The notes beneath the pieces were generated by a model. It searched no databases and had not been told where the DNA came from. It worked only from the letters and a program-made list of their open reading frames with translations. From contig CAZMZT010000001.1 in assembly GCA_964571085.1 (NCBI GenBank), positions 18,719 through 82,718 on the forward strand: a DNA stretch of 64,000 nt. The letters are read 5' to 3'. The stretch is from an uncultured Candidatus Saccharibacteria bacterium. Its GTDB lineage: Bacteria > Patescibacteriota > Minisyncoccia > Phycocordibacterales > UBA9973. This document shows positions 1 through 64,000 of the stretch, piece by piece (position 1 is the first letter of the stretch; each line of letters opens with the position of its first letter). The position numbers were made by a program, and so were the translations under genes.

Positions 1-1
1 C

Positions 2-391
2 CACCGCACCCCAGATGTATTGTTTGAATATTCAAAGAAGGCACTTGCACGCGGGATAAAAGTTATCATCGCTGGGGCAGGAGGTGCTGCGCACCTACCG
101 GGTATGACTGCATCTATGACTCCACTTCCTGTGATAGGTGTACCTGTAAAAACCAAAACCATGGATGGGCTCGATTCACTGCTGTCTATTGCTCAAATGC
201 CACCCGGTGTACCGGTCGCTACTGTCGCGGTAAATGGTGCCAAGAACGCCGGACTACTTGCAGTACAAATGCTTGGCATGACTGATAAGAAACTTCAAAA
301 GAAAGTCGCTGACTACAAAAAGAAAATGAATACAGAAGTAAAAAGTAAATCAAAGAAGTTACATAAACTTGGCTATAAAAAATATGTCTGA
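2..391 (+). CDS. purE: N5-carboxyaminoimidazole ribonucleotide mutase PurE, 5'-truncated by the window edge. It has a Lys-rich C-terminal extension.
   Basis: The reading frame is open from the window start. Motifs '[21 protein letters not shown]...PVIGVPV' match the PurE core. A K-rich tail follows. Confidence 0.8.
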
Positions 392-1424
392 TCTATACAC
401 ACAATCTGGGGTAAACATCGATGCGGGGAACGAATCAGTTCGTCGCATAAAAGATGCAGTTAAAGGCACTCACACAAGTGCAGTCCTTACTGGCATAGGA
501 TCTTTTGGGGGGCTTTATGATATAGGCGAAGTACTAAAGTCGTATCATCATCCAGTACTTGTACAGTCTATTGATGGAGTAGGCACCAAGCTCTCTGTTG
601 CTCGCATGATGAACAAGTACGACACAGTTGGTGAGGATATTGTGAACCATTGCTGTGACGATTTGCTCGCTATGGGCGCGCGCTCACTTACATTCCTAGA
701 CTATGTAGCTCATGATAAACTCGACCCAAGCGTTATGGAAGCAATGGTGAAAGGGATGGCGAAAGCATGTAGTGAAAATGGTGTGTCACTTATAGGCGGA
801 GAGACAGCCGAAATGCCAGGCGTATACGCAAGTGGTGAGCATGACATTGCAGGATGTATCACAGGAGTAGTAGAGAAAAATAAAATAATCACAGGTGAGA
901 GAATAGAGGAAGGCGATATCATACTCGGTCTTCCTTCTAGTGGGTTACACACCAATGGCTTTTCACTTGCACGTAAAATACTTTTCAGTGTCGCAGGACA
1001 TAAAGTAGATGAAGAAGTTTCAGAACTTGGTATGACAGTCGGCGAAGCTCTTATGAAAGTACATGTGAACTACTCTCGACCAGTACTTGAGATACTAGAT
1101 CAGGGTGTAGACATTAGAGGTATCGCTCATATAACAGGCGGTGGATTTATAGAGAACATTCCACGCGTGTTACCAGAGAACCTCAATGCAGAAATAGAAA
1201 AAGGTACTTGGCCAATGCTCTCAATATTCCCATACATACAGAAAGTGGGTAGTGTACCAGATGCAGAAATGTACAGAGTTTTTAATATGGGGATAGGATT
1301 AGTACTTATTGTCCCTCAAAGTGAGAAAGAAAAGATTGAGAAGATTTTAGAAAATTACCCGGACTATAAGATATTTGAAATAGGAAAGATTACTAAAGGT
1401 AATGGTAAGGTGGTATTAAAATAA
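369..1424 (+). CDS. purM: Phosphoribosylformylglycinamidine cyclo-ligase (AIR synthetase).
   Basis: The N-terminus '[17 protein letters not shown]...SFGGLYDI' and length (351 aa) are typical of PurM. An alternative start at 384 would give an 8-nt ATGTCTGA overlap with the purE stop. Confidence 0.9.
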
Positions 1425-1425
1425 T

Positions 1426-2382
1426 ATGAACATAGAAACCATCAAACAGCACATCGGCGATGTGATTAAGGAAACAAACTTCCAAGGGATTGGCGAGAAG
1501 AAGGTAGGCAAGGTTCGCGATATCTATATTGGAGATGAAACCATTACATTGGTTGCCACAGATCGGCATTCGTCTTTTGACCGTATCATTGCCCATGTGC
1601 CGTTTAAGGGGGAAGTCCTCAACCAGATCAGCGCCTTTTGGTTTGAGAATACCAAGGACATAATCGACAATCATGTGGTAAGCATTCCAGACCCCAATGT
1701 CCTCATCGCCCGCAAGTGTACACCGCTACCTATCGAGGCAGTAATGCGTGGGTACATAACCGGAGTGACAGGCACATCACTATGGACTCATTACGCTGAT
1801 GGGAAGCGTGACTTTGGCAACTTTATTTTACCGGAAGGACTCAAGAAGAATCAAAAGCTACCTGAATCACTATTTACTCCTACCACCAAGTCAGACGAAC
1901 ACGACAGACCCATAACTCCAAGCGAAATTGTGGACGAAGGTTTACTATCACAAGAGATGATAGATGAAGCGGAGCGTGTTGCGAAAGCACTTTTTGCTCG
2001 AGGACAGGAAATAGCTCTTTCGCACGGACTGATACTTGTAGATACAAAATATGAGTTTGGGTTAGATACTGATGGGAAGCTGACGCTGATAGACGAGATC
2101 CATACACCGGACTCCTCTCGATACTGGAAAGCAGATAGCTACCAGGCACGTTTTGATAAAGGCGAAGAGCCAGAGTACTTCGACAAAGAATTCCTACGCT
2201 TGTGGTTCAAAGATAACTGTGACCCATATAAAGATGAGGTCTTGCCAGAAGCGCCACCAGATCTCGTCGCCGAACTTTCACGCAGATATATAGAAATATA
2301 CGAGAGTATTACAGGTAAACCTTTTAATCACGATTTCTCACAGCCTATACTTGAGAGAATAAATAATAACTTATTAAAATGA
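1426..2382 (+). CDS. purC: SAICAR synthetase, long (~318 aa) form.
   Basis: The SAICAR synthetase N-terminal region 'GKVRDIY' is present, and the gene sits between purM and purB. Confidence 0.85.
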   Translation: MNIETIKQHIGDVIKETNFQGIGEKKVGKVRDIYIGDETITLVATDRHSSFDRIIAHVPFKGEVLNQISAFWFENTKDIIDNHVVSIPDPNVLIARKCTPLPIEAVMRGYITGVTGTSLWTHYADGKRDFGNFILPEGLKKNQKLPESLFTPTTKSDEHDRPITPSEIVDEGLLSQEMIDEAERVAKALFARGQEIALSHGLILVDTKYEFGLDTDGKLTLIDEIHTPDSSRYWKADSYQARFDKGEEPEYFDKEFLRLWFKDNCDPYKDEVLPEAPPDLVAELSRRYIEIYESITGKPFNHDFSQPILERINNNLLK

Positions 2383-3746
2383 ACACACACGCTATAAATC
2401 CACTAGACGGACGATACTATGACAAGACTCGCGCACTTGCGCCGTACTTTTCGGAATTTGCTTTGATGAAGTATAGAACGCTTGTTGAGTGTGAATTTTT
2501 TATATCACTATCACAAGTTAAAGGTATAGGGTTGCGCAAACTTTCAAGTGGAGAAATAAATAAAATCCGTGCCCTATATCAGGATTTTAGTGAAGTGTCA
2601 TACAAGAAGATAAAGAATTATGAGAGTACAACAAACCATGATGTAAAGTCAGTTGAGTACTTTATAAAAGACAGCCTCAAGAACACAAGTTTAAAGAATG
2701 CTTTTGAATGGGTACACTTCGGACTAACATCTGAGGATACCAACAACTGTGCCTATGCACTTATGCTTGCTTCAGGCACAAAGCATGTAGTACTTCCCGA
2801 ACTTTCAAGCATCCAAAAAACTTTGAAATCATATGCCAAGTCTTACGCTCGAGTTCCTATGCTTGCACGTACTCACGGGCAGAGTGCCTCACCTACGACT
2901 CTGGGTAAAGAGTTTGCAGTTTTCTCTGATAGACTTAGACGACAGATATTTTTCCTTAATAAATTTAAAATAATGGCCAAGCTAAATGGTGCCACTGGGA
3001 ACTACAATGCATTTGTATCAGCGTATCCTAAAGTTAACTGGCCACTGTTTACGAAGAAGTTTATAGAACACCTAGGTAAAGTCGAAGGAGTGTCACTTTG
3101 TCCGAACTTGATTACGACTCAGATAGAGCCACACGACACATATGTAGAGCTTTTTGATTTTGTCCGTCGGATCAACACTATACTTCTCGACCTGAACCAA
3201 GACATGTGGAGATACATAAGTGATGGTTATCTTGTCCAGAAGCCAAAGAAAGGGGAAGTCGGCTCATCAACTATGCCTCACAAGGTTAACCCGATAGACT
3301 TTGAGAACAGCGAGGGTAACCTAGGCCTCGCCAATGCACTGTTCGAGTTCTTTGCTCGTAAACTGCCTATATCGAGGCTTCAGCGGGACCTGTCGGACTC
3401 TACTGTCGAGCGTTCATTTGGTACAGCTTTTGGGCACTCTTTGCTTGCCTACATATCACTACAGAAGGGTCTAAGTAAGGTAAGTGTGAACTATGTTAAG
3501 ATAAAGGAGGATTTGCTAGCCCACCCTGAAGTCATAGCCGAGGGCATACAGACGGTCCTACGTCGCGAGGGCTACCCGATACCATATGAAGCACTTAAGG
3601 AATTGACTCGTGGTAAAAAAGTAACAATGGAGGACTTTGCAGTATTTATAGAAAACTTGAAAGTATCTGCTAAGGTAAAGGCAGAACTTAAGGAGATTAC
3701 CCCAGAGTCATATATAGGAATCGCTTCCAAATTAGCAGTAATGTAA
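2379..3746 (+). CDS. purB: Adenylosuccinate lyase.
   Basis: The N-terminus 'NPLDGRYYDKTRALAPYFSEFALMKYR' is fumarate-lyase family. The start overlaps the purC stop as ATGA. Confidence 0.9.
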   Translation: MNTHAINPLDGRYYDKTRALAPYFSEFALMKYRTLVECEFFISLSQVKGIGLRKLSSGEINKIRALYQDFSEVSYKKIKNYESTTNHDVKSVEYFIKDSLKNTSLKNAFEWVHFGLTSEDTNNCAYALMLASGTKHVVLPELSSIQKTLKSYAKSYARVPMLARTHGQSASPTTLGKEFAVFSDRLRRQIFFLNKFKIMAKLNGATGNYNAFVSAYPKVNWPLFTKKFIEHLGKVEGVSLCPNLITTQIEPHDTYVELFDFVRRINTILLDLNQDMWRYISDGYLVQKPKKGEVGSSTMPHKVNPIDFENSEGNLGLANALFEFFARKLPISRLQRDLSDSTVERSFGTAFGHSLLAYISLQKGLSKVSVNYVKIKEDLLAHPEVIAEGIQTVLRREGYPIPYEALKELTRGKKVTMEDFAVFIENLKVSAKVKAELKEITPESYIGIASKLAVM

Positions 3747-3750
3747 AACT

Positions 3751-4998
3751 ATGAATAAAGAAAAGAAAAAAATCTTAATACTAGGAGGAGGGTTCGGCGG
3801 ATTATATACATATAAAGGTCTCTATCAATACTTCAAGCATGACGAAGTAGACGTGACCATTGTTAATCGTAACAACTACTTCCTTTTTACACCACTTCTG
3901 CACGAAGTCGCAACTGGTAGCATCGCTCATCACCAAGTTGTTGAATCCATACGCCAGATAATATATAAAACCAATGACAAGCTTCATGTTGCTGATGTTA
4001 TCTCTGTTGATTGTGAAAAGCAGTTAGTAAAAACTAGTATTGATGAACTTCCATATGATGTGCTTGTCCTCGCGCTTGGAGCTACAACAAACTTTTTTAG
4101 CGCTCCTGGCGCAGAAGAAAACTGTCTCGTGCTCAAGGATTTGCATGACGCTATAAGGCTCCGCAACTCTATTATAGAGTCATTTGAAAAAGCATCTGAA
4201 ATGAAAACTGAAGAAGAACGTAAAAAAGAACTTTCATTTGCAATAGTAGGTGGGGGAGCAACAGGAGTAGAACTTGTAACTGAGATAGCTGAGTTTGTAA
4301 ATGACACATTTATCAAGTACTACCATGGGCTTATCAAATGCTCTGACATATCTATATCTTTGATAAATAGCGGTGGAGAGATATTGATGCCATTCCACCC
4401 ATCACTACGACAGAGTGCCCTTGAGGTTCTAAAAAAGAAAAAGATCAAAGTCATGCTCAATATGGTAGTTAAAGAAGTAAAGAAAGGCTCTGTCATTTTT
4501 AATGACGATTCTAATATGGAGGTTAATCATATAATCTGGACTGCAGGAGTCAAACCCAATGTACCTGTATTTACACACCCTGTACCCACAGATAAAGGTG
4601 GACGGATAATAGTGAATGAATCACTCCAGATACCAGAGTGCCCGAATGTTTTTGTCATTGGTGATATGGCAAGCTTTGCTGACAAAGATGGTAAGCCTCT
4701 GCCTATGCTTGCACAAGTTGCAGTTAGACAAGGATTTCATATAGGAGGGAATATCAAGAGGTTGTTTGCTGGCAAGAAACCCCTACCATTTTCATTTAAA
4801 TCACAGGGCTCACTAGTATCACTTGGACAGTGGCATGCAATTGCAAACATAAAAGGAATTAAATTCTCTGGACCTGTTGCTTGGTTCTTATGGCGAACTA
4901 TATATCTATTCAAATTCCTTTCTGGGTCAAAAAGAGTGAAGATTGTTGTCGACTGGACTATGAACATATTCTACCCTCGTGACATAACGAAAGCATAA
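3751..4998 (+). CDS. ndh: Type II NADH:quinone oxidoreductase (NDH-2).
   Basis: Two dinucleotide-binding motifs are present, 'ILILGGGFGGLY' and 'FAIVGGGATGVELVTE'. Length is 415 aa. Confidence 0.8.
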   Translation: MNKEKKKILILGGGFGGLYTYKGLYQYFKHDEVDVTIVNRNNYFLFTPLLHEVATGSIAHHQVVESIRQIIYKTNDKLHVADVISVDCEKQLVKTSIDELPYDVLVLALGATTNFFSAPGAEENCLVLKDLHDAIRLRNSIIESFEKASEMKTEEERKKELSFAIVGGGATGVELVTEIAEFVNDTFIKYYHGLIKCSDISISLINSGGEILMPFHPSLRQSALEVLKKKKIKVMLNMVVKEVKKGSVIFNDDSNMEVNHIIWTAGVKPNVPVFTHPVPTDKGGRIIVNESLQIPECPNVFVIGDMASFADKDGKPLPMLAQVAVRQGFHIGGNIKRLFAGKKPLPFSFKSQGSLVSLGQWHAIANIKGIKFSGPVAWFLWRTIYLFKFLSGSKRVKIVVDWTMNIFYPRDITKA

Positions 4999-4999
4999 T

Positions 5000-5683
5000 A
5001 TGAATCAAGGAAGTTCTTGGGAGAGAGAATACAGGAACCCAAAGCTCGTCACCAAGAATGACGGACCAAATGCTGACACTCTCAGGTTTCTAAAATCTCT
5101 AAAAAAGGACCAGAAATATATAGTTCGAGATCGAACCATCCTCGACCTGGGCTGTGGTACTGGACGCAATGCGAACTACCTGGCAGAGAAGGGTAACAAT
5201 GTTGTAGGTATTGAGATCGCTAAAACTGCACTTAGTATCGCACAGTCACGAGCAAATAATATGGGAGTAAAAGTCGACTATAGACTAGGTGACATCGGCA
5301 TGCCTTATGATATAGGAGATGAATCAATTGACGTGGTTCTTGATGTGACCTCTTCAAACTCTCTTGATGAGAAAGGTAGAGAATTATATTTGAAAGAAGT
5401 TAGTAGAGTAATGAAACCAGGTGGCTATATGTTTGTACGGGCACTGTGCAAAGATGGCAACAAGAATGTGAAGAACCTGCTGAAAGACAGCCCAGGCAAA
5501 GAGTACGATACATATGTACTAAAAGATATTGGCCTTACTGAGAGAGTGTTTTCGAGGGAGGATTTTATTAAAACGTATGAGCAGTACTTCAAGATACTCT
5601 CTCTAACCAAGAAGACAAGTTACTCCACCTTTAATGACCGCATTTACAAGCGTGACTACTGGCTCGCATATCTACAAAAGTAA
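5000..5683 (+). CDS. Class I SAM-dependent methyltransferase.
   Basis: Motif I 'ILDLGCGTGRNANYLAEKGNNVVGIE' is present. Confidence 0.6.
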   Translation: MNQGSSWEREYRNPKLVTKNDGPNADTLRFLKSLKKDQKYIVRDRTILDLGCGTGRNANYLAEKGNNVVGIEIAKTALSIAQSRANNMGVKVDYRLGDIGMPYDIGDESIDVVLDVTSSNSLDEKGRELYLKEVSRVMKPGGYMFVRALCKDGNKNVKNLLKDSPGKEYDTYVLKDIGLTERVFSREDFIKTYEQYFKILSLTKKTSYSTFNDRIYKRDYWLAYLQK

Positions 5684-5689
5684 CAGTCG

Positions 5690-5698
5690 TGGTATAAT
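5690..5698 (+). promoter_or_regulatory. Extended -10 promoter element TGGTATAAT upstream of the membrane-protein gene.
   Basis: An exact TGnTATAAT lies in the 93-bp intergenic gap. Confidence 0.5.
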
Positions 5699-5833
5699 AT
5701 TAATATTATAAATTTATGTATGTAACCGGAGTGAATTCTTTTATGAAAAAATGTCTGGCCTACCTGGAGCCTGCGTATGGACATGAGATCCAAGGACTTT
5801 TTTCAGAATAGAATTCATGTAGGTTCAAAATTT

Positions 5834-6259
5834 ATGGAAATAAACTATTTAGCAGTTCTAGTATGTGGAGTTATGGCTATGGTTGTGGGTATGGCTTGGT
5901 ATGGTCCAATGCTTTTCGGCAAGACGTGGATGAAGGTTATGTGTGTCGATATGAATACTATGACACCAGAGAAGATTAAGGAAGCTCAGAAGAAGATGGC
6001 CCCTGTGTACGCCCTTAACTTTCTAACGGTGCTTTTGACTATGTGGGTGCTTGCAGGCTATGTAGAGGGGTGGAATACAGTTTCAGGAGCTACCAATGCT
6101 TTGTGGGTATGGCTTGGCTTTGTTATGCCTACAGTGGCTGGCCAAGCAATGTGGAGTGGAAAGTCTAAAGAACTTTCATGGAAGATGTTTTTCATTAGTT
6201 CAGGATACCAGCTTGTAACACTTGTTATCGCTGGATGGATACTAGGTATGTGGAAATAA
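5834..6259 (+). CDS. Small polytopic membrane protein, DUF1761-like.
   Basis: The hydrophobic N-terminus 'MEINYLAVLVCGVMAMVVGMAWYGPMLFGKTW' is present. The track ORF begins at 5777, but an internal Met at 5834 gives a typical N-terminus. Confidence 0.5.
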   Translation: MEINYLAVLVCGVMAMVVGMAWYGPMLFGKTWMKVMCVDMNTMTPEKIKEAQKKMAPVYALNFLTVLLTMWVLAGYVEGWNTVSGATNALWVWLGFVMPTVAGQAMWSGKSKELSWKMFFISSGYQLVTLVIAGWILGMWK

Positions 6260-6949
6260 ATGGCACAGGTAAAGACTAAAGACGAAATAAATAAAATCAA
6301 AAAGGCATGCCGGGTAACGGATGCCATTTTTGGTAAAATCTTGAAACTTGATTTACAGAATACAACCGAAATTGAACTTCGAGATTTTATTCTGGTGGAA
6401 ATTAAAAAGAGGGGGCTTCGACCAAGTTTCAAGCCGATAGTGGCTTCAGGTAAACATACTGGTAATGAGATACATCCATTTGAGCCACTTGATAAAAAGC
6501 TCAAAGGCTTTGTCATCATCGACTTCGGGGTAGTGTACGAGAAATATATGTCGGACATGACGCGGACTATTTATGTGGGAACTCCAACAAAATATGAAAA
6601 GGATTTATATAATAAACTGCTCTCGTCACAAGTAGGTGCAATCAAGATTTCAAAGCCAGGCGAGAAGTGTGCAAGTATAGACGCTTATGTCCGGAAATAT
6701 TTAGGTAAAGACACAAGGTACTTCATCCATACACTTGGCCATGGAGTAGGGACTAAGATTCATGAACTCCCAAGGCTTTACTACAAAACAACCAAGCCTG
6801 TATTAAAAGAAAACATGGTCATCACTATTGAACCAGGGCTATATATCAAGAACAAGCTTGGTATGAGGATAGAGGATACTTGCCTGATAATCAAGAAGGG
6901 GTGCATACCGCTAACTAAATCACCCAAGGGTTTGATTGTGGTAAAATAG
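6260..6949 (+). CDS. M24-family metallopeptidase, catalytic pita-bread domain only (prolidase/aminopeptidase-like).
   Basis: Metal-ligand motifs 'IIDFG', 'HTLGHGVGTKIHE', 'TIEPG' and 'RIED' are present. At 229 aa it lacks the usual N-terminal domain. Confidence 0.65.
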   Translation: MAQVKTKDEINKIKKACRVTDAIFGKILKLDLQNTTEIELRDFILVEIKKRGLRPSFKPIVASGKHTGNEIHPFEPLDKKLKGFVIIDFGVVYEKYMSDMTRTIYVGTPTKYEKDLYNKLLSSQVGAIKISKPGEKCASIDAYVRKYLGKDTRYFIHTLGHGVGTKIHELPRLYYKTTKPVLKENMVITIEPGLYIKNKLGMRIEDTCLIIKKGCIPLTKSPKGLIVVK

Positions 6950-6954
6950 CCCAT

Positions 6955-7743
6955 ATGGCTAACATTGGTGTTTTTGACTCAGGGCTGGGGGGCTTATGGA
7001 TACTCAAGTATCTGGAGCAGGAGCTACCTGGCTACAACTATATATACTATGCTGACCAGGCGCATTTGCCATACGGCAGTAAGACCCCAGATGAGATTAC
7101 AGAGTTCTCATCGGGTATTGTGGACTTCTTGATCGAGAAAGATTGCAAGCTTATCGTGATCGCTTGCAACACTGCTACCTCCGCATCAATAGCAAAGCTA
7201 CGAGAAAAATACTTGGTGCCTTTTGTCGGCATGGAGCCGGCAGTAAAGCCTGCATCAGAGCTCTCAAAGACTGGGCACATAGGAGTGCTAGCGACGAAAG
7301 TCACAGCCGAAGGGCAGAAACTCCACGACAACATAGAGAAGTTTGCGACTGATGTAGAAGTGCATACAGTAATCGGCACAGGGCTCGTAGAACTTGTGGA
7401 AGAAGGGAAGGCAGATACAGATGAAGCAGAGGAACTATTGCGGACATACCTTGAGCCACTTTTAAATAAAAATATTGACCAGCTAGTGCTAGGATGTACG
7501 CACTATGCATTCCTCATAAACCGTATTAAAAAAATAGTAGGGGATAAAGTAAACATCATCGACCCAGCACCTGCAGTAGTCAAAAGAGTAAAGCAATTAC
7601 TAGAAGAAAATAATATTGCTTCTGATGTAGCAAGGACTGTCCTTGCTACAAATAAAAAAGAACCTGAGATTTTCACCTCAGGCCCCTACATTGATAAAAT
7701 TAAAGAATTTTTTACGAATCTACAACCTCCAATTCATCTATAA
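6955..7743 (+). CDS. murI: Glutamate racemase.
   Basis: 'IGVFDSGLGGL' near the N-terminus and 'VLGCTHY' are present. Confidence 0.85.
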   Translation: MANIGVFDSGLGGLWILKYLEQELPGYNYIYYADQAHLPYGSKTPDEITEFSSGIVDFLIEKDCKLIVIACNTATSASIAKLREKYLVPFVGMEPAVKPASELSKTGHIGVLATKVTAEGQKLHDNIEKFATDVEVHTVIGTGLVELVEEGKADTDEAEELLRTYLEPLLNKNIDQLVLGCTHYAFLINRIKKIVGDKVNIIDPAPAVVKRVKQLLEENNIASDVARTVLATNKKEPEIFTSGPYIDKIKEFFTNLQPPIHL

Positions 7744-7969
7744 ATTTAATCGCATTTTCATCCTTCATTCTCGGTATCCCTTCATCGTAAACAAATGTAA
7801 TTTCTACTTCCTCTCCATTAGGGGAGAGGAATATTCTTGCTGGCTCAGAATCTTTCGCAACCATTTCAAATGGAGTAATTTGAGGATCAGTTAAGAATTC
7901 CCATTTCTTGTTGTTTTTATCTGATACAACGAAACCCTTAGGAGCTTCATAAAATTCCTGTTTGGTCAT
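7712..7969 (-). CDS. Hypothetical small protein of 85 aa.
   Basis: It lies 68 bp downstream of the minus-strand ABC exporter gene. Its 3' end overlaps the murI 3' end by 32 nt. No recognisable motif was found. Confidence 0.35.
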   Translation of the reverse strand: MTKQEFYEAPKGFVVSDKNNKKWEFLTDPQITPFEMVAKDSEPARIFLSPNGEEVEITFVYDEGIPRMKDENAIKFIDELEVVDS

Positions 7970-8037
7970 ATGTCAAATTTTAAAGTTAGAAGATATTACT
8001 AAAACATTACCATTTATGTATGGTAAGTCAATGGGGT

Positions 8038-9780
8038 TTATTTCTCTCCGATTTGCTGTCTCCACATGGCGGCGTAGAGGCCTTTTTGGTCTATGAGTTC
8101 TTGGTGTGAACCACTCTCAATAATGGAACCCTTCTCGAGTACATTGATCCGATCAGCGTGCATGATAGTCGAGAGCCTGTGGGCGATGAGGATGGTGATA
8201 TGCTCACGAGCAGATCCGATAGATTGGATAGTTTTGGATATTTCAACTTCTGTAAGAGTATCGAGGGCACTTGTTGCTTCATCAAATATCAGAAGCTTGG
8301 GTGCACGGAGAAGTGCACGGGCTATCGAGAGGCGTTGTTTCTCACCACCAGAGACTTTGACACCACCTTCACCGATGACTGTGTCGAGCCCTTTGCCCCC
8401 ACGCTCGAGCAGGTTCTGACACTGCGCTTTGTTTAGTGCATCGAGGCACTGCGTATCTGTGGCAGATGGGTTTACGAAGAGCAAGTTCTCGCGGATAGTT
8501 CCTGAGAAGAGCTGAGTGTCTTGAGTGACGAATCCTATCTGCGCACGAAGTTCTTCTTTATCTATTTTGTCATACGCAACACCATTGTAGGTTATGGCTC
8601 CAGATGTCGGAGTGTATAATCCAACTAGGAGCTTCATGAGTGAAGTTTTTCCCGATCCTGATGGTCCGACAAAAGCAATCGTCTCACCTTGAGTTGCTTT
8701 GTAGGAGATGTTGGAAAGTGCAGGCGTTTCCATAGCTGAGCGATATGAGAAAGATACGTCTTTAAATTCTAAATCTTTTACTTCGCCGATCCCTACAGGG
8801 TTGGAAGCTTTTGGTTCAGGTTTAGTTTTCATAAGGGTAGAGTAGTTTGCGATTGAAGCCTCGGCTTGTCGGTATGTGCCTATGTAGGCAGCGATTTGGC
8901 TAACAGGGAAGAACAGCCAGAAGGAATAAATGTTGAGCGAAAGGTATTGCCCAAAAGTAATACGCTCTGTAAAGATAAGGTAGAAAAGGAAGAAATAAAG
9001 TCCTGCGCGAACAGCGTTGGTGACAGTGCCTTGGATGAAGTCGAGTGTGCGTAGGTATCGGAGCTTCTTTAGTTCAAGCAAAAGGATTTTCTCTGTAGTA
9101 GCATTCAATCGCTCGACTTCTTGCGATGTGAGCCCAAGAGATTTAACGAGCTCGATGTTGCGGAGGGACTCTGTTGTCGCTCCGGCAAGTGCAGTTGTTT
9201 CGGCGACGATTATCTTCTGGATGTTTTTTATCTTTTTTGAGAATGCGAGGCTAATACCTGCAACAATGAGCACCATGCCGCCAAATATTACAGGTACAAC
9301 CCAGTATATAGTCGCAGCATATACCATGACGAAAATGAATATTATTGATGATATGAGTACTACGTTGATGGTGTCACTTATCAGCTTCTCTGCATCTTGG
9401 CGGGCTTTCTGTAGCTTACCAAGTGTCTCACCACTGCGCTCATCTTCAAAGACTTCATATGGCAGGTCGAGGGAATGGCGGACACCTTCGCGATACATAT
9501 CTGCGCCAGAGCGTTGGCTCACAGTGTTTAGATAGTAGTCTTGGAAATTCTTGGCAATGCGAGAGATAAGTGCTGTACCAACAAAGGCACCAAGTAGGGT
9601 AAGAGTGCCCTTAAAGAATTCTGCGCGGGTTAGTTCATCGAACCGCAAGGCATAGTCGTCGATGATACGCTGGAAGATCATCGGCTCAAGGAGAGCGAAA
9701 ACTTGGTTGATAACAGCTAGCACTATAACTAAGATACAAAGCCTCCAATATTTACGAAGGTAATCAAAAAGTATTTTCAT
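8038..9780 (-). CDS. ABC exporter with fused transmembrane and ATPase domains, MsbA/multidrug-type.
   Basis: Six N-terminal hydrophobic segments are present. Walker A 'GPSGSGKTS', signature 'LSGGEKQRLSIARAL' and Walker B 'LLIFDEATSALD' are present. Confidence 0.85.
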   Translation of the reverse strand: MKILFDYLRKYWRLCILVIVLAVINQVFALLEPMIFQRIIDDYALRFDELTRAEFFKGTLTLLGAFVGTALISRIAKNFQDYYLNTVSQRSGADMYREGVRHSLDLPYEVFEDERSGETLGKLQKARQDAEKLISDTINVVLISSIIFIFVMVYAATIYWVVPVIFGGMVLIVAGISLAFSKKIKNIQKIIVAETTALAGATTESLRNIELVKSLGLTSQEVERLNATTEKILLLELKKLRYLRTLDFIQGTVTNAVRAGLYFFLFYLIFTERITFGQYLSLNIYSFWLFFPVSQIAAYIGTYRQAEASIANYSTLMKTKPEPKASNPVGIGEVKDLEFKDVSFSYRSAMETPALSNISYKATQGETIAFVGPSGSGKTSLMKLLVGLYTPTSGAITYNGVAYDKIDKEELRAQIGFVTQDTQLFSGTIRENLLFVNPSATDTQCLDALNKAQCQNLLERGGKGLDTVIGEGGVKVSGGEKQRLSIARALLRAPKLLIFDEATSALDTLTEVEISKTIQSIGSAREHITILIAHRLSTIMHADRINVLEKGSIIESGSHQELIDQKGLYAAMWRQQIGEK

Positions 9781-9832
9781 TGGTTGATTATACAGGATTT
9801 GAGGGATTTTTTCATTTTACTCACTACTCTAG

Positions 9833-9838
9833 TATAAT
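9833..9838 (+). promoter_or_regulatory. -10 box TATAAT nine nt before the helicase start codon, suggesting a leaderless or near-leaderless mRNA.
   Basis: 'tctagTATAATaggcttatATG' with the ATG at 9847. Confidence 0.45.
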
Positions 9839-9846
9839 AGGCTTAT

Positions 9847-12840
9847 ATGACAAACCCTGCCTTTGACGAGGCTTACAAAGCCCTAAATAAAGCCCAAAAA
9901 GAGGCAGTAGATACTATAGATGGCCCAGTTATGGTGGTGGCAGGCCCGGGGACTGGTAAGACTAGGATACTCACACTTCGCATAGCTAATATACTTAAAG
10001 AGACAGACACAGCACCCGAGAGCATCCTCGCCCTCACTTATACAACCGCCGGAGTTATATCAATGAGAGAGAAGCTGATCGAAACGATAGGTGATAGAGC
10101 ATACAGAGTAAACATTTTTACATTTCATGCATTCTGTGAACATTTGATAAGAGAGTTTCCTTTCTATTTTGAATCTTTGTCTGGCTCGCGAGTTGTTGGC
10201 GATCTTGAGAGAGTGGAGATAATAGAGAACATCATAAAGAGTAATAAATTCAAAGACCTCATTTCTTTCCATGATGAGTTTACATTCCTCAGTCAGATAG
10301 TGAGTGGGATACTCGCTATAAAAAAGGAAGGTCTCAATCATGCGGAATTCTTGGATAAGTTACCTGAGTGGAAGAAGGAATTACTGTCGGATGATGACAT
10401 GTACTACAAGAGGAAGTTTGGTGAATACAATAAAGGCGACCTCAAGCCATCGGAAGCCGAGAAAGTAAACAAGAAAGTAAACAAAGCAGAAGAACTTGGG
10501 CAAATATATGCTTCGTACCAAAAAATATTGAAGGAAAGAGGCCTCTATGACTTCTCGGACATGATACTTTATGTCGAAGAAGAACTTGCAAAGAATAAAG
10601 ACTTTAAATCAGATGTGGGGGAGAAGTACCAATACATACTTGTCGATGAGCATCAGGACACCAATGAAGGACAGAACCACCTCATAGAACTTCTGACCGA
10701 CGCACCGCACCTAGAAGGCAAGCCGAACTTGTTCACGGTGGGGGACGAGAAGCAATCCATATATAGATTCCAAGGTGCAAGCGCTGAGACATTTATAAGG
10801 TTTGGTGGTTTGTATGAAGATATTAAGTCTATAACACTTTCTGAGAACTACCGCTCAACACAGTATATACTTGATGGTTCGCATGAGCTTATAATTAAAT
10901 CGAAAGGGTTAGAAGGTAGTACAGCACTCAAATCAAATAAGAAGGAGAACGACAAGGTAAATGTGCGAGAATTTTCCAACTACAAATTCGAGCTCCTTTA
11001 CATGGCCGAAGACATACAAGAAAAGATTAAAAGTGGGGTATCTCCGAGCGATATAGCAGTGCTCTATCGTGCCAACAAGAACGTATCTGACATCAAGACG
11101 ATCATGGACTTCCACCACATTCCCTACACTATATTCTCGAAAGACAAAATACTCGAAGATGCCAACATCATAAACTTGATAAACATCTTGAAGGTTGTCG
11201 CGAACCTCAACGATGATCACTCACTGGGTAAAGCTCTGTTCTCGAAACTCCTCGGGTTTGATGCATATGACAATGTTAGGGTGCTTGATAAATACAAATC
11301 ACTTCGCAAAGAAGAGAAGAAGCATATATTTGCAATCCTTGAAGACAAGAAAGGGCTAAAAGAAATAGAAGTCAAAAATAGCGACAAGTTTTTAGGTTTT
11401 ATAGAAATAATCAAAGAGTTGAAAACAGAATCCCAAAACCAGAGCTTTCCAGACTTCTTTAAAGTATTCCTAGACAAAATCGGCTATATCAAATACATGC
11501 TTGTATCTGTCGACAGTAGGCTGCAACTCGCTCGTATAGATAAACTTTTTGATGAGATTAAAAGGCAGGGAGAGGCCAAGAAGGGTTATGGGCTCTCTGA
11601 TTTCATTTACTTTGTGGATTCATTTGCCAAGTACAACCTCGACATTACAAGCACTGACCCAGAGATAGTCGAAGGTGTGTCACTTATGACCGCGCACGGA
11701 TCAAAGGGCCGAGAGTTTGAGTACGTATACATTATCAATGCAACTCGCAAAGCTTGGGAGGGCAGGCGTGGTGGGGGCAACAGTATATCGCTCCCGATAT
11801 ATCAGTACGATGGCGACATCGAAGACGAAAGGCGACTTTTCTATGTGGCAATGACTCGTGCCAAGAAGAACCTTTACATATCATTTGCTCGTACAGACAA
11901 CGATGGCAGGGAACACGAGGTGTCGGAATTTGTGGGGGAGGTTTCTACGGATTCAAAAGACGAACAAGTAATGAAAGAATTTGAACAGAATAATATAGAC
12001 AAGATGGCCTTGTTCTTAAACTCTGAGAAGCGTTCTGCATCGCTCTTTGAGCCAGCATACATACGGCAACTTTTCTTTGCTCGTGGACTCAATGTGTCTG
12101 CTCTCAATAACTACCTCGACTGTCCAAAGAAATATTTATACAAAAGTATCTTGCGGATTCCTGACACATATTCACCAAGCATGAAGTTTGGAAGCATTCT
12201 CGACTTTGCACTCAATAACTTTTTCCTTTTGTCTAAAAAAGAAGGCAAGATTCTCGGTAAAAAGGTAATGCTTGAAGAATTTGAGAAAGGTTTGCGTAAA
12301 TACAACATGCCAGAGAAAGATGAAGACAAATTTAGAGAAAGGGGAGAGAATGCTTTGTCGGAATACTACGATGCGTACTCTGGTAGTTGGAGCACAAAAG
12401 TAGAAATGCAATTCCATGCAGAGAGGGACTTTGAACTGGATAGCAAAGAATCCCTCAAGCTCAGCGGTACACTCGACAAGATAGAATACATAGATGATTT
12501 GTTCTCACCTCGTATAAATGTCATCGACCACAAGAGTGGCAAACCATTCTCTGAGAAAACAAAAGAACAGAAAGAAGACTACGAACGGCAACTCGCATTC
12601 TATACACTATTACTGACAGACTATGAGAAGAAAGATTTCAAGATCAACAAAAGCATCCTCGACTTCATAGAGAAGAACAAGAAGGGAAGCTTTGAGCAGT
12701 ACTCTATGGACATCACAAGTGAACACATAGAGAAACTAAAACAAGAGATAAACACTTGTGCTCAGGAAGTGCTGTCGATGGAGTTTCTAGAAAAAGGTTG
12801 CAACAAGAAAGACTGCCAGTGGTGCCAGATCGAGAAGTAG
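9847..12840 (+). CDS. UvrD/PcrA-family superfamily-1 helicase fused to a C-terminal PD-(D/E)XK Cas4/AddB-like nuclease with Fe-S cysteines.
   Basis: N-terminal 'QKEAVDTIDGPVMVVAGPGTGKTRILT' and 'YILVDEHQDTN' are present. The C-terminus has 'C...DHKSGKP...QLAFYTLLL...CNKKDCQWCQ', a 1+3 cysteine pattern. Confidence 0.8.
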   Translation: MTNPAFDEAYKALNKAQKEAVDTIDGPVMVVAGPGTGKTRILTLRIANILKETDTAPESILALTYTTAGVISMREKLIETIGDRAYRVNIFTFHAFCEHLIREFPFYFESLSGSRVVGDLERVEIIENIIKSNKFKDLISFHDEFTFLSQIVSGILAIKKEGLNHAEFLDKLPEWKKELLSDDDMYYKRKFGEYNKGDLKPSEAEKVNKKVNKAEELGQIYASYQKILKERGLYDFSDMILYVEEELAKNKDFKSDVGEKYQYILVDEHQDTNEGQNHLIELLTDAPHLEGKPNLFTVGDEKQSIYRFQGASAETFIRFGGLYEDIKSITLSENYRSTQYILDGSHELIIKSKGLEGSTALKSNKKENDKVNVREFSNYKFELLYMAEDIQEKIKSGVSPSDIAVLYRANKNVSDIKTIMDFHHIPYTIFSKDKILEDANIINLINILKVVANLNDDHSLGKALFSKLLGFDAYDNVRVLDKYKSLRKEEKKHIFAILEDKKGLKEIEVKNSDKFLGFIEIIKELKTESQNQSFPDFFKVFLDKIGYIKYMLVSVDSRLQLARIDKLFDEIKRQGEAKKGYGLSDFIYFVDSFAKYNLDITSTDPEIVEGVSLMTAHGSKGREFEYVYIINATRKAWEGRRGGGNSISLPIYQYDGDIEDERRLFYVAMTRAKKNLYISFARTDNDGREHEVSEFVGEVSTDSKDEQVMKEFEQNNIDKMALFLNSEKRSASLFEPAYIRQLFFARGLNVSALNNYLDCPKKYLYKSILRIPDTYSPSMKFGSILDFALNNFFLLSKKEGKILGKKVMLEEFEKGLRKYNMPEKDEDKFRERGENALSEYYDAYSGSWSTKVEMQFHAERDFELDSKESLKLSGTLDKIEYIDDLFSPRINVIDHKSGKPFSEKTKEQKEDYERQLAFYTLLLTDYEKKDFKINKSILDFIEKNKKGSFEQYSMDITSEHIEKLKQEINTCAQEVLSMEFLEKGCNKKDCQWCQIEK

Positions 12841-12877
12841 TTTTTGATAAAATCGATAAAAATGCTATATTCTGTAT

Positions 12878-13648
12878 ATGCAGAAAGGAAGCTTACATCC
12901 ACTGACTATCCTCCAGGAAGAGGCGTATTCGCTGTTCTCAGGACTTGGTTTTGAAATAGCTTCTGGTCCAGAACTCGAGACAACCTGGTACAACTTTGAC
13001 GCACTCAATGTGCCCAAAGACCACCCTGCACGCGACATGCAGGATACATTTTATGTGAAAACTACTACGTCCTTAGATACTTTTTCTTCGCGTCTTAACC
13101 CTCTCTCAGGGGGCTCCGACGCCGACTCAGAAAAAGCATCTAAGGACTTCGTATTGCGTACTCATGCGACGAACGTCACAGCTCGTACACTTGAGCGAGC
13201 GGCGAAAGAAAATATTTCTGAAATCGCGTCGATATCGATCGGTAAAGTTTTCCGTAACGAAGCTACAGACATCACTCATGAAATGCAGTTCTTCCAGATT
13301 GACGGATGCATGATCGGCGAGAATGTAAACCTCGCCAACATGAAAGCAGTGCTTGTAGAGTTCTACAAGAAAGCACTCGGTCCTGATGTGGAGATAGAAT
13401 TCCGCCCGAGCTTTTTCCCGTTTACTGAACCATCTGTAGAAGTACATGCCAAGTTCAACGGTCGTTGGCTCGAGATGATGGGTGGGGGAATGATACATCC
13501 GAATGTTTTAAAAAATGCTGGACTTGATCCTGCAAAAGTACAAGGATTTGCATTCGGTGGCGGACTCGATCGTATCGCTATGATCCGCTGGAACATTCCT
13601 GATGTGCGACTTTTTTACCAAGGTGACCTACGACTCAATCAATTTTAA
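12878..13648 (+). CDS. pheS: Phenylalanine--tRNA ligase alpha subunit, catalytic core only.
   Basis: Class II synthetase motifs are present ('HPARDMQDTFY', 'LRTHAT', 'FRPSFFPFTEPS'). At 256 aa it lacks the N-terminal extension. Confidence 0.85.
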   Translation: MQKGSLHPLTILQEEAYSLFSGLGFEIASGPELETTWYNFDALNVPKDHPARDMQDTFYVKTTTSLDTFSSRLNPLSGGSDADSEKASKDFVLRTHATNVTARTLERAAKENISEIASISIGKVFRNEATDITHEMQFFQIDGCMIGENVNLANMKAVLVEFYKKALGPDVEIEFRPSFFPFTEPSVEVHAKFNGRWLEMMGGGMIHPNVLKNAGLDPAKVQGFAFGGGLDRIAMIRWNIPDVRLFYQGDLRLNQF

Positions 13649-13651
13649 CTT

Positions 13652-15502
13652 ATGAAGATTTCTTACAACTGGCTTAAATGGTATGTGCCTGAAGTTCCAG
13701 AACCAAATCGTTTGGCGGACCTTTTTACATACCACGTCTGCGAAGTTGAGAGTGTCACTAAACTCGACGACGGTGATCATATTTTTGACCTAGGGATACT
13801 TCCGAACCGTGCGCATGATCTGCTATCACATCATGGAGTAGCAAGGGAACTGGCAGGACTTCTTAATATCACATACAAAGACCCAACCCCGATGTACAAA
13901 GTTCCAGCCTCCACTTCTACAAAACTACAAGTTGAAATAGATTCACAAAGTTGTCGTAGATATTCTGCTCGCGTAGTACGCAATGTGAAGATCGGTCCGT
14001 CACCAGAGTGGGTAGTGAAGCACCTCGAATCGATAGGCCAGCGAAGCATCAACAACATCGTCGATGCCACAAACATCGTCATGTATGACTGTGGGCAACC
14101 ATGCCACGCTTTCGATTTGAAGAAATTGGAAAGTGAGAAAATTATAATTAGAAATGCCAAAGAAGGCGAAGAACTCAAAGTTGTCGGACGAGAAGGAATC
14201 ACAGCTAAACTCAAAGATACTGATTTGGTTATTACTGATGGATCGAAAAATCTTGCACTCGGGGGAGTGAAGGGCGGACTTGATTCTGGGATAAGTGATA
14301 GCACGACCGACATTGTCCTTGAAGTTGCCAACTTTGATCCTGTTGCGGTTCGTAAAACTGCACGACGACTCGGACTACTTTCAGATTCTGCAAAGAGGTT
14401 TGAGAATGATTTGTCGCCAACTCTTTGTGATTTTGGAATGCTTGAACTCTCTGGATTGATCCTAGAAATTTTACCGGATGCAGTGTTTGAAGATGTGGTA
14501 GATGTGTATGAAAACAAGCCCGAGCAGCGCACTGTGGAGTTCTCGACTTCATATATAAACAAAGTCCTCGGAGTGGAGATAACAGAGAGCGACATCTCAA
14601 ATATCCTTATGCGGTATGGGTATAATTACAAAGAAGAAGGTGGTGCATACATAATTTTCGTTCCAGCGCTACGACTTGATCTTACAAGCAGAGAAGATAT
14701 GGCTGAAGAGATAGGCCGTGTATATGGCTATGATAAAGTTGTACCACAACTCCCAAAGATTAACTTCATTCCGAAAAATAACGAGCAGTATGAGAAAATT
14801 TCACAAGCAAGAAACATTTTAGTTAATGCAGGTTACAGGGAGGTCATGACTTATGCATTTACCGAGAAGGGTGACGTAGAAGTACTTGCGAGTGCGTCTG
14901 ACAAAAACTTCATGCGGACAAATTTGTCGGATGGAATTAAAAAGTCGTATGAGCTCAACAAACTAAATGCACCGTACCTTGCGCTTGATGAAATTAAAAT
15001 TTTTGAAATAGGAACAGTGTTTAGTAAAAACGGAGAGGAGGTGCACGTTGCCTTCGCAAACAAAAAAGAAATCAAAGAAGTACCGTTAGAAAAATTTGAA
15101 GAAAGTTTTCCTCAGGTCCTCGGATCTCCTGTCCAGATGCAGGCTCTAGGCAGGCCAGACCATTCGGAAAATCTTTCTTCAAATTTTTCGAATTCGACTC
15201 AAGAATTTAGTGAAGTTTTCAAAATCTGGAGTCAGTATCCGTTCATCACTCGCGACATTGCAGTGTGGGTGCCAGAAGGTACAGAGCCGGAAATTCTCGC
15301 AGAGATTTACAAAGAATTTGGTACAGAGTTGATGCAAGGGGATCCAAAACTTGTAGATACATTTTCAAAAAATGGAAAAACTTCGTATGCATTTCGATTA
15401 ATTTTCCAATCTTTTGATCGAACTCTGACAGATGAAGAAATAAATGCGATCATGGCAAAAATTACAGAAAAAATTGGAAATATGGGGTTTGAAGTGCGTT
15501 AA
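13652..15502 (+). CDS. pheT: Phenylalanine--tRNA ligase beta subunit, shortened to 616 aa.
   Basis: B3/4 and B5 regions are present ('NNIVDATNIVMYDCGQPCHAFD'). It lies adjacent to pheS. Confidence 0.85.
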   Translation: MKISYNWLKWYVPEVPEPNRLADLFTYHVCEVESVTKLDDGDHIFDLGILPNRAHDLLSHHGVARELAGLLNITYKDPTPMYKVPASTSTKLQVEIDSQSCRRYSARVVRNVKIGPSPEWVVKHLESIGQRSINNIVDATNIVMYDCGQPCHAFDLKKLESEKIIIRNAKEGEELKVVGREGITAKLKDTDLVITDGSKNLALGGVKGGLDSGISDSTTDIVLEVANFDPVAVRKTARRLGLLSDSAKRFENDLSPTLCDFGMLELSGLILEILPDAVFEDVVDVYENKPEQRTVEFSTSYINKVLGVEITESDISNILMRYGYNYKEEGGAYIIFVPALRLDLTSREDMAEEIGRVYGYDKVVPQLPKINFIPKNNEQYEKISQARNILVNAGYREVMTYAFTEKGDVEVLASASDKNFMRTNLSDGIKKSYELNKLNAPYLALDEIKIFEIGTVFSKNGEEVHVAFANKKEIKEVPLEKFEESFPQVLGSPVQMQALGRPDHSENLSSNFSNSTQEFSEVFKIWSQYPFITRDIAVWVPEGTEPEILAEIYKEFGTELMQGDPKLVDTFSKNGKTSYAFRLIFQSFDRTLTDEEINAIMAKITEKIGNMGFEVR

Positions 15503-15527
15503 TTAATATTTTCTTCAAAAAACAGCA

Positions 15528-15541
15528 AAGTTATCCACAAT
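15528..15541. promoter_or_regulatory. A 14-mer AAGTTATCCACAAT containing a perfect DnaA-box consensus (TTATCCACA). The same 14-mer recurs at 37066.
   Basis: There is an exact 14-nt identity with 37066..37079. Confidence 0.4.
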
Positions 15542-15548
15542 TTTGACC

Positions 15549-15586
15549 AAAAATCCATATTTAGTATGGATTTTTTGCTGTTTTTT
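15549..15586 (+). terminator. Rho-independent terminator after pheT.
   Basis: An 11-bp stem AAAAATCCATA/TATGGATTTTT with loop TTTAG is followed by a T-tract. Confidence 0.6.
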
Positions 15587-15610
15587 GGCTTCCAAAGTGA
15601 TACAATATAG

Positions 15611-18600
15611 ATGTGTTTTATGCTTGAAGCAAAAAAGCCAAAATCTTTATATCCTACAAAGAGAATTCTAAATAAAATTAGGAGCAAATTTTCTTTCCAC
15701 TATGTCGCCTATACGATACTTTTCGTAGTGGTTTCTTTTTCGATAATCAACATAGTTACAGCGACAACTCCAAACCCTGGACACCCATGGCTCGAGATCG
15801 GTGACGGTGCTTTCCAAGTAACTTATAACCAGACAGCAACTCGAACTTATACTTTCCCAGATGCGAGCACGACAGTGCTCACTACCAACGACCTCGTAAC
15901 TGTAGCTCAGGGAGGAACAGGTGTAGGATCATTCACTTCAAATGGAGTTCTCTATGGGAATGGAACAAGTGCATTGCAAGTCACTGCTGCTGGAACAACA
16001 GGTCAGTGTCTGATCGGAACAACTGGTTCAGCGCCGAGTTGGGGTTCATGTACGGGAAGTGGAATATCATGGAGTGCTTTAGTAAATCCAACAGGAGACC
16101 AAACACTTACTTTTGATGCTGGTGAAGAAAACATCTGGACTGTTGGTGCGACAACAGCAGATTTTTGGACCATGACAGCAAACTCTTTGACTACAGGTTC
16201 ACTATTTAGGTTGGTTGGTGATAGAGGAGAAGATTCAAGTTCAAAAGGTTTATTTGAATCTATTGCGACAGTGGATATGAGCGATGGAGGTGACGTTAAC
16301 AATGCTTATTTCGAAACAAACGTTAACAATACAACTGACCCAGGCAGTATAAAAGGAGTTTATTCGTTAGTTACAGACGATACCACTTTAGACAACTCTC
16401 TAAAAGGAGGTGGGTTTTATGTAAATGCAACCGGAGATGCTTCAAAAGATATTCTTGGTGTTGGAGCGGTTGCGCTAGCTTCTGCTGGAGTTGTAGCACC
16501 AGAGGTTGTCACAGGGCTTACTTCTTCAGCTATCTCTCTAGGAGCATTTACTAGTGGATTAGCAGAGCTTAACGGTGTAATAGGCTCCTCTGAACTATCA
16601 AGCTCTGATGGTGGAAACGCCAACCTTTATGGAGTAAAGGCTCAAACTAGTGTTACGCTCCCTACTGGAGGTACTATCAATCAATACGGCGTCTATGTAT
16701 ACAACGGATCTTCAAGCACAACTGGAACTTCTACAAAATATGGTCTTTATGTAGAAGACCAAACAGGGGCAGACACAAACTATAGCGCGATTTTTGCTGG
16801 AGGCAACGTCGGTATCGGTGACACATCACCAACAGCGCTATTTACTGTTGGTTCGGGCGATTTGTTCCAAGTAAACTCTTCAGGTGCCATAGCTGCAGCT
16901 ACAGGTATCACATCATCTGGCACTATCACTTTCTCAGGTCTCGGTACAAACTCTGCTGTTTATACAAACGGATCATCAGCACTCACTACCACTGCTCCAA
17001 CATCTGGAACTATTGGTTACTGGTCTCGCTCAGGTACAACTCTTTCTCCTGCAACTGCAAATGATCTAGTCTCTATATCTACAAACTCAACAACAGCAGA
17101 TAACAAAGCTCTACAAGTATCACAGACAGGTGCAACATCAGGTACTGACTATGCGGGGTATTTCGCAAACACAGGCGCAGCTACTACAAACATTAGTCTT
17201 TATTCATCTGCAACCGGAGCAACTGAAAATATCTCCGCTTTTTTTGAAAACGGTAGTGTTGGTATTGGTGGGTATGATTCAACAATTCCTTTGTATATAA
17301 ACTCTAGTTCTGCTAGCACTCTTTTGAAACTGTTTAAATCAACAGGAGATGCAGGTATCTCTTTTGGTGTAGAAGATCTCGCTACAGATATTGGTCGAAT
17401 TCAGGGTGAGTTTGATAACGGCCCAGCTGATCTTCTCTTGAACCCAGCAGGAGGTAATGTTGGTATTGGCACAACAGCACCTTCAGCTGCATTAGAGGTT
17501 GTAAAAACTACAGAACAACTAAGAGTTGGATACGACGAGACAAACTACTTCACTACAACTGTTGGTAGTTCAGTAAATGTAATGTATGAGTTAAGTCAGG
17601 CTTCAGGTAGTTGGTACTGGAGAAATGGTACAGGTGTTCAATCTTTATTTATAGGAGGTAATGGGGATGGTTTTGAATCATTATTTAGATCATCAGATGG
17701 AGATGCTCAATCAGGACTTTACCTAAGAGGTGATTTAGTAGGAACAAATGTTTCGTTTCTTCTTTCTGCTGATGATGATACTAATCCAAGTGTTTCAATT
17801 ACTGGAGATGCTCTCGCACAGACATTAACTTTTGATTCCGTAGACCATATATTTAATGGAAATGTTGGTATCGGAGATGCTACACCAGATGACCTTCTCA
17901 ACATTCACAGCGCAACTGCTTCAGCAGGTCTTGCGATCACTTCTTTGGGTACAGACACTGATCCGTATATCAAGTTTGAGCTTGCTGATGGTACCTCTTC
18001 TTTTATCATGGGAGTTGACGATTCAGATGCTGACAAGTTTAAAATCTCAACGACTGCACTTGGAACGAGTGACCGGTTTGTAATCGACTCCTCTGGAAAC
18101 GTGACGATCCCAGATCTTGGTGGAGGAGGAACCCTTTGTGTACAAACAGATAATAACGGAACACTCTCTACAACCACCTGTGGTGGTGGCGGAACATGGG
18201 ATACCATTGGCAACCCAGCAGCTGATCAAAATCTCACGTTTGATGCAGGTGAAGAAACTACTTGGACGATCAACGCAACAACTGCAACCAACTTTGCAAT
18301 GAATGCAAATGCTCTCACCTCAGGGACTATCCTTTCTCTTACCTCAAATGGCACCGGTGCGCTCACTGGGCAAAAAGGATTGAACATCTCCCTCTCTGGA
18401 GCAAACGGTACCGGTGCACAAACCACCTACGGTGCATATCTTTCAAATACAAAAACAGGAACATCAACAAATGTTGGGCTTTATGCTGAAGCAACAGGAG
18501 GATCAACTAATTATGCGGCACAGTTTAATGGGGATGTGAATTTTACGAATGTGGCGAATAGGACGATTAGTGTTGCTAATACAGCAGGTGCAGCTGGGAA

Positions 18601-21600
18601 AAATCTTACAATAAGAGCTGGGTCAAGTATCAGTGGTGGCTTTGCTGGAGGAGCATTAAATTTATATGCTGGAGACGGTTCTGCTGGTATCGGTGGAGCA
18701 GTTAATATTATTTCAGGAGCTAGTGATACCGGAGGAGATATAAATATTACCGCAGCAGGCGGAACTCCAGGTAGTGGTGATGGAGGGTCTGTCTATATAA
18801 ATCCAGGACCTAGTTCTGGTGGGTCAGCAGATGGCAATGTAATTATTGCAAATACAGATGGTAAAGTTTCTATCGGCTCCACCACCGCAACCTCCCTCTT
18901 CAACGTTGGTTCTTCTGCTCAATTTCAAGTAACTTCAGCTGGTGTTACCAGTATCACGCCTGGTCAATCAGCAACCGCTCTCACGGTGGCTCGCACCGGT
19001 ACCAACTACGCCTTCCAAGTTGATACCAACACCGCATCATCAGCAACAGGATTGAAGGTCACCTCTGCAGCAGCAGGAGGTGGTCTTGCACTCACCACCA
19101 TCTCATCAGGTACTGATGAAAACGTAACGTTTGATGCAAAAGGCGCAGGTACCATCTCTATCGGTGCATCATCAACCGGCAATGTCCTCCTTGCGGGAGG
19201 ATCAAGCGCAACAGGTTGTACGGTTGATAACTCAAACGGCAACCTCACCTGTTCAGGTACCATCTCTGGATCTGGTGCTGTTGGCTACTGGACACGTTCA
19301 GGAACGACGATCTCTCCTGCAACCGCAAACGACATCCTCTCCGTTTCAACGAACTCAACCACTGCAAGCAACAAAGCAATCGAAGGACTCCAAACTGGTG
19401 CAACCACCGGCACTGACTATGCTGGTTACTTCTCAAACACTGGTGCGGCGACTACCAACGTTGGTCTCTATGCTACAGCAACAGGTGCAACAAATAATTA
19501 TGCAGCTCAGTTTAATGGTCTAACTGATGTTCAGTCTTCTTCAGGCTCATATGGAAGTTATTTACTTCTCTCAAATAATAGCGCAGGAACAAAGGTTGCT
19601 CTTAACGCTACTGCATACAATGGAGTATTATATGTTACTACCTCAGCAGGAGCTGCTGGTTCATTTTTAGGCACTGCTCTCAATGATCCTAATAATGGAT
19701 CTTTTGGTTTCTTTAATAATTACACCACAGGTCAGGGAATTGTAGCAGGTATTGCTAATGGTGCAGCCCAGACAGCACTCATTGTTAATAATGTGAACAC
19801 ACTTTCTACTGCTGGCGATAAATTACTCGCACTAAAGAATAATAGTACTGAAAAGTTATCAGTTGATTTCAATGGCTCGATAACTTCTGCAACGCTTACT
19901 TCTGGTGGGACACAATGTCTCCAAGCAAATAGCTCTGGAGTTATATCTGGTACAGGCACTGCTTGTGGAACCGGTGGTTCTACAAACTGGGATACTATCG
20001 GTGACCCATCAGGAAACGGCTCTATCGCAATGGGCGCAACAGTGCAAACGATGGATTGGGCAACTGCGACTACACAAAACGCACTTTCACTTATTGGGAA
20101 CTCTTTGACTTCAGGAAAACTTTTCTCTCTTACCTCAACAGCAACTGCATTTACAGGCAACCTTGCTAATTTCACACTTTCAGGATCAAACGCCGCAAAC
20201 ACGGGCTCGCTTGTTCAGGTAGATAATACTGGAACTTCAAATGCAAATACTTCACTTCTCATCAACCACTATGCTACAGGTACAGGCAACCTAGCTTTTA
20301 GAGTGAACGATGTTTCAGGGGATACATCACCATTTGTAATAGATGGAAATGGAAATGTGGGTATAGGCCAAGCATCACCGAATACACAACTTCATATTGG
20401 TCCAGGTACAGACGTGTCTGATGTCGCATCTACCAACTTAGCTGTTTTTCAAAACAATGGGTCATCATCTATTTCAGTTAGAGATGCATCTAGTAATTCG
20501 GAAGGATATCTATATTCAGATGCAGGGGGAGTTAGCTTTGGTTCGGTGACTTCTCATGCTGTTCAGATTGGTGCGAGTGGAGGATCAGCCATCTTTATTG
20601 ATGTTAGTAATAATGTAAATATAGGAGGTGATACTACACCAAACTCTATCTTTACTGTAGGTGGAGCTTCCGAATTCCAAGTTGATATATCAGGAAACAC
20701 ATCTTTATTTGGTGGAGCAGATCTTCGTTTTATAGAAACAGGTGGAGGAACAGATTTTGTTGCATTTCAAGCTCCCGCATCTGTTGCTACAAGTGTGACT
20801 TGGACATTACCAAATGCTGATTCTTCAGGATGTCTCCAATCAAATGGATCTGGAACTCTTTCTATAGCAAGCTGTGGGGGAGGAGGTGTGGCATGGAGTG
20901 CTATAACAAACCCAACAGGAGACCTAAACCTGACTTTTGATGCAGGTGAAGAAACAGTCTTTACAACGAACGCAACTACTGCGACTGCGTTTTCAATAAC
21001 TTCCGCTACGCTTTCTTCGGGGACACTTCTTGATCTGACCGTTACTGGAACTGCTGGAATTTCAAGCCAGAAAGCTCTTAATATCTCAACGTCAGGAGCT
21101 GTAACAGGGTCCAACTCTACATATGGTGCGTATATTTCAAATACACATACAGGAGCAAGCGCTACAAGTGTTGGTTTGTATGCAACAGCTTCAGGAGGGC
21201 AAACTAACTACGCGGCTCAATTTGCAGGAGGTATTTTTCAGTCAGGAGGGTTTGCATCATTTAATATAGGCTCTAGTGTCTTTGGTGTAGCTTCAACCAC
21301 TTACCCTGACTATATTTTTACTATCAATGATGGGGTTATAGCTATAGGAGATTACAATGGTCCAGATCTAAATAATACATATCTTCTTGTTGATGATACC
21401 AATAGTGTTATCTCCGCAAATGCTTCTAGCGGTTTTGTCTTTGGGGGATCTAATTTTGAGCTTTATCCAACAACAACATCTGGAGATGGATTTTATGTTA
21501 GTGCAAATACCATAACAACAGGTAAGGGGATAACCGTACAGTCTTCTTCGCTTACCTCTGGTGCACTTATGGATCTCACTTCTACAGGTACCGGAGCTCT

Positions 21601-24600
21601 CACTGGACAGAAAGGTCTTAACATTTCACTCTCTGGTGCAAACGGTACAGGTGCACAAACTACCTACGGTGCTTATCTTTCAAACACAAAAACAGGTACG
21701 TCAAATAACGTTGGTTTATATGCGACAGCAAGTGGAGGAGCAAGCAATTATGCTATTGATGCAGGCAACGCAATCAGGCTTTCTTCTGCAACAGCAACAG
21801 AGTCACGTATATATAGTGCGACCGGAGTTGGATACTTTGGAGTATCAGAAACTACTGCACAAGCAAACATGTACTACAACAACAACTTTATAACGGTAGC
21901 TACTGGTTCTATCTCTTTGAATACTGGAGGTAATGAAAAAGTAAACATAGGAACTTCAGCCACTGTCATAAATGAGAACAGTCTTGACTATGATTTCCGC
22001 ATTGAAGGCGACACTGATGCAAACCTTTTCTTTACTGACGCTTCAACTGATCGAGTTGCCATAGGTACCAATACTCCACGCAATGCGTTTACTCTTGAGA
22101 ACAATGTTGGGGGTACTGCGATTGGAAGTGTAACAGCGACAGCTGGTGATCTTTCAACTGAGTGGAATAATATTTCACAATTTAAGATTCAAAATGACCG
22201 AGACTTAGGTGGAGGCAATGCGCTCGCATTCTTTGTTTCTGGAACAAGTAATGAAAGAAAGGCATTTATTCAGTCAGGACATTCAGATGGTACTAATGCA
22301 AACAACCTCGGAGATTTGATACTTAATCCATTTGGCGGGAATATTGGCATAGGAGGAGATCTTTCGCCTAATGCACTTTTCTCTGTAGGCTCAACTTCTC
22401 AATTCCAAGTCAACTCTTCCGGTGCTATAGCTGCAGCTACAGGCATCACATCATCTGGTACTATCACTTTCTCAGGTCTTGGAGGAGCAGGAACAAAATG
22501 TTTACAGACAGATAACTCTGGTGTGGTGACAGCGGCAGCATCTGCTTGTGGAAGTGGTGGTGGGCTCACTGTCGGTACAACAGCAATTACTAGTGGTGGT
22601 ACTAACCGTGTTTTATACGAGAACGGTTCAAACATTCTTTCTGAGAGTGCAGACTTTACTTACGACGGTACGACTCTAGGTGTAGCTACTTCTTCTACTA
22701 CTGCTTCAAACAAAGCTCTCAATATTGCACAAACTGGTGGAACAACAGGTACTGACTATGCTGGGTACTTCTCAAACACAGGTGCAGCAACAACAAACGT
22801 CGGTTTGTATGCTACTGCTTCTGGCGGAACTACAAATCTTGCACTCAATGTAGATGCAGGTCAGACACTTCTCGGAGGTACAACACTCAGCACTGGTACA
22901 CTTGCAAAGCTAAACATTGTTTCTACTATGTCTTCTAACGGATCTACTACTGCTATAGCTGGAATTCACGGAGACTATACATTTAACAACGGCGGTACTG
23001 CTAGCTTTGTACAAGTTGGCAACAGATTTGTATTCAACAATGCACCGACAACCAATGCAAACACTATGGTGGGTGAAGTTATAAGAACAGTAGACAATAC
23101 TGCACTTGCAAACTTGGTCCGGGGTATAGATATTACTTCTAATGCCGGCAGTAACACTGCGGGTACAAATACAGGACTACGTTCTACAGGAGGAACCTTT
23201 GGTGTTCAAGCTATAACAAATGGTTCTGCAGGAGGAGTGGCGTTGCCAGCAGGTCTCTATGCAGAGAACACTGGCACGACTCAAGGAGATGTCGCGAGGT
23301 TCTACACAGGTTCTATGACTTCAGCAGCATCGATGCTCAGTGTCTATCATGATACTTCTACATTTACCGGTGACGCTCTAGTTATGGATATGGCTGTTGG
23401 CTCTGGATCATTTACAGGGGATTTCCTTGATCTCAAGAATGCTGGAGTGCAAAAGTTTAAGGTTACATCAGCAGGTGTAGTAAGTATGGGTCTTTCCGGT
23501 ACAGCAAGTACAAATGCTATATGTTCAAGCCTCGCTAACACTACTGCACCAACAGCAGGTACAGCTTATGAGATTAGGGATTGTAACGCAGCTCCAGCTG
23601 CTGACTATGCTGAAATGTACCCAATGGAAACTGGTATGGAGTTTGGCGATATAGTTGCAACTGGTAGTGAGGTGGTCAATACATATGATACTACTGATGG
23701 AAACATCGACTGGACCAAGGTAAAAGGCAAGATCACTCGTATGATAAAAACTACACAAAGCTATCAACCTAATGTTATAGGTATAGTAGTTGATAACTAT
23801 GGTGACTTTACTTCTGCTGGACACAACATAAAAGAAGTAGATAACCCAATGCCAGTCGCACTCAACGGCCGTGTACCAGTAAAGGTAGCAAGTGATTCTG
23901 ATCCAATAATGCCAGGAGACTATATTACTACTTCAGGTAGTGAACCAGGTAAAGCACAAAAAGCTAAAAAATCAGGGCAGGTTATAGGAAAGGCTCTTGA
24001 AGCTTGGGAGCCAAACTCTGGAGCTCTGACTGTAATGGTCTATGTTGAACAAGGGTACTACAATGGAACATCTGTTAGTGAGTTTGCGGGGATTGATCCG
24101 ATGGCAAGCGACTTTGCCAAGCAAGTCCTGAGTCATTTTATGAACAACCAGTCTACTCAAGCAGGGTCAGAACTTATCCTCGACAGGCTAGCTGTGGGTG
24201 TAGAAATAATAACTCCGAAAGTTGTCGCCAATGAATTGGAAGTCAATACTATTAGTACAAGCACTAGTGGTGATATAGGTCTAGTGCTCGGGTCTGATGG
24301 TAAATTTATCGTAAGTTCTGGTGATACACAAAACACAAACCCAGCCATCACATTTGATGCCCTCGGTAATGCTACTTTCGCTGGTAAAGTTACAGCAGGT
24401 GAGATAGAAGTCAGCAACCTCGCAGGAATACAAAGTATAACAGACCAGATCAATCAGCTTTCCGAAGGTCAGGTCGCATTTACTCTGACATCGCAAGTGA
24501 TAAACACACTATCAAGCGCTCTTACTATCGCACAAGCTGATATTTCTAAACTAAACCAAGACTTAGAAGCTCTAGAATCCTCAGTCACAGGCTTGGTTGC

Positions 24601-25333
24601 AAGTGGGGATGATCTAGAATCTAGGATAAACCTAGTAGAGACATTCTTTGCTACAGATGAATCAGGCAACCCAACTGGCATAGTCACAGTAGGTCTAAGC
24701 GTCAATGGAAACGGTAAATTTACAGGCCAAACAGAGTTTGACGGACTCTCATTCTTCTCAAACACTACTTCATTTACTGGTGGGGTCACATTTGCTGGCC
24801 AGACAGAGTTTGTCGTTCCTCCACTATATAACAAGGACTCTGCAGGCTACGCTCTGATAAAGCAAGGCGATAGGAGGGCTCAGATAACCTTCGATAAGCC
24901 TTATATTGCCACACCTGTAGTTAACACTTCAGTCACATTCGAAGAAGAAGACCTCGACGATACCGAGACCGCTACTTTCTTCGCAGATGACATAAGGTTT
25001 ATAGTTATGGGTAAAAATCAAGATGGATTTACTATAGTTCTCAACAAGCCAGCTACTCGAGACATTAGGTTCTCTTGGAATGCTCTGTCTGTAAAAGATC
25101 CCAATATATTTGAAAGTGTATTCGAAGGTCTAACTATAGAGCAAACTCCAGAACCTGAACCAGAACCAGAGCCGACACCCGAAACACCAGAAGGGGACGA
25201 AGCTCCTCCAGATGACTCTGGAGACGAACCACAAGAAACTCCAACTCCAGAACCTGAACCAGAACCAAGTCCAACTCCTGATGAACCCACACCCGACACA
25301 TCCTCACAACCAAGTCCAACACAAGAATCATAA
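15611..25333 (+). CDS. Giant (3240 aa) N-terminally membrane-anchored surface protein built of phage-tail-fibre-like repeat modules. It has a C-terminal globular domain, a coiled-coil region and a Pro/Glu/Thr-rich tail.
   Basis: A signal-anchor 'FHYVAYTILFVVVSFSIINIV' sits at the N-terminus. The repeated motif 'GNVGIG(D/T)T(S/A)P..L..V' is characteristic of tail-fibre-domain proteins. There are at least 5 modules, each opening with a Cys-x13-15-Cys-GGGG loop and then 'NPxGDxNLTFDAGEE'. Long protein-level repeats occur. A C-terminal coiled-coil 'ISKLNQDLEALESSVTGLV' and a PEPEPEP tail are present. Confidence 0.8.
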   Translation: MCFMLEAKKPKSLYPTKRILNKIRSKFSFHYVAYTILFVVVSFSIINIVTATTPNPGHPWLEIGDGAFQVTYNQTATRTYTFPDASTTVLTTNDLVTVAQGGTGVGSFTSNGVLYGNGTSALQVTAAGTTGQCLIGTTGSAPSWGSCTGSGISWSALVNPTGDQTLTFDAGEENIWTVGATTADFWTMTANSLTTGSLFRLVGDRGEDSSSKGLFESIATVDMSDGGDVNNAYFETNVNNTTDPGSIKGVYSLVTDDTTLDNSLKGGGFYVNATGDASKDILGVGAVALASAGVVAPEVVTGLTSSAISLGAFTSGLAELNGVIGSSELSSSDGGNANLYGVKAQTSVTLPTGGTINQYGVYVYNGSSSTTGTSTKYGLYVEDQTGADTNYSAIFAGGNVGIGDTSPTALFTVGSGDLFQVNSSGAIAAATGITSSGTITFSGLGTNSAVYTNGSSALTTTAPTSGTIGYWSRSGTTLSPATANDLVSISTNSTTADNKALQVSQTGATSGTDYAGYFANTGAATTNISLYSSATGATENISAFFENGSVGIGGYDSTIPLYINSSSASTLLKLFKSTGDAGISFGVEDLATDIGRIQGEFDNGPADLLLNPAGGNVGIGTTAPSAALEVVKTTEQLRVGYDETNYFTTTVGSSVNVMYELSQASGSWYWRNGTGVQSLFIGGNGDGFESLFRSSDGDAQSGLYLRGDLVGTNVSFLLSADDDTNPSVSITGDALAQTLTFDSVDHIFNGNVGIGDATPDDLLNIHSATASAGLAITSLGTDTDPYIKFELADGTSSFIMGVDDSDADKFKISTTALGTSDRFVIDSSGNVTIPDLGGGGTLCVQTDNNGTLSTTTCGGGGTWDTIGNPAADQNLTFDAGEETTWTINATTATNFAMNANALTSGTILSLTSNGTGALTGQKGLNISLSGANGTGAQTTYGAYLSNTKTGTSTNVGLYAEATGGSTNYAAQFNGDVNFTNVANRTISVANTAGAAGKNLTIRAGSSISGGFAGGALNLYAGDGSAGIGGAVNIISGASDTGGDINITAAGGTPGSGDGGSVYINPGPSSGGSADGNVIIANTDGKVSIGSTTATSLFNVGSSAQFQVTSAGVTSITPGQSATALTVARTGTNYAFQVDTNTASSATGLKVTSAAAGGGLALTTISSGTDENVTFDAKGAGTISIGASSTGNVLLAGGSSATGCTVDNSNGNLTCSGTISGSGAVGYWTRSGTTISPATANDILSVSTNSTTASNKAIEGLQTGATTGTDYAGYFSNTGAATTNVGLYATATGATNNYAAQFNGLTDVQSSSGSYGSYLLLSNNSAGTKVALNATAYNGVLYVTTSAGAAGSFLGTALNDPNNGSFGFFNNYTTGQGIVAGIANGAAQTALIVNNVNTLSTAGDKLLALKNNSTEKLSVDFNGSITSATLTSGGTQCLQANSSGVISGTGTACGTGGSTNWDTIGDPSGNGSIAMGATVQTMDWATATTQNALSLIGNSLTSGKLFSLTSTATAFTGNLANFTLSGSNAANTGSLVQVDNTGTSNANTSLLINHYATGTGNLAFRVNDVSGDTSPFVIDGNGNVGIGQASPNTQLHIGPGTDVSDVASTNLAVFQNNGSSSISVRDASSNSEGYLYSDAGGVSFGSVTSHAVQIGASGGSAIFIDVSNNVNIGGDTTPNSIFTVGGASEFQVDISGNTSLFGGADLRFIETGGGTDFVAFQAPASVATSVTWTLPNADSSGCLQSNGSGTLSIASCGGGGVAWSAITNPTGDLNLTFDAGEETVFTTNATTATAFSITSATLSSGTLLDLTVTGTAGISSQKALNISTSGAVTGSNSTYGAYISNTHTGASATSVGLYATASGGQTNYAAQFAGGIFQSGGFASFNIGSSVFGVASTTYPDYIFTINDGVIAIGDYNGPDLNNTYLLVDDTNSVISANASSGFVFGGSNFELYPTTTSGDGFYVSANTITTGKGITVQSSSLTSGALMDLTSTGTGALTGQKGLNISLSGANGTGAQTTYGAYLSNTKTGTSNNVGLYATASGGASNYAIDAGNAIRLSSATATESRIYSATGVGYFGVSETTAQANMYYNNNFITVATGSISLNTGGNEKVNIGTSATVINENSLDYDFRIEGDTDANLFFTDASTDRVAIGTNTPRNAFTLENNVGGTAIGSVTATAGDLSTEWNNISQFKIQNDRDLGGGNALAFFVSGTSNERKAFIQSGHSDGTNANNLGDLILNPFGGNIGIGGDLSPNALFSVGSTSQFQVNSSGAIAAATGITSSGTITFSGLGGAGTKCLQTDNSGVVTAAASACGSGGGLTVGTTAITSGGTNRVLYENGSNILSESADFTYDGTTLGVATSSTTASNKALNIAQTGGTTGTDYAGYFSNTGAATTNVGLYATASGGTTNLALNVDAGQTLLGGTTLSTGTLAKLNIVSTMSSNGSTTAIAGIHGDYTFNNGGTASFVQVGNRFVFNNAPTTNANTMVGEVIRTVDNTALANLVRGIDITSNAGSNTAGTNTGLRSTGGTFGVQAITNGSAGGVALPAGLYAENTGTTQGDVARFYTGSMTSAASMLSVYHDTSTFTGDALVMDMAVGSGSFTGDFLDLKNAGVQKFKVTSAGVVSMGLSGTASTNAICSSLANTTAPTAGTAYEIRDCNAAPAADYAEMYPMETGMEFGDIVATGSEVVNTYDTTDGNIDWTKVKGKITRMIKTTQSYQPNVIGIVVDNYGDFTSAGHNIKEVDNPMPVALNGRVPVKVASDSDPIMPGDYITTSGSEPGKAQKAKKSGQVIGKALEAWEPNSGALTVMVYVEQGYYNGTSVSEFAGIDPMASDFAKQVLSHFMNNQSTQAGSELILDRLAVGVEIITPKVVANELEVNTISTSTSGDIGLVLGSDGKFIVSSGDTQNTNPAITFDALGNATFAGKVTAGEIEVSNLAGIQSITDQINQLSEGQVAFTLTSQVINTLSSALTIAQADISKLNQDLEALESSVTGLVASGDDLESRINLVETFFATDESGNPTGIVTVGLSVNGNGKFTGQTEFDGLSFFSNTTSFTGGVTFAGQTEFVVPPLYNKDSAGYALIKQGDRRAQITFDKPYIATPVVNTSVTFEEEDLDDTETATFFADDIRFIVMGKNQDGFTIVLNKPATRDIRFSWNALSVKDPNIFESVFEGLTIEQTPEPEPEPEPTPETPEGDEAPPDDSGDEPQETPTPEPEPEPSPTPDEPTPDTSSQPSPTQES

Positions 25334-25348
25334 AAATAATTTTAATAT

Positions 25349-26299
25349 ATGAAAGATAACGAAAAAAAACTAAATAAGAAAATTAAAAATCAAAAGTGGA
25401 TCATATGCTCTCTAGCGCTAGTGTTGATTGTCAGCGGAGTGTTTTCATTTAAGTACTTTAGTGCTGATTCAGACTTTAGATCAGACTTCCCACTACTGGA
25501 TCCTTCTCGTAAATTTATTCCAAGCGAGAACTACATTACCAACATTGAAGAGCTCAGAGGGTACCTGAGAGAACTAGGTAGTAAGTATCCTGACTCAGTC
25601 ACTGTGTACTACGAGAACATCAACTCAGGTTCTAACATCTCTATCAACAAAGATTTGCGATTGTTTCCTGCTTCACTGTCTAAACTCGTCCAAGCTATAC
25701 TCATAGTAAATAAAATTGAAAAAGGTAAGATGTCTTTTGATCAAGAGTTGAAAGCAGAGCCTGGTGATATTTCTTCTGATTCAGGAGATCTGTACAAAAC
25801 TATCGGCGACAAACCCATGACCGTAGAAAAACTTCTCGAAGAGTTGCTTGTGAACTCTGACAATACTGCACAAAATATTTTCAGACATCAGCTAAACTTC
25901 GAAGACTACCTAGACTTTCAAAACACTACAGGTCTGCAGGATTTGTATAATGATCAAGGTTTCATCTCAGCAAAAGAATACACTCGTATCCTCCGAGTAC
26001 TCTATACTTCTAACTTCTTGAAACCAGAGAATTCACAAAAGATTCTAGGCTACATGGCCAGCTCTGAGTTCAAAGATTACCTATCACAAGGTGTACCTAG
26101 TGATGTCGAGTTTGCTCACAAGTATGGAGAAAATATAGACTACAATATTTTTGCTGATTCAGGGATTGTATATGTTCCTGGCAAGCCTTATATGATATCT
26201 GTCATTATAAAGGGTAAGGACTCTACAAATGAGACCCGCAAATGGGCTACCAACCTCATGAAAGAAATCTCAGAACGTGCTTATAATATAAGCAAATAG
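25349..26299 (+). CDS. Membrane-anchored serine hydrolase with a class A beta-lactamase/PBP-like fold.
   Basis: An N-terminal TM helix is present, with 'SLSKL' (SxxK) and 'NSDN' (SDN) motifs. A KYG sits at the position of the usual KTG. Confidence 0.5.
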   Translation: MKDNEKKLNKKIKNQKWIICSLALVLIVSGVFSFKYFSADSDFRSDFPLLDPSRKFIPSENYITNIEELRGYLRELGSKYPDSVTVYYENINSGSNISINKDLRLFPASLSKLVQAILIVNKIEKGKMSFDQELKAEPGDISSDSGDLYKTIGDKPMTVEKLLEELLVNSDNTAQNIFRHQLNFEDYLDFQNTTGLQDLYNDQGFISAKEYTRILRVLYTSNFLKPENSQKILGYMASSEFKDYLSQGVPSDVEFAHKYGENIDYNIFADSGIVYVPGKPYMISVIIKGKDSTNETRKWATNLMKEISERAYNISK

Positions 26300-26408
26300 T
26301 GTCGAAAATGAAAGTTTCTAGATCTTTTCCCTATGAATTATGTTGTCTATCTATCGGAGACACCTGTTTATCAACACCAAACACTATACACATTATACAT
26401 ATATAGGG

Positions 26409-26414
26409 TATAAT
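26409..26414 (+). promoter_or_regulatory. -10 box TATAAT upstream of the PATR giant gene.
   Basis: 'atatagggTATAATtaca' lies in a 189-bp AT-rich intergenic region. Confidence 0.45.
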
Positions 26415-26488
26415 TACAGAGTATCTCTATCAATTCTTAATTTGGTTTCATTTAGTTATCTATCAAGCTAAATCAAACCAGTTTAACT

Positions 26489-29400
26489 GTGAAAAAATTT
26501 TTTGTTAATTCAATAAAGCTTTTTGCGATAATATTTATCGTAGGGTTTTTGTGTTTTGGTTTCAAGCCCTCCAATGCAGATGCTGCGATTCGTACTTGGA
26601 CCGGGACAGCTAGTGGATCTTGGTCCAATCCTTCCAACTGGGGAGGTACTGCACCTGTCACAGGGGATGACTTGGTTTTCCCAGGTGGCGCATCAAACCT
26701 TTCGAACACCAACGACCTCATAGAAAACACAATAATCAACTCCATCACTCTATCGGGGAGTGGGTACACCCTCTCTGGGAATTCTATAATACTTGGTCCA
26801 GGTCTTGCAGGTATCACCGATAGTGCTTCTTCTGGTGGCAATACCATTGCTCTCAACATTCGCCTCGGTGCAACTCGAGACATCATAGTGACAAACACCG
26901 CAGAAACACTTACTATCAGTGGAACAATTGCAGGTGTAGGTGGTATCAACAAAGAAGGGACAGGCAAGATCGTGCTATCTGGTGGAAATAAATTTGGTGG
27001 AATTTTGAAAATCAATGTCGGTGTCGTCAATGCACAAAGCAATACCGCACTCGGGACAATTGCAGCAGGTACTGAAGTTGTCGGAGGAGCAGCCCTCGAA
27101 CTACAAGGCAACATAGATATCAGTTACGAAGCATTAGCTCTTCGTGGATATGGAGTGAGTAATACTGGAGCTCTAAGAAATATTAGCGGAACAAATACAT
27201 ACCGCGGACTTATTACGTTGTCTTCTGCTGGAGGTACAGAGATAGCTTCTGACTCAGGAACTCTGACTATTACTGGTGGAACTACAGGGAATGCTCCGTT
27301 AGTATTTGATGGATCAGGGAACATGGTGTTCTCTACAGCACCAATTGCTGGTAGTGGTGCGATTACTAAAAATGGTTCTGGTACAGTAACTTATAATTTC
27401 CCAAACACTAACACTGGTCTACTAACCATCAACGCAGGAACTATTCTGTACGGAGTTGATAACGCTATACTTACAAGTGCGATCACTATCACAGGTGGGA
27501 CACTTGATGTCGCAACATACTCTGATATGGTTGGTACTGTTACACTCGGAACTTTAGATTTAGCGAGTGGAACCATTACAGGCTCTACTGGCATACTAAG
27601 CAGTGCAGCGTTTACTCTATATAATGGAACAATTAGTGCAATTATTGCCGGGGATGGAGGAGCTCTGACTAAAAGCACGACTGGTACAGTTGTGATAACA
27701 CGCCCTAATCAATACACTGGTGCTACAACTATAAGTGCGGGTATTTTAGAGATTCAAGACAGCACTTCACTTGGTTTGATAGATGGCATTACCACAGTGG
27801 CAGCTGGTGCGACTTTGCAGATAAACGGGGACGGACTCTCTATTCCTGAATACATAACTTTTTCTGGAACAGGGCATCTTTATACAGGAGCAATAAGGAA
27901 TAGAACAGGAGACAATACCCTAACAGGCTTACTAACTCTAGGTGCAGCCGCAATGATAGAGTCTGATGTCAGCACTACTCTGACTATAGATAGCAAAGGC
28001 CTATCTGCCACAACCTTGGGTCTTACTGTCGGTGGTGCTGGAAACACAACCTTTACTTCTACCGCACCTATATATGGTACAAGCGCAACACTTACAAAAA
28101 ACGATACTGGTGTACTAACTATAGAATCATTTAGTAACTTTACTGGAGCTACAAACCTCCTTCGTGGAGAGGTCGTGCTCGGCAGTTATGGAGCTATACC
28201 TAGATCTACTATTACTATAGGTAGTGGTGGGGAACTAACACTCGACAACACCTCTACAACTATCCTCGATCGTGTCAGTGACACAGCGGCTCTAACTATG
28301 AACGGAGGGTCTCTGAACTTTATAGGCAACCCGTCGTCTCTCGCATCAGAGACAATCGGCGCACTCACTATCGCCTCGGGACACAATACTGTCACTGTCA
28401 CTCCCGGCGCGGGCGGGCCTACCACTATGACTTTTGCAAGTTTGTCGCGTACGGCTGGAGCCACGGTGCTCTTCCGTGGGACTAAACTTGGTTCGTCCCC
28501 GGGGCCCAATATATCTACGATTATGTTCACTACTACTCCAGCAGTACTAGGTGCAGGTGGTGCAGCAGGTACTACTACCACAAGTGTCATCAAAGGTGCA
28601 TTTGGAGATAATTCTCTCTCTGGGACAGGGAGTGATATGGTCGTGCACAACCTTGGAAATACAAATGGCCTCCGACTTCTCAATGGCGCTGGATTCTCTG
28701 GTGAGTATGCTTTCACACTTGCGACAAATGCCAATGTAAAATTAAATGCAGATACTGTAGCAAGTACAGCAAGTATCAACTCTCTTATTCTAGATGGATT
28801 TAGTATTACAAATCCTGGGAGTGCGCAAACTATCACGCTCTCATCTGGATCTCTTGCTGGAAATATTCTTATGAATTCAGCGACTAGTATTGCCGGAGCA
28901 AATACAACGCTTGGCATAACTACTAACCACCTCGATATTTTGACAACAGCTAGCGCTACTATCTCTGCGGTCATTGGTACTGCAGTGGCTGGATCAGTTG
29001 CTATCAGTGGTACAGGGAGTGTCACAGCAAGTACTGCTAACCTCTACACCGGTACAACATTTATCAACAATGCAACACTTTTTGCGGGAGCAACTAACAT
29101 ACTCTCAAGTGGAGGTGTGACGGTGGTAGGGGGTACATATGATTTAGGAAACTTCAGTGACACAGTTGGTGCTGTAACACTTCAAAATGGAACTATAACT
29201 AGTGGATCAGGTACTTTATCAGGAACTTCTTATAGTCTTCGTGAAGGAACTGTCAGTGCAATCTTGGGTGGAGGAGCCGCAGCTGTCACGCGTGTTGCTA
29301 CAAGTGCAGCTGCTGATAGTGTGGTGACTCTAACTCGTGACAATACCTATACCGGAACAACAACTATTACGAGCGGTATACTTAGACTCGGCGCAACGGG

Positions 29401-32400
29401 TGGTGGAACAAATACACCACTTGGTACCACTGGTGGGGGAACACTTATCGCAAGTGGAGGAGCCCTAGATCTCAACGGTTTTACTCTGGGAACAGCTGAA
29501 GCTATAACATCTTTAGCAGGAACAGGTTTCGGTGCTTCTGGTAGTAGTAACATGGGTGCTATTATGAATAGCTCAGCTTCACCCGTGAGTTACAGCGGAG
29601 CTCTGACTCTTACCGCCGCCGCTCGTATCAATGCCGATGCTGGAGCTCTCACTATTAGTGGTAATGCATCAGGAAACTTTGCTCTAACTTTCGCTGGCTT
29701 TAGCAATGTTACTTATTCAGGAGTACGTTCTGGTACTAGTACTATCGTAAAAGTTGGAGTAAATACACTGACCCTTTCAAACGGAAGCTCGTCTTATACA
29801 GGTCTAACTACTATCAGTGAAGGTACTGTAAAAGTTGGCGCAGCATCAGTCGGTGGAACAAACTCACCGCTAGGCACAACTGGAGCTGCCACTACTGTAG
29901 CTCTCGGTTCTCGCCTTGATCTTAATGGATTTAACCTAGGAATAGCAGAACCACTAACTCTAAACGGTGTCGGGTATGGGCTCGGAGACTTTGCGAGTGG
30001 TGCTCTCATGAATAGCTCAGGAACTTCTGTGACCTATACTGGGCTTATCACACTCGGCTCGGCATCTACTATTAAAGCTGATTCAGGGAATATTAGCTTA
30101 ACAGCTGCTGGTACCATATCAGGGAATACTTTTGGTCTAACTATTGGAGGAGAGGGTACGGGCACACTTTCAAGTATTATAGGTACAACATCAGGAACAG
30201 TTACAAAAATAGGTTCTGGCACTTGGACACTTTCTGGACAGAGTACTTTTACTGGTGCGACATCTGTTAACCTTGGAACCCTAAAACTCGGAGTAAGTGG
30301 GGGAGCAACAAACAGTCCTCTCGGCACTACAGGTGCTGGTACGACTGTTTATACTGGTGCAGCTCTAGATTTCAATGGCTTTACTATGAGTACGGCCGAA
30401 GCTTTAGCGATTAATGGACGAGGAATTAATGACGGAGGAGCATTTATCGGGAGTAGTGGTACCTTTAGTGGCGCTATTACTCAAGGTACAGATTCTCGCA
30501 TTGTAAATGCTTCTGGAACATTGACACTTTCTGCTGCAGTTGGAGGAGCATTTGCTCTATATATAGGAGGTGCAGGTAATATTACTACTAGTGCTGTTTT
30601 TGCTGCAAGTGCTCTCTCTATTACAAAACAAGGTGCAGGGACTATGACTGTAACAGGAGCTAATTTATATACTGGAATCACACGTGTTGATGCTGGCACA
30701 TTTGCTTATGCAGCTACCACTACTCTTGTCGGTACAAACTTGATAATGAATGGAGGTACATTTAATAATGGAGCAAATGCTGACACTATCGGTACGGTCA
30801 CACTTATCGGTGGAGTTATTACCAACTCAGCAGCGCTCACAGCAGCGACTTCATATACTCTAGAGAGTGGAACTATTAGTGGAATTATCGCTGGTGCAAT
30901 TCCTGTAATAAAAAATACAAACAATACTGTTACACTCACTGGTGTGAATACTATAAGTAGTAGTACTACAATCAATGCCGGAACACTTACTATAAGTGGC
31001 TCAGGTTCAGCAACAGCCACTACTATTACTGTAAACCTAGGTGGTACACTAACTCTAGACAACAGTACCACTGCTGTCGCTAGTCGCCTGGGCGATGCGC
31101 TTGCCCTTACTATGAACGGAGGTAACTTCAACTTTATCGGTAATTCTGCTGCAGCTTCTTCTGAAACTACAGGAGCGCTCACTCTATCAACTGGTCATAA
31201 TGTGGTGACAGTTACTCCTGGTGCTGGAGGTTCAACAACTATGACGTTTGCAAGTCTTGCCCGTACGGCTGGAGCGACTGTCCTCTTCCGTGGTACAAGT
31301 TTGGGATCCAACGCAGCATCCAATGTTTCTACTCTAGTATTTACTGCTACACCAACCCTAACAGGGGCAGGTGGCGCGTCTGGGTCAGCGACAGTTAGTG
31401 TCATCAAGGGTGCATACGGCGATAGCTCTCTCTCTGGAACAGGTTCTGATATGGTTACATACCAGGGTGGAGTAGGACTCCGCTTGCTAAATGGCGCTGG
31501 ATTTGCCAATGAATACAGTGGTGACTTCCAAACTGCCAATGCCAATGTAAAGCTCACAGCTGACCGTCCAGCAGTAGCTACCAACACCAACTCACTCATA
31601 CTCAATGGCTTTAGTGTTACTAACCCTGGTGGAGCAGTTACAATACCCATGGCTTCTGCTTCGCTCGCTGGAAACATCCTGATCAACTCCGCAAACAACA
31701 TCGCTGGTGCAAACACAACTTTAGGTATTACAACATTTGAGCTTGATATCTTGGCTACAGCTAACTCCACCATCTCAGCTATTATCGGTACGGCAACGAC
31801 TGGTTCAGTAGTCTTGAGTGGGACTGGCAATGTCACCTTAAGCGCAGCCAACCCTTATACAAGTACAACATTTATTAACGGCGCCACTCTTACCGCTGGA
31901 GCAAGCAATGTGTTATCAAGCGGGGGAGTGACTATGAAAGGTGGTTTGTATAATCTCAATGGCAATTCAGATACTATAGGGGCTCTTACTCTTACTGCTG
32001 GTAGTGTATCTACAGGAGCAGGAACACTAACACTAGGAGGAACAGTGACAACTATAGCCAATGCCAACTTCACTTCACTTATAACAGGGAACTTGGGCCT
32101 CGGCGCAGCTAGAACATTTGATATTGGCGACGGGCTTATGGACAATGATGCGATTATTACTGCGGTAATAAGTGGTGCTTTCGCTCCAACAAAAAGTACT
32201 GGTGCCGGAGTGTTAATGTTTTCTGGCGACAATACTTACTCTGGTTTAACTACAATTAGTGCTGGAACATTACGTCTCGGTGCAGCTGGTGGAGTAACCA
32301 ACACACCACTTGGGACAACGGTTGCAGGAACAACAGTATCTGGTGCAAGCTCGGCCCTCGACTTGAATGGATTCACTCTAGGCACTACCGAGGCTCTGAC

Positions 32401-35400
32401 TTTATCTGGAGCTTTGGCAACAGGTGCACTACAAAATACTTCTAGTACATCTGTGAACTATAGTGGGCTAGTTACTCTGGGTGCTGCTAGTACTATTATT
32501 GCTAACTATGGAGATATAAATATTACAAATACTGGTAACATAACCGGTAACACATTTGGACTAACTATAGGAGGTGCAGGGAATGGAACACTCGCAAGCA
32601 ACCTAAATACTACAACTGGAACTCTAACAAAAAATGGCCTCGGCCTCTGGACTATATCTGGTGGAGCTAGTACATTTACAGGTCTTACTACTATCAGTGC
32701 TGGTACTTTAAAGCTCGGCTCTGCAGGGAGTGGGTCAAATACACCACTCGGTACAAATGCCGGGGGAATCACTATCACCTCTGGAGCGGTCTTTGATGTT
32801 AATGGATTCACTTTAGCTACAGCAGAACCAATTGGATCTTTGAATGGAACAGGTCTTGCAAGTATTGGGGCCTTTATAAATAGTTCCAATAGCAGTGTGT
32901 CTTATAGTGGTGCAATTACTCTCGGCACAGCCTCCCGTATTGTAAATCATGGTACTGGAACTATGACAATAAGTGGCAATATCTCAGGAAACTTTGCCCT
33001 TACAATAGTTGCTGTAGGTAATTTTACTCAGGCTACTAATAGTGTTCGCTCAGGTTCTAGTACAATAATAAAAGAAGGATCAGGTACATTAATTTTAGGA
33101 GGGCAGAATAGCTTCACTGGTGCTGTTACGGTAAGTACTGGAAAGCTCCAGCTTGGAGCAAATGGAGGTGTAACAAATACTCCGCTTGGTACCATAGCAG
33201 GAGGTGTGATTGTATCTGCTGGAGCAGTTCTAGATCTCTCTACTTTTACAGCTGGTGGAGCTTCAACTTGGGAGCCTCTAACTCTAGCTGGTAGTGGTAT
33301 CCTAAACGGCGGAGCACTGATAAGTAACTCTTCAACTGGCAGTACTTTCGCCACTGTTGCCCAGACAACTACACGCATTGTAAACAATGGTGCAGGGACC
33401 CTTACATTTACAGGAGCAGTTACTGGAGCTTCTGCTCTTTGGATAGGTGGAACAGGTAATACGACAATATCAGGAGCACTAAACACTGCTGGTATTCTGC
33501 TTACTAAATACGGTGCTGGTAGTCTGACTCTAAGTAGTGCTGTAAATATAAACACCTCACTCGTTCGTATTAACGAAGGGACACTTGTCTACGGAGTAGC
33601 CGATGCACTATCTACACCACCCGTAACTATAGCTGGAGGAACTCTAAATTTGAATGGATTCAATGAAACCAACATCGGGTTGATCACTATGATCGATGGA
33701 TCTATTGTGAATACTGGGGGAGCAGGAACATTAGTCTCTACAGCAACAGCTACTGTTGAAAAAGGCACAATCAGCGCTGTGATTGCTAGTACAGTATCAA
33801 CATTACTTACAAAAAACAGCGCCGGGAGATTCATAATGTCAGGTAACAATACTTTTACAAGTACTGCTATTACATTTAATGCTGGGTATATAAAACTTCA
33901 ACATAGCAACGCACTCGGTGCTGCTGGAACTGCACTTGCATCCACTATTTCTGCTGGGGCAACTCTAGAGCTTGAAAATGGTATTACAATACCAAGCACC
34001 AAAACCATAACAGCCAATGGTACTGGTATGATCAACACTGGTGCTATTAGAAATGTAAGCGGCACAAACTCGATAGGAGCAAACCTGACTTTAGGATCAA
34101 CCAACGTACGTGTGAACTCGGACAGCGGAGCTCTTACTATACCTACGGTGTCTGGTAACACATTTAACTTGATAGCCGGTGGTGCTGGAGACACAGCGAT
34201 CACTGGTGCGATCAGTACGACAAGTGGAAATCTGACTAAAGATGGTGCTGGTACACTCACACTTTCTGGAGTCAACACATTTTCTCGTGCTACAAATATA
34301 ATTTCTGGAACAGTTGTAGCCAACTCTACTAGTGCACTTGGTGATGCAAGCTCTACCAACACTTTGATTTTCAACGGTGGAACATTGCAAGCTTCAGGAG
34401 ACATCACATCTATATCTAGTCGTGCAGTAACCTTAAACTCAGGCGGGGGCACTATCGATACAAATGGTAACGCCGTAAGTATCGCCGGAACTGTAGGATC
34501 AATAGGAGGACTCACTAAAACCGGGGCTGGTACTCTGATCATAACTGGGGTCACTACTATCGGCGGGGACCTGACTATTTCTACAGGTACTTTTGTAGCA
34601 CCAACAAGTCTAACTATAAGCGGTGACCTCGATAATAGTGGCACATTTACGCATAGTAACGGTACTGTCACTATAGTACCTACAAGTCCTACACTCACTA
34701 CAAACATCCTAGGTAGTTCTGATACTACTTTCTATAATTTCACTAATACTACTGCTGGCTCAACTCTACAATTTAGAGAAGGCAACACTTATACTTTTGC
34801 AAATGTCTTCACACTGACAGGAGCTGACGGGAACCCTATCTCGATAAACTCTGACACTCCTGATTCACAATGGCTTATGACGCTGTCAGGCTCAGCTTCT
34901 ATGTCTTATATAAAAGTAAAAGACAGTGGTTGTGTTGGTGGTAACAATGTAGGAGCGAGTAGCACTATAATCGATTACGGTAACAATGGCTCATGTTGGC
35001 AATTTATTGCTGTAATTAAAAGTGGTGGTGGCGTTGTTGAAGCTTCTGCTCCTCCAGATGGAGATGTCGGTGGTGGTGGAGGAGGAGGTAGCGGTGGTGG
35101 AGGAGCAACCAATGCAATAGCTACCGCAGTAGTGTCTTCTAATGTTGTACAGAGTGTCACTATAAATGCTGGAGGTAGTGGTTATACATCTGTACCAACT
35201 GTACTATTTTGTGGCGGTGGTGGAACTGGAGCTCTTGGAACCGCAGTTCTGACTAGTGGGGCAGTGTCTAGTGTTACAGTAGATAATGGGGGATCAGGAT
35301 ATTCTAGTGCCCCTACTGTAGTATTCAATAGTAACTGTCCTACAACTGGTGGAGGCGGCGGTGGAGGCGGCGGTGGCGACATAGGGTTCATATATAAAAT

Positions 35401-35461
35401 AAAGCGAATGTTTGCTTTCTTAGAAAATTTTGGCTTTAATAGTATTAAAAATTATATATAG
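26489..35461 (+). CDS. Giant (2990 aa) secreted protein with autotransporter-associated beta-strand repeats (PATR), a putative adhesin. It uses a GTG start.
   Basis: A signal peptide is present. The N-terminal 'IRTWTGTASGSWSNPSNWGGTAPVTGDDLVFPG' is the classic PATR lead-in. It has dozens of 'TLTLSG.N.YTG.TTI..GTL.LG' repeats. No C-terminal beta-barrel, LPXTG or TM was seen. Confidence 0.8.
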   Translation: MKKFFVNSIKLFAIIFIVGFLCFGFKPSNADAAIRTWTGTASGSWSNPSNWGGTAPVTGDDLVFPGGASNLSNTNDLIENTIINSITLSGSGYTLSGNSIILGPGLAGITDSASSGGNTIALNIRLGATRDIIVTNTAETLTISGTIAGVGGINKEGTGKIVLSGGNKFGGILKINVGVVNAQSNTALGTIAAGTEVVGGAALELQGNIDISYEALALRGYGVSNTGALRNISGTNTYRGLITLSSAGGTEIASDSGTLTITGGTTGNAPLVFDGSGNMVFSTAPIAGSGAITKNGSGTVTYNFPNTNTGLLTINAGTILYGVDNAILTSAITITGGTLDVATYSDMVGTVTLGTLDLASGTITGSTGILSSAAFTLYNGTISAIIAGDGGALTKSTTGTVVITRPNQYTGATTISAGILEIQDSTSLGLIDGITTVAAGATLQINGDGLSIPEYITFSGTGHLYTGAIRNRTGDNTLTGLLTLGAAAMIESDVSTTLTIDSKGLSATTLGLTVGGAGNTTFTSTAPIYGTSATLTKNDTGVLTIESFSNFTGATNLLRGEVVLGSYGAIPRSTITIGSGGELTLDNTSTTILDRVSDTAALTMNGGSLNFIGNPSSLASETIGALTIASGHNTVTVTPGAGGPTTMTFASLSRTAGATVLFRGTKLGSSPGPNISTIMFTTTPAVLGAGGAAGTTTTSVIKGAFGDNSLSGTGSDMVVHNLGNTNGLRLLNGAGFSGEYAFTLATNANVKLNADTVASTASINSLILDGFSITNPGSAQTITLSSGSLAGNILMNSATSIAGANTTLGITTNHLDILTTASATISAVIGTAVAGSVAISGTGSVTASTANLYTGTTFINNATLFAGATNILSSGGVTVVGGTYDLGNFSDTVGAVTLQNGTITSGSGTLSGTSYSLREGTVSAILGGGAAAVTRVATSAAADSVVTLTRDNTYTGTTTITSGILRLGATGGGTNTPLGTTGGGTLIASGGALDLNGFTLGTAEAITSLAGTGFGASGSSNMGAIMNSSASPVSYSGALTLTAAARINADAGALTISGNASGNFALTFAGFSNVTYSGVRSGTSTIVKVGVNTLTLSNGSSSYTGLTTISEGTVKVGAASVGGTNSPLGTTGAATTVALGSRLDLNGFNLGIAEPLTLNGVGYGLGDFASGALMNSSGTSVTYTGLITLGSASTIKADSGNISLTAAGTISGNTFGLTIGGEGTGTLSSIIGTTSGTVTKIGSGTWTLSGQSTFTGATSVNLGTLKLGVSGGATNSPLGTTGAGTTVYTGAALDFNGFTMSTAEALAINGRGINDGGAFIGSSGTFSGAITQGTDSRIVNASGTLTLSAAVGGAFALYIGGAGNITTSAVFAASALSITKQGAGTMTVTGANLYTGITRVDAGTFAYAATTTLVGTNLIMNGGTFNNGANADTIGTVTLIGGVITNSAALTAATSYTLESGTISGIIAGAIPVIKNTNNTVTLTGVNTISSSTTINAGTLTISGSGSATATTITVNLGGTLTLDNSTTAVASRLGDALALTMNGGNFNFIGNSAAASSETTGALTLSTGHNVVTVTPGAGGSTTMTFASLARTAGATVLFRGTSLGSNAASNVSTLVFTATPTLTGAGGASGSATVSVIKGAYGDSSLSGTGSDMVTYQGGVGLRLLNGAGFANEYSGDFQTANANVKLTADRPAVATNTNSLILNGFSVTNPGGAVTIPMASASLAGNILINSANNIAGANTTLGITTFELDILATANSTISAIIGTATTGSVVLSGTGNVTLSAANPYTSTTFINGATLTAGASNVLSSGGVTMKGGLYNLNGNSDTIGALTLTAGSVSTGAGTLTLGGTVTTIANANFTSLITGNLGLGAARTFDIGDGLMDNDAIITAVISGAFAPTKSTGAGVLMFSGDNTYSGLTTISAGTLRLGAAGGVTNTPLGTTVAGTTVSGASSALDLNGFTLGTTEALTLSGALATGALQNTSSTSVNYSGLVTLGAASTIIANYGDINITNTGNITGNTFGLTIGGAGNGTLASNLNTTTGTLTKNGLGLWTISGGASTFTGLTTISAGTLKLGSAGSGSNTPLGTNAGGITITSGAVFDVNGFTLATAEPIGSLNGTGLASIGAFINSSNSSVSYSGAITLGTASRIVNHGTGTMTISGNISGNFALTIVAVGNFTQATNSVRSGSSTIIKEGSGTLILGGQNSFTGAVTVSTGKLQLGANGGVTNTPLGTIAGGVIVSAGAVLDLSTFTAGGASTWEPLTLAGSGILNGGALISNSSTGSTFATVAQTTTRIVNNGAGTLTFTGAVTGASALWIGGTGNTTISGALNTAGILLTKYGAGSLTLSSAVNINTSLVRINEGTLVYGVADALSTPPVTIAGGTLNLNGFNETNIGLITMIDGSIVNTGGAGTLVSTATATVEKGTISAVIASTVSTLLTKNSAGRFIMSGNNTFTSTAITFNAGYIKLQHSNALGAAGTALASTISAGATLELENGITIPSTKTITANGTGMINTGAIRNVSGTNSIGANLTLGSTNVRVNSDSGALTIPTVSGNTFNLIAGGAGDTAITGAISTTSGNLTKDGAGTLTLSGVNTFSRATNIISGTVVANSTSALGDASSTNTLIFNGGTLQASGDITSISSRAVTLNSGGGTIDTNGNAVSIAGTVGSIGGLTKTGAGTLIITGVTTIGGDLTISTGTFVAPTSLTISGDLDNSGTFTHSNGTVTIVPTSPTLTTNILGSSDTTFYNFTNTTAGSTLQFREGNTYTFANVFTLTGADGNPISINSDTPDSQWLMTLSGSASMSYIKVKDSGCVGGNNVGASSTIIDYGNNGSCWQFIAVIKSGGGVVEASAPPDGDVGGGGGGGSGGGGATNAIATAVVSSNVVQSVTINAGGSGYTSVPTVLFCGGGGTGALGTAVLTSGAVSSVTVDNGGSGYSSAPTVVFNSNCPTTGGGGGGGGGGDIGFIYKIKRMFAFLENFGFNSIKNYI
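28241..29225 (+). repeat. Copy 1 of a roughly 320-aa intragenic duplication within the PATR gene.
   Basis: It is protein-level collinear with 31052..32045 ('...ALTMNGG.(L/F)NFIGN....SET.GALT...GHN.VTVTPGAGG.TTMTFASL.RTAGATVLFRGT...'). Nucleotide identity is roughly 75%. Confidence 0.7.
31052..32045 (+). repeat. Copy 2 of the intragenic duplication.
   Basis: See copy 1. Confidence 0.7.
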
Positions 35462-35510
35462 TACTCATAGACACCAGAGCTCTTTAATTGCTGAAACTAC
35501 CTGTTTATCA

Positions 35511-35516
35511 TATAAT
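35511..35516 (+). promoter_or_regulatory. -10 box TATAAT immediately after the shared ACCTGTTTATCA motif, upstream of the surface-cluster operon.
   Basis: 'ACCTGTTTATCATATAATagc', 15 nt before the ATG at 35531. Confidence 0.45.
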
Positions 35517-35530
35517 AGCTTAGTAACTCT

Positions 35531-36031
35531 ATGGAAGATAAAAACACAATTAAAATAAACGCTCTTCCTTATGTAGAGGAGCCTCCTACCGTTCCTGGGC
35601 TAAAACCTAAAAAGAGATCAATGTCCAAGCAAAAACTTATAAATAGGGTGTTGTTGGTAGTCTTGTTGATAGCGATAGGTTTCGGGGGGTATTTTTACTA
35701 TAGACTCAGCTCTCTACAAAAGAACCCTACAGCAGAAGCTTCCAAGGAAGCAAAAGACCTGCTCGGCAGGGTAGCAAAGATCTACCTTATCCCAACCGGA
35801 GAAGAGCCAACAGTAGCAACCGTCTCTGACCCAGAAAAGTTGAAAGACCAATCGTTCTTCTCTGGAGCACAAAAAGGAGACAAAGTACTTATATTTTCAC
35901 AGTCAGGCAAAGCCGTGCTATACAGACCTAGTATAAACAAGATCATTGAGGTTGCTCCTATAAATAATAAAAATGATAAACCAACAACACAAGAAAAATC
36001 AACAGGTCCTCTTCAAGACAAAACATTTTAA
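35531..36031 (+). CDS. Single-pass membrane protein (N-in) with a roughly 100-aa extracytoplasmic domain. It is the first gene of the surface cluster.
   Basis: A TM helix 'VLLVVLLIAIGFGGYFYY' follows a basic stretch. Confidence 0.5.
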   Translation: MEDKNTIKINALPYVEEPPTVPGLKPKKRSMSKQKLINRVLLVVLLIAIGFGGYFYYRLSSLQKNPTAEASKEAKDLLGRVAKIYLIPTGEEPTVATVSDPEKLKDQSFFSGAQKGDKVLIFSQSGKAVLYRPSINKIIEVAPINNKNDKPTTQEKSTGPLQDKTF

Positions 36032-37061
36032 TTGGATATTGGTTACAGTATTTGCCCTGTCTTCTTTTTATCCAATTTTCAACATATATGCGGCTCTTTC
36101 TTGTACTGTAACTACACAGGCATCATGTAATGGAAGTGGATATACCACACTTCTACGCATGTCTGGATCTACTAATGCTCACTCTGAACTCCCGAGTCAG
36201 TCCAATGTCAACTATGACGACGATGTAGTGTGTTGTTCTGGTGTTTCAACTATTGGTAACTCATGTAGTGCTTCTAACAAGCAAATATTTGCACGCATCT
36301 CAGGTTCGACAAATGGAACTATACAAGAGACAAGTGTAAACACTTACGGCACCAATGTCTGTTTGTCTGACTCTGTAGAGAACGACACTATCACTGTCGG
36401 TTATCAGAACTCCAACTGCTCTGGTTATGACACTACACTCGCTTCTATTTCTAGTTCAGACAATGCCCATGTAGGGGATGGCAGTGCATACACAAGGAAA
36501 ATCTGTGCGACGATAGTACAGCCAACTATAACTTTCGACCTCGACACTGCATCTGACTTTACAAATGGTGAGTCGACCGCTCCATACTTAGTTGAGCTTG
36601 GGGCTCTTTCTACTGGATCTGTAAATAATTCCAATGGGTCTAGCGTACGTATGATAGTAGCCGAAGGAGAAACCAATGCACCGGGTGGAATGGTAGTGAC
36701 TGTATATAATGCAGGTGGTGCTGATGGGCTACGGTCGGCATCGGTACCTACTGACAAGATTCCAAGCACTACAGGAACTATGTCTGCGGGTACAGCTCGA
36801 TACGGACTATGTGTTGCGACATCTGGACTTACAGGATTTTCTAGAGCAACAGGGTACAGTAGCGATTCTTGTTCACTAGGTTCTGGAACCAATGGTGTAA
36901 GGGCACTCTCATCAACTCCTACAGACATATTGAACTCAGGAGGTGGAACGCTGTCCGGTGGACATGCTGAAATAGTGGTCAATGCGACAATAAGCCCTAC
37001 AACTCCTTCTCATAATGACTATGAAGACTCACTTACATTCATTGCCACAGGGACTTTCTAG
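35973..37061 (+). CDS. Secreted beta-rich Ser/Thr/Gly-rich protein, paralog A. It is a candidate pilus/fibre subunit.
   Basis: A signal peptide is present. The C-terminal ~170 aa align with the 37182 product and both end in 'NDYxDxITFIATxTF'. The 5' end overlaps the upstream gene by 59 nt, so the true start may be downstream. Confidence 0.6.
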   Translation: MINQQHKKNQQVLFKTKHFNWILVTVFALSSFYPIFNIYAALSCTVTTQASCNGSGYTTLLRMSGSTNAHSELPSQSNVNYDDDVVCCSGVSTIGNSCSASNKQIFARISGSTNGTIQETSVNTYGTNVCLSDSVENDTITVGYQNSNCSGYDTTLASISSSDNAHVGDGSAYTRKICATIVQPTITFDLDTASDFTNGESTAPYLVELGALSTGSVNNSNGSSVRMIVAEGETNAPGGMVVTVYNAGGADGLRSASVPTDKIPSTTGTMSAGTARYGLCVATSGLTGFSRATGYSSDSCSLGSGTNGVRALSSTPTDILNSGGGTLSGGHAEIVVNATISPTTPSHNDYEDSLTFIATGTF

Positions 37062-37065
37062 TATC

Positions 37066-37079
37066 AAGTTATCCACAAT
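37066..37079. promoter_or_regulatory. Second copy of the 14-mer AAGTTATCCACAAT (DnaA-box consensus).
   Basis: It is an exact match to 15528..15541, 5 nt after a stop codon. Confidence 0.4.
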
Positions 37080-37148
37080 GCTTATTTACGTATCTTTTAA
37101 GGATATTTTATGGTAAAATAAGGCTATAAATCTTATTATAAAAGTTTA

Positions 37149-37168
37149 TTAATTATTAATTATTAATT
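37149..37168. repeat. Tandem TTAATTA x3 microsatellite in an AT-rich intergenic region.
   Basis: The sequence reads 'TTAATTATTAATTATTAATT'. Confidence 0.6.
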
Positions 37169-37181
37169 CAGTAGTTATATT

Positions 37182-38408
37182 ATGAAAATATTGAAATTCA
37201 AGTCATCAGTGCTGTCAAAGGTTGCAAGTTCTATTACTATGGTCGCCCTAATCCTTGTAACTTCAGGTGGCCCACAGATCGCAGAAGCTTTGGCTATCAC
37301 ATCATCAAAAGACACAGCTACTCGTCTACAGATCAGTACTACAGCTGACCATACTATAGTATTCACACTCCCGACTGGTATTGACTTTGATTCTGCTGGT
37401 AACACTGACTTCCTCCGTGTTGATTTTCCTGGTACTTTTACTGCTGGAGGCACTTGGGCTGCTGGAGACTTCACTTTCGATGATGGTGCTGCAAGAACTA
37501 TAAATGCTGTTGAACAAGGTGCTGGTGATGTAGACTGTACAGTCGCTGCCGGTGTAAACAACGTATGTATTTCTGTTGACACAACCAATAATATTTTCAC
37601 TATTAAACCATCAGCTACATATACAGCATCAGCAACAGGAGCAACTGTTACATTTACGATCGATGGAACAACTGCAGACGGTACACTCACAAATCCTTCT
37701 TCTGTAGCAGCTACAAACATAGATTTTCAACACTGTGACAACGTGGCTGCTTGTGACTCAGCGTTTGCTTCAACTCACTCAAGTCAGATAGCTTACGCTA
37801 TTATCGATGACGACACTGTAGCCATCACAGCAACGGTAGGCTCTTCAATTACTTTTGACCTAGACACAGCAGGAAGTAATGACAGTACATGCGATACAGA
37901 CGAGACAGCAGCACCATACGCTATAGCCCTCGGAGCAATATCAACGGCAGATACTAGAATATCTGGTGCTACAGATGCTGTAAACCTTATCTGTGTAGAC
38001 CTCGATACTAATGCTGGTGGTGGAGCAGTAGTCACAGTTTCAAACGCGAACGGAGCAAGTGGTCTGGTCTCTACTTCTAGTCCAACAAATGACATAGATA
38101 CTACCGATAACACTGCTGTTACTGCTGGTACTGAAAACTATGGTCTATGTATTGTTACAACTACAGCAGGTACTGGTACACTCGATGATGAAGGAGGATA
38201 TGATGGCGACACTTGTGCTGCCAATAGTGCGACTAATGTCGTACAAGCCATGTCTGCAGTCACTCCTGAGACTATCTTTGATACAAATGGTGCCCCTATA
38301 GCAGGCGGACGTGGAACAATAGCTGTAAATGCTTCAATTGCCACAGGTCAAGCGGCTCTCAATGACTATACTGACGCTATTACATTTATAGCGACTGCTA
38401 CATTCTAA
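37182..38408 (+). CDS. Secreted beta-rich protein, paralog B of the 35973 product.
   Basis: A signal peptide ending 'AEALA' is present. Shared blocks include 'ITFDLDTA...APY...LGA(L/I)ST', 'GG.VVTV.NA.GA.GL' and 'YGLC' plus the C-terminal 'ITFIATATF'. Confidence 0.6.
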   Translation: MKILKFKSSVLSKVASSITMVALILVTSGGPQIAEALAITSSKDTATRLQISTTADHTIVFTLPTGIDFDSAGNTDFLRVDFPGTFTAGGTWAAGDFTFDDGAARTINAVEQGAGDVDCTVAAGVNNVCISVDTTNNIFTIKPSATYTASATGATVTFTIDGTTADGTLTNPSSVAATNIDFQHCDNVAACDSAFASTHSSQIAYAIIDDDTVAITATVGSSITFDLDTAGSNDSTCDTDETAAPYAIALGAISTADTRISGATDAVNLICVDLDTNAGGGAVVTVSNANGASGLVSTSSPTNDIDTTDNTAVTAGTENYGLCIVTTTAGTGTLDDEGGYDGDTCAANSATNVVQAMSAVTPETIFDTNGAPIAGGRGTIAVNASIATGQAALNDYTDAITFIATATF

Positions 38409-38429
38409 TAGTAAGAAGACTTCTAAGGG

Positions 38430-39455
38430 ATGAATAACTACCAGAACAACAGAGGACGATTCGCACTCTTGATTTTAATCATTGCTGTTTTCTTTGTTTC
38501 GAAAAATGCTCATGCTCTCAGCTTGTCTCCTGTACGTGTAGAAGTCAGTGGTAACCCAGGCGAGACAGTCACCAGGGAGATGGTCATCACCAATGAGAGT
38601 GAAGGTAGCTCAATATACTACTCTTCATATGCCAACTTCGAAGCCTCAGGTGATACCGGTAGTCCAGCATTCGTAGAGCCAAAAGATGATATAGGTACAT
38701 GGCTCTCTACAACTGCATCTATAGACTTGAAAGCCAATGAGTCAAAGACCGTTACATTCAAAATAGAGATTCCTAAAGATGCAGAACCAGGAGGACACTT
38801 CGGATCAATATTCTGGGGTACAAATCCAAACAATGGCTCAAGCGGGGTGGCTGTAGGTTCAAAGACAGGTATACTCATACTTCTTTCAGTTAATGGTGAT
38901 GTAAAAGAAGCTGGAGGCCTCGTCGACTTTAATACCAAAGACAACAAAATCTTTTACAACACTCTCCCGGTGTCTTTTACTTATAGGTTTCGTAACGATG
39001 GAGGTGACCGTATAAAACCAGTAGGCAAGATAGTAATGCATGATCTGTTTTATATACCAGAAGATAAAATAGATGCAAACCCAGGTGGAGGCAACATACT
39101 TCCATCAAGCACTCGACGCTTCAACGTTGACTGGGTCAAGGATCCACGAGCGAAGGACTATGTAGCACCAAGTGGTGTAGTAGGTAAGTTCTTTGGCCAA
39201 GCAATATACCAGTGGAACAACTACGCCTTTGGCCCATATTTTGCCAAGCTCAACCTGCTGTACAGTACAGATGCTATAAGAGTAAAAGACACAGTTTTCT
39301 TCTTTGTTTTTCCTTGGCAATTATTAATATGCCTTGCCATTATTTTCTTCACTGTATTTTGGGGCGGCAAAAAACTAATTCGACGCTATAACAAGCATAT
39401 TATACAGAAGGCACGTCTTGGCATGAACAAACCAAACGATGCCACTCATGTATAG
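38430..39455 (+). CDS. Secreted Ig/chaperone-like beta-domain protein with a C-terminal TM anchor and basic tail.
   Basis: A signal peptide is present. 'LSLSPVRVEVSGNPGETVTREMVITNESEGS' resembles PapD-like or DUF916-like Ig-fold openings. The C-terminus has a TM 'LLICLAIIFFTVFW' plus 'KKLIRRYNKH'. Confidence 0.5.
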   Translation: MNNYQNNRGRFALLILIIAVFFVSKNAHALSLSPVRVEVSGNPGETVTREMVITNESEGSSIYYSSYANFEASGDTGSPAFVEPKDDIGTWLSTTASIDLKANESKTVTFKIEIPKDAEPGGHFGSIFWGTNPNNGSSGVAVGSKTGILILLSVNGDVKEAGGLVDFNTKDNKIFYNTLPVSFTYRFRNDGGDRIKPVGKIVMHDLFYIPEDKIDANPGGGNILPSSTRRFNVDWVKDPRAKDYVAPSGVVGKFFGQAIYQWNNYAFGPYFAKLNLLYSTDAIRVKDTVFFFVFPWQLLICLAIIFFTVFWGGKKLIRRYNKHIIQKARLGMNKPNDATHV

Positions 39456-40305
39456 AAAATCTCTAACTAAATTCATATTACTCGTCTTGTTCTTTTTTGC
39501 TGTATCGCATACAGTTTACGCTGTGGATGTGGGGGTATCTGCTTCTGTGGGTACCATAACTATTACTCCGACTGATGATGGTGGAGGAGGGATAGACACA
39601 AGTGTTGTATTCTCTGGACTTGCTTATCCTGGCGCCACTGTCCATATATGGAAAGACGGAATTCCTTCACAGGTGGTTATGGCAGATGCAAATGCTCGCT
39701 TTAGTGTTACGCTTTCTGAAACATATAACCCAAGTGTACTGTATACTCTATATGCCATAGATAAGTCTGGGCGTAGATCACTACTTATCAACTATCCTCT
39801 GGTGGTTAAAAACGGCTATGTGACCCAAGTAAGTGGTATCAGATTTGCCCCAACTATCACTACAGATAAAAGTGAGGTAAAATTTGGCGACTATATAACA
39901 GTATCTGGCTACTCTGTACCAAACACATATATAGACGTCGTTATATCAGGATCAGTAAGTTCGACTTACTATGTCCAAAGCAAACCTGACGGAGTTTATC
40001 AGATTACAATACCACTTATAGGTTTTAAAAAGGGTGCATACGATGTATATTCTAATTACCAAAATGATAAGAAGATAAGTAAAGTCATAAAGTTTGTTAT
40101 TGGAGATGTAAATATATTGAGCATCGACCTCACTACAAATATCCCAGGAGATTGTAATGCCGACCAGATTATAAATCTTGTCGATTTCTCTGTGGTTGCC
40201 TTTTGGTATGGGAAGCCAAATCCACCAAAGTGTGTCGACACAAATTCTGACAAAGTCATAAACCTTACCGACTTCTCAATACTCGCATTTTATTGGACTG
40301 GGTAA
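39439..40305 (+). CDS. Secreted protein with two Ig-like repeats and a C-terminal dockerin domain.
   Basis: Two calcium-binding loop repeats, 'DCNADQIINLVD' and 'DTNSDKVINLTD', fit D-x-N-x-D-x-x-x-N-x-x-D. Each is followed by a hydrophobic helix ('FSVVAFWYG' / 'FSILAFYWTG'). Confidence 0.6.
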   Translation: MPLMYRKSLTKFILLVLFFFAVSHTVYAVDVGVSASVGTITITPTDDGGGGIDTSVVFSGLAYPGATVHIWKDGIPSQVVMADANARFSVTLSETYNPSVLYTLYAIDKSGRRSLLINYPLVVKNGYVTQVSGIRFAPTITTDKSEVKFGDYITVSGYSVPNTYIDVVISGSVSSTYYVQSKPDGVYQITIPLIGFKKGAYDVYSNYQNDKKISKVIKFVIGDVNILSIDLTTNIPGDCNADQIINLVDFSVVAFWYGKPNPPKCVDTNSDKVINLTDFSILAFYWTG

Positions 40306-40325
40306 TGTATAATGTTTATATAACT

Positions 40326-41201
40326 ATGAAGATACTTATCTACACTATAGCCATTTTCTTACTAACCTCATCTGTGTCTCATGCAGCTCTGGTGTCTGTA
40401 TCTGCACCAAAGGTTGCTACAGAAGGACAGGATTTTAGTGTTTTGGTTAATCTTAATACAGAAGGCGCATCTGTGAACTCTTTTGATATAAAGTTATCGT
40501 ACCCTGTAGATGTAGTTTCATTCTCTGGCTACAAAGAAGAAGGATCCATCAAGCGCCTATGGCTAACATCACCAGTAGACAAAGGTGGGGAAATACACTT
40601 TAGTGGGATTATACCTGGTGGGGTAGATGGGATGTATGATCCTGATAAAAAAGAACTACAACCAATACCTCTTTTGCATTTATTATTTTCTACAAGAGAC
40701 GTAGGTCAAGGAAGCTTTACTATAAAAGAATCAAGTATTCTTATTAACGATGGTAAAGGTACATCACTAATCCACACTAGAATTGATTCACCTATAAGTG
40801 TATCTAAATCACTAGATTCATCTTATGATAAGAATTCCACTCGCATTAAATCAGCAGACACAGTGCCACCCCTGCCTTTTGTTATAGAATTCATAGAAGC
40901 AGGTCTATTCTCGAGGACACCGTCTATGATTGTCTTTTCTACTACAGACGCAGAATCAGGCGTGAAATCTTATCAACTTCGCGTAGCAGGTGATAATTGG
41001 GAAGATATATCAAGTCCAACACCTATAAGTAAGGGCCTTGTAAAAAGGGACGTAGTAGTTAGGGCGGTAGACTTCGGAGGCAATATACGTGAGTCAAATG
41101 TAGAAATACCTGGTATACTTTCTAATATACAGCTTATAGGGATAGTACTTATAGGTTTTGTTTGTTACTTTGTATTTTTTGTGTTAAAAAGGAAAAGATG
41201 A
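40326..41201 (+). CDS. Membrane-anchored protein with an N-terminal cohesin-like domain.
   Basis: A signal peptide is present. 'ALVSVSAPKVATEGQDFSVLVNLNTEGASVNSFDIKLSYPVDVVSFSG' matches the cohesin pattern V.V.....G..F.V.V.......V...D..L.Y...V. The C-terminus has a TM 'LIGIVLIGFVCYFVFFVL' plus KRKR. Confidence 0.55.
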   Translation: MKILIYTIAIFLLTSSVSHAALVSVSAPKVATEGQDFSVLVNLNTEGASVNSFDIKLSYPVDVVSFSGYKEEGSIKRLWLTSPVDKGGEIHFSGIIPGGVDGMYDPDKKELQPIPLLHLLFSTRDVGQGSFTIKESSILINDGKGTSLIHTRIDSPISVSKSLDSSYDKNSTRIKSADTVPPLPFVIEFIEAGLFSRTPSMIVFSTTDAESGVKSYQLRVAGDNWEDISSPTPISKGLVKRDVVVRAVDFGGNIRESNVEIPGILSNIQLIGIVLIGFVCYFVFFVLKRKR

Positions 41202-42313
41202 AATTCTACATAAAAACAATACTATATAGTTTTTTTATAGTCGTATTGTTTAGCACTACGAGTGTGTTTGCAGCACCTGCATCACTGTCCATAACTAAAC
41301 CATCTGGTAGTGTACAAGAAGGAGATCGGGTCACACTAAGTATTAAAGTAGAGTCTACTGACCAAGCTATCAATGCCATATCTGGAGTTGTATCATTCTC
41401 TGAAGATACTCTAAAGACTATATCTGTAAGTAGGGATAGTAGCATATTAAACATCTGGACCCGGGATCCTAATGTAGGTAGGAATAAGGTCACATTTGAA
41501 GGTGTAATACTCAACCCTGGTTATAGGGGAGCTGGTGGGACACTTTTCAATATTACATTTGAAGCCAAGAAATCTGGTCGAGCTACTGTTTCTTTTACTG
41601 AAGGAGCAATCCTTGCCAATGACGGACTTGGTACTAATGTCATAAGTGGACTTTCATCTATCAATTTTAATATTACTCCAGGTGCTGGGGCTCTAGACTT
41701 GTCTGGGGTGCCTATCGCCCAAACAACACCAAGGAGACTACAAGCATTGCCGGTCATTACTGAGTATTCACAATCAGTTTATTCTAAACAAACTGCTTAT
41801 CTAAGGGGTAGAGGAGAGCCAGGCGCTATGACAAAAATTTCCTTTGAAGATCTATCGCAGAAATCTTTCGGAGAACAATTCTTGGACTTTGTTCAATCAA
41901 AAAAGAAACGCCTTAGTGATGTCCTTGTCCAAAACAATGAAAAAGGTTTATTTGAATATGTCACACCCAACAACCTAATAGCAGGGGTATACAACGCCAC
42001 CCCATTCCTAGTTGAAGATGATACAAACATAGAAAAGCCTGGTCTCGGTGTTCAGCTTTTTGTAAATGACAGCAAGATAGTCAAAGGCTTGATAGTCTTT
42101 ATAAATATACTCCTCCTACTTATACCAATAGTTGGGCTTATAATGCTTATTTACTTTATCCCGTGGTATTCGTCACGCCGTATGCGTATTATGAAGAGAC
42201 GCATGGGTCTCGAAGAAGAGAAGATTATACTCACCGAGCATCATTTGGAGCATGAAGATAAGCTCTTATATAAAGACCCGCTAGAAAACACAAATACTGA
42301 AAAAAGCAGTTAG
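41198..42313 (+). CDS. Second membrane-anchored cohesin-like protein.
   Basis: Its ATG overlaps the upstream stop as ATGA. 'ASLSITKPSGSVQEGDRVTLSIKVESTDQAINAISGVVSFSEDTLKTISV' is cohesin-like. A C-terminal TM and a basic 'SSRRMRIMKRR' stretch are present. Confidence 0.55.
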   Translation: MKFYIKTILYSFFIVVLFSTTSVFAAPASLSITKPSGSVQEGDRVTLSIKVESTDQAINAISGVVSFSEDTLKTISVSRDSSILNIWTRDPNVGRNKVTFEGVILNPGYRGAGGTLFNITFEAKKSGRATVSFTEGAILANDGLGTNVISGLSSINFNITPGAGALDLSGVPIAQTTPRRLQALPVITEYSQSVYSKQTAYLRGRGEPGAMTKISFEDLSQKSFGEQFLDFVQSKKKRLSDVLVQNNEKGLFEYVTPNNLIAGVYNATPFLVEDDTNIEKPGLGVQLFVNDSKIVKGLIVFINILLLLIPIVGLIMLIYFIPWYSSRRMRIMKRRMGLEEEKIILTEHHLEHEDKLLYKDPLENTNTEKSS

Positions 42314-42332
42314 GTGTGGTATTATATAGGGT

Positions 42333-43412
42333 ATGAAGCGACCATATATCCTGCTGACCTCTCTATACCTTATTGCCATACTTAGTTTCCCTCTTTTAGG
42401 TAATGCTGAGAGTAAAATACTTAACCTAGAAGAGAATTTGTGGCTCAGATCTCGCAACAACACCATTGTCGTCTATCCTGAAAAGAATTTCCCCCCATAT
42501 TCTTATCAAAACTCTTCAGGAATACCACAGGGTCTGTCCATAGACTATATCGAAGTGATAGCTCAGAAAATAGGAGCAAAGATCCAGTATTTACCTGCTC
42601 GTTCTCGATCTCAAATACTTGATGATGTAAAACAAAGCAGTAAAGGAGATGTGATTACATCTTTAGCTGACACAAAAGATAGGGGAGATATACTGTATTT
42701 CTCAGATACTTATGTCACTACTCCAGCTGTTATTGTTGTAAGAAAAGATTCGAATAAGAACAATCTAACCCTCAACGACCTGACTGGTAAAAAGGTCGCT
42801 ATTGGTGGTCAATATGCAGTTGAGGAATTCGTGAGAACTAATAATCCTAGGATTGTCATTGAGTCCGTCAGCGACAACGAACTTGGTTTACAGCAAGTAG
42901 TTCTAGGCGAGGTGGATGCTGCTATTATGGATATTACATCTCTGTCTTATTACTTATCCAAACAAGTTTTAAATAGTGTTAAGGTTGTTGGTAGCACTGG
43001 TTTTGACTACAAACTCTCGTTTGCTGTACCAAAAGACAAGCAGATACTCCAATCAATCCTCGATAAAGGATTACAACAAATAAGCACTAATGATAGGCAA
43101 ATAATCAAAGATAAATGGGTAGTCGTACCAAACGAAATAAACAAAACTTCATTAATCTCCTCCTATATTTTAGACAATCTAATATCTATAATCTTGTATC
43201 TGATACTTTGTGTCATAATAGTTATCCTCATTATACGACTAAGGAAGAGGAGATTTACATTTAGAAGGCATAGTCATCTAGATGAGGTAAAAGAATTGAA
43301 AGAAGAGATGCTCGAACTGGAAGACACCAGTAAAGGCCTGATAGAAGAGCTAAATAACGTTAAAATCTTGGAGGAAGACATAAAAGAAAAAATAAAGAAG
43401 ATAGAAAATTAG
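42333..43412 (+). CDS. Membrane-anchored SBP_bac_3 (periplasmic-binding-protein type 3) domain protein with a short cytoplasmic coiled-coil tail.
   Basis: A signal peptide, an SBP fold ('LTGKKVAIGGQYAVEEF...EVDAAIMD'), a TM 'IILYLILCVIIVILII' and a tail 'ELKEEMLELEDTSKGLIEELNNVKILEEDIKEKIKKIEN' are present. Confidence 0.65.
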   Translation: MKRPYILLTSLYLIAILSFPLLGNAESKILNLEENLWLRSRNNTIVVYPEKNFPPYSYQNSSGIPQGLSIDYIEVIAQKIGAKIQYLPARSRSQILDDVKQSSKGDVITSLADTKDRGDILYFSDTYVTTPAVIVVRKDSNKNNLTLNDLTGKKVAIGGQYAVEEFVRTNNPRIVIESVSDNELGLQQVVLGEVDAAIMDITSLSYYLSKQVLNSVKVVGSTGFDYKLSFAVPKDKQILQSILDKGLQQISTNDRQIIKDKWVVVPNEINKTSLISSYILDNLISIILYLILCVIIVILIIRLRKRRFTFRRHSHLDEVKELKEEMLELEDTSKGLIEELNNVKILEEDIKEKIKKIEN

Positions 43413-43463
43413 CCAAATCTAGAACTTCCTTTTTGAGGCCACTTTTGTTATTATTAAGGGATA

Positions 43464-44537
43464 ATGAAATCAGCTTTCCTATACGTATTCTTGGCAGTAT
43501 TTGTCATAAGTCCTATATCTACTATATACGCCCAGTCTAGTTTACTTACTAAAGAAGAAAACATATGGCTTAGCTCAAGGAATAACACCATCTCTGTTTT
43601 ACCAGAGAAGAACAACCCACCATTTTCTTTTAATGATTCTTCTTATATAACCCAGGGTATTTTCATTGATTATATTAAACTTGTAGCAGAGAAGTTGGAC
43701 TTAAAGATAGATTATATTACTGCTCGTACAAGATCTGATGTTTTAAAAAGTCTAACATCATCTGAAGGTGATTATGTATCAAGTATAGAAGTTGATAAGG
43801 CCAAGGAACTATCTCTTGATTTTAGCGATCCCTACTCTACATTTCCTGTAGTTATAGCTGTTCGTAAAGATTACTCATCTCATGATGGTATGACTCTCGA
43901 TGAGTTTAACAACAAAAGTGTTGCCGTAATACAAGGCTCTGCTATCAGTTCATATATCAAAAGCAATTACCCACGTGTGATAGTCGAAGAAGTCGTAGAC
44001 AACGAACTTGCCCTACAGAAAGTAGCTCTCGATGAAGTGGATGCTACAGTTATGAATGTTGCGTCTCTGACTCATCTACTGTCTAAGCAATCAATGCGTA
44101 GTATTAAAGTTGCAGGGAGTATAACATTTGATTTAAAGATGGCATTTGCAGTCCCAGAAGGGAAGGCAATACTCAGCTCTATTTTAAACAAAGGATTAAA
44201 CCAAGTAAGCGCGAGAGAGCATCAAGATATCATAGATAAATGGATATTGTTGCCAAATGAGAAGCATACAGCTAATTCATTTTTCTCAGGCATAGCTCAT
44301 CATCCAGGCCTTACTATAGTCATTGTTATTTTAGTAATTATTGTATCTACAGTATTGATATTTATAAGACGAAAAATGCCACACATACATAATCACAATA
44401 AAGGAGTAGGAACAAATATGATCAGTGAGCTAGAGCAAGAGATCATAGAACTTGAGCATACAAGCAAAGGTTTAATAGAGGAACTCAATGAAGTCAAAGC
44501 TTTAGAGCAAGACATCAAAGATAAACTAAAGAATTAA
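43464..44537 (+). CDS. Tandem paralog of the SBP_bac_3 membrane-anchored protein.
   Basis: It shows roughly 45% identity along its whole length to the 42333 product, including the coiled-coil tail 'ELEHTSKGLIEELNEVKALEQDIKDKLKN'. Confidence 0.65.
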   Translation: MKSAFLYVFLAVFVISPISTIYAQSSLLTKEENIWLSSRNNTISVLPEKNNPPFSFNDSSYITQGIFIDYIKLVAEKLDLKIDYITARTRSDVLKSLTSSEGDYVSSIEVDKAKELSLDFSDPYSTFPVVIAVRKDYSSHDGMTLDEFNNKSVAVIQGSAISSYIKSNYPRVIVEEVVDNELALQKVALDEVDATVMNVASLTHLLSKQSMRSIKVAGSITFDLKMAFAVPEGKAILSSILNKGLNQVSAREHQDIIDKWILLPNEKHTANSFFSGIAHHPGLTIVIVILVIIVSTVLIFIRRKMPHIHNHNKGVGTNMISELEQEIIELEHTSKGLIEELNEVKALEQDIKDKLKN

Positions 44538-44612
44538 GGCTAGATTCCACCATAAACACCAATAAAACCTTTATAAAATAAGAATCTAAGGCTTTCTTTT
44601 TAGAGTGATTTT

Positions 44613-44621
44613 TGATATAAT
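44613..44621 (+). promoter_or_regulatory. Extended -10 TGATATAAT upstream of gyrB.
   Basis: 'tttTTGATATAATataagg' lies about 30 nt before the gyrB start. Confidence 0.45.
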
Positions 44622-44649
44622 ATAAGGACAATTTACCCATTTATTTAGG

Positions 44650-46773
44650 GTGATTTTAAATAATACTATGGCCAAAAAAGAAGAAAAGAAAGCCAAAAAC
44701 GGAGGTAGTTATGGGGCAGATCAGATATCTGTCCTAGAAGGCCTAGAGCCTGTTCGAAGACGCCCTGGAATGTATATCGGCTCTACTGGAATCGATGGAC
44801 TACACCACCTGATATGGGAAATTTTCGATAACTCACGCGATGAAGCCATGGGAGGATTTGCTGATCATATCGAAGTCACTCTTATGCCTGGTAATGCTGT
44901 ACGAGTAGTGGACAACGGTCGTGGTATCCCTGTAGATGTCCATCCCAAGACTAAAGTCTCTGCACTTGAAACTGTCATGACTACTCTCCACGCCGGAGGA
45001 AAGTTCGGAGGTGACGACAGTGGGTACAAAGTCTCTGGAGGTTTGCACGGAGTAGGAGCATCTGTAGTGAATGCACTCTCTATCTATACCAAAGCAGAAA
45101 TTCACCGTGATGGTGGTAAATACGTGCAGGAGTATTCACAAGGTAAAAAGAAAGCTGCTGTAAAGAAAGTCGGTTCATCGAAAGTCCACGGAACTATCAT
45201 ATCATTTGAGCCTGACGAAGAAATTTTCAAGCAGGTTAAATTTGACTGGAACACTATAGTGAACCATCTACGTCAGCAAGCATACCTTGTAAAGGGCCTA
45301 CGCATCGATATCATAGACGCACGCCTGTGGAACCCTATAGCCGAGAAAGCTAAAACCAAAAGTTCTATAGATGATATATTCTGGTTTAAGGAAATGGGCC
45401 TTGAAGTTCCTTCGACGACTTTCTACTTTGAGGGAGGTCTTGTGTCACTAGTGAAGTTCTATAACAAACTAGAGAAGCCTATACACTCTAGTGTGTTCTA
45501 TGTAGAGCGTGAACTTGATGATGTGGGGGTGGAAGTTGCTCTACAATATGTAGATGATATGAACTCTCATATTGTGCCTTTTGCTAACAACATCTATAAC
45601 CCAGAAGGTGGTACACACATAACTGGTTTTAAAACGGCTCTGACTCGTATACTCAACACTTACGGTAAGAAGAACAACATGATCAAAGAAGCCGATGGAG
45701 GATTCACTGGCGACGACGTTCTCGAAGGCCTCATGGTTGTAGTGTCAGTAAAACTCCGTGAAATACAGTTTGAAGGTCAAACTAAAGCAAAGTTGGGCTC
45801 CACTGAAGCCCAAGGTGCTGTAGCGACAGTATTCGGGGAAGCATTCACTTCTTTCCTTGAAGAGAATCCAGATGAAGCCAAGCAGATTATAAACAAATCC
45901 ATACTTGCTCTTCGTGCTCGTAAAGCTGCCAAAGCTGCCAAGGACTCTGTGCTCCGCAAAGGAGCCCTCGAAGGTATGACACTCCCAGGCAAGCTTGCTG
46001 ACTGTCAGACCAAGAGTGCGGATGAAGCTGAACTATTCATAGTAGAGGGGGACTCTGCGGGCGGTACGGCGAAAATGGGCCGAGACAGAAAGACACAAGC
46101 CATACTGCCACTTCGAGGTAAGATCCTCAACGTCGAGCGAGCGCGCCTTGACCGTATGCTAGGATCTGAGCAGATCAAGAACCTGGTCATCGCCATGGGT
46201 ACATCCATTGGTGACACTTTTGACCTAGAGAAGATGCGCTACCACAAGATAATAATTGCTACAGATGCCGATGTGGACGGAGCACACATTCGTACGCTTA
46301 TACTTACACTCATGTACAGGTATTTCCGAGCGGTCCTCGATGCTGGTTATGTATATATTGCTCAACCACCATTATTTAAAATCAAGAAAGGTAAAGAAAT
46401 CTTCTACGCGTACTCAGACGAAGAACGTGACCAAGTTCTCGGTAAAGATGCTCCTTCTATAGAACAACTCCTCCAAGAATCTGCAAATGAAGGAACTGAC
46501 GCCGTTGAAGTGGAGGTAGAAGAAGAGGAGGAAGACACTAAGGCTAAGAGAGCAGTAAAAATACACGTTCAACGCTACAAAGGTCTCGGAGAAATGAATG
46601 CCGAAGAACTCTGGGAGACAACTATGGATCCAGAGAAAAGAATCCTAAAGCAGGTAACAGTTACAGATGCTGAAGATGCTAACAAAGTTTTTGATATGCT
46701 CATGGGATCTGAAGTTCCTCCTCGTAAAGCATTCATCCAGTCGCACGCCAAGATGGCGAAGCTCGATATCTAA
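44650..46773 (+). CDS. gyrB: DNA gyrase subunit B. Topoisomerase IV ParE cannot be excluded.
   Basis: GHKL ATPase 'HHLIWEIFDNSRDEA' and Toprim 'LFIVEGDSAGG' are present, plus the C-terminal 'YKGLGEMN'. An acidic insert 'VEVEEEEEDTK' is present. Confidence 0.85.
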   Translation: MILNNTMAKKEEKKAKNGGSYGADQISVLEGLEPVRRRPGMYIGSTGIDGLHHLIWEIFDNSRDEAMGGFADHIEVTLMPGNAVRVVDNGRGIPVDVHPKTKVSALETVMTTLHAGGKFGGDDSGYKVSGGLHGVGASVVNALSIYTKAEIHRDGGKYVQEYSQGKKKAAVKKVGSSKVHGTIISFEPDEEIFKQVKFDWNTIVNHLRQQAYLVKGLRIDIIDARLWNPIAEKAKTKSSIDDIFWFKEMGLEVPSTTFYFEGGLVSLVKFYNKLEKPIHSSVFYVERELDDVGVEVALQYVDDMNSHIVPFANNIYNPEGGTHITGFKTALTRILNTYGKKNNMIKEADGGFTGDDVLEGLMVVVSVKLREIQFEGQTKAKLGSTEAQGAVATVFGEAFTSFLEENPDEAKQIINKSILALRARKAAKAAKDSVLRKGALEGMTLPGKLADCQTKSADEAELFIVEGDSAGGTAKMGRDRKTQAILPLRGKILNVERARLDRMLGSEQIKNLVIAMGTSIGDTFDLEKMRYHKIIIATDADVDGAHIRTLILTLMYRYFRAVLDAGYVYIAQPPLFKIKKGKEIFYAYSDEERDQVLGKDAPSIEQLLQESANEGTDAVEVEVEEEEEDTKAKRAVKIHVQRYKGLGEMNAEELWETTMDPEKRILKQVTVTDAEDANKVFDMLMGSEVPPRKAFIQSHAKMAKLDI

Positions 46774-46776
46774 TAA

Positions 46777-47775
46777 ATGACTAATATAGTACTAGCTATA
46801 ATTTGTGTTCTATTCTCAGCATTATTTGCTGGGCTTACTCTTGGTTTGATGGGACTCGACTTATCTACACTTCGTCGCAAGATGGAGCATGGAGATAAAG
46901 ATGCAGAGAAGGTTTATAAAATCCGCGAGAACGGCATGTTTCTGCTTACTACACTCCTACTAGGCAATGCAGCTGCATCAGCATTCTTCTCAATACTTGT
47001 CGGTGATATTATCGAGGGATGGTGGGCTGGAGTTATTGCAACAAGCGCTCTTTTTATAGTAGGCGAGATACTACCCCAGGCAGTAGTGTCACGATTTGCG
47101 CTTTCGTTCGGAGCTCGTACTGCACCACTTATACGAGTTATTATGACGATATTCTCTCCAATATGTTATCCAATAGCGTGGGTATTGAATAAAATGCTTG
47201 GTAAAGAAGTTCCTACCAGCTATACAAAGCGCGACCTGCTGTCGATAATATCTGATGATAAAACTACTTCAAATGGTGACGTAGACCACGATGAGCGTCG
47301 CATAGCAAAGGGAGCATTCTCTTTCTCACATAGGAATGTAGAGCACGTTATGACTCCTAACACAGTCGTTAAAACAGTTCGTGCTGATGATGTGATAGAT
47401 GAGGCATACCTTGCTGATTTAAAGGATTCAGGCTACTCTAGACTCCCAGTAGGCACAGATGACCCAAACCAGTTCGTCGGCATACTATACCTTAAAGACT
47501 TACTTGGTATTAAAATACCTATAATTGTTCGTGATGTAATGGATGGAACAGTTCACTTTGTAAACACATCTGACCCATTAGACACAGTGCTCGATCAGTT
47601 TATAAAAACCAAGATGCACCTATTCGTAGTGCTTGATGAGTTTGGGGGATTTGAAGGAGTGATAACAGTAGAAGATGTGATAGAAGAGATAATCGGCACA
47701 GAGATAATGGACGAAGACGACGTCACCCCAGATCTGCGCCAAGAAGCAAAACTCAAAAAATATTTAAAGAAGTAG
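46777..47775 (+). CDS. CNNM/HlyC/CorC-family protein with DUF21 transmembrane and CBS-pair domains.
   Basis: An N-terminal DUF21 TM region 'LFAGLTLGLMGLDL' is followed by CBS-like segments. Confidence 0.75.
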   Translation: MTNIVLAIICVLFSALFAGLTLGLMGLDLSTLRRKMEHGDKDAEKVYKIRENGMFLLTTLLLGNAAASAFFSILVGDIIEGWWAGVIATSALFIVGEILPQAVVSRFALSFGARTAPLIRVIMTIFSPICYPIAWVLNKMLGKEVPTSYTKRDLLSIISDDKTTSNGDVDHDERRIAKGAFSFSHRNVEHVMTPNTVVKTVRADDVIDEAYLADLKDSGYSRLPVGTDDPNQFVGILYLKDLLGIKIPIIVRDVMDGTVHFVNTSDPLDTVLDQFIKTKMHLFVVLDEFGGFEGVITVEDVIEEIIGTEIMDEDDVTPDLRQEAKLKKYLKK

Positions 47776-47799
47776 ATATAAGGCTAACACTTATAACCT

Positions 47800-47856
47800 A
47801 AACTTCCCGCTGGTAAATTGTGCATATGCACAATATTTACCAGCGGGAAGTTTTTA
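47800..47856. terminator. Bidirectional intrinsic terminator between a convergent gene pair.
   Basis: A roughly 24-bp near-perfect hairpin AACTTCCCGCTGGTAAATTGTGCATA/TATGCACAATATTTACCAGCGGGAAGTT is flanked by A and T tracts. Confidence 0.7.
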
Positions 47857-47866
47857 AGAGTTTGTA

Positions 47867-49633
47867 TTAATTAATTTGGGAGCGGGATTTTATCTCGCTT
47901 AGGATGTGGTTCTTGAAGTCTTCGAGACTCATTTGGACCTTGGTTCCATCTCTCTTCTCGATAGTTAGCAGGCCTGATTCCTTTTCTTTATCTCCGAGGA
48001 TTATAACATAAGGAGTGTTCATGCTCTTTGCTTTGTGGATTCTTTTACCAAGGGATTCATTACCAGAGATTTTCTCTATTCGAACAAATTCATTTTTTAA
48101 TGTATTGAAAACTTTACTAGCCTCTTCTTCATGGGCTTCTTTGACTGGGATTATTGAAACCTGAACAGGTGAGAGCCATGTAGGGAATGCACCAGCGTAG
48201 TGCTCGATAAGGAATCCTGTAAAACGCTCATGCGTACCAAGTGGTGCGCGGTGTATACAAAGTGGAGTCTCTACCTTACCTTCATTTGAAGTATATGTTA
48301 GTCCAAATCTGCCTGGTACTGCAAAGTCGACTTGGTTTGTTGCTAGTGTAAATTCACGGCCAATAGCACTCCAAACCTGAACGTCAATCTTCGGCCCATA
48401 GAATGCTGCTTCATTTGGTACTTCTATGTATGGTATGTTTGATTCTATAAGTACGTTACGAACCATGTCTTCTGTCTTTTTCCAGAGTCCTGGTTCGTCT
48501 ACATATTTCTCCCCAAGCTTAGATGCTTCATGAGTAGAGAAACGCATTACGTATTTGTCTATACCAAATATTTTGAAATATTTTAGGTACATGTCATTGA
48601 CGGCTCGGAATTCATCTGCGAATTGCTCCTCAGTACAATAGATGTGTGCATCATTCATAGAAAGAGAACGAACACGCATAAGCCCAAAAAGTTCTCCTGA
48701 TTTTTCATGACGATATACCGTGCCGTATTCAGCCAGACGAAGAGGGAGATCTCTGTAACTACGAGGTGAAGCGCCAAATATCTGGTGGTGATGTGGGCAG
48801 TTCATAGCTTTCAAGTAATATTTACCGCCTTCGTATTCCATAGGAGGATACATAGATTCTTCGTAGTATGGTAAATGTCCTGAAGTTATGTACATGGACT
48901 CTTTAGCGATATGAGGAGTCCGTACCTGCTTGTATCCTGCTAGGAATTCTGTTTCTTTTGCGAGCTTTTCGAGCTCTTCAGTTATAGCCGCACCATTTGG
49001 AAGCCAAAGAGGTAGTCCTGGGCCAACAAAGTCAGAGAAAGCAAATATTCCCATCTCAGTCCCAAGTTTTCTGTGGTCGCGCTTCTTTGCTTCTTCTTGC
49101 TGGGTTATATATGCGTCTAAATCCGCTTTTGTTTCAAATGCTATTCCATATATACGAGTCAGCATTTTGTTCTTCTCATCACCACGCCAGTATGCACCCG
49201 CTACTCGTTCGAGCTTGAATGCGTCAGCTTTAACTTCTTTCATATTCTCTACGTGGCCACCACGGCAAAGGTCTGTAAATGCACCAGAAGTATAGAGAGT
49301 TATCTCTTCACCTTTCTCTACGATTCCATTTATGAGTTCTTCTTTATATTCATTTCCTACAAACTTAGTTTTTGCGTCATTTTCATTTACTACTTGCTTT
49401 TCAAATGTTGACCAACCTTTTATGAGTTCGTGCATCTTTGTCTCGATTTTTTCTAGGTCTGTGTCGGCAACTTTACCAACAACATCGATGTCGTAGTAGA
49501 ATCCGTTGTCTATAGCAGGCCCGAGTGTGAGCTTGGAACCAGGGTATAGTTCCATAACTGATGCCCCCAAAAGGTGGGCGAGAGAGTGGCGAATATGAGC
49601 CAATTTTTCAGTGTTTTCCATATTGGCCATCAT
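47867..49633 (-). CDS. thrS: Threonine--tRNA ligase lacking the N-terminal TGS domain.
   Basis: The editing-domain motif 'HIRHSLAHLLG' is present. A class II core and the C-terminal anticodon-binding region are present. Length is 588 aa. Confidence 0.9.
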   Translation of the reverse strand: MMANMENTEKLAHIRHSLAHLLGASVMELYPGSKLTLGPAIDNGFYYDIDVVGKVADTDLEKIETKMHELIKGWSTFEKQVVNENDAKTKFVGNEYKEELINGIVEKGEEITLYTSGAFTDLCRGGHVENMKEVKADAFKLERVAGAYWRGDEKNKMLTRIYGIAFETKADLDAYITQQEEAKKRDHRKLGTEMGIFAFSDFVGPGLPLWLPNGAAITEELEKLAKETEFLAGYKQVRTPHIAKESMYITSGHLPYYEESMYPPMEYEGGKYYLKAMNCPHHHQIFGASPRSYRDLPLRLAEYGTVYRHEKSGELFGLMRVRSLSMNDAHIYCTEEQFADEFRAVNDMYLKYFKIFGIDKYVMRFSTHEASKLGEKYVDEPGLWKKTEDMVRNVLIESNIPYIEVPNEAAFYGPKIDVQVWSAIGREFTLATNQVDFAVPGRFGLTYTSNEGKVETPLCIHRAPLGTHERFTGFLIEHYAGAFPTWLSPVQVSIIPVKEAHEEEASKVFNTLKNEFVRIEKISGNESLGKRIHKAKSMNTPYVIILGDKEKESGLLTIEKRDGTKVQMSLEDFKNHILSEIKSRSQIN

Positions 49634-49674
49634 AGCATATTTGCATATTTCCGAGAAATAGCTATACTATCTAT

Positions 49675-49899
49675 ATGGTAATACGAATGCGACATACACG
49701 TTCCCATACAGGGAACCGCCGAAGCCACCACGCTCTAAAAGCGAAGGGTTTTGGTACTTGTTCAAACTGCGGAAAGACAAAGGAAACACACGTTACTTGT
49801 ACTCACTGTGGCTTTTATCGTGGACGCAAAGTCGTCGACGTGGTAAAGAAAGTTGAGAAAAAGCAGGCGAAAAAGAAAGCAAAAAAGACCAGTAAGTAG
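49675..49899 (+). CDS. rpmF: 50S ribosomal protein L32.
   Basis: 'RRSHHALK...CSNCGKTKETHVTCTHCGFYRG' is a zinc-ribbon L32. The start is probably the internal Met at 49687. Confidence 0.75.
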   Translation: MVIRMRHTRSHTGNRRSHHALKAKGFGTCSNCGKTKETHVTCTHCGFYRGRKVVDVVKKVEKKQAKKKAKKTSK

Positions 49900-49967
49900 T
49901 AGGCAGTTGGTAGTAAGTTGAGAAACTCTTGCTACTTTCTACATACTTCGTACTACATAATTATATT

Positions 49968-50873
49968 ATGGCAAACAGGCACCTTTCACGTTCAATTGTT
50001 CTTCAAACGCTCTTCGAGTGGGATTTTGCCGCTGAGAAGGACATGACACCTGCGGACATGCTCGACCGCAATATAGAAGAATTTGGACCTGGGCTCGATG
50101 ACGGAACCTTCATGTCAGAGCTACTTCTTGGTATCGTAAAGAAGAAAGCTATTATCGATGAGATCATAGAGAAAGCTGCCCCAGATTGGCCTATAGACAA
50201 GATATCTATAGTCGATCGCAACATCTTGCGTATGGGTCTATATGAGCTCCTATTTGGTGATAGGACCCAAGTCCCACCAAAGGTTGCTATCAATGAATCT
50301 ATCGAGCTTGCTAAGAGTTTTGGTGGAGAGAACTCTAGTAAATTCATCAACGGCGTTCTTGGTGGAGTTTATAAAGAAATAGGCGAGCCAGGTAAAGATG
50401 AAGTTGGTAAAAAGAAAGCAAAGGTTTTCGAGACAGATCCAGCCAAATTCCCAATTGAGAAGAAAGCCGGTGCGGTTATTTACTCTAAAAACGAAGGAGG
50501 AATATATTTTGCCTTTGTTCATGACGTTTTCGGATACTGGACGCTGTCTAAAGGTGGAGTTGAAGAGAACGAAGATGTAGAAACAGGTGCAATTCGTGAA
50601 ATAAAAGAAGAGTTAGGCCTCGATATAAAGATTAAAGAAATGCTAGGCCAAAACGAATATGTGGCTACACACCCTGAGAAAGGGAAAATCCGCAAACAAG
50701 TCACATTCTTCCTTGCTGAAGCACCATATGGCGACCTAGTACTTTATAATAAGTCAGGAGGGCTGGATGATGTAAAATGGTTTCCACTTTCAGAAGTAGC
50801 GGGGCTTAAAATGTATGACAATATGATTCCACTTCTAACAAAAGCTGTGGAGATACTAACGAAAAATGATTAA
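49968..50873 (+). CDS. nusB: NusB antitermination factor fused to a C-terminal Nudix hydrolase domain.
   Basis: The NusB signature 'VPPKVAINESIELAKSFGGENSSKFINGVLGG' is present. A perfect Nudix box 'GGVEENEDVETGAIREIKEELGL' (GX5EX7REUXEEXGU) is present. Confidence 0.8.
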   Translation: MANRHLSRSIVLQTLFEWDFAAEKDMTPADMLDRNIEEFGPGLDDGTFMSELLLGIVKKKAIIDEIIEKAAPDWPIDKISIVDRNILRMGLYELLFGDRTQVPPKVAINESIELAKSFGGENSSKFINGVLGGVYKEIGEPGKDEVGKKKAKVFETDPAKFPIEKKAGAVIYSKNEGGIYFAFVHDVFGYWTLSKGGVEENEDVETGAIREIKEELGLDIKIKEMLGQNEYVATHPEKGKIRKQVTFFLAEAPYGDLVLYNKSGGLDDVKWFPLSEVAGLKMYDNMIPLLTKAVEILTKND

Positions 50874-51561
50874 TTTTGAGACATTTGAAAAAAAGACTAA
50901 CATAATTTTTAATGATAAAAAGCTCCTTGAACAGGCGTTTATTCACCGTTCGTATATCAATGAGAACAACGACTCACATTTCTCTCACAACGAGCGCCTC
51001 GAATTCCTGGGGGATGCAGTACTGGAACTCATAGTCACTGACTACCTATACAACAAATACCCAGACCGCGACGAAGGCGACCTGACAGCATACAGATCTG
51101 CGCTTGTGAATGCAGTCATCATCGGTGAGGTAGCGCTCGAGCTCGGCATGAACGACTACCTGCTGCTTTCAAAAGGTGAAGCAAAAGATGTAGGCAAAGC
51201 TCGTAGTTATATACTTGCAAATACTTATGAAGCATATGTTGGTGCGGTCTATATTGATCAAGGTTATGATGTTGCGAAAAGTTTCATTGCTCGGACCCTC
51301 TTTGGCAAAATAGATGAGATAGTTGCCAAGAAGTTGTGGCGCGATGCTAAGAGTTTGGTACAGGAGAAGTCTCAGGAATATCTAAGTGTAACTCCAGTTT
51401 ACAAAGTTCTCAACGAGTCGGGTCCAGACCACGACAAGCATTTCACCATAGGTGTATTCTTTGGCGAAGACCGCATTGCCGAAGGTAAAGGTAAGTCCAA
51501 GCAAGAAGCTGAACAAGCTGCGGCCCGCTCCGCATTAGAAATTAAAGACTGGCTCGACTAA
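50866..51561 (+). CDS. rnc: Ribonuclease III.
   Basis: The signature 'HRSYINENNDSHFSHNERLEFLGDAVLELIV' and a C-terminal dsRBD are present. Confidence 0.9.
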   Translation: MINFETFEKKTNIIFNDKKLLEQAFIHRSYINENNDSHFSHNERLEFLGDAVLELIVTDYLYNKYPDRDEGDLTAYRSALVNAVIIGEVALELGMNDYLLLSKGEAKDVGKARSYILANTYEAYVGAVYIDQGYDVAKSFIARTLFGKIDEIVAKKLWRDAKSLVQEKSQEYLSVTPVYKVLNESGPDHDKHFTIGVFFGEDRIAEGKGKSKQEAEQAAARSALEIKDWLD

Positions 51562-53819
51562 TGATGACGCTCAAAGCTATCGAACTCAATGGATTCAAAT
51601 CATTCGGCAAGAAAAGTACGGTGTCTTTCACAACTCCTACCACATGCGTCGTAGGGCCCAACGGTTCTGGTAAGTCAAACATAGTAGAATCCATACGCTT
51701 CGTACTAGGTGAGCAGTCCATGAAGTCATTGCGTGGTAAGGGTGGAGTGGACCTGATATTCAAGGGATCGAAAGCACTGTCACACTCTTCTCGTGCGCAA
51801 GTTCTTATAACTTTTGATAATAGTAAGAAAATATTTTCTTTTACAAATAGTGGACTCGGTGTGTCTCTCGATTATGATGAAGTAGTTATTGGTCGTGAAG
51901 TGTTCCCAGATGGTGTCAACAAATACACTATCAACAACACTGAAGTACGACTCAAAGACGTCGTAGACCTCCTCGCATCTGTAAACATTGGTAGTTCTGG
52001 TCACCATATCATATCGCAAGGAGAGGCTGACCGAGTGCTCAATGCTTCCAACAAAGACCGTCGAGCAATGATCGAGGACGCTCTCGGCCTCAAGGTCTAC
52101 CAATACCGCATACGTGAGTCAGAACGTAAACTTGAGAAGACGCATATAAATATGAAAGAAGTCCAAGCACTTCGCCGCGAGATTGCTCCACATTTGGCAT
52201 TCCTTAAAAAACAGGTGCAGATAGTAGAGAAGGCGCGTGAAATGCGTGATGAACTTCGTGGATTCTACAAAGACTACCTGTCTAAAGAATCATCATATAT
52301 AAAAACAGAAGGCAAGCGCCTAGGTGACGCGCGTCACACTCTAGAGAAGCAGTCACGATCACTCGAAGAGCGGATAAGTGAACTCAAATCAACCAAAGAA
52401 GAACCACAAGCAAGTAAACACAGTGGTGCCATCAAAACCCACGAATCAGAGCTTGGAATCCTTCGTACTAAGAAGGACGAACTTTCTCGTACCCTTGGAA
52501 GACTCGAAGGAACCATAGATGGCTTTGACCGTGAGTTTGCTCGTGCATCTAAAACAAAAGGTAAAGTCATAACTGAAGGAGAGTGGCGTTCTGTTGTAGA
52601 TGCACTCGATAGAGAGATAGACAAGGCATTAGAGAGTGAGAACATCTCAGAGATCGCTACAATATTGAAGAATATGAAATCTCGACTTCAGACTCTAAGT
52701 AGAGATGTCGAGACTTCAGTAGAAGAAATAGATGAGAATATAAAAGAAGAATACTCTCGTGTAAAGATTGCTCGTGACGGTGTGCTCGCTGATATGGAGG
52801 CGATAGGTCATAATGAAAAGCAAATACTTGCCCAGATAGACGAACTTCGTTCTGATGAGAGGGCAGTAGAAGCATCACTCCGAGAAAGTGAACGCAACCT
52901 ATACGAACTTATGCGAGAGAAGAACGAGGTTGAGTCCAGCATCCACTCACTTGTGTTTGAAGAAGATAAACTAAATATGATAAAGAATAGCTTTGAGATG
53001 GAGCTACAAGAAGCAAGTGTGCTCATTGGCCAAGATGTGCTGTCATATAAGAACGCTGAAGTTGCAGGCGAAGTAATCCGTAGTGCTCAAGATGACCTAC
53101 GTAAAAAGATCGAACGCATCAAGATCAAGCTCGAAGATATGGGTTCACCCAATAGCTCTGAGATGCTCAAAGAATACCAAGATACAGAAGAGCGTGATCA
53201 ATTTCTCGCCAAAGAAAGCGAGGACTTGAAGCAAGGCATAGATTCACTCAAAGTCTTGATACAAGATTTAAAAGAAACTCTCGATACAGAATTCAAAACA
53301 GGTGTAAGTAAGATAAACAAACAGTTCCAAGAATTCTTTGCCCTTATGTTCGGTGGCGGGTCTGCATTCCTCTCTGTGGTTATGGATCACAAGAAGTCTA
53401 GAAAGACAGATGAGGATATAGAAGAGGAAGAATCAGAGACGGGCGAGACAGAGCTCGGATTTGAGCGGGGGATTGAGATCAACGTGACCCTACCTCAGAA
53501 GAAAGTCAAAGACCTCCACATGCTCTCTGGAGGCGAGAGGTCACTCACATCTATCGCACTCCTTTTTGCTATGTCACAGGTCAACCCACCACCATTTCTA
53601 GTACTCGATGAGACAGACGCAGCTCTCGACGAAGCCAACTCTCGCAAGTACGGCAACATGCTCGACAACCTATCCAAGTACTCCCAGCTTGTCGTGGTCA
53701 CACACAACCGCGAGACTATGTCTCGTGCACAAGTTCTCTATGGAGTCACTATGGACGCTTCTGGTGCTTCCAAGCTCCTCTCCATCCGCCTCGAAGACGC
53801 AAGTGCGTATGCGAAATAG
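51561..53819 (+). CDS. smc: SMC-family chromosome-partition ATPase, unusually short at 752 aa.
   Basis: The SMC N-terminus 'ELNGFKSFGKKSTVSF...VVGPNGSGKSNIVESIRFVLGEQSMKSLRG' is present. Coiled-coil is present. The C-terminal 'LSGGERSLTSIALLFAM...FLVLDETDAALDEAN' is present. Confidence 0.7.
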   Translation: MMTLKAIELNGFKSFGKKSTVSFTTPTTCVVGPNGSGKSNIVESIRFVLGEQSMKSLRGKGGVDLIFKGSKALSHSSRAQVLITFDNSKKIFSFTNSGLGVSLDYDEVVIGREVFPDGVNKYTINNTEVRLKDVVDLLASVNIGSSGHHIISQGEADRVLNASNKDRRAMIEDALGLKVYQYRIRESERKLEKTHINMKEVQALRREIAPHLAFLKKQVQIVEKAREMRDELRGFYKDYLSKESSYIKTEGKRLGDARHTLEKQSRSLEERISELKSTKEEPQASKHSGAIKTHESELGILRTKKDELSRTLGRLEGTIDGFDREFARASKTKGKVITEGEWRSVVDALDREIDKALESENISEIATILKNMKSRLQTLSRDVETSVEEIDENIKEEYSRVKIARDGVLADMEAIGHNEKQILAQIDELRSDERAVEASLRESERNLYELMREKNEVESSIHSLVFEEDKLNMIKNSFEMELQEASVLIGQDVLSYKNAEVAGEVIRSAQDDLRKKIERIKIKLEDMGSPNSSEMLKEYQDTEERDQFLAKESEDLKQGIDSLKVLIQDLKETLDTEFKTGVSKINKQFQEFFALMFGGGSAFLSVVMDHKKSRKTDEDIEEEESETGETELGFERGIEINVTLPQKKVKDLHMLSGGERSLTSIALLFAMSQVNPPPFLVLDETDAALDEANSRKYGNMLDNLSKYSQLVVVTHNRETMSRAQVLYGVTMDASGASKLLSIRLEDASAYAK

Positions 53820-53824
53820 ATAAT

Positions 53825-55459
53825 CTAACTATTTTTCTCTTTTAAGAATTCGTTAACTGTCTGTCCATTTTCATAGATTTCTTTTGCAATATCTATGCCT
53901 ACGTATCTATAGTGCCAAGCTTCGTACATATAGCCAGTGATGTCTTCTTTGTCTTCTGGGTAGCTTTGGATGAATCCATACTTGTATGAATTGTCTTTTA
54001 GCCACTTGGCTTCTTTTGTAGTCTCAAATTTTTTGGCAGCGGATTCATTGTTGATAGAAGGACTTGTTAGATCAACAGCAACTCCAAGCTGATGCTCTGA
54101 ATGTCCAGGTTTTGCTACAGCAATGGATGCATTTTTATTTCCATCTTTTATATTCTGGGCAAGTATTGCCTTTTGTGTAGTATAGCTTCTAAACCCTGAG
54201 GATACTTTTATAACATGACCATCATCTTTGGCAGCTTTTATCATTTTGTTTAAGGCCAAGTTTACATCTGACTTTATACAGATAGCATAAATCGAATCAT
54301 TTTTATCTATAAGCACCAAGTCGGAAGGAATGTAAGATGTGTCCGGGATAGAGACAGTCTGCCCTACATCCAGGTATGTGTAGTCTTCATAGGTTTTCTT
54401 TGGTTGTGGACAGGTAGATTTAACTACTTTTTCTTTCTCTTTTACTATTTCAAATATCCCTTCTGGTTGGTATTTGGAGTTGAGTTTTATCAAGCGACTT
54501 TTAGTTTCTTTTAAATCTTTGCCTTCATACACAACTTCAAAGAGCATCCCTTCCATAGTGTCTTTAGAGAAGTATTGGTCAAAGATAAAGTTGCCGAGCG
54601 AGTATACAATAGGCTTGTCTTTATATATTTCGATGTCTTGTATTACATGCGGATGGTGACCTATAACCATGTCAGCGCCACTATCTATAGCTAGGTGTGC
54701 AATCTTTTCTTGTACTACATTATGAACTTTTTTATACTCTATGCCCCAGTGGAAAGAAGTGATAAGTACATCTACATCTGCTTTAGCATTTTTTATTATC
54801 TCACCAAGCCTCGGATCACTTGCTAGTAATATGCCGGGAGTAGTGCTCGTAGCTTTGAGCCAGTTTGGACCCACATCAGAGAACCCTATGAATCCAAACC
54901 TGACTCCATTCTTCTCTATGATAGCTGGGTTCTCGGCCTCGGATTTTGTAAGCCCTGCACCAGTTTGTAGTATGCCTTCGCTAGAGAGCCTTGCCAATGT
55001 ATCAGTAAATGCAGGTACGTTCCAGTCGCCAACATGGTTATTAGCAAAGGACACTATATCAAACCCAGCATTCCTCAGTGCTGGGAGTACAAGCGGATCC
55101 ATGCGGAAAGAATACTTACTACCGACATTGTTGCCAATGTCTGACACATCGCCCTCAAGGTTGCCAAAGAGTATGTCAGCGTTTTTGAGTTCGCCCAAGT
55201 TTTCAAATAGTTTGTTGTAATCACCGCCGAAATTCTTGACTACAGATGTACGAACACTACGGTCAAGCATCATGTCACCCACAAAGTAAAGCGTAGTTAC
55301 TTTGGGTAGCTCTGGTCCTACGACCTGAGCGGTCTGCTGCGTGTTCAAATCTGTTGATATTTTAGCCTTACTTATTGTTTTTGTTACAAAAAACCCTGAG
55401 GTAAACCCTACAGTAGCAAGTAGTGCGAGTGACAATAAAGATATAAATTTTTTCTTCAT
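53825..55459 (-). CDS. Secreted or anchored fusion of a CapA/PgsA-like metallophosphoesterase domain and a C-terminal M15B (VanY-like) D-Ala-D-Ala carboxypeptidase domain.
   Basis: A signal/TM region is present. The CapA-like 'YFVGDMMLDR...GNLEG...ANNHVGDW' is present. M15 motifs 'SGFRSYTTQ', 'GHSEHQLGVAVD' and 'EAWHYRYVG' are present. Confidence 0.7.
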   Translation of the reverse strand: MKKKFISLLSLALLATVGFTSGFFVTKTISKAKISTDLNTQQTAQVVGPELPKVTTLYFVGDMMLDRSVRTSVVKNFGGDYNKLFENLGELKNADILFGNLEGDVSDIGNNVGSKYSFRMDPLVLPALRNAGFDIVSFANNHVGDWNVPAFTDTLARLSSEGILQTGAGLTKSEAENPAIIEKNGVRFGFIGFSDVGPNWLKATSTTPGILLASDPRLGEIIKNAKADVDVLITSFHWGIEYKKVHNVVQEKIAHLAIDSGADMVIGHHPHVIQDIEIYKDKPIVYSLGNFIFDQYFSKDTMEGMLFEVVYEGKDLKETKSRLIKLNSKYQPEGIFEIVKEKEKVVKSTCPQPKKTYEDYTYLDVGQTVSIPDTSYIPSDLVLIDKNDSIYAICIKSDVNLALNKMIKAAKDDGHVIKVSSGFRSYTTQKAILAQNIKDGNKNASIAVAKPGHSEHQLGVAVDLTSPSINNESAAKKFETTKEAKWLKDNSYKYGFIQSYPEDKEDITGYMYEAWHYRYVGIDIAKEIYENGQTVNEFLKEKNS

Positions 55460-55460
55460 A

Positions 55461-57440
55461 TTATACTATTGAGTAATCTATAGTTTTCTTATTCATATCA
55501 GCACCTTTGACTTCGAACTTCACACGGTCACCCAAGGTGTATTTACGGCGAGTCTTCTTGCCTTCGATACTCATGTATTTCTTGTCGAAAGTATAGTAGT
55601 CGTCTTTGAGGTCGCGCATGCGTACCATACCTTCACATTTAGTTTGCATGTCTTCGATATACAGACCCCATTCAGTCACACCTGTGATGACACCATCAAA
55701 CTTCTTGCCTATACGAGTCGACATGTATTCAACTTGTTTGTATTTGATAGATGCACGTTCAGCTTCAGCTGCTTCTTTCTCTCGGTTGGATGCTTCGGAA
55801 CTCATCTCCTCGTATTCTAGGAACCGCTCTTTAGGTATGACTTTGTCTTGTAGATAGAGCGCGAGTAATCGATGAACTATCACGTCAGGATAGCGACGAA
55901 TAGGGGATGTGAAGTGAGTATAGAATTTGAATCCAAGTCCATAGTGACCGATGTTCTTGGTAGAGTATATGGCTTTTGCCATGGTGCGGATGATGGCGGT
56001 GTGGACAGTGTCGCGAAGGGGGTTGTGCTCGAGTTTACCTACTAGTACATTAATCTCTTCAGAAGGAACAACTCCATTTTTGAGTTTCATATTGTAGCCG
56101 AGCTTCTTTAGGAAAGACACTAGGTCCTGCATGCGTTCTTTGTTTGGTGCATCGTGGATACGATATAGGAACACTCCCTCAGGGCTACCTTTCTTGGGTG
56201 CCATATGCTCTGCTACACGGCGGTTAGCAAGTAGCATGAACTCCTCGATGAGTTTGTTGGTATCACCGCGTTCCTTAGTATAGACAGATAGTGGTACACC
56301 ATTGTCATCGAGTTTAAACTTCACCTCTTCTTGTTCGAGAGATATTGCCCCTTCGTCAAAACGCTTTTTTAGGAGCTTCTTAGCTATATTGTTTAATGTA
56401 GAAAGTTCGTTATAGAATTCTCCGTGTCCGTCGTCGAGAACCTTTTGTGCATTTTCATATGTAAATCTTTTGTCAGAGTGTATGACAGTTCGACCAAACC
56501 ACTCATTATGAACCTTGCCGTTGGTGTCTATTTCAAATACTGCACCAAATGTAAGTCGGTCAACATTCGGGTTTAAACTACAAAGCCCATTTGAAAGTTC
56601 TTCTGGGAGCATAGGGATAGTGCGGTCAACGAGGTAGACCGATGTGCCACGGCGGCGAGCTTCTTCATCGAGTGCTGTGCCTATCTTCACATAATGCGAT
56701 ACATCAGCGATGTGGATACCGACTTCAAAGTGACCATTGGGGAGCTTTTTAAAAGACAGTGCGTCGTCGAAGTCTTTGGCGTCCTCGGGATCTATGGTAA
56801 ATGTCGTAGTCGTTCTCATGTCGCGACGTCCACGCATGTCAGACTCCGTGATGCCTTCTTTAGCAATTTTCTCAGCCTCCTTTTCAACACTAGGAGGGAA
56901 TAGAGCATCGAAACCTTTCTCGAGTGCGATGGCTTCCATCTCAGCATTGTGCTCCATTGGCATACCTAGTATTTTATTTACCTCACCTATTGGAGCTTTC
57001 TTGGCGTCTTTCCATTCAGTGATGACCACGAAAACTTTTTGTCCAACTTTAGCGCCGTTTAGCTTGCTCTCAGGTATGACAATGTCTGAGTACATTTTCA
57101 AGTCACTTGGTATCAGGAAGTAGGTGTCGTGTTCACGCTCAAGAATACCTGCGAACCCTTTTTTGGATCTGCGGAGTATTTCTGCTACTTCACCAGTCTG
57201 AATCCCATCCTTTCTTTTAGGATGTAGTAGTATACGCACAGTGTCTCCATGACATGCTGTATGGAGGAATGTGTGATCCACCTCTATAACATCGTCTGTG
57301 CCCTTTATTCGCACTGAGCCAATACCCTTGTGGGATATGTGGATAATACCCTCAATATGCCTTGTAGAGTGAATAGGAGCTTTTGGTGAGTGTTTGTGTT
57401 TATGAGGCCTTTTATAGGCCTTCTTCTCTAGTTTTTTCAC
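55461..57440 (-). CDS. rnr: Ribonuclease R (RNase II family, VacB).
   Basis: Cold-shock/OB N-terminal, RNB catalytic region ('LDDALS', 'HYGLGFKFYTHFTSPIRRYPD') and a C-terminal S1 domain are present. Confidence 0.85.
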   Translation of the reverse strand: MKKLEKKAYKRPHKHKHSPKAPIHSTRHIEGIIHISHKGIGSVRIKGTDDVIEVDHTFLHTACHGDTVRILLHPKRKDGIQTGEVAEILRRSKKGFAGILEREHDTYFLIPSDLKMYSDIVIPESKLNGAKVGQKVFVVITEWKDAKKAPIGEVNKILGMPMEHNAEMEAIALEKGFDALFPPSVEKEAEKIAKEGITESDMRGRRDMRTTTTFTIDPEDAKDFDDALSFKKLPNGHFEVGIHIADVSHYVKIGTALDEEARRRGTSVYLVDRTIPMLPEELSNGLCSLNPNVDRLTFGAVFEIDTNGKVHNEWFGRTVIHSDKRFTYENAQKVLDDGHGEFYNELSTLNNIAKKLLKKRFDEGAISLEQEEVKFKLDDNGVPLSVYTKERGDTNKLIEEFMLLANRRVAEHMAPKKGSPEGVFLYRIHDAPNKERMQDLVSFLKKLGYNMKLKNGVVPSEEINVLVGKLEHNPLRDTVHTAIIRTMAKAIYSTKNIGHYGLGFKFYTHFTSPIRRYPDVIVHRLLALYLQDKVIPKERFLEYEEMSSEASNREKEAAEAERASIKYKQVEYMSTRIGKKFDGVITGVTEWGLYIEDMQTKCEGMVRMRDLKDDYYTFDKKYMSIEGKKTRRKYTLGDRVKFEVKGADMNKKTIDYSIV

Positions 57441-57520
57441 TTCGATAGTATAGCATAAGATAAGCCTTATTTAGGGGCTTGATTCTATAATCCCTTTATG
57501 TTAGTATAAGCCCTATGTTA

Positions 57521-57820
57521 ATGATTCGACTACAAAGAACAGGACGCAAGAACGACGCCTCTTTCAGGGTTGTTTTGACTGATTCTAAGAACGCTGCCAA
57601 GAGCGGTAAATTTAAAGAAATACTCGGTTCATATGCTCCTAAGAGTGGGGAGGTTATTTTCAAGGCTGACCGTATAAAGCACTGGATGAGCTTTGGTGCG
57701 CAGGCATCAGACACAGTTCACAACTTCCTTGTCCACCAGAAAATAGTTGAAGGCAAGAAGAAGAACGTGTTGTCCAAGAAGTCTCCAACTAAAGCGCGCA
57801 AAGAACTCAAAAAAGTTTAA
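57521..57820 (+). CDS. rpsP: 30S ribosomal protein S16.
   Basis: 'MIRLQRTGRKNDASFRVVLTDSKNAAKSGKFKEILGSYAP' is present. Confidence 0.85.
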   Translation: MIRLQRTGRKNDASFRVVLTDSKNAAKSGKFKEILGSYAPKSGEVIFKADRIKHWMSFGAQASDTVHNFLVHQKIVEGKKKNVLSKKSPTKARKELKKV

Positions 57821-57825
57821 ACAAA

Positions 57826-57856
57826 AGAACTCCCGAAAGGGAGTTTTCTTGTTTTA
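57826..57856 (+). terminator. Intrinsic terminator or attenuator between rpsP and the KH-domain gene.
   Basis: The stem AACTCCC-GAAA-GGGAGTT is followed by TTTCTTGTTTT. Confidence 0.6.
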
Positions 57857-57933
57857 TAATTGTGATATACTTAAAGGAAGCAGGTTTCTAGTCGATACAC
57901 TGCAGAAATTACGAATAAGACGATAAAAAGATT

Positions 57934-58278
57934 ATGGCAGATGATAAAGCATTCTTAGAATATGTAGTAAAAGCACTAGTAGATAACCCAAACGATGTAA
58001 AGATTGACCGCACTGTAGATGAAATGGGTGTACTTATAACTATGACAGTCAATGGGGCAGATATGGGTAAGATAATCGGCCGACAAGGCAACACTGCCAA
58101 AGCTATCCGCACACTTCTACGTGTAATCGGTATGAAGAACAACGCTCGTGTTAACCTCAAGATCAACGAGCCAGAAGTTGGTATCCAAGAACACAAAGAA
58201 GCCCCAGCTTCTTCAATGAGTGCAGGGGAAGCTTCACGAAGTGTCGATGCGGCACTAGATGATCTAAAAGGAATCTAA
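57934..58278 (+). CDS. khpA: KH-domain RNA-binding protein (KhpA/YlqC-like) with a C-terminal extension.
   Basis: The KH motif 'IIGRQGNTAKAIRTLLRV' is present. It occupies the conserved position after rpsP. Confidence 0.7.
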   Translation: MADDKAFLEYVVKALVDNPNDVKIDRTVDEMGVLITMTVNGADMGKIIGRQGNTAKAIRTLLRVIGMKNNARVNLKINEPEVGIQEHKEAPASSMSAGEASRSVDAALDDLKGI

Positions 58279-58291
58279 TTTGCTTCATAAG

Positions 58292-58330
58292 AAAAAGTCA
58301 GCTCCTAAAGGTGCTGACTTTTTTGTCTTT
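58292..58330. terminator. Bidirectional intrinsic terminator between the KH gene and a convergent orphan gene.
   Basis: An 11-bp stem AAAAAGTCAGC/GCTGACTTTTT with a 10-nt loop is followed by a T-tract. Confidence 0.6.
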
Positions 58331-58340
58331 CCGTTATATT

Positions 58341-58670
58341 TTAGGGCTTATAATCAATAGCCCAAGTAATCCATAAATCAATGTTGCCGCCAAGTATTAT
58401 CTTTGTTTCTATCCCTTCTTTATCTTTTATGCCACAAAGTAACAATATCCATCCATGTTCAACTTTATTTTTTTCTTTAGGATTAAGTTGATTCAAATGG
58501 CTCCTTATTACTGCTAGATATCTTCCTATATCGTTTATTACCGACCCACCATTTTCAAGTAAAGCTTTCGAATATTTTGAATCACTATATATAGATTCTG
58601 CTTCATCATTATCGTGAAGTAAAGCATTTGTGAATTCTCTCATCAGATCTGGGGTTGTTAATTTTTTCAT
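58341..58670 (-). CDS. Hypothetical 109-aa protein on the opposite strand inside the rpsP-khpA-trmD block.
   Basis: It is a clean ORF with its own terminator. No recognisable motif was found. It sits where rimM is normally found. Confidence 0.4.
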   Translation of the reverse strand: MKKLTTPDLMREFTNALLHDNDEAESIYSDSKYSKALLENGGSVINDIGRYLAVIRSHLNQLNPKEKNKVEHGWILLLCGIKDKEGIETKIILGGNIDLWITWAIDYKP

Positions 58671-58750
58671 GGTGCTAAGTTTTTAGTTAATCTAACTATA
58701 CCTATATATAGATAAGTGTCAAACAAGAGGCTTTATGCTATATTGACCAT

Positions 58751-59440
58751 ATGAATTTCCATGTAGTAACCCTGTTTCCAGAGATGTTTGGCTCCTATCT
58801 AGGCGAGTCTATAATAGGCAGGGCTATAAAGGAGAAGAAGATAACTGTATCAATTGTAAACCCTCGCAATTTCGTCAGTGGCAAGTATAGAAAAGTCTGG
58901 CCAGACGGCAATGTGTCACTACAGATAGACGAGCGTCCATATGGAGGAGGGCCTGGTATGGTAATGATGGCAGAGCCAATCATAAAGGCAGTAGAGCAAA
59001 TAACTAAGAAAATATCCAAGAAGAAAAAGTCAAAAGTACTCATCATAAACTTTATTCCTTCTTCAGAAAAATTCACAACAAAGGCAGCAAAAAGTATTTC
59101 AAAGAAATATACCGATGTAATTATGATCTGCGGACGCTATGAAGGCATAGATGCCCGTGTCGACAAAATTCTTAAAACAAAAAAGTTCTCGATAGGGGAC
59201 TATGTGCTAACTGGCGGGGAAATACCCGCTATGGTTTTGATCGACTCTATCTCACGCCAAGTAGAAGGGGTTTTAGGGAACTTCGATTCTCGTGAAGAAG
59301 AACGTACTTCGTCTAGCGAAGTTTACACACGACCAGAGATATTAATTCATAATAAAAAGAAGCACAGAGTGCCCAAAGTCCTGCTTTCTGGACACCAGAA
59401 GAAAATAGAGGAGTGGAAATTGACAAATAAATCCAAATAG
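58751..59440 (+). CDS. trmD: tRNA (guanine37-N1)-methyltransferase.
   Basis: 'FHVVTLFPEMF', 'GRYEGIDARV' and 'SIGDYVLTGGE' are present. Confidence 0.9.
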   Translation: MNFHVVTLFPEMFGSYLGESIIGRAIKEKKITVSIVNPRNFVSGKYRKVWPDGNVSLQIDERPYGGGPGMVMMAEPIIKAVEQITKKISKKKKSKVLIINFIPSSEKFTTKAAKSISKKYTDVIMICGRYEGIDARVDKILKTKKFSIGDYVLTGGEIPAMVLIDSISRQVEGVLGNFDSREEERTSSSEVYTRPEILIHNKKKHRVPKVLLSGHQKKIEEWKLTNKSK

Positions 59441-59609
59441 TATATTATTGGAGCCTAGTGAAATTCGATTGAGTAATGGCAGATCAATCACTACTTTTAA
59501 GTTAAGACAAGCGCGCTTGTGTCAAAACTACATAACTGCCAATTATAAATAGTTTAAGAAGGCTCGGTTTGGTCACCGTTGCTTTTTGTGTTTTTATTTT
59601 CAAATTATT

Positions 59610-62600
59610 ATGAAGAAAACAGCTACGATCGAGAAGAAGTATTTTGCGCGGTACAAGAAACCGCTAGTTAAGTTCCCAAATCTTATAGAGAACCAACTGG
59701 TCTCTTTCAACTGGTTAGTTGAGAATGGTATCAAGGAAGTATTCAAAGAATTCTCTCCTATCAACGACTACTCTGAGAAGAAGTTCCAGCTCGACTTCAC
59801 TTCGTTCTCTCTAGGTGAACCAAAGTTTGATGAAGAGTATACAAAGATCAACAAACTGACTTACGAAGGTCAGCTCAAAGCTCGCGTCAAACTCCTCAAC
59901 AAGAGCATTGGCACTTCTAAAGAACAAGAAATCTTCATGGCTGACGTACCGCTGATGACCAAGCACGGTACATTTATCATCAACGGAGTAGAGCGTGTCA
60001 TCGTTCCTCAGCTCACACGTTCTTTTGGAGTATTCTTTACTGAATCAGAGTCAAAAGGTAAGCGCTACTTTGGTGCAAAAATAATCCCTGCTCGTGGTGT
60101 ATGGATAGAAGTAGAGTCCGACCCAGACGGTGGCATATACGTACGTATCGATAAAAAGCGCAAATTCTCAGTTGCGTCACTACTTCGCGTACTCGGACTT
60201 GCAACTGACGAGGCTATAATGAAAGCATTCCCGAAAGCAAGTGAAGAAGTAATAAAAGCTTTGAAAATATGCCTAGAAAAGGATCCAGCCAAGACTCTAT
60301 CTGACTCATACATAGAGATCTACAAGCGTCTTCGTGATGGCGATCTAGCTACAGCTGACAATGCACGTGAATTTATCAACGTCCTACTTTCAGGAGAGCG
60401 ATACGACCTTTCTCCTGTTGGACGATTCCGTTTCAACAAGCGCTTTGAAAAGAGTATGGATGATAAGGAAATGGAACGCCGCACTATATCTGCAGACGAT
60501 GTAGCTTCTATTGTTGCTCATATAGTAGAACTCAACAACACTCCTCATGCTAAAGCCGACGACATCGATCACCTAGGTCAACGCCGAGTAAGATATGTAG
60601 GTGAAATGTTCCAGCAGAAGATTCGCATGGGTATGGCTCAGATCAAGCGCAACATCCAGGACCGCATGTCTACTATAGATGTCGCTACATCACTTCCAAT
60701 CGCTATCATAAACCAGCGTCCACTCCAAGCTCGTATCAAGGAGTTCTTTACTGCCAACCAACTTTCACAATTCATGAACCAAGAAAACGTCATGGCCGAA
60801 GTCGAGCACCTTCGAACTCTTTCAGCGCTTGGTCCAGGAGGACTTACACGTGAGCGTGCAGGACTTGAAGTTCGTGACGTACACACATCCCACTACGGTC
60901 GTGTATGTCCTATCCACACACCAGAAGGTCCAAACATCGGTTTGATCCTCCACCTTTCAACATATGCCAAGATCAATGAGTTTGGAATAATCGAGACTCC
61001 ATATATAAAAGTAAACAAAGGCAAGATCACTTCTGAGGTAGTTTACCTAAACGCTCTCGAAGAAGAGAAGTTCAACATTGCTCACGCTGGTATCGACTAC
61101 GATGAGAACGGCAACATCCTCGAAGACCGTGTTGAAGCCCGACTATCTACAAAGCCAGGTATGATCTCAAAGAGCGAGATCGACTATATAGACGTAGCAA
61201 CAAACCAAGCTTTCTCTGTGGCTACATCTATGATCCCATTCCTCGAACACGACGATGCTCACCGAACACTCATGGGAAGTAACATGCAGAAGCAGGCACT
61301 TCCTTGTATAGTTCCTGAAGCCCCACTTGTCGCTACCGGCATGGAAGAACTAGCGTCTCGGGACTCTGGTCGCCTTATAGTTGCCGAAGTTGCTGGAACT
61401 ATCTCATATGTAGATGGCAAGAAGATAAGTGTAAAAGATGACAAAGGTAAAGAACACACATATCCACTTATCAGTTTTTCTCGTACAAACAACTTTTCTG
61501 TATTCCATCAGCGTCCAAGTGTCTCTCTAGGTGAGCATGTAAAGAAAGGCCAAGTCCTCGCAGACACCAGTACTACAGACCGTGGACAGATAGCTCTCGG
61601 ACAGAACGCACTTGTTGCATTTATGTCATGGGGAGGTGCCAACTACGAAGATGCGATCATACTCTCTGAGCGTCTTGTAAAGCAGAGTAAATTCACAAGT
61701 ATCTATGTTACTGAATTCGTCTGTAACGTTCGCGACACAAAGCTTGGTCCAGAGATAACTACACGCGACATACCAAACGTCGGCGAAAACAAATTGAAAG
61801 ACCTCGACGAAGACGGCATCGTTGTGGTCGGAGCTGAAGTCCGCGAGAACGACATACTAGTCGGAAAAATCACTCCAAAAGGCGAGACAGAGCTTACTCC
61901 AGAAGAGCGCCTACTCCGATCGATCTTTACTGAGAAAGCTCGAGATGTAAAAGACACTTCACTACGCCTTGAACACGGCAAAAAAGGTCGTGTTACAGGA
62001 GTCAAAATATTCTCTCGCGACCAAGGCCACAACCTAGAGTCAGGTATCATAAAGAGAATCGTTGTTGAGATCGCTCAGATCCGCAACATCTCAGTTGGAG
62101 ACAAGCTCGCAGGACGTCACGGTAACAAAGGCGTTATATCTGTCATTCTTCCAGAAGAAGAAATGCCATTCATGCAAGATGGTACACCTATAGACATTAT
62201 ACTTACTCCACTCGGAGTTCCGTCTCGTATGAACCTAGGTCAGGTCCTCGAAATGCATCTCGGTTATGCTGCGCATACACTTGGTTATCAAGCAATAGTG
62301 CCTCCGTTCTCATCTGCATCAGTTCCAGAGATCAAGGCCGAGCTTGTAAAAGCAGGAATGCCAGAGAGTGGTAAAGTCACTCTATACGACGGACGCACCG
62401 GAGATGCTTTTGACCAAGATGTAGCTATCGGTTACATGTACATGCTCAAGCTTCACCACATGGTGGAAGACAAACTTCACATGCGTTCTATCGGACCATA
62501 CTCTCTCATCACACAGCAACCACTTGGAGGTAAAGCTCAAGGTGGAGGACAGAGATTTGGAGAAATGGAGGTCTGGGCACTTGAAGGTCATGGTGCCGCA

Positions 62601-62783
62601 TATGCTCTACGTGAAATGCTTACAATAAAGTCTGATGACATCATGGGTCGTTCACAGACATTTGACGCAATTATCAAAGGTCAAACAATAGGGGAGCCAA
62701 ATGTTCCTGCATCGTTCAATGTACTCCTAAACTACCTACGAGGTCTTGCTCTCGATGTAGATCTTAAGAATCAAGCGGAATAA
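59610..62783 (+). CDS. rpoB: DNA-directed RNA polymerase beta subunit, compact roughly 1057-aa form.
   Basis: Conserved rpoB blocks 'GPGGLTRERAGLEVRDVHTSHYGR.CPI.TPEGPNIGL' and 'NMQ(K/R)QA.P' are present, and the C-terminal 'GGQRFGEMEVWALEGHGAAY'. The start is probably the Met at 59610. Confidence 0.9.
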   Translation: MKKTATIEKKYFARYKKPLVKFPNLIENQLVSFNWLVENGIKEVFKEFSPINDYSEKKFQLDFTSFSLGEPKFDEEYTKINKLTYEGQLKARVKLLNKSIGTSKEQEIFMADVPLMTKHGTFIINGVERVIVPQLTRSFGVFFTESESKGKRYFGAKIIPARGVWIEVESDPDGGIYVRIDKKRKFSVASLLRVLGLATDEAIMKAFPKASEEVIKALKICLEKDPAKTLSDSYIEIYKRLRDGDLATADNAREFINVLLSGERYDLSPVGRFRFNKRFEKSMDDKEMERRTISADDVASIVAHIVELNNTPHAKADDIDHLGQRRVRYVGEMFQQKIRMGMAQIKRNIQDRMSTIDVATSLPIAIINQRPLQARIKEFFTANQLSQFMNQENVMAEVEHLRTLSALGPGGLTRERAGLEVRDVHTSHYGRVCPIHTPEGPNIGLILHLSTYAKINEFGIIETPYIKVNKGKITSEVVYLNALEEEKFNIAHAGIDYDENGNILEDRVEARLSTKPGMISKSEIDYIDVATNQAFSVATSMIPFLEHDDAHRTLMGSNMQKQALPCIVPEAPLVATGMEELASRDSGRLIVAEVAGTISYVDGKKISVKDDKGKEHTYPLISFSRTNNFSVFHQRPSVSLGEHVKKGQVLADTSTTDRGQIALGQNALVAFMSWGGANYEDAIILSERLVKQSKFTSIYVTEFVCNVRDTKLGPEITTRDIPNVGENKLKDLDEDGIVVVGAEVRENDILVGKITPKGETELTPEERLLRSIFTEKARDVKDTSLRLEHGKKGRVTGVKIFSRDQGHNLESGIIKRIVVEIAQIRNISVGDKLAGRHGNKGVISVILPEEEMPFMQDGTPIDIILTPLGVPSRMNLGQVLEMHLGYAAHTLGYQAIVPPFSSASVPEIKAELVKAGMPESGKVTLYDGRTGDAFDQDVAIGYMYMLKLHHMVEDKLHMRSIGPYSLITQQPLGGKAQGGGQRFGEMEVWALEGHGAAYALREMLTIKSDDIMGRSQTFDAIIKGQTIGEPNVPASFNVLLNYLRGLALDVDLKNQAE

Positions 62784-62807
62784 TTAGCAACCTAATATAT
62801 AAAATAT

Positions 62808-64000
62808 ATGAAAACAATTGATACAACTGACTTTGATTCAATAACACTAAAACTCGCAAGTCCTGAAAGGATACAAGAGTGGTCATATGGTGAGGTTACC
62901 AAACCCGAGACCATCAACTACCGAACTGGTCGCTCTGAGCGCTCAGGTCTATTCGACGAGCGTATATTCGGTCCAGAAAAGGACTATGAATGTTACTGTG
63001 GTAAATACCGACGTATCCGTTACAAGGATATAGTTTGTGAAAAATGTGGAGTCGAGGTCACTCGCTCTATCGTTCGTCGTGATCGTATGGGTCACATAGA
63101 GCTAGCAAGCCCTGTGGCACACATATGGTTCCTACGTGGTGTGCCATCTCGTATGTCTATACTCCTAAACATTCCAGTTAGTGACCTAGAGAAAGTCATA
63201 TACTTTGCTGGTTATATCATCACAAATGTTCATGCTACTGAAAAAGAAGGCATAATCAAGAACCTAGAAAGTGAATTTAAGTCTAAAGTCAAAAGTGCTG
63301 CAAGTGATGAAGAGAAAGAAAAGCTCAAGGAACTACTCACAAACACAAAGCGTGAGATCAACGACATAGTCCCAGGCAAAGTTCTAAATGAGATAGCATA
63401 TCACCACTTTGGACTCAAGTACGGTTCATGCTTTGAAGCAAGTATCGGTGCTGAAGCAATATTTACACTTTTCAAGAATCTAAACCTTGAGAAGCTCAAA
63501 GCTGAGACACTAGCACTTATACCAAAAGCATCAAGCATCGACAAAGAAAAGCTAGAGAAGCGTATGTCACTTATACGCTCTATGTTACATTCTGGTATTC
63601 GTCCTGAGTGGATGTTCCTTACCGTCATCCCAGTCATACCTCCAGCACTTCGTCCGATGGTGGCTCTTGATGGTGGACGACATGCGACAAGTGATCTAAA
63701 CGACCTTTACCGCCGTGTTATCAACCGTAACAACCGTTTGAAAAAGTTGAAAGAAATCGGTGCACCAGATGTGATCCTCCGCAACGAAAAACGTATCCTC
63801 CAAGAAGCAGTCGATGCATTGATAGACAACTCTATCGCCAAGCAGAACGACTCTCAGGCTATTTCCCAGAGTCAGAAGCGTGCACTCAAGTCACTGTCAG
63901 ACAACCTTAAATCAAAACAAGGATTGTTCCGTCAGAACCTTCTTGGTAAACGTGTGGACTACTCTGGACGTTCTGTTATCGTTGTTGGTCCTCAGCTTAA
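62808..64000 (+). CDS. rpoC: DNA-directed RNA polymerase beta' subunit, 3'-truncated by the window edge.
   Basis: '[36 protein letters not shown]' is the zinc-binding N-terminus. 'NADFDGD'-proximal blocks begin. The frame is open to position 64000. Confidence 0.9.

What the first reader, a model, noticed from the sequence alone, without database searches (positions are those of the whole stretch)
42333..44537. Tandem membrane-anchored SBP_bac_3 proteins with cytoplasmic coiled-coil tails but no transporter or kinase partner
Both have a signal peptide, a complete type-3 periplasmic-binding fold, one TM helix and a roughly 40-aa charged coiled-coil ('ELEDTSKGLIEELNNVKILEEDIKEKIKKIEN'). No ABC permease or ATPase and no histidine-kinase domain is adjacent. 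The SBP fold usually feeds an ABC importer or forms the sensor of BvgS-like kinases. Here it may be a stand-alone receptor signalling via the coiled-coil. It sits at the end of the surface island.
Basis: partly seen in the sequence, partly recalled or inferred. Interest (0 to 1): 0.55.

Follow-up and report, generated by a model that had tools for sequence, protein, structure and literature searches.

The report
Kinase-less flytrap receptors ending a surface-protein operon
Two neighbouring genes in an ultra-small (Patescibacteria) bacterium encode membrane-anchored "Venus-flytrap" ligand-binding proteins that look like the sensor half of a BvgS-type kinase but carry only a short coiled-coil tail inside the cell, and they are the conserved last genes of an operon for cell-surface proteins rather than parts of a nutrient transporter.

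Summary
ORFs 42333-43412 and 43464-44537 each encode a signal peptide, a complete SBP_bac_3 Venus-flytrap (VFT) domain, one TM helix and a ~57-aa cytoplasmic tail with an unbroken 5.5-heptad coiled-coil pattern. No ABC importer or kinase gene lies nearby.

1. These proteins are not stand-alone. They are the terminal gene(s) of a conserved co-directional operon (g0/g1-g2-g3-g4-g5-SBP) of secreted and C-terminally anchored Ig-like and cohesin-like surface proteins. The order holds in 33/33 genome loci seeded on the SBP and 29/32 metagenome loci seeded on g5. The gene downstream of the SBP varies.
2. The VFT is sensor-type. Its closest solved relatives are RmcA, BvgS and EvgS, and its closest database relatives are multi-VFT histidine kinases.
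3. The paralogs differ. SBP1 keeps the canonical amino-acid-anchoring Arg and Asp; SBP2 has lost both, while the coiled coil stays the best-conserved region between the two.

My best reading is a kinase-less VFT receptor that acts as an accessory sensory or regulatory subunit of a Paceibacteria surface complex, coupling through its TM helix and coiled coil to partner proteins. The mechanism is inferred, not shown. I classify it as a new variant of a known kind, of moderate interest.

The parts
42333..43412 (+). SBP1: signal peptide, sensor-type VFT (SBP_bac_3), TM helix and cytoplasmic coiled coil; 359 aa. It keeps the canonical pocket residues R117 and D200.
42420..43118 (+). SBP1 Venus-flytrap domain (aa 30-262). 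It includes sensor-VFT hallmarks: the N-terminal 'EExxWL' helix, 'VRKD' and the C-terminal 'KW'.
   Evidence: pLDDT above 90; aligned to RmcA 3-233 and BvgS VFT2; Foldseek TM-score 0.92 to 7EJG; invariant W37, L38, R41, R137, D139, K261, W262
43179..43241 (+). SBP1 transmembrane helix (aa ~283-303), followed by a K/R-rich juxtamembrane stretch (aa 304-316).
   Evidence: Kyte-Doolittle peak of 3.6; KR fractions 0.6-0.86 at residues 305-315; helix 283-312 in the model
43287..43403 (+). SBP1 cytoplasmic coiled coil (aa 319-357, 5.5 heptads). It has conserved polar 'a' positions S333 and E347.
   Evidence: LIVMF occupancy 0.91-1.00 at a/d positions in 117 homologs; E347 is D/E in 97%; single helix 318-358
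43464..44537 (+). SBP2: paralog with the same architecture; 357 aa. The pocket anchors are lost (K at position 117, N at position 200, and Y58F). Its VFT is at ~43545-44243, TM at ~44310-44366 and coiled coil at ~44421-44531.
41162..42313 (+). g5: signal peptide, cohesin-like domain, C-terminal TM helix and a conserved ~54-aa cytoplasmic tail ('YFIPWYS..RRMR..LGLEEEKI'). The likely true start is the invariant Met 13 (~41198). It is the immediate upstream partner gene, separated from SBP1 by a 19-nt gap.
   Evidence: Cohesin PF00963 at 26.1 bits against a cut-off of 24.1; tail conservation; synteny
40293..41201 (+). g4: signal peptide, beta-rich ectodomain, C-terminal TM helix and ~8-aa tail.
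39439..40305 (+). g3: secreted protein with a Big_6 Ig-like domain and a dockerin-like C-terminus; no TM anchor.
   Evidence: Big_6 at 23.3 bits and Dockerin_1 at 20.6 bits, both below the Pfam cut-offs; no C-terminal TM helix in 34/34
38430..39455 (+). g2: signal peptide, Ig-like ectodomain (weak WxLIP_PGBD-like match), C-terminal TM helix and a conserved 32-aa tail.
37182..38408 (+). g1: secreted protein with tandem Ig-like beta-sandwiches, adhesin- or pilin-like. It shares its C-terminal ~180-aa domain with g0.
   Evidence: no Pfam match; AF2 pLDDT 90; weak Foldseek matches to MSCRAMM adhesins, Gram-positive pilins and integrin leg domains
35973..37061 (+). g0: secreted paralog of g1, sharing its C-terminal domain.

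Best explanation
SBP1 and SBP2 are kinase-less, single-pass Venus-flytrap receptors. Each resembles the sensor half of a BvgS/EvgS/RmcA-type transmembrane sensor (VFT, TM helix, post-membrane coiled coil) with no enzymatic output domain.

They are dedicated accessory subunits of a conserved Paceibacteria (Parcubacteria) cell-surface protein operon. That operon encodes two secreted Ig-like adhesin- or fibre-like proteins (g0, g1), a secreted Ig/dockerin-like protein (g3), and three type-I membrane-anchored proteins (g2, g4 and the cohesin-like g5).

Proposed mechanism (inferred, not shown):
1. The extracellular VFT of SBP1 binds a small amino-group-bearing ligand, most likely an amino acid or a derivative.
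2. Domain closure is relayed through the TM helix to the cytoplasmic coiled coil.
3. The coiled coil forms a homodimer, or pairs with SBP2 where that copy is present, and/or contacts the conserved cytoplasmic tails of g5 and g2. This would alter assembly, conformation or anchoring of the surface complex.

SBP2, found only in the window's sub-clade, has lost the ligand-anchoring residues. It probably serves as a non-canonical or ligand-free partner.
For: Shown:
- Architecture is confirmed and conserved at ~360 aa in more than 200 homologs, all from Patescibacteria.
- Operon linkage. In 33/33 evaluable genome loci seeded on the SBP, the order g2-g3-g4-g5-SBP is kept on one strand. In 29/32 evaluable metagenome loci seeded independently on g5, an SBP follows directly.
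- Stop and start codons overlap or lie 19-50 nt apart, and no + strand terminator lies between g1 and SBP2.
- The downstream gene varies: gyrB, a YchF-type GTPase, or unknown genes.
- The VFT is sensor-type: RmcA 6e-37 and TM-score 0.92, BvgS 2e-36, EvgS 9e-28. Top relatives among 1.84 billion representatives are multi-VFT HisKA/HATPase_c kinases.
- Sensor hallmarks ('EExxWL', 'VRKD', 'KW') are invariant.
- Pocket. D200 (equivalent to GlnBP D157) is present in 116/117 family members and 47/47 single-copy members. Position 117 (GlnBP R75) is R or K in about 80-88%.
- The coiled coil is the best-conserved region between the paralogs (51-66% identity, against 44-50% for the VFT and 21-33% for the linker and TM).
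- Four operon proteins share the C-terminal TM-anchor topology, and the g5 and g2 tails are strongly conserved.
- Precedent. An unrelated output-less 4xVFT-TM-coiled-coil protein (P0336) is encoded directly upstream of a VFT-PAS-HisKA kinase and three response regulators. So such stubs do occur as partners of operon-encoded membrane proteins.

From the literature:
- In BvgS-family kinases the coiled coil directly after the TM helix processes the periplasmic input (PMC5829827).
- RmcA's VFT is reported as an L-arginine sensor (titles and abstracts).
Against: - No physical interaction, ligand or output has been shown.
- The 20-residue segment between the VFT and the TM helix is poorly conserved and modelled with low confidence (pLDDT below 50 at residues 266-273). 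That argues against rigid piston-type coupling and is equally compatible with a passive tether.
- Position 117 is not strictly basic: 10 of 47 single-copy members carry T, Q, S, P, N or L.
- The side-chain-facing positions 158-161 vary, so a single conserved ligand is unlikely.
- A wider family of related clusters (class B) works without any SBP gene (0/14), and two class-A lineages lack it. The SBP is therefore dispensable for the core function.
- Profile comparison found no homology between the tail and kinase linkers or the class-B g5 tail.
Confidence: 0.5

Rival explanations
1. The proteins are membrane-tethered substrate-binding proteins of an unlinked amino-acid ABC importer. In a monoderm CPR cell without lipoprotein anchoring, the C-terminal TM helix simply keeps the binding protein at the membrane, and the tail is incidental.
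For: - The SBP_bac_3 fold is complete, and D200 plus R/K117 are mostly retained.
- There is no lipobox in 0/117 members, so some other anchor is needed.
- C-terminal TM anchoring is the general mode of attachment in this operon (g2, g4, g5).
- The VFT-TM linker is flexible.
- Automated annotations call these proteins 'ABC-type amino acid transport substrate-binding protein'.
Against: - No permease or ATPase lies in the window or within 10 kb either side in 36 loci.
- Linkage to a surface-protein operon is invariant.
- The sequence is closer to sensor VFTs than to transporter SBPs.
- A conserved 39-residue heptad tail, with 97%-conserved E347, is unnecessary for a tether.
- SBP2 has lost both ligand anchors yet is kept intact in at least 5 genomes.
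- Parcubacteria are reported to have a dearth of transporters (PMC4508563).
- One Patescibacteria genome lists a transcribed K02030 SBP without K02029 or K02028 (PMC10936435 Table S4). I did not verify that this protein belongs to the same family.
Confidence: 0.2
2. The proteins are structural or assembly subunits with no small-molecule sensing. The VFT would act as a protein- or cell-wall-binding module, as the non-catalytic SBP_bac_3 domain does in MltF. It would help to anchor, chaperone or space the g0/g1/g3 surface proteins, and the coiled coil would only oligomerise it.
For: - The operon position and shared type-I topology with g2, g4 and g5 fit a structural role.
- NCBIfam also matches the MltF N-terminal domain (E 1.8e-10).
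- Specificity positions 158-161 vary, and position 117 is not always basic.
- SBP2 lacks the canonical anchors.
Against: - D200 is essentially invariant, and R137 and D139 are invariant in SBP1-type members. That suggests a maintained pocket.
- The closest relatives are ligand-sensing VFTs.
- Class-B clusters assemble without any SBP, which suits a regulatory add-on better than a core structural part.
Confidence: 0.22
3. The genes are decayed remnants of a BvgS-like sensor kinase gene that lost its kinase half, i.e. non-functional relics.
For: The nearest relatives are multi-VFT histidine kinases, and the protein ends where their linker to the DHp domain would begin.
Against: - Length is conserved at 355-370 aa in more than 200 homologs spanning 45-99% identity.
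- The tail is highly conserved.
- The operon position is conserved.
- Duplicates are intact in several genomes.
All of this indicates purifying selection on the truncated form.
Confidence: 0.02

Closest known systems
BvgS/EvgS family of Venus-flytrap sensor histidine kinases (more than 11,000 members; PMC5829827)
   Same: Both have an extracytoplasmic SBP_bac_3 VFT with the 'EExxWL', 'VRxD' and 'KW' hallmarks. In both, a single TM helix directly follows the membrane-proximal VFT, and a heptad coiled coil follows the membrane. These are the best sequence and profile matches.
   Different: There is no DHp (HisKA), HATPase_c, PAS, receiver or HPt domain; the protein ends after 5.5 heptads. It has one VFT instead of two or more. 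The gene sits in a surface-protein operon rather than next to a response regulator. Homology of the tail to kinase linkers is not demonstrable.
RmcA (P. aeruginosa c-di-GMP phosphodiesterase) periplasmic PBP/VFT domain, PDB 7EJG; CdgH-type VFT-GGDEF sensors
   Same: This is the closest solved structure: TM-score 0.92, rmsd 1.6 A, 26% identity, E 6e-37, aligned from the N-terminal helix to the C-terminal Trp. It is a ligand-sensing VFT placed ahead of a TM helix.
   Different: RmcA continues into cytoplasmic PAS, GGDEF and EAL domains. Here there is only a coiled coil.
Polar-amino-acid ABC transporter binding proteins (GlnH, HisJ/LAO, ArgBP; TC 3.A.1.3)
   Same: The fold is the same, and equivalents of the alpha-amino-binding Asp (D200, matching GlnBP D157) and the alpha-carboxylate-binding Arg (R/K117, matching R75) are present.
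   Different: No cognate permease or ATPase is linked. The protein is TM-anchored with a conserved cytoplasmic tail. Sequence similarity is weaker than to sensor VFTs.
Output-less multi-VFT-TM-coiled-coil proteins encoded next to VFT kinases (e.g. P0336 in locus L044); to my knowledge not a described family
   Same: The architecture is the same: VFT(s), one TM helix and a ~58-aa charged coiled coil, with no output domain. It is also encoded in an operon with its presumed membrane partner.
   Different: It has four VFTs. Its partner is a canonical VFT-PAS-HisKA kinase with three response regulators, not surface proteins, and it comes from a different lineage.
GABA-B receptor (class C GPCR) heterodimer; functional analogy only, drawn from general knowledge
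   Same: Two paralogous VFT subunits are involved, one retaining the ligand pocket and one having lost it. Both carry cytoplasmic coiled coils that could mediate pairing.
   Different: There is no 7-TM domain, no G-protein coupling and no homology beyond the VFT fold. Heterodimerisation is untested here.
Cohesin-dockerin and Firmicute WxL/Csc cell-surface complexes (relevant to the operon, not to the SBP itself)
   Same: g5 passes the Pfam cohesin threshold. g3 has a dockerin-like C-terminus. g2 has the CscA-like layout of signal peptide, Ig-like domain and C-terminal TM anchor, with a weak WxLIP_PGBD match.
   Different: The dockerin, Big_6 and WxLIP matches are below the Pfam cut-offs. No WxL domain is detected in g0 or g1. 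No sortase or LPXTG motif is present. No such system is known to include a VFT receptor.

Membership tests
SBP_bac_3 (PF00497) type-II periplasmic-binding fold | HMM score above the gathering threshold, and a two-lobe alpha/beta fold | tested here: met
   74.6 and 65.1 bits against a cut-off of 26.4. The AF2 model has pLDDT above 90 and TM-scores of 0.82-0.92 to solved SBPs and VFTs.
ABC importer substrate-binding protein (polar amino acid type) | A cognate BPD_transp_1 permease and ABC ATPase, normally in the same operon | tested here: not met
   None in the 64-kb window, in five Pfam-annotated contexts, or by motif scan within 10 kb either side in 36 loci.
ABC importer substrate-binding protein (polar amino acid type) | A cognate transporter elsewhere in the genome | not testable with these tools
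   No whole genome could be loaded. The literature reports few transporters in Parcubacteria.
ABC importer substrate-binding protein (polar amino acid type) | Pocket residues that bind the alpha-amino and alpha-carboxylate groups | tested here: inconclusive
   SBP1-type members keep D200 in 116/117 and R/K117 in about 80-88%. SBP2 has lost both. The mapping used a GlnBP sequence recalled from memory and aligned.
BvgS/EvgS-type VFT sensor histidine kinase | Periplasmic VFT domain(s) followed directly by a TM helix | tested here: met
BvgS/EvgS-type VFT sensor histidine kinase | Cytoplasmic HisKA/DHp and HATPase_c domains | tested here: not met
   Only 57 residues follow the TM helix, and there is no Pfam or NCBIfam kinase match. 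The true kinase relatives do carry these domains.
BvgS/EvgS-type VFT sensor histidine kinase | A dimeric coiled-coil linker after the TM helix | tested here: inconclusive
   The heptad pattern is present and conserved. The oligomeric state is not testable here, and homology to kinase linkers was not detected.
VFT-GGDEF/EAL sensors (RmcA, CdgH) | Cytoplasmic GGDEF and/or EAL domain | tested here: not met
   No such domain is present, although the VFT is the best structural match to RmcA.
MltF-like SBP_bac_3 plus lytic transglycosylase | C-terminal SLT catalytic domain | tested here: not met
   Only the N-terminal SBP-like part of the MltF model matches (positions 45-263 of 483).
Bacterial lipoprotein SBP | A lipobox Cys at the signal-peptide cleavage site | tested here: not met
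   0/117 members have a lipobox.
Cohesin-dockerin surface assembly (operon partners g5 and g3) | Cohesin and dockerin domains above the Pfam thresholds | tested here: inconclusive
   The g5 cohesin match is 26.1 bits against a cut-off of 24.1 (met). The g3 dockerin match is 20.6 bits against 22.9 (not met).

The most novel reading that the evidence does not exclude
SBP1 and SBP2 form a GABA-B-like heteromeric receptor. One subunit is ligand-binding and the other has lost its pocket, and they pair through cytoplasmic coiled coils. With no kinase, cyclase or other enzymatic output, the receptor would relay an extracellular (possibly host-derived) amino-acid signal directly to the cytoplasmic tails of co-encoded surface-complex proteins. 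It would thereby gate assembly or adhesion of a host-attachment structure in ultra-small episymbiotic bacteria. That would be a previously undescribed, enzyme-free mode of bacterial transmembrane signalling.
Probability: 0.12. Interest if true: 0.8.

Novelty: new variant of a known kind. Interest (0 to 1): 0.55.

Why it matters
Patescibacteria (CPR) make up a large share of bacterial diversity. They have tiny genomes with few transporters and few recognisable signalling systems, and most are thought to live attached to host cells. How they sense hosts or nutrients is largely unknown.

This family is a conserved sensor-type ligand-binding receptor without any enzymatic output, and its gene sits inside an operon for surface adhesin-like proteins. 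It is therefore a concrete, testable candidate for coupling environmental or host sensing to the cell-surface apparatus.

The finding also corrects a systematic annotation error: these proteins are labelled 'ABC-type amino acid transport substrate-binding protein'. In addition, it shows that the sensor half of BvgS-type kinases can persist as an independent, selected module.

Tried and rejected
1. Split-tail idea. Class-B clusters lack the SBP but have a g5-like protein with a longer (81-91 aa) two-helix cytoplasmic tail. I tested whether the SBP tail is the detached distal half of that tail. hhalign gave probability 1.3% against 0.3% for the reversed control, and the g5 tail gave 0.8% against 0.2%. 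Rejected.
2. Tail homologous to the TM-DHp linker of VFT kinases. hmmsearch envelopes ran into the tail, but profile-profile alignment with P0288 covered only residues 32-275. Homology is not shown; the correspondence is positional only.
3. Identifying the operon through g1. AF2 gave a confident two-domain beta-sandwich, but Foldseek against the PDB returned only generic Ig-like adhesin, pilin and integrin-leg matches with whole-chain TM-scores below 0.25. Not diagnostic.
4. WxL/Csc system assignment. The only support is a sub-threshold WxLIP_PGBD match in g2 (E 1.8e-4, 21.9 bits against 27.3) and a similar layout. No WxL domain is present. Kept as a loose analogy only.
5. Promoter and terminator scan. 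Counts were not above the shuffled expectation. The only useful result is that no + strand terminator lies inside the operon.
6. Literature. I found no paper describing this operon or a kinase-less VFT in CPR. The K02030 entry in PMC10936435 Table S4 could not be tied to this family.
7. Genome-wide search for an ABC permease.
8. Pseudogene or relic hypothesis. Rejected on the conservation evidence.
Full report
**1. Observation**

Both match Pfam SBP_bac_3 far above threshold, at 74.6 and 65.1 bits against 26.4. They are 47% identical to each other across the whole length, including the tail.

The N-termini look like Sec signal peptides. Across the family, 113/117 members have K/R in the n-region, 95/117 have an AXA-like site ahead of the first helix, and none has a lipobox.

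A single strong hydrophobic segment lies at about residues 283-303 and is followed by a K/R-rich stretch, which puts the C-terminus in the cytoplasm.

The tail shows an unbroken 3-4-3-4 pattern at residues 319, 322, 326, 329, [333], 336, 340, 343, [347], 350, 354 and 357. LIVMF occupancy is 0.91-1.00 at the ten hydrophobic positions in 117 homologs, against 0.28 LIVM overall in the tails, and Pro+Gly is only 2%. Two 'a' positions are conserved polar residues, S333 and E347, the latter being D/E in 97%. AlphaFold2 (mean pLDDT 84) models the VFT at above 90, a TM helix at 283-312 and one long helix at 318-358.

The rest of the window is housekeeping genes plus surface proteins. The only ABC gene is an exporter-type fusion at 8038-9780 on the minus strand, and there is no histidine kinase. 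An independently assembled, 100%-identical contig (L082) carries g5-SBP1-SBP2-gyrB, so the tandem arrangement is real.

**2. Family**

A database search returned 223 homologs, essentially all 355-370 aa long and 45-99% identical. Where they are named, they come from Patescibacteria: Paceibacteria/Paceibacterota, Nomurabacteria, the Parcubacteria group and Minisyncoccia. Typical automated labels are 'transporter substrate-binding domain-containing protein' or 'ABC-type amino acid transport substrate-binding protein'. The truncated architecture is therefore under selection and is not a relic.

**3. Genomic context (the main new result)**

Pfam-annotated contexts of five relatives at 51-63% identity all show the SBP gene as the last of a co-directional run of roughly 380, 340, 290 (Big_6), 294 and 373 aa, followed by the SBP at about 360 aa. 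Junctions are often overlapping or very short. What follows the SBP differs between contexts: gyrB, a YchF-type GTPase, or unrelated hypothetical genes.

I tested this in two ways.

- I fetched 34 genome loci seeded on the SBP and searched them with BLAST using the window's genes. All 33 evaluable loci keep g2-g3-g4-g5-SBP on one strand, mostly preceded by the paralogs g0 and g1.
- I fetched 80 metagenome loci seeded on g5 instead. Among loci with a full-length g5 ortholog and at least 1.1 kb of downstream DNA, 29 of 32 have an SBP directly downstream, and 6 have two. The exceptions are L068, where a GIY-YIG-like gene sits in that position, and L069/L072.

A more distant 'class B' version of the cluster has a 505-605-aa g5-like protein with cohesin and Big_13 domains. 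It never has an SBP (0/14).

In the window there is no + strand terminator between g1 and SBP2, and gyrB has its own extended -10-like element. So the SBP is a clade-specific accessory gene attached to an older surface-protein cluster. It is not linked to gyrB or to any transporter.

**4. The partner genes**

- g0 and g1 are secreted paralogs with no Pfam match. g1 folds confidently (pLDDT 90) into two Ig-like beta-sandwiches. Its weak structural neighbours are MSCRAMM adhesins, Gram-positive pilins, CfaB/Csu pilins and integrin leg domains.
- g3 is secreted and has Big_6-like and dockerin-like segments, both below threshold.
- g5 passes the cohesin threshold.
- g2, g4, g5 and the SBP all share the layout of signal peptide, ectodomain and C-terminal TM anchor. 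Their cytoplasmic tails are about 32, 8, 54 and 57 aa long.
- The g5 tail ('YFIPWYSWRRMRVLKKKLGLEEEKIELSEHQLERQDKLL') and the g2 tail are strongly conserved.

The operon therefore appears to encode a membrane-anchored surface complex of adhesin- or fibre-like proteins. Several of its members expose conserved tails to the cytoplasm.

**5. What kind of SBP domain this is**

A profile of the family finds sensor VFTs first among solved structures: the RmcA periplasmic domain (7EJG, E 6e-37), BvgS (2e-36) and EvgS (9e-28). Natural ABC binding proteins score 1e-17 or weaker. Foldseek agrees, with 7EJG at TM-score 0.92 and rmsd 1.6 A, followed by BvgS.

In an exhaustive profile search of 1.84 billion representatives, the top non-family hits are proteins with 3-8 VFT repeats. 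Those examined are HisKA/HisKA_2 plus HATPase_c kinases, some with PAS or receiver domains. The named ones come from Gammaproteobacteria and Nitrospirota.

The N-terminal 'EExxWL' helix, the 'VRKD' strand end and the C-terminal 'KW' are invariant in the family and are shared with RmcA and BvgS.

In BvgS-family kinases, the coiled coil that directly follows the TM helix is the element that processes periplasmic input (PMC5829827). The tail here occupies that position. However, profile-profile comparison aligns only the VFT, so homology of the tail is not established.

**6. Ligand pocket and paralog asymmetry**

I aligned the family to E. coli GlnBP, using a sequence recalled from memory. The alignment reproduced the published ligand-contact numbering.

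- D200 corresponds to GlnBP D157 (alpha-amino group). It is present in 116/117 family members and in 47/47 single-copy members.
- Position 117 corresponds to GlnBP R75 (alpha-carboxylate). It is R or K in about 80-88% of members.
- The side-chain-facing positions 158-161 vary.

All SBP2 orthologs (the window, L010, L013, L014 and L048) carry N at 200 and K, E, Q or N at 117, together with Y58F and loss of G223 and Y226. Their SBP1 partners keep all of these residues. A second, independent tandem duplication (L070, L075/76) keeps both residues in both copies.

Between SBP1 and SBP2, the coiled coil is the best-conserved segment at 51-66% identity. The VFT is 44-50% and the linker plus TM is 21-33%. 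This fits retention of a shared tail interaction, either with each other or with a common partner.

**7. Precedent for a kinase-less stub**

P0336 has four VFTs, one TM helix and a 58-aa coiled coil, with no output domain. It is encoded immediately upstream of a VFT-VFT-PAS-HisKA kinase and three response regulators. Output-less VFT-TM-coiled-coil proteins therefore exist elsewhere, and there they sit next to an evident membrane partner.

**8. Interpretation**

Shown:
- the architecture;
- the sensor-type affinity of the VFT;
- operon membership;
- the asymmetry between the paralogs;
- the absence of a nearby transporter or kinase.

Inferred:
- SBP1 binds an amino-acid-like ligand;
- the TM helix and coiled coil couple this event to SBP2 and/or to the g5 and g2 tails;
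- this coupling modulates the surface complex.

Against tight mechanical coupling, the 20-residue VFT-TM linker is variable and modelled with low confidence.

Rivals:
- A passive tether for an unlinked ABC importer. This could not be excluded genome-wide. The literature notes few transporters in Parcubacteria. One Patescibacteria genome lists a transcribed polar-amino-acid SBP with no permease or ATPase, though I did not verify that it belongs to this family.
- A purely structural, MltF-like use of the fold.
- A decayed kinase, which the conservation data reject.

**9. Novelty and score**

No publication describing this family or operon was found. It is best classed as a new variant of a known kind: a BvgS/RmcA-type VFT sensor module without an output domain, recruited as a conserved accessory of a CPR surface-protein operon.

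Interest is moderate (0.55). The architecture and context are robust and unexpected for an 'SBP', and they bear on how ultra-small episymbionts sense their surroundings. The mechanism, however, is still inferential.

Noticed in passing
window 35973-42313 (+): This is a conserved six-gene Patescibacteria surface cluster, apparently undescribed. It encodes two secreted Ig-like paralogs ending in '...DY.D.ITFIAT.TF', an Ig/dockerin-like secreted protein, and three C-terminally TM-anchored proteins, one with a cohesin domain.
   Followed up: partly
loci L090-L125 (e.g. L099:7846-9570, L112:7849-9666): A more distant 'class B' version of the cluster has a longer g5-like protein (505-605 aa, cohesin plus Big_13). 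Its cytoplasmic tail is strongly conserved, 81-91 aa long and looks like two helices ('...RKEVREAE..L..AF..L+ED...LT.EE....L...L..AE..I.KEI.DI'). These clusters have no SBP gene.
   Followed up: partly
locus L044:3645-13793: In an unrelated organism, a PAS protein, an output-less 4xVFT-TM-coiled-coil protein (P0336), a VFT-VFT-PAS-HisKA kinase and three single-domain response regulators are encoded in a row. This looks like a co-sensor arrangement.
   Followed up: partly
locus L055:2233-4290: The SBP ORF runs on as a single 685-aa reading frame into a protein with a type-IV-pilin N-terminal methylation motif (N_methyl at residues 360-383). This is either a gene fusion or a lost stop codon in that contig.
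   Followed up: no
locus L068:5532-5852: A small GIY-YIG-like gene ('KFYIGFTNDLRKRFKEHN') occupies the position directly after g5 where the SBP gene normally sits. This may mark loss or replacement of the SBP by a mobile element.
   Followed up: no
window 15611-25333 and 26489-35461 (+): Two giant ORFs of 3240 and 2990 aa lie upstream of the cluster. The second has six PATR (passenger-associated transport) repeats and a Gly-rich C-terminus. The first has no Pfam match at all.
   Followed up: partly
window 53825-55459 (-): A single 544-aa protein fuses a PGA_cap (poly-gamma-glutamate capsule synthesis-like) domain with a VanY D-Ala-D-Ala carboxypeptidase domain.
   Followed up: no
window 49929-50873 (+): This is a NusB-NUDIX fusion protein, conserved in the related genomes (L001, L002).
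   Followed up: no
loci L010-L043 (record titles): Many MAGs that carry this Paceibacteria-type operon are titled 'uncultured Candidatus Saccharibacteria bacterium'. The label looks generic or wrong, because their closest relatives are Paceibacteria, Nomurabacteria and Minisyncoccia.
   Followed up: no
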